Virus record (IMG/VR): IMGVR_UViG_3300007735_000655
Span: 1-34,780 of that record
DNA from: a virus
Taxonomy: Duplodnaviria > Caudoviricetes
Direction: 5' to 3' (one strand)
DNA length: 34,780 nucleotides
Shown in pieces: positions 1 to 34,780 of the stretch (positions are counted from its first letter, which is position 1; the number at the start of each line of letters is the position of its first letter). The notes below the pieces were generated by a model that did not search any database, was not told the origin of the DNA, and saw nothing but the letters and a program-made list of their open reading frames with translations. Position numbers and translations under genes: made by a program.

Positions 1-1
1 A

Positions 2-826
2 CAATACTGCGGCAAAATAGAGGGGCTTGGCAGTCAACGAACGACTAGCCCGACTCCGACTACCCCAACTCCCACCGGGTCTCGTGTGCCTAAAATGGCT
101 AACGGGGTCTGCCCGCCGGGATATCAGCCTGAAATGGGCGCTGGCGGGTATACAGACTACTGCGTACCGCAGGGCACTTACGATGGTGATGGTGGCGGCG
201 GTGGCGGTCCTGAATATACGCAGCCTCCGGTAAATCCGCCCCAATGCGCGATGGGCGAATACTATGATTGGGTACAAGATCGATGCGTGCCGTTTGAAAC
301 CCGTCCGCCAACTGATGATGAACGGTGTGGACAAAATGCTATTTACATCGAAGGAATTGGATGTGTACGTATTCCGGGCACAGACGAAAAGGGCGCAGCA
401 GGAGGCTATGTGAAGAAAGGTAAGATCAAGAAGAAGCGGTATCAGACTGGCGGCATTGCCTCCTTGACCCGCAGTTCGGATCTGGGTGCTGCTGTGAACC
501 CGATGGACGGCTACAACTTCGGCTTCGCCGGGGGTGGTATGGCTGCGATGCCTGAGTACCGAGCCGGAGGCAAACTCCTGCGAGGGGCTGGCGACGGCAT
601 GTCTGACGATATCCCTGCCGTAATTCGTGGTAAGGGTGTGCAGCGGGCGGCCTTGGCAGACGGAGAATTCGTCATCCCTGCCGATGTGGTCTCGCACTTG
701 GGCAACGGTTCTACCGAGGCAGGTGCCAAGAAACTGTATAAAATGATGGAGCAGATTCGTCGAGCGCGTACGGGCAAGGGCAAGCAAGCCCCTCGTATTA
801 ACCCTGACAAGTACCTGCCCCGCTAA
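2..826 (+). CDS. Putative internal virion/ejection protein, 5'-truncated by the window edge
   Basis: Frame is open from base 2 (QYCGKIEGLGSQRTTSPTPTTPTPT...) into listed ORF 86..826. It has Cys-pair repeats, xAxGG motifs and a C-terminal 'GAGDGMSDDIPA...LADGEFVIPADVV' motif typical of phage virion proteins. Confidence 0.6.
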   Translation, partial: QYCGKIEGLGSQRTTSPTPTTPTPTGSRVPKMANGVCPPGYQPEMGAGGYTDYCVPQGTYDGDGGGGGGPEYTQPPVNPPQCAMGEYYDWVQDRCVPFETRPPTDDERCGQNAIYIEGIGCVRIPGTDEKGAAGGYVKKGKIKKKRYQTGGIASLTRSSDLGAAVNPMDGYNFGFAGGGMAAMPEYRAGGKLLRGAGDGMSDDIPAVIRGKGVQRAALADGEFVIPADVVSHLGNGSTEAGAKKLYKMMEQIRRARTGKGKQAPRINPDKYLPR

Positions 827-840
827 TCACGGAGATCAAC

Positions 841-1863
841 ATGTCTTCTACTCCGACTTCAACTGAAACAACTACAAGTAATATCCCGGCGTGGGCACAA
901 AAGTACGCCACTGACTTACTTGGATTTGGCGCGGCACTAACCTATCCCAAGATCAATCCGGCTACGGGCAAGCTCGAAACTGGATTTACTCCGTATGGCG
1001 GGGAACTTGTTGCTCAGCCTAGCCCGCTTCAAGAGCGTGCTTACGGGGACATCTCTCAGATGCAGGTTGCCCCGCAGTTGGGGCAGGCCACAGGGTTTAC
1101 GGGACTCGCTGCGCTTCAGGCACAGGATCTTGCCCAGTACGACCCGCTTCGTCAGCAACAGTATTACCGGTCGCCGTTTGAACGTCCGAGGCAACTGGGT
1201 CGGTACATGTCGCCCTACATGCAGGGCGTAGTTGAGCAGCAGAAGCAGCAGGCAGTTCAGGACTATGCTCGGCAGATTCCGGGGCTTCGTGCTACGTCTA
1301 CTCGTGCGGGTGCACTCGGCGGGACTCGTCAGGCGCTCGTAGAATCTGAGGCTCAGCGTAATTTGCAGAATCAGTTGCAAGGTATTCAAGCGACTGGGCT
1401 TCAAAACGCTTATCAGCAGGCAGTTCAACAGGCTGCACAAGACGCTCAGCTTCGCGCTCAATACGGTCTCTCTGGTACGCAGTTGGCCGAACAGTCTCGT
1501 CAGTTTGGTGCGGGCCTTGGTCTGCAAGGTCTTGAACAGCAGCGCCTTGCCGCTAAGCAACTTGCCGATATTGGTGGGCAGCAATTCGAACAGCAGAAGG
1601 GTATTACTCAAGCACAGTTGGGCGCGGGAGCGCAGCAGCAAGCTTTGAAGCAGCAGATGCTGGCGTCGAACTATCAGCGATTCATTGACGAAATGAGCTA
1701 TCCGTACAAGCAGCTTGAGTTCTTCTCTAACTTGCTGCGCGGTATGCCTGCTGGCGATACAACTAGAAGTCTGTATACGCAGGGTCCGAACGTCACTTCG
1801 CAGTTGTATGGTTTGACGGGCGGTCTTGGTGGTCTCTTCGGGAGCTTTGGAGGTCAGTCGTGA
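841..1863 (+). CDS. Putative DNA ejection/pilot protein (Gln/Ala/Gly-rich)
   Basis: GGAG SD upstream; 340 aa; T-rich N-terminus, 'YMSPY', 'GALGGTRQA', Gly-rich hydrophobic C-terminus; position in the ejection-protein block. Confidence 0.6.
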   Translation: MSSTPTSTETTTSNIPAWAQKYATDLLGFGAALTYPKINPATGKLETGFTPYGGELVAQPSPLQERAYGDISQMQVAPQLGQATGFTGLAALQAQDLAQYDPLRQQQYYRSPFERPRQLGRYMSPYMQGVVEQQKQQAVQDYARQIPGLRATSTRAGALGGTRQALVESEAQRNLQNQLQGIQATGLQNAYQQAVQQAAQDAQLRAQYGLSGTQLAEQSRQFGAGLGLQGLEQQRLAAKQLADIGGQQFEQQKGITQAQLGAGAQQQALKQQMLASNYQRFIDEMSYPYKQLEFFSNLLRGMPAGDTTRSLYTQGPNVTSQLYGLTGGLGGLFGSFGGQS

Positions 1864-3182
1864 TTGGCCCAACTAGCGATACCGCGAAGGCGATGATGCA
1901 GTCGCTGACGCAAAAGATTCAGATGGGTATGCCTGTCGATCAGGCTATTCAATACGTCAAGAGTCAGGCTGCAACCGGCGTGGCTCCTTTCGTAGATCTT
2001 TATGCATTGCTCAATCAATTTGAGCGAATGAAGCAGCCTCAGAAGCAAATGCCTGTTGGCGGCACTATCAAGCAGCAACTTGATAACGTAGAAGCCTTGG
2101 CTTCAAGTGGTCTTGGCGGGATTCGTAGGGAACCTGCGGAAGCAATGATGGGTCGCGGTATTGGCGCACTCAACGCAGGGACTATGGAAGATCCGGTGTT
2201 TGCCGCTGCTGGGGGCGGTATTGTTGCGTTTGACGAAGGTGGCGTGACTGCTGCTAACGTGAAGAAGCCGTTGCCTAAAACTTGGGAAGAAGTACGGGCA
2301 CAAGCCGAGCTTGGTACTAAAGAAGATATTGCAGGGCTTGAAGAAGAAATTGCCCGTCAGGAAGAGTTTGAGAAGCGGCTTGGTATCGGTCGTTACGCTC
2401 CGTCTCGTGGGCTGAAAGAAGCTGAAATGGAGCGTAAGCGCAAGGCGCAGCAGCAGGCTGAGTCCGAGATGGACGACCTTAGCCGAGAGAAGTTTTACGC
2501 CGACGTTGCCGAGATTGGATCAGAGGCTGGCACTCGGGAGACCAAGGCTCCGACTTTCTTGACCGCGCTCTCTAAGGCCAAGGCTCGTCAGCTTGAGCGT
2601 AAAGAGAAGAAGATCGAACGCACTCGCACTGCCGAGGATGCATATAACGCCAGTAAGATTGCGATGGTTGAAGCAGATGAGGCTTTGGCCGCAGGCGATC
2701 TTACTCGGTACCGCACTAAAGTTGCGGAAGCCAAAAAGTTGCGTGACGAAGCAACTCAGAAAATTGCTGAAGGTGAGCAGAAGAAGGTTGAAGATTTGCG
2801 TAGCCGCGAGACTAATCTTCGTGTGGCACGGGCGCAGCAGGACACGCCGCTTGCTCGTCAGCAAGAAAAGATTCGCACGATGAGTGAGTCAGATCCTAAC
2901 TATGCCAAAGAAGTTAAGAAACTTCGTGACATGGAGAAGTCTTCTGGCACGGCTAGTGGTATCCCTGCTGGTGTTCAGGGCAGACTCCTTGGGCTTTACG
3001 CCAAGGCTTACGATAAAGTCTTGAATGCGTTCGATGATGAAGAACGAGAAGCAGCGCAAAAAGAAATGGAAGAAATTGGTAATGACCTTGCTGCGCTTGG
3101 TATCCCGATTCCCGGTATGGGAGGTAGAGTAGCGCCGAATGTAGCTACTCCTCAGACGCCTACTCAAAGCAACTGGGACTAA
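1860..3182 (+). CDS. Putative internal virion protein (charged coiled-coil)
   Basis: 440 aa; GTGA overlap with the previous stop; 'AAAGGGIVAFDEGG' motif followed by E/K/R-rich helical region. Confidence 0.55.
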   Translation: MIGPTSDTAKAMMQSLTQKIQMGMPVDQAIQYVKSQAATGVAPFVDLYALLNQFERMKQPQKQMPVGGTIKQQLDNVEALASSGLGGIRREPAEAMMGRGIGALNAGTMEDPVFAAAGGGIVAFDEGGVTAANVKKPLPKTWEEVRAQAELGTKEDIAGLEEEIARQEEFEKRLGIGRYAPSRGLKEAEMERKRKAQQQAESEMDDLSREKFYADVAEIGSEAGTRETKAPTFLTALSKAKARQLERKEKKIERTRTAEDAYNASKIAMVEADEALAAGDLTRYRTKVAEAKKLRDEATQKIAEGEQKKVEDLRSRETNLRVARAQQDTPLARQQEKIRTMSESDPNYAKEVKKLRDMEKSSGTASGIPAGVQGRLLGLYAKAYDKVLNAFDDEEREAAQKEMEEIGNDLAALGIPIPGMGGRVAPNVATPQTPTQSNWD

Positions 3183-3187
3183 GTTAA

Positions 3188-6100
3188 ATGGCTAGAAATG
3201 TCACCGTCTTTTTTACTGACGGGTCATCTCATGTCTATGCAAACGCGCCGGATAACGTAACACCGGACCAAGTTACTGCTCGTGCCCAGTCTCAATTTCC
3301 GGGCAAGCAGATACGCCACATGGATGGCGGGCGGGGCACTACAGTAGATACAGGCGTAAAACCGGTTACGCCTCCTGTATCAGAAGATAAAAAAGAGAAA
3401 GCAGGGTTCTTTGGATCTCTACAAGAATCTATTCAGACACTCGGTCTTGCTGATGAAGCCGCTGCGTTTGCGGCGAACCCGACTGAAGAGAATCGCCGTG
3501 CTTTCCTCAAGGCCGCTGAATCTAAGTACAAATCTGTTGGCGGGTTTGGCAAGGGCGAAAACTGGGAAGCCTTTAAAGAACTGCTTGGTAGTTCGCTCGG
3601 TCAGTTGATTGCTCCGGCTGCTGTGGCTACTGGCGCTAGTGCTTTAACAAGTCCGATTGGCGGTGCGGTAGCAGGTGCTGGTGCGATTGCAAGTCAGTAC
3701 GAAATTCAGGCGCTACTGCGTCAGGCGCAAGAACAAAATAAGGCTATTGCTGAAGGCCGCACTCCTGAAGAACTTTCGATTGCCAAGGCAACTGCTGCCG
3801 CAGCAGGACAGACCGCGCTTGACGTTGCAGGATTTAAACTCTTTAGGGAAACCTTCCGTGCGTTTCCGTTCCTGCGTAATCTCGTATCGTCAGAAAAAGA
3901 AATTGCTGAAGATGCTGCACGAAAACTAATTGAAGCAGCAAAAGCAGGTACGCTCAGGTCCAACGCTAAAGGCGCAGTACAAGGTATTGCTGGCGGTGTA
4001 GCGTTTGAAGTTCCGCAGGAAGTAGCGCAGCAGGCGCTTGAACGATGGCAGGCTGGCCTGTCTCTAAGCGATGCCGAGGCAAGAGAAGAATTTAAGCAAG
4101 CGGCCATTGGCGCGGCCATGCTTGCTCCGGTTATTGGTGGTCCTGCCGGTGCTTTAAGTGCAAAAGCTAGTCGCGCACAGGCACAGGTTCTCAAGGCTGC
4201 TACTGATAATGCCCAGACTCGACTTAATGAAATTACTTCCAAGACGGAGCCGACCGCAGAAGAGCAAGCCGAGGCTGCGTTCATCCAATCCAACCTGAAC
4301 AATCCGCTTGAACTTGCCAAGAAGTACAAGCCTGCTGCACCTGCTACGAGTCGGGAAGAATCATCAGTTACACCGCCTCCGGTAAAACCCGCCGTTACAG
4401 AAATCAAAACGGCTGAAGATCTTCTTAATGCACCGCCCAAGGTAGCCGCTGAAGACGCGCCCGAGCCGCTGCGTAACGAGCCTGTGAGCCTGACTGAAGA
4501 TCAGGTTTACGAAGAGATCAACAAGATGGAGCAACAGCAGGAGCAGTTGGCTTCGCTGCTCTTTGATCCTGTTCAAGTAGAAATTCAAGCCAAAGCCGCT
4601 AATCAGCCTGTTGAGGTGTTCACGGCTAATCTGACCAAAACGTACGACGAATTGGCTACAAGGCTTGATATTTTCGATAAGAACTATATGCAACGGATGA
4701 GTACAACTACTCAAATGCCGGGGGCTGTACCCGGCATCCAGTTGCAGAGAAGGTTTACCCCGGAAGAACTTGCTCAAGCGCAGATTTCTTCTGACGTTGC
4801 CAAGGCACTCAATCTGGATGTTGCAGACGTACAGCCGCCAGTATCACCAGCACCGCCTACTGCACCGGAGGTATCCCGTGGAGCCGAACCAACGTCACAG
4901 GAAGTTATTGAGCCAGTTGAGCCTCAACCAACTGGAGGAGGCGCTGCTCTGCCTCCATCAGGACTTGAACCCGCAGGACGAGTACCTACAGTCGCTCCAG
5001 TTGAGGGAGTGGAGCCTCCTGCACCAGTTGTTAGTGATGCTGATGTTGGAGAAAGAGCAGTCGAGCCTTCACTAGAAGATGAACGTATTAAGAGGATTCA
5101 GGCGGCGCAGCCTGCATTAAGAGACATTGATGCGGAAATTGCAGCACTTGATGCAGCGGAAGCGGTAGAGCGTGAAAAAGTATCAGAAGTAGAAAGTTTT
5201 GCTAGAAGTGCCGCAGAAAACGCGATTGCTAACCAACGCAACTACGACAACCTTGAAGACAGTATAGATTCTAATAGAGAAAATATTCGTGAGACTCTAA
5301 AAGAAAATGCTTTTGGGCCAAACTCAACTAGGCTTGAAGAGCAGGCATTTGCCGCTTACGACGCTGAGATCGCCAGATTAAGAGGAACACCGGAGGCCGC
5401 AACTAGAACTGAAGCCGCCCCTCGTGCCCAAAGCCGCCTCACCGCAGATCAGAAGCGTGTTCTGGCTGAGCGTATCGCGCAGCGTATTGCTCCAAGAGGC
5501 GTGGTGCTTAATCGCGCTGGGCCGTTTACGAAGAGTAAAGTCGTCGTTAGTGACGCTTTTAACCCACGGCTTGAAGGGTTCCTCAAGGCCGTAGTCAACA
5601 TCGTTGGGCTTGGCGATCTAAATATCATTCTGCTTAGCAAGAGTGATCTGCGTACGCCCGGTGCTAGAACTGTCACTACCGACAAGTACAACTTGTATGG
5701 CGGCTTCAACGTAGAGCCGTTGATTGAGTACGCGCTTGATCCTACGGCAGATGGTGCCGTCAATCCGTTTAGTAACGGTAAAGGCTACGCAATCATCCTA
5801 GATGAGAAGATGCCCATTCAAGTCATGCTTGAAACTCTTGGGCATGAACTTGGGCACATCATCGAGTCCGAGGCGTATACAAACGCAGATGAGAAAACCC
5901 GGACTGCGGTGTTCGATGAGTACCTTGCTTGGCTGACTAAAAACGGACAAGAAGATACCGCCAGATTGATTCGGCTTACCCGTGCATGGGGTACGTCAGA
6001 AAGGGCACTAGACGGTCTGCCCGAAAGTTCTTTGCTAAACGAGAAAGATCAAGAGTACCTGAAGTCTTTCAGCGAGTGGTTTGCAGATAACGTAGCAAAA

Positions 6101-9100
6101 TGGATGACGACCAGCGAGAAGCCGCTGACCGTTGTAGAGAAGTTCTTCTCAGCCCTTGCAAAAAGAATCCGCAAGATCGTTGCTTTCTTGACTGGCAACC
6201 GCCCGGAGTTCCTGCCTGCTGAGTCAGTTAAGAACTTCTTAGATGGACTGACCCCGCTTAACGAGGCTATGACTGCGCCTCTTATCAAGGAAGCGATAGG
6301 GTTCAAAGGGCCGCGCCCGATATTCCCAAGTATCGACGGCATAAAGAACTTTTGGAATTGGTTTAGTGGGTCCAAGGTGGTAGACGAAGAAGGCCACCCG
6401 ATCATCATGTATCACGGATCTCCAAAAGTATTTTCAATATTCCGGTCAGGCGGTCGCGCTGGGGCTATCTTCTTGTCACCTGACCCGCACTTTGCAGAAC
6501 GCTTTACAGTTGATGCGTTTGATTACGACGTTGGCCCGATGTACGCGGTATACGTCAACGCCAAGAATCCGTTTGACTTTGAAGACGTAACGCAAATTGC
6601 AGCACTTGAGAAAGCTCTTGTTAATGAGTTCACTATAAGAGGCGGTGTAGTAGGTTCTACAGACTGGCTTGCCATGATGTCGTCTATTAGAGAAGGCGAC
6701 TGGCGTACGATTGAACAGCCAATGGTGCAAAGAGCCATTCGTAAACTTGGCCATGACGGGTTTTATGTCATGGAGAGTCTGTATTCGCCTGAGTTGATGG
6801 AACGGATTGAGTCTAAGAATCTTGCTGTTTACGACTCAAACCAAGTCAAGTCAGCGATTGGTAACAACGGCAAGTTTAGTAAGAAATCAAACGATGTAAG
6901 GCAATCACGCCGGGTATTGGCTGCGACGATTAGCAACGTCGGTAACGCCGTAAACAACCTGCCATCTTTCAATAAGCGCGTATACGATGGGGTGCGTGGC
7001 GTTCTTGATTCGACTCGTATAACGGATGCAATGCGCTCAGCGTTGTACACGTTTTTGTCACTGCCGCAACAGGTAGAGATATTCGTTAAAGAACTGCCCA
7101 CTCTTCGTAACCTGCTCAACGTCCTTAACGTACGGGCAAGTTCTCTCAAGGATAGGAAGGAAGACTTAGATCGTAATGTCCGTAAGTGGAACGACACTAT
7201 CAAGGACAACATTCAGTACAAGGACGAGTTCTACGAAGTAGCGCATGAGTCAACTCGTTTGACAGGCCCGGACGGTAAGCAGGGTGTGCAGTTTAGTAAT
7301 CCTATGCACGCCAACCATCCGTTGACTCAGCGGTTCAAACGTCTGCCTGTCGCGTTGCAGAAAGTTTATTTTGAGATGTTGGAAAGCTACCGCAAGATGT
7401 CGGATGAATACGTTGCACTGCTTTCCAAGAATTTGTCACCACGTGAAGCCAAACGTCTGCAAAGAGAGATGGCGCAGAAGCGCCTGCGGGTATACCTACC
7501 TCTCTATCGTGAAGGTGACTACTGGCTGCGTTACCAAGACGCCAAGAACGAGACGGTTGTACAGTCTTTCAAGTCAAACTACGAGCGTGAGCTTGCATGG
7601 AAAGAGGCTCTGGCTAACGGGGCGCAGCCGAATAGCAACCAGATATTTGCTCGTATCGAAGACTTCTTCGACGGTAAAGGACCGGGCACATTCTTTAATC
7701 GCGTCTTGGATGATCTTAATAAACGAGGCGTATCTCCCGCCGTAAAGAGATCACTTTACGAACTTTACTTAGATCAGATTCCCGCTGCGTCTGTGCGGCA
7801 GTTGTACCGTAAGCGTGATGGTTACAAGGGGTACGAGTCTGATCTAATGAATGTTTACTCCACGGTAGCCACTCGCATGGCTAATCAGCTTACTAATCTG
7901 GAGTACATACCGGAAATTGATTCCGTATTCGATGATGTAAAGGAAGAAGCCAAGCAGTTTGCCGCGTCTGGTCAGTCCAAGAACCGCTCCGTTCCGCTGC
8001 TCATTGAGAATCTAAATAAGCAGATGGAGTACCTGCGCGACCCCGGCAACGGCTCTCTAGTCAATGCGTTGTCATCGTTCAGTTACTACTGGTACATCAT
8101 TGGTAACGTATCCACCGCAATCATTAACACCACTCAGTTGCCGATGGTTGTGTACCCGATGCTCGCGGGTAAGTACGGTATTGATAAGGCTAGTGCTGCG
8201 ATGTCCGACGCGACAAAGCAGTATTTTAAGGGTGGCTTTGACAACGACAACATTCCGGGCGGCTACAAGAAGTTCCCTGCCGATTTCAGCTTTGGCGTAA
8301 ACGTGCCGCCAAACTCGCCGCTAGGCAAACTATACAAGGCCGCAGTGAGGCAGAGTGCGATCCGTCGCTCCAGTGGATACGACCTCGTACAAGGCAGAAA
8401 GAAAACGTATGGGATGGGGGATTACGTTGGCCTGATGGCCAAGATGGAACAGATCCTAGGATGGACGTTCCAGAACTCAGAACGGTTCAACCGCGAAGTG
8501 ACGTTGATCGCGGCGTTCAACTTGGAGATGCAGAAGAATGGTGGGAATGTAGACGGGGCTATCAAAGCTGCGCTTGACCTTGTGAACGATACTCACGGTA
8601 CGGTGCTTGCTGAAACTTCACCGCGCATATTCCAGACTGGGTTCGGCAAGGTCGCATTCACGTTTAAGAACTTTGCTCAGACGCAGATTTACCTGCAAGC
8701 CAAGTTACTGCGTGAGGCAGTCAGAGGAGAAAGCCCGGAAGTTAAGCAGCTTGCTGCCAAGCAGATGATCGGCATCATGACGATGGCGTTTGTGTTTGCC
8801 GGTATCCACGGTATGCCGTTCTATAGCGCAGGTACGCTGCTCGTTGATCTTCTGGCTGATCTGTTCGGTGACGACGATGATCCGGTTAAGTCGGATGAAA
8901 TCGTACGGCAGTCTGTCGGTGCGTTGGCGCATAAGGGCGTAGTCAACGAACTTTTCATGGCTGATGTCGCTGCCCGCACCGGATTCAACGGCCTCCTCTG
9001 GAAGGACGACGACAAGCGTCTGGAAGAAGTTGGCCCCGTGCTGTTTGCGGCTGAGCAGATCTTCGGCCCGTCCTACGCTGCATTCATGGGCTTCTTCCGT

Positions 9101-9616
9101 GGATATAAAGATTACAAGGAAGGACATTACGACAGAGCTTTGGAAGCTGTGACTCCTGCCTTCATTAGAAATAATCTTAAAACATACAGGTTTGCCGTTG
9201 AGGGCGCAGAGAGCAGAAGCGGCGAGAAGATCTTCGATGACTTCAATAGCTATGAACTCTTCATGCAGGCGCTGGGCTTTACTCCAGTCGAAGTAGCGCG
9301 GCGTTCAGAACTTGCAGGGGCGCTTGCAAGCAGGGTGAATGACGTAGAGAAGAGGAAGACTGCGCTTCTCAACAGGCTTTACTTGGCAAGAATAAACAAA
9401 GACAGGGAAGGGGAAAGGGAAGTTAGGGAAGATATCAAACGGTTCAATCAGAACGAGTTTGTAAGAAAGACTCGTAACGTCATCGGTAACGATGAGATGA
9501 ATGACTCGTTTAACAGACGGCGTAAGAATGCTCGTAGTTCAATCTACGGCATCAACGTGCCAGAGAAGGCCCGTCGCCAGCTAGAGAAAGAATACAAATT
9601 AGAAGAAGATCGCTGA
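3188..9616 (+). CDS. Large polyvalent virion (ejected) protein: zincin metallopeptidase-like + ADP-ribosyltransferase-like (ART-PolyVal) + PLxRFG-like domains
   Basis: 2142 aa. HELGH at 5843-5857 with downstream EWFAD. 'FWNWFSGSKVVDEEGHPIIMYHGS...IFLS...GHDG...NQVKSAIGNNGKFS' ART-like signature at ~6340-6900. 'YLPLYREGDY' at 7493. Confidence 0.75.
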   Translation: MARNVTVFFTDGSSHVYANAPDNVTPDQVTARAQSQFPGKQIRHMDGGRGTTVDTGVKPVTPPVSEDKKEKAGFFGSLQESIQTLGLADEAAAFAANPTEENRRAFLKAAESKYKSVGGFGKGENWEAFKELLGSSLGQLIAPAAVATGASALTSPIGGAVAGAGAIASQYEIQALLRQAQEQNKAIAEGRTPEELSIAKATAAAAGQTALDVAGFKLFRETFRAFPFLRNLVSSEKEIAEDAARKLIEAAKAGTLRSNAKGAVQGIAGGVAFEVPQEVAQQALERWQAGLSLSDAEAREEFKQAAIGAAMLAPVIGGPAGALSAKASRAQAQVLKAATDNAQTRLNEITSKTEPTAEEQAEAAFIQSNLNNPLELAKKYKPAAPATSREESSVTPPPVKPAVTEIKTAEDLLNAPPKVAAEDAPEPLRNEPVSLTEDQVYEEINKMEQQQEQLASLLFDPVQVEIQAKAANQPVEVFTANLTKTYDELATRLDIFDKNYMQRMSTTTQMPGAVPGIQLQRRFTPEELAQAQISSDVAKALNLDVADVQPPVSPAPPTAPEVSRGAEPTSQEVIEPVEPQPTGGGAALPPSGLEPAGRVPTVAPVEGVEPPAPVVSDADVGERAVEPSLEDERIKRIQAAQPALRDIDAEIAALDAAEAVEREKVSEVESFARSAAENAIANQRNYDNLEDSIDSNRENIRETLKENAFGPNSTRLEEQAFAAYDAEIARLRGTPEAATRTEAAPRAQSRLTADQKRVLAERIAQRIAPRGVVLNRAGPFTKSKVVVSDAFNPRLEGFLKAVVNIVGLGDLNIILLSKSDLRTPGARTVTTDKYNLYGGFNVEPLIEYALDPTADGAVNPFSNGKGYAIILDEKMPIQVMLETLGHELGHIIESEAYTNADEKTRTAVFDEYLAWLTKNGQEDTARLIRLTRAWGTSERALDGLPESSLLNEKDQEYLKSFSEWFADNVAKWMTTSEKPLTVVEKFFSALAKRIRKIVAFLTGNRPEFLPAESVKNFLDGLTPLNEAMTAPLIKEAIGFKGPRPIFPSIDGIKNFWNWFSGSKVVDEEGHPIIMYHGSPKVFSIFRSGGRAGAIFLSPDPHFAERFTVDAFDYDVGPMYAVYVNAKNPFDFEDVTQIAALEKALVNEFTIRGGVVGSTDWLAMMSSIREGDWRTIEQPMVQRAIRKLGHDGFYVMESLYSPELMERIESKNLAVYDSNQVKSAIGNNGKFSKKSNDVRQSRRVLAATISNVGNAVNNLPSFNKRVYDGVRGVLDSTRITDAMRSALYTFLSLPQQVEIFVKELPTLRNLLNVLNVRASSLKDRKEDLDRNVRKWNDTIKDNIQYKDEFYEVAHESTRLTGPDGKQGVQFSNPMHANHPLTQRFKRLPVALQKVYFEMLESYRKMSDEYVALLSKNLSPREAKRLQREMAQKRLRVYLPLYREGDYWLRYQDAKNETVVQSFKSNYERELAWKEALANGAQPNSNQIFARIEDFFDGKGPGTFFNRVLDDLNKRGVSPAVKRSLYELYLDQIPAASVRQLYRKRDGYKGYESDLMNVYSTVATRMANQLTNLEYIPEIDSVFDDVKEEAKQFAASGQSKNRSVPLLIENLNKQMEYLRDPGNGSLVNALSSFSYYWYIIGNVSTAIINTTQLPMVVYPMLAGKYGIDKASAAMSDATKQYFKGGFDNDNIPGGYKKFPADFSFGVNVPPNSPLGKLYKAAVRQSAIRRSSGYDLVQGRKKTYGMGDYVGLMAKMEQILGWTFQNSERFNREVTLIAAFNLEMQKNGGNVDGAIKAALDLVNDTHGTVLAETSPRIFQTGFGKVAFTFKNFAQTQIYLQAKLLREAVRGESPEVKQLAAKQMIGIMTMAFVFAGIHGMPFYSAGTLLVDLLADLFGDDDDPVKSDEIVRQSVGALAHKGVVNELFMADVAARTGFNGLLWKDDDKRLEEVGPVLFAAEQIFGPSYAAFMGFFRGYKDYKEGHYDRALEAVTPAFIRNNLKTYRFAVEGAESRSGEKIFDDFNSYELFMQALGFTPVEVARRSELAGALASRVNDVEKRKTALLNRLYLARINKDREGEREVREDIKRFNQNEFVRKTRNVIGNDEMNDSFNRRRKNARSSIYGINVPEKARRQLEKEYKLEEDR

Positions 9617-9820
9617 TTACTTAATACGCCAGACGCGCACTCCAAGGTGTCCTTCCTTGGACGAGGCGTAAGCCTTTACCCGTACTTGGGCAACCTTAGA
9701 GCGGCAATCTATAACGTACAGCATCTCAGAGATCTTGAGGGTGGGGATAAAGAAACTATCCCCTACCGCCATGCCTTCAAATGGAAAGATCCACTCAGGC
9801 TCCATTACTCGTGTTGTCAT
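9617..9820 (-). CDS. Conserved small phage protein (FPFxxMxVGDSFFIP motif), possibly DNA-binding
   Basis: 67 aa, overlaps the primase 3' end; GGAG SD; motif recognisable from other phage hypotheticals. Confidence 0.65.
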   Translation of the reverse strand: MTTRVMEPEWIFPFEGMAVGDSFFIPTLKISEMLYVIDCRSKVAQVRVKAYASSKEGHLGVRVWRIK

Positions 9821-12611
9821 CTAACAACTCTTTAGGCACTTCGTATTGGAAAGAATACACGTGAATAGGGGGCGTAGTCATACCCGCCTTCCACCCGGTC
9901 GAAAGCCGCATCTTCTTAGATTCTAACTTAACATCCGAACGCTCCAAGGCTTTCTCAAACTCGCCACTGCCAACGCTTTTGCTGGTCAGGAACTGCTTGA
10001 ACTTGCTCTTGGAAACGTACTGAGTCGAGTTACCGATCTCAACGCGGGCTACGAGTTCGCCGTGCGGCTCGTTTACAAGTCGGCCTTCATCGAAGATCAA
10101 CGTGCCTTTACGCCAATGATCATTCAGGAACTCACCGATCAGGGCTTCGTAATCCGTGACTCGGTTCTTCTGTGTGTTGTCTCTCACTTTGATTGTCTCC
10201 AGCATTACTCTGTCAAATATTCGTTCAATATCAAAATTAATGATGCTTGCTTCGTTGGCAATCTCGGCTCCTGCGAAGATGGCACTGAATGCAGTCTCGT
10301 AGAAGCGGAACGCGGCGTTCGTACCCAACTTGGTAGTAGTTACTCGCCTACTCCATCTATCAATACGCGCTCTAACTTCAGTATCGCCAAGGTCAATAAT
10401 TCTGTTGATGAAGTCTGGCCCTGCATGGCCGTGGTGTCTATGCAGGGGGTCGAAGATGCGCTTACCAACTTCCATAGTCAAGAACGACGGCTGCATGAGA
10501 ACGTACTCAAGCAAGCGCATGATCTCGCCACTAGCGTTGGCTTTCTTGGTAAAGATCAGATCGTATAGAGATACGTTAGATGACATGAGGCACAGCATGG
10601 ACGCGATCTCCTGCTGCTCACGCTCGGCGTTGATTGAACTCTGCATACGCATCTTGCCCTTGCCTTGCGAAATCAAGTGGATCAGTTTCGATATCTGCTC
10701 GGGCGGCTTCTCCTGCACCTCATCCATACCCATTATGATGTTCTTGAGGGACATGGCGCGTAGATTGAAGGCGTTATCCGTTGATTCGTATACGCTGAGC
10801 GGCTTCGGTGCGCCCCATACGGAAAGTGCAGCGTAAAGTGATCCAGACTTGGCAACACCTGACGGGCCGGTAAAGCAGAAGGTCATGCCGTTCGTAGACG
10901 TATATCTCATCAGCGGGGAGCCGAACGACACAAAAAGACCGAAGGCTTGCATCTCCAACTCGGGTTGGTTCAGTTGATTAATGCAATCCTTCCACGCCTG
11001 ATAGTCACCTTTCGGACGCATAAGCCTTGATACATCGCGTATTAACGGACTGGATGCCGCCCTGCGCGTCTGGCCCTTGCCAACAACTTCTGTCTCGCCA
11101 ATCAAGAACGTCTCGTTATCTGTCCACCCCATCTGGTGACAGATCTTGTCAGCGGAGTTCTGGCTCTGTAAGTAATGTACCCATTTAGTCATGTATTCCA
11201 CCAACTTAGGCCATAGACTTTGGTGAGGCGGGACAACCCCTGCCTTACCGATGATTTCTTTCATGCTATCAACAGACTGAGCATCGCCAGTCGAGATGTA
11301 CTTCTCACGCACTTCGTGAGGCAACTTGATACGCACCAACAGTATTTCACCGTCTGACTCACCGTACATTCTCTTGATAGGAAAGAATTCATTAGTAGAT
11401 ATCAGAACCGGCTCCGACTGAAGTTTGTCACCGTCCTCGCCTATTTCGGCGGGGGGTATGTAGTAGATTCCTCCGGTTCGTCCTCGTATAAAGGGTAGGA
11501 TCGCTTTAGGGAAAGCCGGAACTTCTTCGGGATTCTTTTCGATCCGAACTGCGTCCTCCTTACTAATCTCTTCGGCTGGCGCTGCAACGAACTTTCGTCC
11601 GATGGCAAGGGGGTTTGTGATCTGTCCCTTGAGGGGGCATCCGTTGCATCCACCGGGATTACGTTGTTCAAAAGTGCTGCAACTGTGCGGCTTACCAAAA
11701 GTTTCATTGGCTTTCCTAATCGTGGCTTCTGGGCTGTACCCGATGTAGTCCTCGGACAGCAGGTGAATGGCAGTTTCCCAGTCGGTGCAGTGACGGGCGA
11801 TGGACAGAGCGGAATGCCAGACAGGTTCTGGCAGATTCTTGGCATTGATGATGGCATTCCTAATCTGATTACAGCCATGACCATCAATACTTTTCTCAGC
11901 GATGTCCTGAAAAGTCGTCTCGTAGTTGTCGAACTTGGCTATCTTGCGGGTATCTTCGTCCAGACCCTTCGGCACAAGATCAAGAATTGAGCCGGTCAAA
12001 ATGTTGACATCGCCTAAATAATCTTTAAAGGCACCGAAGTCGTACTGGTTGATCTCGTCCGTCAGGAACTTTGTCGGGTTTGGCGGGTCAGTCTTGAAGT
12101 TCAGCGTCTCGGGGCAACGCATGATCCGTGTAACGTCTGCCGTTACAACCGGGTCAATCTTCATGTGATCAAGACATAACTGTTTGAATTTGTCAGCGTA
12201 TGCCTTCCACTCGGCAATCGGCACGGCTTCTTCAAACGGCCAGTACGCATGGATACCGTTACCCGAATCAACGACGACGGGAGGCGGCAGTTCCGTGACT
12301 TTCAGAAAATGATCTAAGTCCTCAACCGCTTCGGCCTTGGACTTGTAATGACCCGGCTTGTCAGGCTTGACATCCAGATCGATAAAAAAGGAACGGCAAT
12401 AGGCAGAGTAATCGCTCATGCGGCTGTGGCCGCTGAAACTACTCAGAGCGATGAATACGTTCTTGCCTTCTGCATTAATTTCTTCAACTAGCCTTTCTAC
12501 TTCGTCAAGGCTCTCTGCAAACCGGTTGACTACCCGCTTGTCCTTGGATATCTCGGTTACACAGTAGACGCCCTGCGAAGGTAAGACTTTCTCGTAAAAT
12601 TGTTTTCGCAT
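9795..12611 (-). CDS. Primase-helicase (RepB/AEP-like primase N-terminus, DUF927-like region and P-loop helicase)
   Basis: 'FFIDLD', 'VDSGNGIHAYW', 'DVTRIMRCP' primase motifs; Cys cluster; Walker A-like GPSGVAKS; Walker B MGMDE. ATG at 12611 preferred because the longer listed start spans a terminator. Confidence 0.8.
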   Translation of the reverse strand: MRKQFYEKVLPSQGVYCVTEISKDKRVVNRFAESLDEVERLVEEINAEGKNVFIALSSFSGHSRMSDYSAYCRSFFIDLDVKPDKPGHYKSKAEAVEDLDHFLKVTELPPPVVVDSGNGIHAYWPFEEAVPIAEWKAYADKFKQLCLDHMKIDPVVTADVTRIMRCPETLNFKTDPPNPTKFLTDEINQYDFGAFKDYLGDVNILTGSILDLVPKGLDEDTRKIAKFDNYETTFQDIAEKSIDGHGCNQIRNAIINAKNLPEPVWHSALSIARHCTDWETAIHLLSEDYIGYSPEATIRKANETFGKPHSCSTFEQRNPGGCNGCPLKGQITNPLAIGRKFVAAPAEEISKEDAVRIEKNPEEVPAFPKAILPFIRGRTGGIYYIPPAEIGEDGDKLQSEPVLISTNEFFPIKRMYGESDGEILLVRIKLPHEVREKYISTGDAQSVDSMKEIIGKAGVVPPHQSLWPKLVEYMTKWVHYLQSQNSADKICHQMGWTDNETFLIGETEVVGKGQTRRAASSPLIRDVSRLMRPKGDYQAWKDCINQLNQPELEMQAFGLFVSFGSPLMRYTSTNGMTFCFTGPSGVAKSGSLYAALSVWGAPKPLSVYESTDNAFNLRAMSLKNIIMGMDEVQEKPPEQISKLIHLISQGKGKMRMQSSINAEREQQEIASMLCLMSSNVSLYDLIFTKKANASGEIMRLLEYVLMQPSFLTMEVGKRIFDPLHRHHGHAGPDFINRIIDLGDTEVRARIDRWSRRVTTTKLGTNAAFRFYETAFSAIFAGAEIANEASIINFDIERIFDRVMLETIKVRDNTQKNRVTDYEALIGEFLNDHWRKGTLIFDEGRLVNEPHGELVARVEIGNSTQYVSKSKFKQFLTSKSVGSGEFEKALERSDVKLESKKMRLSTGWKAGMTTPPIHVYSFQYEVPKELLDDNTSNGA

Positions 12612-12630
12612 GAACACCGACCCACTTAGA

Positions 12631-12660
12631 TAAAAAAGGCGGGGCGACGGCCACCCCGCT
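12631..12660 (-). terminator. Rho-independent terminator between the HTH gene and primase-helicase
   Basis: Minus strand GCGGGGTG-GCCGT-CGCCCCGC-CTTTTTT: 8-bp stem with one G.U pair followed by a U tract. Confidence 0.75.
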
Positions 12661-12678
12661 AACAACTGAGTTGGAGAC

Positions 12679-12990
12679 TCAAATCTTTCGCCCGATCATT
12701 TCCTCCACGTAGGCTTTAGCCCTCTTGAGGTTTGAAGCAGGAAGCACTCCGTTCTTCATGTCCTGTTCAACAAGGTACATAAACGCTTGGACGATCTTGC
12801 GCTTCTGCTCATGCATCACTTGCCCGCGAAACCACAGATTGACTGTGTTGCGCGACACCTCAAGTGCTTCGGATATGTAAGCCACAGGCAGGTTAGCCTC
12901 AACACACAGGCGACCAAGTTGCACACCCAAGAGCGTAGGGTCTGCCTGTTGCAGTTGGATCAACAACTTGTCGCCGTATGTGCGAGGCAT
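12679..12990 (-). CDS. XRE/Cro-like helix-turn-helix protein
   Basis: 'LPVAYISEALEVSRNTVNLWFRG' fits the XRE HTH pattern. Confidence 0.7.
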   Translation of the reverse strand: MPRTYGDKLLIQLQQADPTLLGVQLGRLCVEANLPVAYISEALEVSRNTVNLWFRGQVMHEQKRKIVQAFMYLVEQDMKNGVLPASNLKRAKAYVEEMIGRKI

Positions 12991-12993
12991 CGA

Positions 12994-13839
12994 TTAACCC
13001 TTCTTAGACCACTTCTTAATAACATCAGAGACATCAGCAGCCGGGGCCGCCTCCGTCTTCTTGGTCTCTCGGACAACAGGCTCATCAGCCACGGGTGCAG
13101 CCGGGAGTGCTTCCTCACCCTCGTCCTGCTGATACACAGTCAACTTGACCGCATTCTCAGCAGCCTTGGCTTCCTTCTGACGCTGCACGATCTTGGCATC
13201 GTCTTCCGGTACAACGCCCACAGGCGAGAAGAGCAACTTGGGCACAGGCGACTTGGTGTCGAACTGCATCTTGGTTACGACGCGACCTGCGGAGATGTTG
13301 TTATTGGCAAGCATCTGCACGTACGGACGGAACGGCCACTTGCCCGCCTCTTCCTTGCCGAAGCAAGAGGTAGCCGGGAGAACCAACTGCATGATGTCGC
13401 CACCGGGATCTTGCGGAAGAACCACGGCAGTACGCCACGATATACGGCAGGCAGAGCCGCTGCCCCCCTGACCAGAACCCTTCACAGACCACTGACACTT
13501 GTCACAAGCAGAGGCTTGCGGGTTCTTGACTTCAATATCAGGAGCCTTGGAGTCCGTTGACCAACATACCGGGGCAACCTTCTCACCTTCCTTGTACGCA
13601 CCCGTGTAGTAGGTGCGGCTTGGAGCGTGGGCCATCTTCACGAAGATCACGTTCATGTGACGGTCTTCGATGGAGCCGATCTCTTTGCCACCCGCCATCT
13701 TACGGAACACACCGCCCTTGATGGAGATACGCTTGGAAGCATTACCGCTGCCACCGGCAACGGCACGTGTATCGTCATCGACCCCGCCCGGAATCTGGGC
13801 GAGTTCGTTCTTCAAATTTGCAATGATATCGTTACTCAT
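12994..13839 (-). CDS. Conserved phage replication protein, putative Zn-binding ssDNA-binding protein
   Basis: 281 aa; 'RISIKGG', 'CWS', 'CDKC', 'GSACR'; low-complexity acidic/Ala tail; located in the replication block. Function inferred. Confidence 0.5.
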   Translation of the reverse strand: MSNDIIANLKNELAQIPGGVDDDTRAVAGGSGNASKRISIKGGVFRKMAGGKEIGSIEDRHMNVIFVKMAHAPSRTYYTGAYKEGEKVAPVCWSTDSKAPDIEVKNPQASACDKCQWSVKGSGQGGSGSACRISWRTAVVLPQDPGGDIMQLVLPATSCFGKEEAGKWPFRPYVQMLANNNISAGRVVTKMQFDTKSPVPKLLFSPVGVVPEDDAKIVQRQKEAKAAENAVKLTVYQQDEGEEALPAAPVADEPVVRETKKTEAAPAADVSDVIKKWSKKG

Positions 13840-13845
13840 AAATCC

Positions 13846-14241
13846 TCACTGACTGGCTTTACGTACTGAAATTCCAAACTCGCGCATCACATTGACACCG
13901 GGCGGCAACCCGTCGCCATCGTGATCCTTCATGAACTCTTTGAAGTTACTCTGATGGATGCGCCGCTCAAGTAACTGTACTGCTTCGTTGTCGAGAACAA
14001 ACTTGTAAAAGTTCTCCCAATCTTGGCAGAAGAAGCGTTCATTCAACTTTCTCATCACTGTGCCGTGGCGCGTCTTGATGCTATCTGCGTTGACAGAATT
14101 ACACATCTCAAGCATCACGGCTTCTAACTTCGCCATATCTTCTTTCAGCGCGTTGTCTGCGGCTTCGTAATCACGGGCCAACTTCTCACGCTGAGAGCGT
14201 ATTGCTAAATACGCTTCGACTAACTCATCTGTGTTACCCAC
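13846..14241 (-). CDS. Conserved phage hypothetical protein (coiled-coil N-terminus, 'LLERRIHQSNF...PPG')
   Basis: 131 aa, GTG start with AAGGAG SD, tight operon packing. Confidence 0.7.
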   Translation of the reverse strand: MGNTDELVEAYLAIRSQREKLARDYEAADNALKEDMAKLEAVMLEMCNSVNADSIKTRHGTVMRKLNERFFCQDWENFYKFVLDNEAVQLLERRIHQSNFKEFMKDHDGDGLPPGVNVMREFGISVRKASQ

Positions 14242-14243
14242 TT

Positions 14244-14510
14244 TTACTCCTTACGCTCGTTGTAGTAAGCGTGACCTTGTTCTATAAACTGTTTTGGACT
14301 AGTTACTTTGTGATAGTACGTGTCCATCTCGCCACGAAACGAAACATCAAGTTTCTTGATAACAGATTCAACAATCTTAGCGGCGCGTGAACTAACACCG
14401 CATGACAGCCATACTCGGTTTCTGATGTTTATCAGATCTTGTAGCGTCTTCTTGAAATCCGCAGCAAGAGCTAAATGTTCTTCATGCGTTAATGGTTTCA
14501 GTCTACTCAT
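14244..14510 (-). CDS. Hypothetical protein
   Basis: 88 aa, fills the gap between neighbours and overlaps the helicase stop. Confidence 0.6.
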   Translation of the reverse strand: MSRLKPLTHEEHLALAADFKKTLQDLINIRNRVWLSCGVSSRAAKIVESVIKKLDVSFRGEMDTYYHKVTSPKQFIEQGHAYYNERKE

Positions 14511-16098
14511 CGTTTACTTCCTCCAACTCCTGTTTGTACAGGTCTACTAACTTTTGATGGTGATTAACTTTACCTTGCAGCATTGCGTACATCTTTTTCT
14601 CAACTTCAGATCCACGCAAATGCACTACTGACATCTTGTTTACTTGACCGACTCGTTCAATACGTGCAATACACTGTAGATATGTTTCGACTGACATCAC
14701 CGGAGACCAGAACACTACCGTGTCAGCAGCCGTCAAAGTAATCCCATGCGCTGCCGATTGCGGTTGAATGATTAAGACTCTTGGATCTGTTGCTGTCTGA
14801 AATCTGTTGATGATGTCAGACCGTTGCCGTGCAGAAACTGATCCTTGGATGACCTCGTTCGTTATGCCTTCTTTCGTCAGGAATTCCCCAACGATGTCGA
14901 TAGCATGTAGGAACGGCACGAATACTACAACCTTGTTTGTCGTTTCTTCAAGCACTTCTTTGAGCGCACTAAGACGCGGCGAGATGTCGAACTGCACTAC
15001 ATCGTGCTTGTCCGTGTACACCGCACCTGCTGATATCTGTAAAAGTTTATTAAGTGACGCTGCTGCATTTACAGCAGTGATCTGTTCGCCTGCTGCTTCT
15101 ATCAGTAATTGCTTTTTTAACTCATTGTAAAATTTCTGTACCTGTGGCGTTAGCGGTACATCACGTGTCTGATAAACAACATCAGGCAGATCAAGACATT
15201 CTTTCTTTGTATATCTGATAGCGGGTTGCAGCGCACGAAACACCTGATCAGTAGAGTCTTGCTTCGGAACCCATTTAAACTTACTGATCTGCACCATTAC
15301 CCGGTCGCGCCAAGCCGTTGAAAACTTTGGAACTCTTATGGGCGTAATTAATTTGGCTAGGCCGAATGCGTCCACCGGAGACTGAGCGGCAGGGGTACCG
15401 GTCATCATCCACAGCCATGTCGTAGGCTCAACTAACTTTGCAAGAATCTTCCATCGTTTCGTGTTCGGACTCTTGTACGCATTGGCTTCGTCAACGATGA
15501 TCAAATCAAACTTGGCCTGTTGAAGTTCTTGAAGAACTATCCCGGTGCCGTCGTAATTAATCACAGTGAAGTCATAGTTCTCGTCAATTACTTTCTTACG
15601 CTTTGCTGATGACCCATGTGCGACACCGCACGTACGATGTATAGCAGTCTTCATGATGTCGGCTTGCCATGCCGAGTACATGATTGAGAGAGGGCAGATA
15701 ATCAAGGCTTTCTTGATAATGCCTTGGTTCATCAGGTAGTCAGCCGCCCAGATCGCTGCCGATGTCTTGCCTGTTCCCGCCTCGTTGAAGCAGAACGCCC
15801 GCTGCCTGATGCTCAAGAAGTAAGCCGTGTCTCGCTGATGCGTGAACGGCGTGTAGAACCCCGGCCACGTGTAGTCACGTTGCATGGGCGAAGGAATCTT
15901 TGGAATGTTTTGACTTGGTAGAAAGTTATCTAAGTACGAAGCGAGGGTCTTCATCTCGCCATGATCCCAACAAACAAGCAATTCTTTGCTGTGCTTGTTG
16001 TCTTGTATTATTTCGCTGCGTTCTAAACGTGATGTAATTTCAGAGGCAAACGAATTTGATGCAGTGAATTTCACTGCTGCGTTATCAACTATTTCCAT
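14503..16098 (-). CDS. SNF2-family (SF2) helicase
   Basis: NEAGTGKT, IIVDEAN, MTGTP, HGITLTAAD, QCIARIERVGQ motifs. Confidence 0.9.
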   Translation of the reverse strand: MEIVDNAAVKFTASNSFASEITSRLERSEIIQDNKHSKELLVCWDHGEMKTLASYLDNFLPSQNIPKIPSPMQRDYTWPGFYTPFTHQRDTAYFLSIRQRAFCFNEAGTGKTSAAIWAADYLMNQGIIKKALIICPLSIMYSAWQADIMKTAIHRTCGVAHGSSAKRKKVIDENYDFTVINYDGTGIVLQELQQAKFDLIIVDEANAYKSPNTKRWKILAKLVEPTTWLWMMTGTPAAQSPVDAFGLAKLITPIRVPKFSTAWRDRVMVQISKFKWVPKQDSTDQVFRALQPAIRYTKKECLDLPDVVYQTRDVPLTPQVQKFYNELKKQLLIEAAGEQITAVNAAASLNKLLQISAGAVYTDKHDVVQFDISPRLSALKEVLEETTNKVVVFVPFLHAIDIVGEFLTKEGITNEVIQGSVSARQRSDIINRFQTATDPRVLIIQPQSAAHGITLTAADTVVFWSPVMSVETYLQCIARIERVGQVNKMSVVHLRGSEVEKKMYAMLQGKVNHHQKLVDLYKQELEEVNDE

Positions 16099-16119
16099 AC
16101 TGTACCTACTGAGTTAGAA

Positions 16120-16240
16120 GCCCGTATCGTGGGCCAGACGGTTGACGCCTAGGCAGGACTTGGTAGCAAAAACCTATCGCCAACTGACGCAGTTATTCTG
16201 AGGGAAAGTGGGTGGGGGAACCCTCATGCACACTTGCGTC
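16120..16240 (-). ncRNA. Candidate structured RNA / leader upstream of the SNF2 gene
   Basis: Three consecutive stem-loops tile the intergenic gap (16186-16240, 16141-16184, 16120-16134). The G.U pair in the middle stem only works on the minus strand. Confidence 0.4.
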
Positions 16241-16247
16241 TAGTGCT

Positions 16248-16502
16248 TCACTTCATCGACCCGCTTGCTGTTCTGCGGAACGAACGATTCTTAGAAGGTG
16301 ACTGTAGCCTAGTCCCATCGCCGTTGCTACCTCCTTTTGAGAGTGCTTTGACATGGGCAACGTCCTTACCCTTTCGGCTAATACCTTTCTTATCGTAGGA
16401 TCTACGCGCTCGCTGGCGCTCCATTCGATTTTCGTGTTCGCCTCTTTCGACCTGCTGCTTGTACTCTTTTTTGTACGGACGGCTTTTGTTCACGTACGGC
16501 AT
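16248..16502 (-). CDS. Small basic HNH-like endonuclease
   Basis: 'GKDVAHVKALSKGGSN...SPSKNRS' resembles the beta-beta-alpha Me-finger; GGAG SD. Confidence 0.6.
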   Translation of the reverse strand: MPYVNKSRPYKKEYKQQVERGEHENRMERQRARRSYDKKGISRKGKDVAHVKALSKGGSNGDGTRLQSPSKNRSFRRTASGSMK

Positions 16503-16752
16503 CGTAGTTCTCCATTAAGTCTGCTGTTTGATCTAGTACATCTTTAATGTACTCGTGAAACTTAAAGTTAGCATTAAACCTGTCGGCAAGTTTGTTGTAC
16601 ATGGTCGTAAGTTTTCTGCATCGACCCATTTCGTATGCACGGGCTGCACTAAAGTGCGCCACTTTTTCTTCTAAATTCTTTATCTCACGGCGCTTCTTTG
16701 CGAGTAACAGTTGAAGTTCCGCTATCTCAATGTCCTTGTCATCCTCAATCAT
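16402..16752 (-). CDS. Hypothetical coiled-coil protein
   Basis: GAGG SD after the nuclease gene; heptad-rich N-half; the 3' 101 nt overlap the HNH gene. Confidence 0.5.
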   Translation of the reverse strand: MIEDDKDIEIAELQLLLAKKRREIKNLEEKVAHFSAARAYEMGRCRKLTTMYNKLADRFNANFKFHEYIKDVLDQTADLMENYDAVREQKPSVQKRVQAAGRKRRTRKSNGAPASA

Positions 16753-16755
16753 GCG

Positions 16756-17409
16756 CTACCTCTCTCTATAAAAGTTACAGGTGTTGACAGGACACCACCC
16801 ACATAGCGGCCCCGCCTTCGGGAACCAGACGTTGTTTTCATACGCCACTTCAAGCCGCGCTAGATCAGGAAAAAAGTTCTGCCACAACTTGTTAATGTCC
16901 TTCCTGTTGTACTCTTCCGTCACGAACGTGTTGTGCATCACGAACAACAGCCCCGCCTTTATGTTCTGCACCTCGGGGAAGTGTGCGTAAGTCATCAACG
17001 CCATCAACTTCAACTGCTTTGGATCAGGGTATCGGTTACTGCCTGTCTTGTAGTCCACGATGTAAGCATCGGCCCCATCGACGATGAGCAAGTCAACTAT
17101 GCCTCGCACCCACCTAGTATCGGAATCAAACGCGCATGGCTCCTGATCCTTGGTCAACGCCATTTCATGTTCGCAGTATTTCGTACCGCCAATCTCCAGC
17201 AGTGCGTCCAACTGTGGTTTAAAACGCTCATAGTTCTTGGCTAGACGAACACCGTCCCGCACGTAGTCTTCACATGCCTTATGAACTTCTGTCCCATACA
17301 GCATCTGGTGCGTAGTCTTTTTCTCAAAGTCCTTCGCTACCTTGGTGTGGTAATACTGTTTAGGACAATTAATGAAGTCCTTCAAACTGCTGAACGACCA
17401 CTGAATCAC
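16756..17409 (-). CDS. PD-(D/E)XK exonuclease (RecB/Cas4-like, four Cys)
   Basis: 'WSFSSL..F..CP', 'RGIVD', 'IVDYKTG', 'QL', 'CGWCPVNTC'. GTG at 17409 overlaps the polymerase TAG. Confidence 0.85.
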   Translation of the reverse strand: MIQWSFSSLKDFINCPKQYYHTKVAKDFEKKTTHQMLYGTEVHKACEDYVRDGVRLAKNYERFKPQLDALLEIGGTKYCEHEMALTKDQEPCAFDSDTRWVRGIVDLLIVDGADAYIVDYKTGSNRYPDPKQLKLMALMTYAHFPEVQNIKAGLLFVMHNTFVTEEYNRKDINKLWQNFFPDLARLEVAYENNVWFPKAGPLCGWCPVNTCNFYRER

Positions 17410-19268
17410 TAGCAATCCCCGTAAGACTCGCCGTATTTGGCTTCGCAAGCCACCGGCAATCCCGCAGCCCACTCTGGTGGAGTAGACATGACCTCCGTAA
17501 TAAACGCAACGGCCTTGTCTAATTCATTCTTGGGCGCGACGATTACAGCCGCGTCATGCACCGTCAAGACCGGACGATATTTTTCCCGGATCTTGAGCAT
17601 CTGCTCACCGACGATGATACGGGCCAAGGCTTGAACGATGTTCTCAACCATCGCCCCGCCCCATATCGAAGTTATCCCTCGTCGTGATTTGTAAATGTAC
17701 TTCTTGTCGCTTAAACGCAGGTCTGGGTATCGTATAAACAATTCATTTGGGAGACGGATGCCGGAGGCTGTGACAGCTATTACCCCCTCTTTACCTATCG
17801 AGTAAGGGCGTAATTGATGAGGCCAAGACGCTAGGTGCGTTAGCGCACTATCACATTCACGCCACAGATCCGTGATCATGTGGTTGGACTCACGGTACAA
17901 GTCCACGATGCGTTTGCACTCTTCTTCGGGCAGGTCAGCCCCCGGCGGCTGAGTCTTCAGCGTGTGCTGCAACTTCTTTGCCCCGGTGCCGTAGCCGAGT
18001 CCAAGGATGCAAGTCTTACCGACGAACCGTTCGACCGGATCAGCCTTGGTGATGGGCTTCTTGTAGACCTTGGATGCGAAGATCGAATACACATCCTCGC
18101 CGTTGGCAAACTGCCGGGTCACATCATCCTGCCCTGCAAGCCATGCCAAGACCCTCGCCTCAATCTGAGAAGAGTCACAGTTGATAATGACATGGCCTGC
18201 CGGGGCCATGATCGACCGCTTCAGCGTTTTCTTTTTCTTGTCACGGCTTGGGAGATTCTGGAAGTTGACCGAATCAGTCCCGGCCCAACGACCTGTGTGA
18301 GCGCCGTAATACTTGAGCGGGATAGGTAGCCGACTGCGATTCCTAGAACCAATCCCGATAAAGCGTTCAATGCGTGACTCTTCTATGGTGGACTTAGTGC
18401 CGAGTCGCACGGCACATAACTGTTGAACGAACGGGTCTTCGTGTTCTAATAATTCAATAAACCCTTCATCGTTTTTGGCAAGTGCGAAAGTTTCCTTACC
18501 TGTAGTTGGACTAATTTTCATTGGCACCGGCACGTTCAGATCTGCCAGTACCGCCGCGAACTGCGGGTTGCTTGCCAACTTAGCCCGAACTTCCTCTTCG
18601 GTAGCGCAGCCTAGTCTGCCTTGCAATCCCGCCAAGAGTTCACTCTTCTCGTTCTTAACTTCTTCCAGTCGCTCGACCAACATCGCGTCGTTCACTTCCA
18701 GTACAGGAATCGTGTACATCCGCAGCGTCATGTCGATCAGATCTAGTTCCGATGGGGGAAAATAATCTGATATAAAAGTATTAAACAAGGCAAAAGTAAG
18801 GCTGACATCATTAATACAATAGCCGCCATAACGATGAAGATCGGCAGGAGTAAAATCCTGACGGCGTTTCCCAAGAGCCTCAACCACTTCGGTGCCTTTC
18901 TGTCCAAGCCCATACATCTTCACCAAGTTTGCTAATGATCCGCTTACATCAACTCCATGCTTGGCCCTCGCCATGCACAGCGTATCGAAGTAGTAAGCAG
19001 GAACGATGTTAAAGATAAACGATAGTATAGCCCCGTCAAACATGGTGTTGTGACAGAGCAGCGCCGACTCCGCCCAGTTGATCTGATCGAGTCGTGCTTT
19101 AATTTCTTTATGGGTGCCAGTAATCCACTCTGGCTGGTTGTCGTCAATTTTAATCGCAACGCCAATGACTTCAAACAACGGACTACGGATGTATTCTTCC
19201 GTCGTTAGTTTAGTCAGGCTGAACTGCTGCGAGTAATACGTCTCAAAGTCAAGTGTTACGAACGCCAC
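17409..19268 (-). CDS. polA: Family A DNA polymerase with 3'-5' exonuclease
   Basis: ExoI DFETY, HNTMFD, HTGRW, motif A DSSQIEAR, motif B RFVGKTCILGLGYG, motif C TVHDA. Start at 19268 or 19277. Confidence 0.93.
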   Translation of the reverse strand: MAFVTLDFETYYSQQFSLTKLTTEEYIRSPLFEVIGVAIKIDDNQPEWITGTHKEIKARLDQINWAESALLCHNTMFDGAILSFIFNIVPAYYFDTLCMARAKHGVDVSGSLANLVKMYGLGQKGTEVVEALGKRRQDFTPADLHRYGGYCINDVSLTFALFNTFISDYFPPSELDLIDMTLRMYTIPVLEVNDAMLVERLEEVKNEKSELLAGLQGRLGCATEEEVRAKLASNPQFAAVLADLNVPVPMKISPTTGKETFALAKNDEGFIELLEHEDPFVQQLCAVRLGTKSTIEESRIERFIGIGSRNRSRLPIPLKYYGAHTGRWAGTDSVNFQNLPSRDKKKKTLKRSIMAPAGHVIINCDSSQIEARVLAWLAGQDDVTRQFANGEDVYSIFASKVYKKPITKADPVERFVGKTCILGLGYGTGAKKLQHTLKTQPPGADLPEEECKRIVDLYRESNHMITDLWRECDSALTHLASWPHQLRPYSIGKEGVIAVTASGIRLPNELFIRYPDLRLSDKKYIYKSRRGITSIWGGAMVENIVQALARIIVGEQMLKIREKYRPVLTVHDAAVIVAPKNELDKAVAFITEVMSTPPEWAAGLPVACEAKYGESYGDC

Positions 19269-19443
19269 GTTTACCACCCCTTTTAAGTTCTGCTACCTCT
19301 TCCCGCAAACGTCTGATCTCGTAGTAGCACTCCCACAGTACGCTACCTACCGTAAGAAATTTAAACTCAGTCGTCGTTGATGCGTCGTTGACCTCACGGG
19401 GAAGTTCACGTATCAGGTCAAGCACATCGTCTTCAGTACCCAT
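19249..19443 (-). CDS. Hypothetical protein
   Basis: 64 aa, overlaps both neighbours; C-terminal 'EIRRLREEV' coiled coil. Confidence 0.6.
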   Translation of the reverse strand: MGTEDDVLDLIRELPREVNDASTTTEFKFLTVGSVLWECYYEIRRLREEVAELKRGGKRGVRNT

Positions 19444-20443
19444 TTGTAAGACTCTCTACTACTGGTGAAACTTTATAGTCTCTACTAAAAACACTTTTAT
19501 CCAAGGCTTTGGGTTCGATCTTCTTGTTCAAGTAGTCAATCCCGGTGAACTGTATGTACTCTTTGAGAGACCTGCGAGTGCCAAGTCCATATATACCACA
19601 GTTGTCGCCCGTTACTACACGCTCCAATCGCTTAAATGATTTAGCGTTTAAATCTTGCCAAGTAGTCTGCTTCTTCACGCCGTCATCCCAGAAGCGTTTC
19701 TTGTACGCAGAAATGTAGTAGTGATAGAACATCAACGGCGAGATGTGAAAGATGTTATAGCCATGCGTCCATGACCTGAGAGCAATACTCTGCTCCTCGC
19801 CCTCAAAGAAGATATGCGGATCATACGGCACTTCTTCTGCCCACTTACCTAGTGTGAATAGGCATCCCGCCGCGACCATGTAACCCGGCACAAAGTTCCT
19901 CTTGGGAACGTAATCACACTGTACGCCTACGAAGTAGTTGTCCTTGAATAAAGCATCTTTCTGGACAGGGCGACAGACTCTGGTGAGCGTTGCAAACTCG
20001 TTGGCATCTCTAAGTTTTTCTACAGGATTGTTCCTGATGTCGTCGTCCTTGGCTTGCAAAGCGTAGGGCATGTTCGTAATTAATGGTCTCTCATGATGCT
20101 CCATGAGATGCTTCATGGCCGTATGCATCAGGCCATCCCAACCGGGATCGAACCCGATGTGAGAGTCTAGTTGGAAGTAGTAGTCTTCGTTGTTCCACAG
20201 AGTCTGCCCGACACTCCGCGCCCAACAGCAGCCACGGCTCTGCTCGGGATCAACACGCAAATACCGTATCTGATTGCTAAACGGCAGGTCAGATGGGTTA
20301 AAAAATTCTTTATCATAGGACTGCTCGACTATCCCGAACACTAGCGAATCCTTGTGCTTAGCGTTGTCGTAAGCATCCTTGATAGTCCACGCCAGAAGCG
20401 GATCACGGTAGGACGCAATGCTGATGAAGATCTTAGGGGGCAT
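19433..20443 (-). CDS. GT60-like GlcNAc transferase (Skp1-hydroxyproline GlcNAcT/Gnt1-like)
   Basis: 'IFISIASYRDP', 'SRGCCWAR', 'QLDSH', 'EVPYDP..FFEGEE...RSWTHG' family motifs. Confidence 0.85.
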   Translation of the reverse strand: MPPKIFISIASYRDPLLAWTIKDAYDNAKHKDSLVFGIVEQSYDKEFFNPSDLPFSNQIRYLRVDPEQSRGCCWARSVGQTLWNNEDYYFQLDSHIGFDPGWDGLMHTAMKHLMEHHERPLITNMPYALQAKDDDIRNNPVEKLRDANEFATLTRVCRPVQKDALFKDNYFVGVQCDYVPKRNFVPGYMVAAGCLFTLGKWAEEVPYDPHIFFEGEEQSIALRSWTHGYNIFHISPLMFYHYYISAYKKRFWDDGVKKQTTWQDLNAKSFKRLERVVTGDNCGIYGLGTRRSLKEYIQFTGIDYLNKKIEPKALDKSVFSRDYKVSPVVESLTNGY

Positions 20444-20639
20444 TCCGTTTTCTCAGGTGTTCTATCTCTGCCTTCAGCACACTAATCTCTTGTGCCAGAA
20501 GGTTAGCCTCTATCTGATAGCCCGCCCTACGAATTGCTGCTAAAGCCTCGTCAATCTTCGCTTGCTGTGAGTATTTCCACGGTTGCAGTTCTATCTCACG
20601 CTGCCACGAACCCGGTGGGGAGACGTTATCTACGGTCAT
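20433..20639 (-). CDS. Hypothetical protein
   Basis: ATG at 20639 coupled (ATGA) to the upstream stop; 68 aa. Confidence 0.6.
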   Translation of the reverse strand: MTVDNVSPPGSWQREIELQPWKYSQQAKIDEALAAIRRAGYQIEANLLAQEISVLKAEIEHLRKRNAP

Positions 20640-20806
20640 AAATACACCGCTCCCACGATGCAGCCCACGGAAAAGCACACCACTGCCAACATAATCTCAG
20701 CAGCGATCATGTCGGTCTTGGCAGACTTCTCATCCAGAAGTTCTTTCTCCAAGTCGCTAATCCGCTCGTTCAGTCGGTCAACGATGTACTCATTTGGCCT
20801 GTTCAC
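20636..20806 (-). CDS. Small coiled-coil protein with C-terminal transmembrane helix (not in ORF track)
   Basis: Translated by hand: MNRPNEYIVDRLNERISDLEKELLDEKSAKTDMIAAEIMLAVVCFSVGCIVGAVYL; GAGGAAGG SD; fills the gap exactly. Confidence 0.65.
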   Translation of the reverse strand: MNRPNEYIVDRLNERISDLEKELLDEKSAKTDMIAAEIMLAVVCFSVGCIVGAVYL

Positions 20807-21068
20807 TTTCCTTCCTCGTCTGGTCGCGCACCAACGTCAGTAGTTTGCAGATCACGTGCGTTTGCGAATGCATTTGTTTAGCCTTAGACATCATGTCGTA
20901 CTCCAGTGCATACATTTGGATGATGTCCCATCGAATAATTTCTAATTGACCATCGTCACCTATCTTTGCCCAGATTGTGTCGGGCATAGCAACTTTCTTT
21001 ATATGTTCTTCGGGGACGATTAGGTACGCCTCGTCATCTTCAAGAATTTCTTTTTTAATTTCAGACAT
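20790..21068 (-). CDS. Hypothetical protein
   Basis: 92 aa in operon context. Confidence 0.6.
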   Translation of the reverse strand: MSEIKKEILEDDEAYLIVPEEHIKKVAMPDTIWAKIGDDGQLEIIRWDIIQMYALEYDMMSKAKQMHSQTHVICKLLTLVRDQTRKESEQAK

Positions 21069-21069
21069 C

Positions 21070-21738
21070 TCATATCTCCTTGGCTACTGCCATCCACTCT
21101 TCAGCGTACTCAGCATTCTGCCAGTCTTTAAACCACGGCCCGCCGCGAGTGAAGTGAACGGCTTGTGGGTTCGGGCAATCGTCCTTCGTATGCCATCCTT
21201 CTAAATAGTTATAGGCGATGGGTAACTCACCGATACAAGAGTCCCACAGGAACCGTAACTGATGCAGCCACATACCCGGCTCACGGTTTACAACCTCGGG
21301 AGTCAGCGCCTTCACGTGCAGATGCCCGCAGTTCCACAAGATCATGCTGCTCCAATTCTTGCGCGGGTACTGATGCTGAACCTTGCCATCCATCTTGTGA
21401 GATTCTTTCGGCTTGTAGTCGTGCTGTACGACACACGCACCAAAGTACGGATTCATGTAGTCCTGCAATGCAGCAATGTCGCCTCGCCAGAGAAAGTCAC
21501 AGTCCATGAACACCGCCCACCCTTTGTATCCTGCAAGGTGCGGTACAAGAAAACGAGTGAAAGAGAACTCCGTCGATGACAGCGGGTCATGCTCCCGCCA
21601 GTACAGGTTCCTCTCACGCATCTCCTGTTGCTTAATCGGCTGAATGTCTAAGGGAATGGACGTATGCCTGAGAAGTGACTCTTTGCATACCTGATACGCG
21701 ATGTCCTCGCGGCTGTCCCAACCAATAAAAATTTTCAT
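21070..21738 (-). CDS. GT-A glycosyltransferase (GT8-like / plant CDI-like)
   Basis: 'KIFIGWDSRE', 'STEFSFTRFLVP', DCD motif, 'YPRKNWSS', 'HFTRGGPW'; ATG at 21738 coupled to the upstream stop. Confidence 0.85.
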   Translation of the reverse strand: MKIFIGWDSREDIAYQVCKESLLRHTSIPLDIQPIKQQEMRERNLYWREHDPLSSTEFSFTRFLVPHLAGYKGWAVFMDCDFLWRGDIAALQDYMNPYFGACVVQHDYKPKESHKMDGKVQHQYPRKNWSSMILWNCGHLHVKALTPEVVNREPGMWLHQLRFLWDSCIGELPIAYNYLEGWHTKDDCPNPQAVHFTRGGPWFKDWQNAEYAEEWMAVAKEI

Positions 21739-22361
21739 AATTTCCTCAGTATCCAATCGTCCACCACACGATCCACTACCTTGTACTTCAACTCCCGCAT
21801 CAAAAACCGCACCGCTGCGTGTGGGCCTTCTTCGGAAGGAGCGTGTTTTTCTTTCTGCTCAACGATGATGACAGGATCGTTCTTGCGTAATGTTTCTATC
21901 CCACCTTTGATTACGTCTAACTCATACCCTTCAACGTCAATCTTAATAAAGTCCACGTTGTCAAAATGATAATGATCCAACGGCAGCATCTGAATAGAAC
22001 CCGCTACGCCCCGCACCACCTTCGCCATACCTGTGTTGTCTGGTGGGATTTCTAGGGCAACCGCTCCTTGCCCTTTGCCAAGTGCAATCTCATGGACAGT
22101 AGCCTTTGGCGCGTTCTTGGTAAGTAACTCCAAGAACTCTTTGCACGGCTCAAACGAATGCACAGTCTGAAACTTGTCTGTAAGTTCCCTTGACCAAAGC
22201 CCTACGTGTGCGCCGATGTCCAACGCTATGCGAAACTTCTTGCAATACTTCAATGCCGTCTGACGGTGAACAGGTTGGTACTCTGGCGTACCTGCTAACT
22301 TAAAATACTCGCTCATGTGAGTATCGTTATCGGGTAGCCACCATCCTTGTACTTCTTTCAT
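21735..22361 (-). CDS. FkbM-family SAM methyltransferase
   Basis: 'DIGAHVG', 'FEP', 'FIKIDVEGYE..VIKG', 'P.IIVE'. Confidence 0.9.
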   Translation of the reverse strand: MKEVQGWWLPDNDTHMSEYFKLAGTPEYQPVHRQTALKYCKKFRIALDIGAHVGLWSRELTDKFQTVHSFEPCKEFLELLTKNAPKATVHEIALGKGQGAVALEIPPDNTGMAKVVRGVAGSIQMLPLDHYHFDNVDFIKIDVEGYELDVIKGGIETLRKNDPVIIVEQKEKHAPSEEGPHAAVRFLMRELKYKVVDRVVDDWILRKL

Positions 22362-24250
22362 GACACCATCTCAAAAAGTTGCTTACGAGTTGGCCCCTTG
22401 TAATGCATGATCTTGGCTTCTCCAATATCAAACTCTGGTAGGCACCCATACACAGACTCAGGCATCGTACTGCACTTGTATTTTCGTGAACGCTTCTTTT
22501 CTTTAGCGTAGCGTTTCAATAACTCCTGATCTCCGTACCACTTGCGGTACTTGGGGTCTAAGTCATCAAACCATTCAAACATTTCTTGCCAAGGCTTTCC
22601 GTCTCTCGTAGCAGTAGCACAAGCGATAAATGGATACACTTCGTCGATTGTTTTACCGGCGTACTCATCAAACCTGATACCACGTTGATCGATGTTAAAC
22701 ATTGCTTCGCCTTGGAATTCTCGTCGGCACATGACAACGCCATTGCCATTTAAAACATCTTCAACTACGACGCGATCTCTGAAGATCATGTCTGTGTCAA
22801 TGTAGAGCGCGGGTACATCCAAGTTTAATTGAGCAAACGCTTTAACTCGTGATGTCATCAGTTCTTCACGGTTTAAATCGTACTCATGGCGTTCAGTTAT
22901 GCCCATTACATCTGGCGTATCTTTATCCGTCAGCATGATGACGTTGGCATCAGGGTTGTACCGCAGCAAAGACTTGACCATCTTCTGTGGCGCAGAGATG
23001 TCATCACCGATGTGCATGAACACAAAGTTGTCTCTGACCCTCTCCGCATTGAAGTTCAGCATCAGATCCAATTCATCCTTGACTTGCTTCAACTGCAAGT
23101 CCCACGGCGCGTTCATGTTCTCGCGCTGATAAATCTTGACCCCGCTGTACCACATACTCTCGTTGCCGAAACGGTTGTTCCAGTACCAGAGTTTGTTGGC
23201 ATCAAGCAGTAAAACATCTTTACCCATCGCCCCTGCCAGATGCACGGTCGCGCACGACGGCGAGATAACAACAGAGCAAATCTCAATCAACGCTGCTACG
23301 TTCTCCAGATCAAGAAACGTATCAATATGTGTCGTGATCAGGCTTGGATGAAAGTCCACGCCTTCCTTTTGTGCTTCACCATACTGAAGATTGATGAACT
23401 TGAGATACGGTGTATCAAGTATGGGCTTGAAATCCGCAAGTGGCACAGACTTGTGTTTACCAATTACGGGAGCCGCGCTTGTCCAAGAAAGTCCTACAAC
23501 AAAATCATCGTCCCGCAATTTGTACTCTTTGCGTAAGGCTTTCACACGATCAGGATCAGCCTTGATGTATGCCATTGAGACATTAGGCTGAATGTCACGT
23601 ACTGATTTAATGAAGTATTTACCCATGCTCGCAATCGGAATGTGCGAATCATGTTCTTTCATTTTAATTCGTGCATTGTGAGACAGGAACGTGACGTTCT
23701 TTGCCCTGCACCCACGCTGAAGCAGATTCATCAGGCGTAGATCAATCAACACGGTGACATGTTCTACCTCACGCGCTAACGCTTCGATAAGCGATGCGTA
23801 CAGCAACTGATCACCAATACCTTGTTCACACCATACAAGCGGGCGCTTCAGCCCTTTGCCTCGTTCCCATTGAGGATGCTTGGTATGAAGTGTTGGAGAT
23901 TTAAATGACTTACTCCCCCACCGCCGCTCGTAGCCTTTCCACCCGGCTTCAAAGTCACCCATCTGAAGGGCTAAAAGTCCAACAGTCCATGCAGCGTCAA
24001 AGTTGTCGGGTTCTAAGCGAGTAGCAGCCTCAAAATGTTTTCGTGCTTGTTCCCACCGATGCATCTCCCAATGGCACCGTCCCATCTGCAATTCAACTGC
24101 CGTGACAATCGGAAGTGCCAAGTGAACATTGTTTAAGATACTAATCGCTTCGTCGTACTTGCCCTGTTCAGCCGCTTCAAACCCAGTTTTGTAGATGACT
24201 TGAGCAAAGTCGGGTAGCGTTTGCTGTTTAGATTTAGTTTCCTCGCTCAC
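22358..24250 (-). CDS. TPR + GT9-like (GT-B) + GT-A fusion glycosyltransferase
   Basis: N-terminal TPR helices; 'EQGIGD', 'VGLSW', 'NLQYG', 'HLAGAMG' GT9-like motifs; C-terminal 'YIDTD', 'WYGDQ', 'HYKG' GT-A-like motifs. Confidence 0.8.
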   Translation of the reverse strand: MSEETKSKQQTLPDFAQVIYKTGFEAAEQGKYDEAISILNNVHLALPIVTAVELQMGRCHWEMHRWEQARKHFEAATRLEPDNFDAAWTVGLLALQMGDFEAGWKGYERRWGSKSFKSPTLHTKHPQWERGKGLKRPLVWCEQGIGDQLLYASLIEALAREVEHVTVLIDLRLMNLLQRGCRAKNVTFLSHNARIKMKEHDSHIPIASMGKYFIKSVRDIQPNVSMAYIKADPDRVKALRKEYKLRDDDFVVGLSWTSAAPVIGKHKSVPLADFKPILDTPYLKFINLQYGEAQKEGVDFHPSLITTHIDTFLDLENVAALIEICSVVISPSCATVHLAGAMGKDVLLLDANKLWYWNNRFGNESMWYSGVKIYQRENMNAPWDLQLKQVKDELDLMLNFNAERVRDNFVFMHIGDDISAPQKMVKSLLRYNPDANVIMLTDKDTPDVMGITERHEYDLNREELMTSRVKAFAQLNLDVPALYIDTDMIFRDRVVVEDVLNGNGVVMCRREFQGEAMFNIDQRGIRFDEYAGKTIDEVYPFIACATATRDGKPWQEMFEWFDDLDPKYRKWYGDQELLKRYAKEKKRSRKYKCSTMPESVYGCLPEFDIGEAKIMHYKGPTRKQLFEMVS

Positions 24251-24363
24251 CAGTATTCTCTCCCACCACGCTTCGCTGCCCAGTCAGGGGGCGGCACTCG
24301 CATCCTGTCGCGCTCTACGTCCCACAACCATCTACGCCATGCATTCTTTAGCCATGTAATCAT
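24247..24363 (-). CDS. 38-aa Trp/Arg-rich peptide (not in ORF track)
   Basis: MITWLKNAWRRWLWDVERDRMRVPPPDWAAKRGGREYW; AGGAGG SD; ATGA and GTGA overlaps at both ends. Confidence 0.65.
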   Translation of the reverse strand: MITWLKNAWRRWLWDVERDRMRVPPPDWAAKRGGREYW

Positions 24364-24995
24364 GTGGCCTCCTGCGGAACGATCTGAAGAAGTGAGAAGG
24401 GGATAGAGATCGCGGTCTTCCTGCCTTCACGTGGGTAGATCAACGCTCTAGCGTAAGACTCCACCATCATGGCATTGACCACGCCTTTCTCAACGCCCTC
24501 AAAATCGTCAAACACAAACACCGTGTCATCGTGAATGATCTTAGACAACGGCTCGACATCGTTCTGACTTAGACGGCCATCAAGGTATACAAGATCGACC
24601 TTCACATTTTTTGATGCCAAGTCAGCAAACATTTCATGGGATGGCTTGTTTGGGTATTGAACAAACCCTTCATCGTTCAGATTGATATCGTTGGAGTAGT
24701 CGCACGTGTAGATGTAGATCGGATCACACGCAAGCATCATCGTCCGTGTCGATACGCCAATGAACGTACCCACTTCGGCAATGTGCCTCGGATTAAAAAA
24801 CTTCGTGACTTTATAAAGTTCTACCGCATCGTCATACGGCACAGAGCCTGTCTTGTAGTCAGCCTGCTCACGCAAGTGCTGCTGATCTTCAATGATCTTT
24901 TCAATAGCCTCAAAAGGGAAGTCACCGACCTTCTCATCAATGATTCCCCATACGATATCACTTAGCCGCTTGCGGCCTATTAGCACCGGATTCAT
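24360..24995 (-). CDS. Class I SAM methyltransferase (Methyltransf_24-like)
   Basis: 'AEVGTFIGVST', 'DLVYLDG', 'FVFDDF'. Confidence 0.75.
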   Translation of the reverse strand: MNPVLIGRKRLSDIVWGIIDEKVGDFPFEAIEKIIEDQQHLREQADYKTGSVPYDDAVELYKVTKFFNPRHIAEVGTFIGVSTRTMMLACDPIYIYTCDYSNDINLNDEGFVQYPNKPSHEMFADLASKNVKVDLVYLDGRLSQNDVEPLSKIIHDDTVFVFDDFEGVEKGVVNAMMVESYARALIYPREGRKTAISIPFSLLQIVPQEAT

Positions 24996-25203
24996 AACCC
25001 ACCTCTCGTTCAGCCAACATGGTGTCGGCTATGCTGTAAGAAATTTTTGACGCTTCGTCGGCAGACATGGCGACTCCGTGAGACGCTAACAGCCCTTGCA
25101 TTGCTTTGGCTGCAAAATAGTCCCGCAGAGTCATGCCATGTCCCCACCATTTCAAACGCTCCGCTTCCAACTGAGGGAAAGCGAATTCGTTTCTAGGTTT
25201 CAC
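24958..25203 (-). CDS. Conserved phage hypothetical protein (AFP...GMTLRDYFAAKAMQ family)
   Basis: Motif widespread in proteobacterial phages. Confidence 0.8.
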   Translation of the reverse strand: MKPRNEFAFPQLEAERLKWWGHGMTLRDYFAAKAMQGLLASHGVAMSADEASKISYSIADTMLAEREVGYESGANRPQAAK

Positions 25204-25697
25204 GCATCTCTCCGCGCTTCGATCTCACGATCCAAGTAGAAGCGGGCCTTCTCCAAGTCCTGTAAAGGATCAGAATCTACTTTCTTACCGGTACGGCTGA
25301 TGTACTTGACCACGTTACCCAGTCGGTAATTAAGATCTTTAGCCTCAATGAACTTCAGCGTGTCTATGCCACCATCGGTGTAGTGCGGGGGACGATTGAC
25401 AAGATCAAGTTTCTTTTCTGCCACATCCAACTCGGCAAGCAATTTCATGGCCGTGTTTTTGTGTTGTGGTTGAATGATTAACTTCGTCGGCTTCTTCTCA
25501 ATCACATCCAAGGCTTGCTTCATTTCTTTCACAGCCTTGACGATCTTCGACTTCTTTTTCTTGGGTGCGGTCTTACCTTTTTTATCAATCCAACGCACGT
25601 AGTACACGTACGCCTCGCTTGACTTTGTGGCCTTTGCCACTTGCTTGATTGAGTTCCCCTTGCTGAGAAGGGACAGGATCTTCTTTGCTTTGGACAT
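25200..25697 (-). CDS. N-terminal HTH-like + DUF3310 (SaV-like) protein
   Basis: 'DLVNRPPHY..GG', 'GNVVKY..R..KK', 'DLEKA.FYL'; N-terminus 'GNSIKQVAKATKSSEAYVY' is HTH-like. Confidence 0.75.
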   Translation of the reverse strand: MSKAKKILSLLSKGNSIKQVAKATKSSEAYVYYVRWIDKKGKTAPKKKKSKIVKAVKEMKQALDVIEKKPTKLIIQPQHKNTAMKLLAELDVAEKKLDLVNRPPHYTDGGIDTLKFIEAKDLNYRLGNVVKYISRTGKKVDSDPLQDLEKARFYLDREIEARRDA

Positions 25698-25977
25698 GAC
25701 TTAATAACTCCTTGCGTAGGTTCTCTACGTTTGTTTCATCAACTATCAATGCGATGCCACCGGCTTTACGTATGTCATCGTGGTTCTTCAACTGAAGTGC
25801 GGTGGCCTTCCCACCGTTTGCTTTTGTCTCTATACCATAAAACAACCCGGCGATACAAATAATAAAATCTGGCGCTCCGCTGTTCCCGTAGCCCCCTGTA
25901 ACTGGCATCACGTAGTAGGCGTTCAGATCAGCAAGAATCTCTTTGACGCGCTTCTTTACTTTGGCTTCTGGAGTCAT
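25585..25977 (-). CDS. VRR-NUC family nuclease
   Basis: 'MTPEAKVK', 'GAPD', 'GIETKA', 'TALQ', 'AGGIALIV'. Confidence 0.85.
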   Translation of the reverse strand: MTPEAKVKKRVKEILADLNAYYVMPVTGGYGNSGAPDFIICIAGLFYGIETKANGGKATALQLKNHDDIRKAGGIALIVDETNVENLRKELLSHVQSKEDPVPSQQGELNQASGKGHKVKRGVRVLRALD

Positions 25978-25996
25978 GGTTCCTCATGGCAATCAG

Positions 25997-26012
25997 CGTA
26001 TTAACTAATACG
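25997..26012. promoter_or_regulatory. 16-bp palindromic operator-like site
   Basis: CGTATTA-AC-TAATACG (arms extend to AG...CT), between a stop codon and the VRR-NUC RBS. Confidence 0.75.
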
Positions 26013-26016
26013 CTAA

Positions 26017-26364
26017 CTAACCACGGGGAACTTCGCCGCGCAACTCCTCTAAGACTTTTTCTGGCAAGACCAACACGTACTCGCAGACAGAAAACCGCCA
26101 ACCGATATCTTTAGATGCCTCTGGATACTCGGGTAAAAACGGGAAATCAAACACAGGACTCCATGCTCCTATGTAATTCCCATCTTTTTTCTGCCAATTC
26201 CATGCGTGGATCATGGCTAATTTAGTTCTTATATGATCGGGCAACTCACTCAAGGGCAGCATCCTGACCATGCAGTCGCCCACATGGATGTGCAGATTAT
26301 TGTCAACAAGTTCGGCGTACACCCGCTTGTTGCCATCGTGAAAAGGTAGTGGATCGTGATACAT
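26017..26364 (-). CDS. Hypothetical protein
   Basis: 115 aa, GAGG SD; stop 5 nt from a palindrome. Confidence 0.65.
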   Translation of the reverse strand: MYHDPLPFHDGNKRVYAELVDNNLHIHVGDCMVRMLPLSELPDHIRTKLAMIHAWNWQKKDGNYIGAWSPVFDFPFLPEYPEASKDIGWRFSVCEYVLVLPEKVLEELRGEVPRG

Positions 26365-26367
26365 ACC

Positions 26368-27387
26368 TCACCTCGGCAGGATCATTACTTTCCCCCAACT
26401 CGCCGCACCGATATCCATCCAGATCTGCCTCTGGTCAGCCTGCGGAATCAGAGAATCTGCGTTCCGGTGTACCTTCAGCATCATCAGCGCATAATCTAAT
26501 TCACGACGGTACTCTTCAGGGATGGCGTCATAGCATGGGTACCACTTGGGCATCAGCGAGAATGGTGCAAAGTCATGCGTCTCACCATGCGGCAGAGAGT
26601 CGCCCCACTTGTAGATATCCAACCCTGCAACCGCACCATCGGGAAAGATCGCGCCCAGTATGACACCGTGGTTGACCTCGTTGATCAACACCCACTTGCC
26701 TTGGTCGAAGAAAGTTTTAGTCTTCTCAATAGCCTCTTCAAACTTGTTGTTGTTTAGCGTGTAGTCGTTGTACTTGCTGTCGAAAGTTTGGCGCATATCA
26801 GCGGGCATCTGGAGCATGGTGGTCTTACCCATGACCACGTTGGACAAGAACGTAGTGATATCAGAGTCGTACTCAACTGTCGGGCGGCTCGACACGCTGC
26901 GACCGTACGCCCTGTCCACTAACGTGTCTGAGATAGAGCGCAGGACATTCGATACAGCACGTATCGCATCAGTGGAAGTACGTCTCAGCCATGATGCTGC
27001 TACGTGATCAGAGTTCTTGGACAGTTTAACCCGGAGATAATTTGCGCTTGTACTACTGATTAGGACATTACTCGACGGCTCGGATACACCATCGCTCGTC
27101 GCTGAGAAGTCAAACGTGCCACGGTTGCACCTGACCTTACCCACCATGAAGCCTTCCGGTGTAGTAAGTACCGCAGACATGATAGTTTCTTTCGGATCTG
27201 CACTCGTAGAGATCTGACTGTTGACGATGTGACCGACACGAATCTTTCTCTCGGTGGTGTTGTACATGGTCGCCACGATGGGGAACAGCGGAGAGCGGAT
27301 GAAACTCTGCTTCTCTATGAATGAATGCTGCCCCTCAAGGAAGAGATCGTCGGTGTTGAATTTGATTCTGGCCTTACCCACTTTCAT
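26368..27387 (-). CDS. Hypothetical protein
   Basis: 339 aa, AGGAG SD; no motif recognised. Confidence 0.75.
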   Translation of the reverse strand: MKVGKARIKFNTDDLFLEGQHSFIEKQSFIRSPLFPIVATMYNTTERKIRVGHIVNSQISTSADPKETIMSAVLTTPEGFMVGKVRCNRGTFDFSATSDGVSEPSSNVLISSTSANYLRVKLSKNSDHVAASWLRRTSTDAIRAVSNVLRSISDTLVDRAYGRSVSSRPTVEYDSDITTFLSNVVMGKTTMLQMPADMRQTFDSKYNDYTLNNNKFEEAIEKTKTFFDQGKWVLINEVNHGVILGAIFPDGAVAGLDIYKWGDSLPHGETHDFAPFSLMPKWYPCYDAIPEEYRRELDYALMMLKVHRNADSLIPQADQRQIWMDIGAASWGKVMILPR

Positions 27388-27392
27388 AACTC

Positions 27393-27602
27393 CTATCGTT
27401 GATTGATATCTTTACCATCGAGCCACACTTCGATGCCGTTACCAGAGTATGCACCGTCGTTGCCTCGCTCAAACTTAAACGCATCTACCCTTGCGTACTG
27501 CATCCACTCGCGCCCGGTCATGTGAAACTCCTTGGCCTTCTTGTAATCCCAACCGTAGAGTTTCGTGCGTGGTGGAAGTTTGTCTAGTTTGTATTTATTC
27601 AC
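27393..27602 (-). CDS. Hypothetical protein
   Basis: 69 aa, GTG start after AGGA. Confidence 0.55.
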   Translation of the reverse strand: MNKYKLDKLPPRTKLYGWDYKKAKEFHMTGREWMQYARVDAFKFERGNDGAYSGNGIEVWLDGKDINQR

Positions 27603-27608
27603 GTTTTC

Positions 27609-27863
27609 CTACCCCAACTCAACTGGGGCGCGATCTTCAAAGTCCACCCAACCTTTCAGCACGGATGAGATTGAGTACGTACCGCGATACTTCGTACCTA
27701 CCCATGCAGAAAGTTTCTTGTCTCCCATCTGCGCGATCTTATTCTTCGCTTCTTCCGCTGCTTGTTCCCACACATTTTCGCTAGGTTTATTACCCTTGAC
27801 CTCGCTCTTTACCAGACTTATTGAATTGTTCTGGTGGTCATAGACCACAAATGTAACTTTCAT
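27609..27863 (-). CDS. Hypothetical protein
   Basis: ATG 27863 (MKVTFVVYD) with GAGGAG SD; the longer listed ORF overlaps the upstream gene. Confidence 0.6.
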   Translation of the reverse strand: MKVTFVVYDHQNNSISLVKSEVKGNKPSENVWEQAAEEAKNKIAQMGDKKLSAWVGTKYRGTYSISSVLKGWVDFEDRAPVELG

Positions 27864-27864
27864 C

Positions 27865-28074
27865 TCACATCTCCTCTGCCAAAGTCCACTTTTGAGTGTC
27901 CATAAAAACCTCTTCAACCCATACAGCGTTAGGTCTATGACCACTAAAGAATGATTCAGTCCATTCGTCAGTGGTTTGTGTAATGGATTGAATGATCTCG
28001 TCAGCCTTGTCACTTTCGATGTCATCTACTCCATCAAACTCAAACACGACCAACACTTGCATCTTCTTACCCAT
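27865..28074 (-). CDS. Acidic hypothetical protein
   Basis: 69 aa; GGAG SD merges with palindrome 28085-28100. Confidence 0.65.
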   Translation of the reverse strand: MGKKMQVLVVFEFDGVDDIESDKADEIIQSITQTTDEWTESFFSGHRPNAVWVEEVFMDTQKWTLAEEM

Positions 28075-28084
28075 GTCACATCTC

Positions 28085-28100
28085 CGTATTAGTTAATACG
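28085..28100. promoter_or_regulatory. 16-bp palindromic operator-like site
   Basis: CGTATTA-GT-TAATACG, abutting the vWA stop and the next SD. Confidence 0.75.
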
Positions 28101-29297
28101 CTAATCGTTGATCTGAATCTTGCCGCCCTTCGGTGGCACGAAACTCTGCAACCCGCCCTGCGTGATCAGCCACAACGCCGGGATGTCCACTCGCCATTTG
28201 ATATCGTCCTCCAAGTACCCATCGGTGAAGACAATTACACAGTCAGCAGTCAGGTTCTTGTTGAGGATGTAATCACTGACGCTGCTAACTCGCGTGCCGC
28301 CTCCGCCCATCGGTTTGAGCAGACTTGTGATGTTCTCGTAATTACCCTCGAACACCTGCTCGCCATGCACCTTCGTATCCCACCACAACACACGGATACG
28401 CTCGGGTGTGACGCTCTCACACAGTTCCCGAATGTGAGTCGCAACCTTGCCAATGTCATCATTGCTGATAGACCCTGACGTATCGATAGCGAGGATCACT
28501 TCGCCCACCGTCTCGTTGATTGACGATGGCAAGTAGTAATCATCAGCCAGTCGATGCTTGTTGAACCTACGCCATGTCAGTTCATCCGAACCGCGTACCG
28601 CTGACACCCAGAATTCTTGCAGCACTTCGCGCCAGTCAACCTGTGGTGCCATGAGTTCTTTGATGACGCGGGGGATCTTCGCGCCAAACTTGCCCGCCAG
28701 AATGCCGCCTTGGTGGATGGCATCATCCACATCGCGCTTGGCCTGACCCTGCTGCTCCTCGGTCATGCCCTCGTACGGCTGATCGTCATGCTCATCGAAT
28801 GATTCTTGTGGGCGACCGCCACCCTTGCCGCTTTCGCATTCCTTCTTCAAATACTCGTACACACGACGGACAGACCACCCGTGAAACATCGGGTCGTAGA
28901 AACAATTATCAGGTAGGGATGCAAGTTTCGGGTGCGACTTGTTGATCTCCATGATGATGTCATTCACCACGTAGTCCATCGCAATGTTAGCGAGCCGCCC
29001 GTTCTCCTTCATCAGATCACGGTGACGGGGAATATGCTTCAGCAACACGTGCAAGTTCTCGTGTAGCACTAGACCTGCGATCTCTTCGTCAGAGAGTTTC
29101 TCCATGAACGCACGACCGTATCGCTTGTTGTAGCCATCGGTGTACGCAGTCGGGCATTTACGCGGATCATCCACGATGCTCGACTCACCCATCAGGATCA
29201 CACCACCGTAGAGACAAGTCTCGGGATGCTTGATCAGTTTGATGTGTGCCTTCTTCAAACGTATCTCTATATCAACTTGCTTCGGTACTGCACTCAT
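28101..29297 (-). CDS. Metallopeptidase (HExxH) + vWA-like protein (DUF2201-like)
   Basis: 'TAYTDG', 'HENLH', 'NIAMDYVVN', MIDAS 'DTSGS', 'GGGGT', 'FTDG'. Confidence 0.85.
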   Translation of the reverse strand: MSAVPKQVDIEIRLKKAHIKLIKHPETCLYGGVILMGESSIVDDPRKCPTAYTDGYNKRYGRAFMEKLSDEEIAGLVLHENLHVLLKHIPRHRDLMKENGRLANIAMDYVVNDIIMEINKSHPKLASLPDNCFYDPMFHGWSVRRVYEYLKKECESGKGGGRPQESFDEHDDQPYEGMTEEQQGQAKRDVDDAIHQGGILAGKFGAKIPRVIKELMAPQVDWREVLQEFWVSAVRGSDELTWRRFNKHRLADDYYLPSSINETVGEVILAIDTSGSISNDDIGKVATHIRELCESVTPERIRVLWWDTKVHGEQVFEGNYENITSLLKPMGGGGTRVSSVSDYILNKNLTADCVIVFTDGYLEDDIKWRVDIPALWLITQGGLQSFVPPKGGKIQIND

Positions 29298-29473
29298 AAC
29301 TTCACCTCTGGATATCTAACTGTGATGGTCGCGCCCATCTCGCGGGTCAACTGCAACTCGGAATAGTCAAAAGTTTTCTTACGCATCAAGGTAGCGAGTA
29401 TCGTCGCCTCCTTGTTCTCAGGGTAAAACCTGACCGTTCCGTACGTTTCTTTCCGCATTACTACTACTTCCAT
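29294..29473 (-). CDS. Small phage hypothetical protein, 59 aa (not in ORF track)
   Basis: MEVVVMRKETYGTVRFYPENKEATILATLMRKKTF...; GAGGAG SD; ATGA overlap with the vWA gene. Confidence 0.6.
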   Translation of the reverse strand: MEVVVMRKETYGTVRFYPENKEATILATLMRKKTFDYSELQLTREMGATITVRYPEVKL

Positions 29474-29499
29474 AGACTCCTCACGGCATCATAAGTTCC
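29472..29499 (-). promoter_or_regulatory. sigmaE/RpoE-type promoter
   Basis: GGAACT-N16-GTCTAT (GGAACTT). Confidence 0.55.
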
Positions 29500-30557
29500 A
29501 AGTTCTTCATGCCCCACGCCTTGATCTGCTCGTTACGACTGGCGAGTTTGCTGATACGACCCTGCAATGCCATCGTAAAGAAACATTCTTGGACTTCATC
29601 GGAGCGGATACGATTCACGAACGTCATGAACGCAGACAGATCGTCCTGCGTTTCGATAGTGTCCACGGCATTGAACATCGTCAGGAACAACGCCGCTGCC
29701 TTCTCGGGCATCTGTACATTCTCAGGATCGTTGAGGATGGTCTTCACCGATACCAACTCCTTCTCAAGAGTCAGGAATGCCTCAAACGAATTAGCGAACG
29801 CGCTGCCACACGTACCGGCAAGAGCCGCCTTCGTCACCGCTCGACCCAACTTCTCGTAGTTCTTCACCACGACATCAACCTTGGCGAGGGATCGGGGTGT
29901 CACGAATGACAACACTCCACGACGCGACGGATTGAAAATAAACTCGTTGTCGTCCTGCCCACCATCAAGGTATGACGCAAGGCACTTCGGGTTCATCGCC
30001 ACCCATGCACGGATGCTGCGAGAGATACCCTTGTTCGATGCCCAGAGATTCCACTTCACGTGTCGTGGTTTATCCACATTGACCACCATCACACGATTGC
30101 CAGCGTGAGCGAGCATCGCATCGCCAACACCATCAGAGGAATGATTAGACGTTGCAAACACGATTGACCCAGCAGGCAATGCTCTATCGCCAATGGTTCT
30201 CTCCAACATCAGCCGGGTGAAGAGTGTCTGAAGAAGTTTGTTGGTCTTCATGAACTCGTCGAGCATGATGATCTTGGGCTTGGGCGAATCAAGTTTGAAC
30301 AGCGACGACACGTAAGACTCTAGTGCCTTGGTGTCATGGTTCGGGATACGCATCACGATGTCAGACAAGTCCATCACCGGACAGTCTGCATAGATATAGT
30401 CATACGCATCGCCGTAGCGCACCTCAAGTTCACGCAGTACGCTCGACTTGCCGATACCCGGCTCACCCTTCAGCACCACCGTGATCTCATGACCCACCGT
30501 CATGATCAGGTTCGGTACATCATCCAACGAAACAGGATCTTCGATTTGAATAGCCAT
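29481..30557 (-). CDS. MoxR-like AAA+ ATPase
   Basis: Walker A GEPGIGKS, Walker B IIMLDE, sensor ATSN, 'TPRS'; adjacent to the vWA gene. Confidence 0.85.
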   Translation of the reverse strand: MAIQIEDPVSLDDVPNLIMTVGHEITVVLKGEPGIGKSSVLRELEVRYGDAYDYIYADCPVMDLSDIVMRIPNHDTKALESYVSSLFKLDSPKPKIIMLDEFMKTNKLLQTLFTRLMLERTIGDRALPAGSIVFATSNHSSDGVGDAMLAHAGNRVMVVNVDKPRHVKWNLWASNKGISRSIRAWVAMNPKCLASYLDGGQDDNEFIFNPSRRGVLSFVTPRSLAKVDVVVKNYEKLGRAVTKAALAGTCGSAFANSFEAFLTLEKELVSVKTILNDPENVQMPEKAAALFLTMFNAVDTIETQDDLSAFMTFVNRIRSDEVQECFFTMALQGRISKLASRNEQIKAWGMKNLELMMP

Positions 30558-30570
30558 GCTGCTACCTCAC

Positions 30571-30586
30571 AGTATTAGTTAATACG
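30571..30586. promoter_or_regulatory. 16-bp palindromic operator-like site (1 mismatch)
   Basis: AGTATTA-GT-TAATACG, abutting the stop at 30587, upstream of the AAA RBS. Confidence 0.7.
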
Positions 30587-30796
30587 TTACCAATCGACAC
30601 AGTTATTGCAGTTACCAAAGAAGTCATCGCCCATGACGGGGATCAGTTCTTCGGGGGGATAGACAAGTATCATCTCGCCATCGATGGAATCTTCGTCATC
30701 CACGATCACTACATCACCGTTCCAATCAAACCTAATGATCTTCCCGGTGATGTCTTGGTCTCGCACCTTTACTCTTTGACCAATCTCAAACGACAT
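30587..30796 (-). CDS. Small SH3/KOW-like hypothetical protein
   Basis: 'FEIGQRVKV....GKI' beta-barrel pattern. Confidence 0.55.
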   Translation of the reverse strand: MSFEIGQRVKVRDQDITGKIIRFDWNGDVVIVDDEDSIDGEMILVYPPEELIPVMGDDFFGNCNNCVDW

Positions 30797-30802
30797 AGTT
30801 CC
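30775..30802 (-). promoter_or_regulatory. sigmaE/RpoE-type promoter
   Basis: GGAACT-N16-GTCAAA. Confidence 0.6.
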
Positions 30803-30805
30803 CCC

Positions 30806-31732
30806 TTACATCCCAAACTTACTGAGGATGTCATCAATACCTTCTTTGATGACGACACGCTGCGTATCTGAGTTCCGCAGTTTCTCAATCTCCACGCCGT
30901 CAAGCAGCCGCTCAAGTCCTGAGCGAGCCTCTTCCAGTCGAGGGTCAGCCGTCAGGTTAAATTTCTTGAACGTCTCACAGAGTTCCCGCGCTCTGTCGAG
31001 CGTCGAGTCATAAAGTTTTCTGCGACGGATCTTCACCTCGCCGTTATCGTCGATCACCGTCTCGGTCTCGCAGCAATGCGACAGCGACTTCATGATCTCG
31101 GTTAGTTGGGTGGTCTGCTTGCTCAGAATGTCCTCGACCAACCGCTTGGCCTGACGCTCGTAATGCTTAGACATATCTTCAGCCAAGTCCTGCGAGATAG
31201 CGCATCGGAAGTCGCCGGTCGGCACCTCGCTCTGAATCAGGTCGATGCTGAATTTGTGTCGCAGTTCAGATACATCGGGATACTCGCTGCGATTGAACAT
31301 AGTGCCTTGCACAAACGCCATGTTCGACACGATGCTCGGGTACTTGTCCAAGAAGTCATCCACCAGATCGTTAAACTTCTGCACGTGATCGCGGTACTCG
31401 GTATGGAACCTAGTCAGGTTAGCCACAGGTAGTAGGCGTTGCGATCCCGCCCAGTCGTACGTGCATCGCTGCATCCAGTTATAGATGGTCTGGCGATAGT
31501 TCAGCACCGCCTTGTGTTCGGCGTTCTTGGCAAGGAGATTCTTGACGAACTTGCCCGCGTCCTTGTCTGCCCGCTTCGCTGAAGTTACCTCTTCGCTGAT
31601 CTCACGATCCTGCACCGTCGCGTTCCATACGTGGCTCTCAATAGAGACCAACACGCACGATGTAGACAGGGACGTAATGTGCTTCGGCTTGTTCAGCAGT
31701 TCGTCGCTTACTCCACCCACTTGCATATCCAT
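30806..31732 (-). CDS. DUF3150-like conserved phage protein
   Basis: 308 aa; 'K.LL', 'F...YP', 'YPD...L..KF', 'FNLT.D..L' pattern; typical neighbour of AAA/vWA genes. Confidence 0.6.
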   Translation of the reverse strand: MDMQVGGVSDELLNKPKHITSLSTSCVLVSIESHVWNATVQDREISEEVTSAKRADKDAGKFVKNLLAKNAEHKAVLNYRQTIYNWMQRCTYDWAGSQRLLPVANLTRFHTEYRDHVQKFNDLVDDFLDKYPSIVSNMAFVQGTMFNRSEYPDVSELRHKFSIDLIQSEVPTGDFRCAISQDLAEDMSKHYERQAKRLVEDILSKQTTQLTEIMKSLSHCCETETVIDDNGEVKIRRRKLYDSTLDRARELCETFKKFNLTADPRLEEARSGLERLLDGVEIEKLRNSDTQRVVIKEGIDDILSKFGM

Positions 31733-31734
31733 GT

Positions 31735-31935
31735 TCAGTCCTCCGTATTAGGTAATACGCTCTTGGTTGATTCGATGTACTTCAATCTCTCGATATGGTC
31801 GCGGATATACCGCTGCCATGCGTTCTCGACTAGTAACTTAGACTCGGTTTCTAACTTTAAGTTCCGTAGGTCTTTCAACTTTTTCTCAGACTCACGTAAC
31901 TTCTTGGTCAGGCCTTCGATTGTGTTATCAATCAT
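31735..31935 (-). CDS. Small coiled-coil hypothetical protein
   Basis: 66 aa; contains a promoter motif and a palindrome. Confidence 0.55.
   Translation of the reverse strand: MIDNTIEGLTKKLRESEKKLKDLRNLKLETESKLLVENAWQRYIRDHIERLKYIESTKSVLPNTED
31744..31759. promoter_or_regulatory. 16-bp palindromic operator-like site
   Basis: CGTATTA-GG-TAATACG, merges with the GGAGG SD. Confidence 0.75.
31838..31865 (-). promoter_or_regulatory. sigmaE/RpoE-type promoter
   Basis: GGAACT-N16-GTCTAA (GGAACTT). Confidence 0.7.
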
Positions 31936-32167
31936 AGGAATACACCGCCTTCAAAGTCTCGTCGTTCATCAGCAGTCGCTTCTTGTATCCGTTGCCCACG
32001 TTCATGCACGTGAAGTAAAACAACGCACGGCCAAGGTTCCCCTTGACTGTGTATCTAGTCTTAAACGATGACTTGTACCGTCCCACCTGCACGTAGAATT
32101 CAGTCTCGCTTGAGTAGGCAATACGTTTGCCGTCCATCTCGCCTACCTTGATTTCGATTTGTTCCAT
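31928..32167 (-). CDS. Hypothetical protein
   Basis: 79 aa, GAAGG upstream. Confidence 0.6.
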   Translation of the reverse strand: MEQIEIKVGEMDGKRIAYSSETEFYVQVGRYKSSFKTRYTVKGNLGRALFYFTCMNVGNGYKKRLLMNDETLKAVYSYD

Positions 32168-32171
32168 ACCT

Positions 32172-32375
32172 TCACCCTCTTGCTACCTTGTTCAAACACT
32201 TCAGCAGCGCCCTATCGGACACCACCACGTAATTGCTCTTATGCATCGGCACGACTGTGTGCCGCACCTTCTTGGCATCAGCCTCGCCACAACGTAGGCA
32301 GGTAATGAATCCCGCTTCGACTCGCTTGGCTGCTACCTCTTCCGTTCGACAGACCACGCAGTAATTAGTTCCCAC
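32172..32375 (-). CDS. C4 zinc-finger protein, DksA/TraR-finger-like
   Basis: CVVC-x16-CLRC with 'EEV..KR.EA'; GGAGG SD. Confidence 0.6.
   Translation of the reverse strand: MGTNYCVVCRTEEVAAKRVEAGFITCLRCGEADAKKVRHTVVPMHKSNYVVVSDRALLKCLNKVARG
32345..32372 (-). promoter_or_regulatory. sigmaE/RpoE-type promoter
   Basis: GGAACT-N16-GTCGAA. Confidence 0.55.
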
Positions 32376-32385
32376 TTGCCACCTC

Positions 32386-32401
32386 CGTATTACTTAATAC
32401 G
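32386..32401. promoter_or_regulatory. 16-bp palindromic operator-like site
   Basis: CGTATTA-CT-TAATACG, contains a stop codon and merges with the GGAGG SD. Confidence 0.75.
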
Positions 32402-32575
32402 CTTGGCTCGGCTCAGGACTTGCCGGGTTAGCAGGGTCAGGGCGATCAGCCCCGCCGTGTAGTTCATTAGATATATCCACCCGCCTTGCGGGATCATGAA
32501 GGCTAGGGCTTGGGTTACGGCTATCGTGGCGAGGATTGTTAGGGCAAACTCCCACGCTCTCTTGTATCCGTTCAT
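32390..32575 (-). CDS. Small two-TM membrane protein
   Basis: 61 aa with two hydrophobic segments and a basic tail; AGGAG SD. Confidence 0.6.
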   Translation of the reverse strand: MNGYKRAWEFALTILATIAVTQALAFMIPQGGWIYLMNYTAGLIALTLLTRQVLSRAKRIK

Positions 32576-32842
32576 GTCACTCTCCTACCGCAGATGCGGT
32601 GATTAAATGGTTAATTAAAGTAATCACCCACGCGGAGACTGAAAGATCCGAAAAAACGAACCCAACAGTCTCCACTAGGCTGCTCACTCTTTGGCTTCGC
32701 AGCAGTTCTAGGCAGATACTCGGGACGGCTTCGGCTGTTATGCCTCTACCTCATGTCCCTAACGCTGCCGGGTGTATGTTGCCCACCCGTACCGGCTGAT
32801 GGGTCGCGTGATCTAGGCAGGGATGGATGTCCAGACTTGGCG

Positions 32843-32858
32843 CGTATTAGTTAATACG
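32843..32858. promoter_or_regulatory. 16-bp palindromic operator-like site
   Basis: CGTATTA-GT-TAATACG. Confidence 0.75.
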
Positions 32859-33074
32859 CTGTTCCCGTTAGTCCTCTTTTACGGACACCGACCCATGCCG
32901 ACTTGTCACCACTTGACCCTTCGCGTTGAGTGAGTACATCACCGGGAACTACGCGCACCCGACCCCTTGATATGGGGCCACCGTACCTTGCCATCGGTAC
33001 GTCGCGGCTCTGTCCACCGCGCCTTACCCTGCTACCGGCTTTCGGCTTGCAGTCTCGGGAACCGGCTCAAACTG

Positions 33075-33090
33075 CGTATTACTTAATACG
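33075..33090. promoter_or_regulatory. 16-bp palindromic operator-like site
   Basis: CGTATTA-CT-TAATACG, 40 bp downstream of a promoter -10. Confidence 0.75.
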
Positions 33091-33129
33091 CTGCGGCTCG
33101 CGCCGTTGTTTTTTGCCTGTTCTATATAG

Positions 33130-33157
33130 TTAGACAAGTCAAAACGGGAAAAGTTCC
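33130..33157 (-). promoter_or_regulatory. sigmaE/RpoE-type promoter
   Basis: GGAACT-N16-GTCTAA (GGAACTT) with phased A-tracts upstream. Confidence 0.75.
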
Positions 33158-33238
33158 CTGAGTTCTGTCGATTTTTGATGTTTTTGGTGATGTTTTTACT
33201 TGGAGGATCGAAATGGCGATTTTGGCGTGGCCTGTTAC

Positions 33239-33254
33239 CGTATTAGGTAATACG
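33239..33254. promoter_or_regulatory. 16-bp palindromic operator-like site
   Basis: CGTATTA-GG-TAATACG. Confidence 0.75.
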
Positions 33255-33267
33255 CTGCGGGGCGTTT

Positions 33268-33705
33268 TGTTCCAGTTTGTTCCACGGCAAGGGCTGTTTT
33301 GTTCCATTTGTTCCAAATGTTCCAAAATCGAAACTTGTCTTTTTCTTCAAAATTCGGGGGTAGGCGGTTTTGCGGGTCTGGCGTAAGTCGTTGTTTTTCC
33401 AGAGTAGTAGTAGTAGTAGTAGTATTTATATAGATAGATAGATAGAAGTGGAGGGGGAAAAAAGGCCTTGTTCCACGAAAAGGGGAAAATAGGGTATAAG
33501 GGGGAAAATTGAATTTTGCGGGGGGCGTGAGTTTATGACGTTAAGAAATGACGCTTGCCGCTCCCCCTCGCGCTGACCTGCTTAGCCTATTTTTGGAACA
33601 TTGGAACAAATGGAACAAAACGGTGTTTTCGCTTTATAAATCATGCACTTGCGTTGTTCCAACGTGAAAAGCGTTTTGGAACAAATGGAACAAGGCTCTG
33701 GAACA
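33268..33705. repeat. Iteron-like TGTTCCA/TGGAACA array (13 copies), candidate replication origin
   Basis: TGTTCCA at 33268, 33278, 33300, 33309, 33318, 33469, 33655; TGGAACA at 33594, 33602, 33611, 33677, 33686, 33699. Confidence 0.7.
33403..33446. repeat. Microsatellites (AGT)7 and (TAGA)4
   Basis: Read directly: 33403-33423 and 33431-33446. Confidence 0.9.
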
Positions 33706-33731
33706 AAGTCTTTGCGTGGCCTCCCGCAAAG

Positions 33732-33851
33732 AACTGGCATCGCGCAGAGAACTGGCATCGCTAAAGAGTCTAACTGGTATCAGACTAGGAACTGGCTTCA
33801 CCAGAACTGGTATCGCTAAAGAGTCTAACTGGTATCAGACTAGGAACTGGC
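33732..33851. repeat. AACTGG repeat array with 48-bp direct duplication
   Basis: AACTGG at 33732, 33750, 33772, 33790, 33805, 33827, 33845; 33749-33796 repeated at 33804-33851 with one mismatch. Confidence 0.85.
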
Positions 33852-33890
33852 CTCGCGGAGCGAGCCGGGCCGGGCCGGGCCGGGAACGGC

Positions 33891-33921
33891 AAAACCCCGA
33901 CCACCTTTCGGTGGCCGGGGT
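33891..33921 (-). terminator. Rho-independent terminator after the 199-aa gene
   Basis: Minus strand ACCCCGGCCACC-GAAA-GGTGGTCGGGGT-TTT: 12-bp stem, GNRA loop, short U tract. Confidence 0.7.
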
Positions 33922-33930
33922 CGCGTGGCG

Positions 33931-33946
33931 CGTATTAGTTAATACG
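33931..33946. promoter_or_regulatory. 16-bp palindromic operator-like site
   Basis: CGTATTA-GT-TAATACG, between the stop codon and the terminator. Confidence 0.75.
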
Positions 33947-33949
33947 CTG

Positions 33950-34549
33950 TCAGGCCTTGCGGGGGATCGGTTGCCGGGCTGCGACATGGGGCCGCGCTAC
34001 CTTGACCAGATTATCAAGGCCGTTCAGTAGGGCGAGCGCGCCGTCAGGCGACTTTTCGGACAGGATGACCAAGGCCTCAGTCACGAGCGCGAGCACGCCA
34101 GTAGGGTCGGGAAGTTTCTCGGCCTCAGTCTCGACCGGGGCATCGATAGCGTCGGGTATCAGTTTGGTGACGTTTTGCCGGAACGCGACCCGAACGTAGT
34201 CTTGCGCGGCCTTGCGGAGTTTAATTTCGGTATCGTTGAAGGCCTTGGCCGTTTTCTTGTCGGCCGTCCACAGGGTCACATCGTACCGGGTCGCGTCCAC
34301 AATCTCGCCACCAATTTCGCGTGGGGAAGTGAAGAAAGACTCTGCGAAAATCAGCCGGCCTTGCGCGTCAAACTCTTTCCATTCGTCGGAGTCTGTCACG
34401 GCCTTAATCTCGGCCATCGTCGGGCGCTCGGGGAACAGCGTCGGAACGTCGGCACGAATCTGCGCGAACGCTTCGGCCTTAGTCGAGTCGCCCTTGGCGA
34501 CCTTGCGGAGATTGGCGAGAATATCATTCAGGACAAGATTGGCGATCAT
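33950..34549 (-). CDS. Hypothetical protein, first gene of the leftward arm in this window
   Basis: 199 aa, GAGG SD, own promoter upstream and terminator downstream. Confidence 0.7.
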   Translation of the reverse strand: MIANLVLNDILANLRKVAKGDSTKAEAFAQIRADVPTLFPERPTMAEIKAVTDSDEWKEFDAQGRLIFAESFFTSPREIGGEIVDATRYDVTLWTADKKTAKAFNDTEIKLRKAAQDYVRVAFRQNVTKLIPDAIDAPVETEAEKLPDPTGVLALVTEALVILSEKSPDGALALLNGLDNLVKVARPHVAARQPIPRKA

Positions 34550-34597
34550 TTTGCTACCCTCAGTTACGTGACGCGATATTGCGTCGGTTACGTAGAA

Positions 34598-34625
34598 TTA
34601 GACCGGGCGGGTTCAGATTGGTTCC
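34598..34625 (-). promoter_or_regulatory. sigmaE/RpoE-type promoter
   Basis: GGAACC-N16-GTCTAA with AT-rich UP element upstream. Confidence 0.65.
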
Positions 34626-34661
34626 GTGATTTTTAAAAATTTTTAGTGGTATTTTCGCAAC

Positions 34662-34677
34662 CGTATTAACTAATACG
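34662..34677. promoter_or_regulatory. 16-bp palindromic operator-like site
   Basis: CGTATTA-AC-TAATACG, 37 bp upstream of a promoter -35. Confidence 0.75.
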
Positions 34678-34780
34678 CTGTCGCGCCGACGCCACAGGGA
34701 CGAAATCGGCCAGACCGAGACCCCACCGGTACCCGACCCCCCGAGCAGAAACAGGAGTCCCACAGTCTCACCCCTCCTCT

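What the first reader, a model, noticed from the sequence alone, without database searches (positions are those of the whole stretch)
29472..34625. Early region apparently wired to the envelope-stress sigma factor: six co-oriented sigmaE/RpoE-type promoters
Seen: six minus-strand 28-bp motifs with identical geometry, GGAACY-N16-GTCNAW, at 34598-34625, 33130-33157, 32345-32372, 31838-31865, 30775-30802 and 29472-29499. All point in the direction of transcription. My manual scan of other GTTCC/GGAAC sites found no correctly spaced -10 elsewhere. Four lie in or overlap coding sequence, and two intergenic ones have A-tract UP elements. Established: the E. coli sigmaE and Pseudomonas AlgU consensus is GGAACTT/GAACTT-N16-TCNAA/TCTNA. 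Inference: the phage runs its early genes from the host extracytoplasmic-stress sigma, possibly using the envelope stress caused by its own adsorption or ejection as the trigger, or as a host-state sensor. An ECF-like sigma encoded outside the window is the alternative.
Basis: partly seen in the sequence, partly recalled or inferred. Interest (0 to 1): 0.9.

Follow-up and report, generated by a model that had tools for sequence, protein, structure and literature searches.

The report
Phage clade swapped to stress-sigma promoters
A freshwater phage and its close relatives carry sigmaE-type (stress sigma factor) promoter sequences along their early genes, in several of the same places where related phages carry ordinary housekeeping promoter sequences, and have no recognisable sigma factor of their own, so they likely start infection with a host stress sigma factor.

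Summary
Confirmed. Six GGAACY-N16-GTCNAW sites lie at the stated coordinates, all sense to the early arm (0.06 expected by chance). They match the E. coli sigmaE boxes and spacer.

The motif is conserved with free spacers across one clade: 139 sense and 0 antisense sites in 53 loci, none in 39 outgroup loci. Before the DUF3150 gene the nearest outgroup carries TTGACA-17-TATAAT instead, so the lineage likely swapped sigma70 for ECF promoters once.

No sigma or RNA polymerase was found in the window or in relatives up to 94% complete, so a host sigma is likely. Three limits apply:
- The host is unknown, and ECF281 and ECF25 share this consensus, so 'envelope-stress RpoE' is likely, not shown.
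- Nothing supports triggering by the phage's own ejection; basal sigmaE could suffice.
- P3 is weak.

Two unrelated phages with the same promoter motif carry a full RpoE-like domain inside a giant, probably ejected protein. This clade lacks it.

The parts
34598..34625 (-). P1, ECF-type promoter sequence GGAACC-N16-GTCTAA upstream of gene 1; predicted +1 at 34591 (G)
   Evidence: perfect match in 19 of 22 regions upstream of gene 1 and in 13 of 13 held-out metagenome loci with enough upstream DNA, of 16 fetched
34626..34660 (-). A-tract, UP-element-like region of P1
   Evidence: conserved A-tracts; two A-rich peaks about 10 bp apart in the logo of 69 distinct sites
33950..34549 (-). Gene 1, 199 aa, all-helical two-domain protein; candidate palindrome-binding regulator; family found only in the ECF clade
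33885..33923 (-). Predicted intrinsic terminator after gene 1 (GC-rich hairpin, then TTTT)
   Evidence: -29.3 kcal/mol, z -2.91
33268..33851 (.). Origin- or packaging-like region: two oppositely oriented TGGAACA repeat clusters around an AT-rich microsatellite, plus seven CCAGTT repeats
   Evidence: similar repeats in the sigma70-type relative L019; function inferred
33130..33157 (-). P2, GGAACT-N16-GTCTAA with upstream A-tracts; predicted +1 at 33123 (A)
   Evidence: perfect in 25 of 25 distinct clade regions anchored on the repeat cluster
32345..32372 (-). P3, weakest site; overlaps the first codons of a C4 zinc-finger ORF
   Evidence: perfect in 5 of 23 and within 1 mismatch in 19 of 23 clade regions, 0 of 24 outgroup regions; protein constraint may contribute
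32172..32375 (-). 67-aa CxxC-16-CxxC zinc-finger ORF, present in both clades; not TraR
31838..31865 (-). P4, inside the 66-aa ORF, upstream of the DUF3150-like gene
   Evidence: perfect in 28 of 29 clade regions, 0 of 33 outgroup regions within 1 mismatch; 8 of 33 outgroup regions carry perfect TTGACA-17-TATAAT here; boxes fixed while codons change
31735..31935 (-). 66-aa ORF found only in the ECF clade; function unknown
30806..31732 (-). DUF3150-like gene, 308 aa
   Evidence: tblastn to the DUF3150 protein of phage MinM2, E 3e-7
30775..30802 (-). P5, overlapping the start of a 69-aa ORF, upstream of the ATPase
   Evidence: a perfect site lies within 300 nt upstream of the ATPase in 16 of 34 clade regions, at two different positions; 0 of 35 outgroup regions
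29481..30557 (-). AAA ATPase, used as the family marker
29472..29499 (-). P6, overlapping the ATPase stop, upstream of the DUF2201 gene
   Evidence: perfect in 14 and within 1 mismatch in 25 of 32 clade regions, at two alternative positions; 0 of 36 outgroup regions
28101..29297 (-). DUF2201 metallopeptidase/VWA gene
34662..34677 (.). Palindrome CGTATTA-NN-TAATACG, 36 nt upstream of the P1 -35 box
33931..33946 (.). Palindrome between the gene 1 stop and the terminator
33239..33254 (.). Palindrome upstream of P2
33075..33090 (.). Palindrome downstream of P2
32843..32858 (.). Palindrome in the P2 leader
32386..32401 (.). Palindrome at a gene junction, upstream of P3
31744..31759 (.). Palindrome before the ribosome-binding site of the DUF3150-like gene
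30571..30586 (.). Palindrome (1 mismatch) before the ATPase
28085..28100 (.). Palindrome at the DUF2201 stop
25997..26012 (.). Palindrome at a gene junction
14198..14213 (.). Palindrome (2 mismatches) in the replication arm
   Evidence: a counterpart in G001, G002 and G004
9613..9628 (.). Palindrome-like site (2 mismatches) where the early and late arms meet

Best explanation
The six motifs are conserved sigmaE-type promoter sequences on the early arm of a phage clade with no recognisable sigma factor, and they are likely read by a host ECF sigma factor, most likely RpoE/AlgU. Shown: the sites, their strand bias and conservation, their restriction to one clade, a sigma70 consensus at the same place in the nearest outgroup, and no detectable sigma or RNA polymerase. 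Inferred: after DNA entry, host core polymerase with this sigma starts at P1 (gene 1, then a terminator) and at P2, with P4-P6 as internal boosters of the arm that runs on to the polymerase, helicase and primase genes. The ancestor likely used sigma70 at these places and swapped once. Near-consensus boxes with A-tracts suggest that basal sigma levels suffice and that stress would amplify the output. Gene 1 protein likely binds the 12 palindromes and limits or shuts off the arm.
For:: statistics, single spacer, match to published E. coli words. (PMC1312014 passages): -35 GGAACTTTT, -10 T/CGGTCAAAA, 16-nt spacer, purine start 26/27 nt after the -35 box; all six sites have a purine at the 27-nt position (read); 139 sense and 0 antisense sites in 53 clade loci (464 kb), 0 in 39 outgroup loci (395 kb); sigma70-like sense sites in 0 of 53 against 26 of 39. 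ECF label on one side of a branch, SH-aLRT 99; tests anchored on proteins or repeats, not on the motif; residues change (R/W; E/R/G/K) while box letters stay in 17 distinct versions; 2 sigma70-like sites in 24000-34780 against 10.0 +/- 3.4 expected, none beyond 25.5 kb; no sigma, with working positive controls; two unrelated phages pair the same motif with an RpoE-like domain, which supports the motif being read by such a sigma; gene 1 identity follows palindrome type, not ATPase kinship.
Against: No transcription start and no sigma dependence were measured. The host is unknown. ECF281 (GGAACTT/GTCTAA) and ECF25/SigG (GGAAC/GTC) share the consensus. No clade genome is complete: the window is 54% and the best relative 94%. 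P3 is perfect in only 5 of 23 regions, P5 in 16 of 34 and P6 in 14 of 32. 13 of 39 outgroup loci show no sigma70 pattern, and only 14 of 33 are within 2 mismatches at the P4 slot. The tree is a quick single-gene tree with a midpoint root. Gene 1 has no known DNA-binding fold, and L090 breaks the co-variation (35% to the window, 24% to L113).
Confidence: 0.7

Rival explanations
1. The promoters are read by a host ECF sigma that is not the envelope-stress RpoE (for example ECF281, or ECF25/SigG in a cyanobacterium). The swap would then reflect a jump to a different host rather than a stress strategy.
For: The supplement of PMC7826278 gives GGAACTT/GTCTAA for ECF281 (Firmicutes, Actinobacteria, Deinococcus, Proteobacteria) and GGAAC/GTC for ECF25 (half cyanobacterial). 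The nearest cultured capsids (73%) come from phages deposited as cyanophages. The host was not identified.
Against: The spacer, the extended CGGTC/TGTC -10 and the start spacing fit the E. coli sigmaE model. The sigma domains in other phages with this motif score best to TIGR02939 RpoE, below its cut-off. Other cultured capsid relatives infect Proteobacteria.
Confidence: 0.15
2. The phage brings its own ECF-like sigma or promoter-recognition factor, packed in the virion as a domain of an ejection protein, so the promoters are independent of the host's stress state.
For: This arrangement exists: G019 and G020 carry a full RpoE-like domain (E 8e-39 and 2e-27) inside 1694- and 1377-aa proteins, and the same motif lies before small genes. 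Earlier unchecked notes report strongly diverged sigma-like modules in ejection proteins. Two ORFs are confined to the ECF clade. The ejection proteins could not be folded here.
Against: Profile-profile comparison gave at most 1.9% probability over 71 ejection-protein segments and 16% (20-30 columns) over 134 other ORFs, against 99.7-99.9% for the controls. No ejection-protein segment is shared by all clade genomes and absent from the outgroup. Gene 1 and the 339-aa protein gave confident models with no sigma among the listed fold matches. A sigma that reads an unchanged consensus should stay recognisable (inference).
Confidence: 0.09
3. Stress-gated version: basal sigma is too low, so the lytic programme waits for, or itself provokes, envelope stress.
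For: ECF activity is set mainly by the free sigma level (PMC3326320 section 23). No sigma70 back-up is seen in the arm. Host-regulator gating is described for CtrA, Spo0A and LexA (PMC9437464 passages). A palindrome and regulator pair could hold the genome quiet.
Against: The best sites are near consensus with A-tracts, the class active at low polymerase levels; only P2 has the T-tract of that class. No coding-strand ORF of the clade ends in an aromatic-x-Phe motif (DegS trigger, recalled). The zinc-finger ORF lacks the TraR DxxDxA motif and occurs in both clades.
Confidence: 0.25
4. The motif is not a promoter: it is a binding site of a phage protein or a by-product of conserved codons.
For: Four of six sites overlap ORFs; P3 and P6 follow conserved residues.
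Against: P1 and P2 are intergenic and fully conserved with free spacers. The motif is asymmetric, has a fixed 16-nt gap and occurs only on the sense strand. It survives amino-acid changes, reappears at alternative positions, and stands where the nearest outgroup has TTGACA-17-TATAAT.
Confidence: 0.04

Closest known systems
E. coli sigmaE (RpoE) and Pseudomonas AlgU regulon promoters, ECF02 (PMC1312014, PMC3326320, PMC7826278)
   Same: GGAAC(T) -35 box, GTCNAA -10 box, 16-nt spacer, upstream A-tracts, purine at the expected start
   Different: On a phage genome, heading early and replication genes; closer to consensus than most host promoters; sigma dependence untested; host unknown
ECF281 and ECF25 (SigG) predicted promoters (PMC7826278 supplement)
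   Same: GGAACTT/GTCTAA and GGAAC/GTC words
   Different: Spacer not given in the passages read; no link to the host shown
Phage use of host regulators: YuA with sigma70 and sigma54 (PMC10914365); CtrA lytic deferment, phi29 Spo0A, LexA (PMC9437464)
   Same: A phage without its own polymerase wires genes to a host regulatory protein
   Different: Here it is an ECF sigma, it covers the first promoters of the early arm, and the gain maps to one branch against sigma70-type relatives
Cluster A mycobacteriophage stoperators and phiC31 conserved inverted repeats (recalled; the first also named notes)
   Same: Many copies of one short site at gene junctions of the early region, with a candidate phage regulator
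   Different: These sites are palindromic and change sequence between subclades; the candidate protein has no known fold; no integrase family hit in G010
HTVC023P-type and MinM2/Yong1-like podoviruses
   Same: Major capsid 63-73% identical (G001 capsid); ATPase, DUF3150 and VWA genes and a 13-14-copy palindrome array in MinM2
   Different: MinM2 has 0 strict ECF motifs in 65 kb and a different replication module

Membership tests
ECF02 (RpoE/AlgU) promoters | -35 box GGAACTT / GAACTTT | tested here: met
   GGAAC in 6 of 6, GGAACT in 5 of 6, GGAACTT in 3 of 6
ECF02 (RpoE/AlgU) promoters | -10 box GTCAAA / GTCT | tested here: met
   GTCTAA x3, GTCAAA, GTCGAA, GTCTAT
ECF02 (RpoE/AlgU) promoters | 16-nt spacer between GGAACTT and TCAAA | tested here: met
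   6 at this spacing, 0 at 13 other spacings
ECF02 (RpoE/AlgU) promoters | A/T-rich UP region | tested here: met
   P1 and P2 only; absent at sites inside genes
ECF02 (RpoE/AlgU) promoters | Transcription start 26/27 nt after the -35 box | tested here: inconclusive
   A purine stands there in 6 of 6; only contigs of RNA runs were available and they cannot show starts
ECF02 (RpoE/AlgU) promoters | Activity depends on RpoE and its RseA pathway | not testable with these tools
   needs reporters or in vitro transcription
ECF02 (RpoE/AlgU) promoters | Host is a proteobacterium with an ECF02 sigma | tested here: inconclusive
   no host found
ECF281 / ECF25 promoters | GGAACTT/GTCTAA or GGAAC/GTC words | tested here: met
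ECF281 / ECF25 promoters | Host encodes such a sigma | tested here: inconclusive
   host unknown
Phage-encoded or virion-embedded sigma system | Sigma-70 family domain in the genome, by sequence profile | tested here: not met
   PF04542 and PF08281: 0 of 5 records; TIGR02937: 0 of 5; Pfam on 84 G010 ORFs; hhalign; no clade genome is complete
Phage-encoded or virion-embedded sigma system | Sigma-like fold in an unannotated protein | tested here: inconclusive
   only gene 1 and the 339-aa protein were folded; the ejection proteins were not
Stoperator-type arrays (features recalled) | Many conserved sites at gene junctions | tested here: met
   12 sites, 0.06 expected
Stoperator-type arrays (features recalled) | Asymmetric, oriented 13-bp site | tested here: not met
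   the sites are 16-bp palindromes
Stoperator-type arrays (features recalled) | Bound by the phage repressor | not testable with these tools
   only co-variation with gene 1
TraR/DksA family (ORF 32172-32375) | N-terminal DxxDxA helix and CxxC-17-CxxC | tested here: not met
   cysteines start at residue 6 with 16 residues between the pairs; no DxxDxA; no Pfam hit

The most novel reading that the evidence does not exclude
A lytic phage lineage gave up the housekeeping sigma and gates its first transcription on the host envelope-stress sigma, using it as a sensor or self-pulled trigger, balanced by its own fast-evolving operator and regulator pair. It is one end of a wider strategy in which unrelated phages run early genes from sigmaE promoters, some borrowing the host sigma and others injecting an RpoE-like domain inside a virion protein.
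Probability: 0.25. Interest if true: 0.9.

Novelty: new variant of a known kind. Interest (0 to 1): 0.72.

Why it matters
Phages without their own polymerase are generally taken to start from housekeeping-sigma promoters (recalled). Here a natural comparison shows sigma70-type and sigmaE-type versions of the same early operon in sister lineages, which makes the choice of host sigma testable with a few synthetic promoters in laboratory E. coli or Pseudomonas. Ten literature searches returned no listing that describes sigmaE-driven phage early genes; subscription journals are largely missing from that library. The motif also clusters in other viral contigs: 22 of 78 motif-seeded loci had at least 2 sites. 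Two of 10 records tested carry an RpoE-like domain inside a giant protein. The strategy may therefore be common and overlooked by promoter predictors built on sigma70.

Tried and rejected
Host identification failed three ways. The ATPase profile in genome contigs gave 9 distant loci from 8 of 64 parts scanned. Glycosyltransferase homologues gave no useful names. The gene 1 profile in metagenome contigs gave 16 loci on contigs of at most 36 kb and no prophage context.

RNA evidence: 3 runs on record as RNA hold small shares of the region, all as contigs. One contig begins 12 nt after the predicted P2 start (X10, 33111) and one near P3 (X11, 32342), but other X11 contigs cross P2. I count this as no evidence either way.

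Gene 1 as a hidden sigma: confident model (pLDDT 91), no Foldseek match at E <= 0.001, best VIA Z 6.1 to TetR C-terminal bundles, which is a common level for helical bundles. The atlas gave only unnamed clusters. The 339-aa protein is alpha/beta with no match. The 66-aa ORF gave nothing above 0.87.

TraR-like activator: rejected. DegS-type C-terminal trigger (motif recalled): none in coding-strand ORFs of the clade genomes. A second hairpin at 32640-32700 does not fold better than shuffles (z 0.16). The first slot C test cut the site off and was redone. The careful tree did not finish; the quick tree is used. The atlas did not answer for the 339-aa protein or the ejection protein.

Full report
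WHAT THE WINDOW IS. A 34.8-kb, 54%-complete linear virus record. The plus strand from 86 to 9616 carries ejection-type genes, ending in a 2142-aa PLxRFG protein with an ART-PolyVal domain. The minus strand carries one long arm from 34549 down to 9617: small genes, a DUF3150-like gene, an AAA ATPase, DUF2201, modification enzymes, PolA, an exonuclease, a helicase and a primase. In larger relatives the terminase, portal and capsid genes start divergently just beyond gene 1. The capsid of relative G001 is 73% identical to those of MinM2/Yong1/JY27 and 63-65% to DSL-LC04 and HTVC023P/027P. Complete relatives are 62-64 kb. The runs that hold the region are labelled aquatic or freshwater, and one with a small share marine. 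'Early' is inferred from gene content and position.

THE OBSERVATION. All six sites are present (0.06 expected). The spacing is unique: 6 at N16 and 0 at the other 13 spacings. With published E. coli words alone, five of the six are the only minus-strand hits with at most 2 mismatches. PMC1312014 (passages) gives -35 GGAACTTTT, -10 T/CGGTCAAAA, a preferred 16-nt spacer, an A/T-rich upstream region and a purine start 26/27 nt after the -35 box. All six sites have the spacer and a purine at the 27-nt position (read); P1 and P2 have A-tracts. One plus-strand near match at 12065 is not conserved. Sigma70-like sites are depleted in 24000-34780: 2 against 10.0 +/- 3.4.

CONSERVATION. I oriented 92 loci on the ATPase: the window, the 29 loci, the best 80 of 454 hits, and loci. 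Some are near-identical strains or the same contig fetched twice. Loci at 62% ATPase identity or more (53 loci) hold 139 strict sites, all sense; 48 of the 53 have at least one. The 39 loci below 62% hold none, and 26 of them have a sense sigma70-like pattern, which none of the 53 has. The 62% line was drawn after seeing the data, but it coincides with a branch. In a quick IQ-TREE tree of 74 distinct ATPases the 35 motif-bearing rows lie on one side of a branch with SH-aLRT 99, and several sigma70-type lineages lie outside. The root is a midpoint, so a single gain is likely, not proven.

TESTS ANCHORED ON PROTEINS OR REPEATS (distinct regions only). P1 is perfect in 19 of 22 and in 13 of 13 usable held-out metagenome loci of 16. 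P2 is perfect in 25 of 25. P4 is perfect in 28 of 29, with 0 of 33 outgroup regions within one mismatch. P5 is perfect in 16 of 34 and P6 in 14 of 32 (25 within one mismatch), each at two alternative positions. P3 is perfect in 5 of 23 (19 within one mismatch) and follows conserved codons. Spacer positions carry 0.5 bits or less beyond the first. At P4 the residues vary (R/W; E/R/G/K) while the box letters stay, and Asn is AAC in 17 of 17 versions against 88:42 in six window genes. Selection therefore acts on the DNA.

THE SWAP. At the P4 slot, 8 of 33 outgroup regions, all in the nearest sister group, carry a perfect TTGACA-17-TATAAT, and 14 of 33 are within two mismatches; no clade region is. 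L019, L100, L103, L104 and L105 show sigma70-like sites before gene 1, after the repeat cluster or before the DUF3150 gene. This positional match is the strongest sign that the motif is a promoter. More distant outgroup loci are less clear: 13 of 39 show no pattern.

WHICH SIGMA. No sigma domain was found by PF04542 or PF08281 in 5 records, by TIGR02937 in 5 records including G010 at 94%, by Pfam on 84 G010 ORFs or by PHROGs on 75 ORFs of relatives. No RNA polymerase or integrase family appeared in those scans. The part missing from G010, an ejection gene, is whole in G002, G004 and G012. Only two real-looking ORFs are confined to the clade: gene 1 and the 66-aa ORF (part of the output was cut). 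Gene 1 has the size of an ECF sigma, but its confident model matched no sigma among the listed hits.

A SERIOUS RIVAL. A scan of viral contigs with a 15-letter version of the motif gave 120 loci from 29 of 64 parts. Of the 78 at least 3 kb long, 22 held two or more sites (42 extra sites against 0 for a reversed pattern), and 20 of the 22 had no hit to seven marker proteins of this family. Of 10 such records tested, 2 (G019, G020) carry a sigma domain. In both it is a full RpoE-like domain inside a 1694- or 1377-aa protein; in G019 that gene lies between head-closure and tail-fibre-type genes. The motif precedes small genes in both. I therefore searched this clade's ejection proteins. NCBIfam found no sigma. 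Profile-profile scores peaked at 1.9% for 71 segments and 16% for 134 other ORFs, against 99.7-99.9% for the controls. No segment is shared by all clade genomes and missing from the outgroup. A host sigma is the simplest reading.

WHICH HOST SIGMA. The supplement of PMC7826278 (passages; the file was cut when stored) lists GAACTTT/GTCT for ECF02 (all Proteobacteria), GGAACTT/GTCTAA for ECF281 and GGAAC/GTC for ECF25. The host was not found. RpoE is the best-documented fit but is not shown.

TRIGGER OR NOT. PMC3326320 (abstract and section 23) reports that strong sigmaE promoters are active at low polymerase concentration and weaker ones only at high concentration. P1, P2 and P4 are near consensus, so basal sigma may be enough. 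I found no DegS-type trigger end (motif recalled) and no TraR (PMC9239242 passages; the TraR-sigmaE paper was seen only as a title in its reference list). The ejection-trigger idea stays open and unsupported.

THE SECOND LAYER. The arm holds 12 copies of CGTATTA-NN-TAATACG (9 perfect, 0.06 expected), at gene junctions and around P1 and P2. Relatives keep the layout and change the letters: CGTATC-N4-GATACG, GCCAT-N6-ATGGC, GTCAG-N6-CTGAC, TCCTG-N7-CAGGA, and GTTCA-N3-TGAAC in MinM2. Among 18 chosen loci, gene 1 identity to the window is 46-77% where the palindrome is the same (ATPase 63-89%) and 19-35% where it differs; four other genes do not follow it. L090 is a partial exception. The palindrome changes within the clade while the promoter does not. 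This fits a private phage regulator working beside a host-fixed promoter (inference).

WHAT IS KNOWN. YuA uses sigma70 and sigma54 (PMC10914365 passages). CtrA, Spo0A and LexA are co-opted by phages (PMC9437464 passages). Ten searches (listings and abstract starts only) showed no description of sigmaE-driven phage early genes. Unchecked notes of this scan report sigmaE-type promoters in other sigma-less phages, palindrome arrays in relatives, and sigma-like modules in ejection proteins; I treat these as leads, not support.

VERDICT. The feature is real and conserved. My estimates: promoter about 0.95; read by a host ECF sigma about 0.85; RpoE-type about 0.7; true stress gating about 0.25. It is a new variant of host-regulator co-option, with an unusually clean evolutionary control. 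Interest 0.72.

Noticed in passing
L322:2007-7091 (-) (G019) and L323:2903-7036 (+) (G020): Two unrelated, 100%-complete phages carry a full RpoE-like ECF sigma domain (TIGR02939 E 8e-39 and 2e-27; aa 367-542 and about 490-665) inside giant 1694- and 1377-aa proteins, and 5-6 GGAACT-N16-GTC(T/C/A/G)AA sites before small genes (L229, L248). A candidate virion-injected sigmaE with its cognate promoters; worth its own study.
   Followed up: partly
window 9613-34677: Twelve CGTATTA-NN-TAATACG palindromes at gene junctions; the sequence changes between subclades together with gene 1 (33950-34549).
   Followed up: yes
L069 (G006) 2221, 3536, 6001; also L224, L228, L239, L270: Other phages with 3-7 sites of the same motif and no PF04542 or TIGR02937 hit in the records tested; G021 (L224) is 100% complete.
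   Followed up: partly
window 33268-33851: Oppositely oriented TGGAACA repeat clusters around an AT-rich microsatellite, and seven CCAGTT repeats; origin- or packaging-like, shared with sigma70-type relatives.
   Followed up: partly
window 32679-33123 (-): About 450 nt of apparently non-coding leader after P2 with two palindromes; one RNA-run contig (X10) covers 32679-33111 at depth 15. It could be a structured RNA; not folded.
   Followed up: no
window 31735-31935 (-): 66-aa ORF confined to the ECF clade, which contains P4; a candidate for a sigma-related helper, with no evidence yet.
   Followed up: partly
window 3188-9616 (+); L167:2174-7714 (+): The giant ejection protein has mosaic cargo: ART-PolyVal in the window, FtsK-gamma in G010.
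   Followed up: no
L084 (OQ594354.1) locus 23400-37000: Cultured phage MinM2 has 13-14 GTTCAG-N-CTGAAC palindromes across its small-gene arm, so the operator idea can be tested in an isolate. MinM2, Yong1 and JY27 have the same length, 65,014 bp, under three different cyanobacterial host names.
   Followed up: partly
L019 2400-3930: Two tandem copies of the gene-1-position unit (palindrome, TTGACA site, about 205-aa ORF, terminator).
   Followed up: no
window 12065-12092 (+): Single antisense one-mismatch site inside the primase gene; not conserved.
   Followed up: yes
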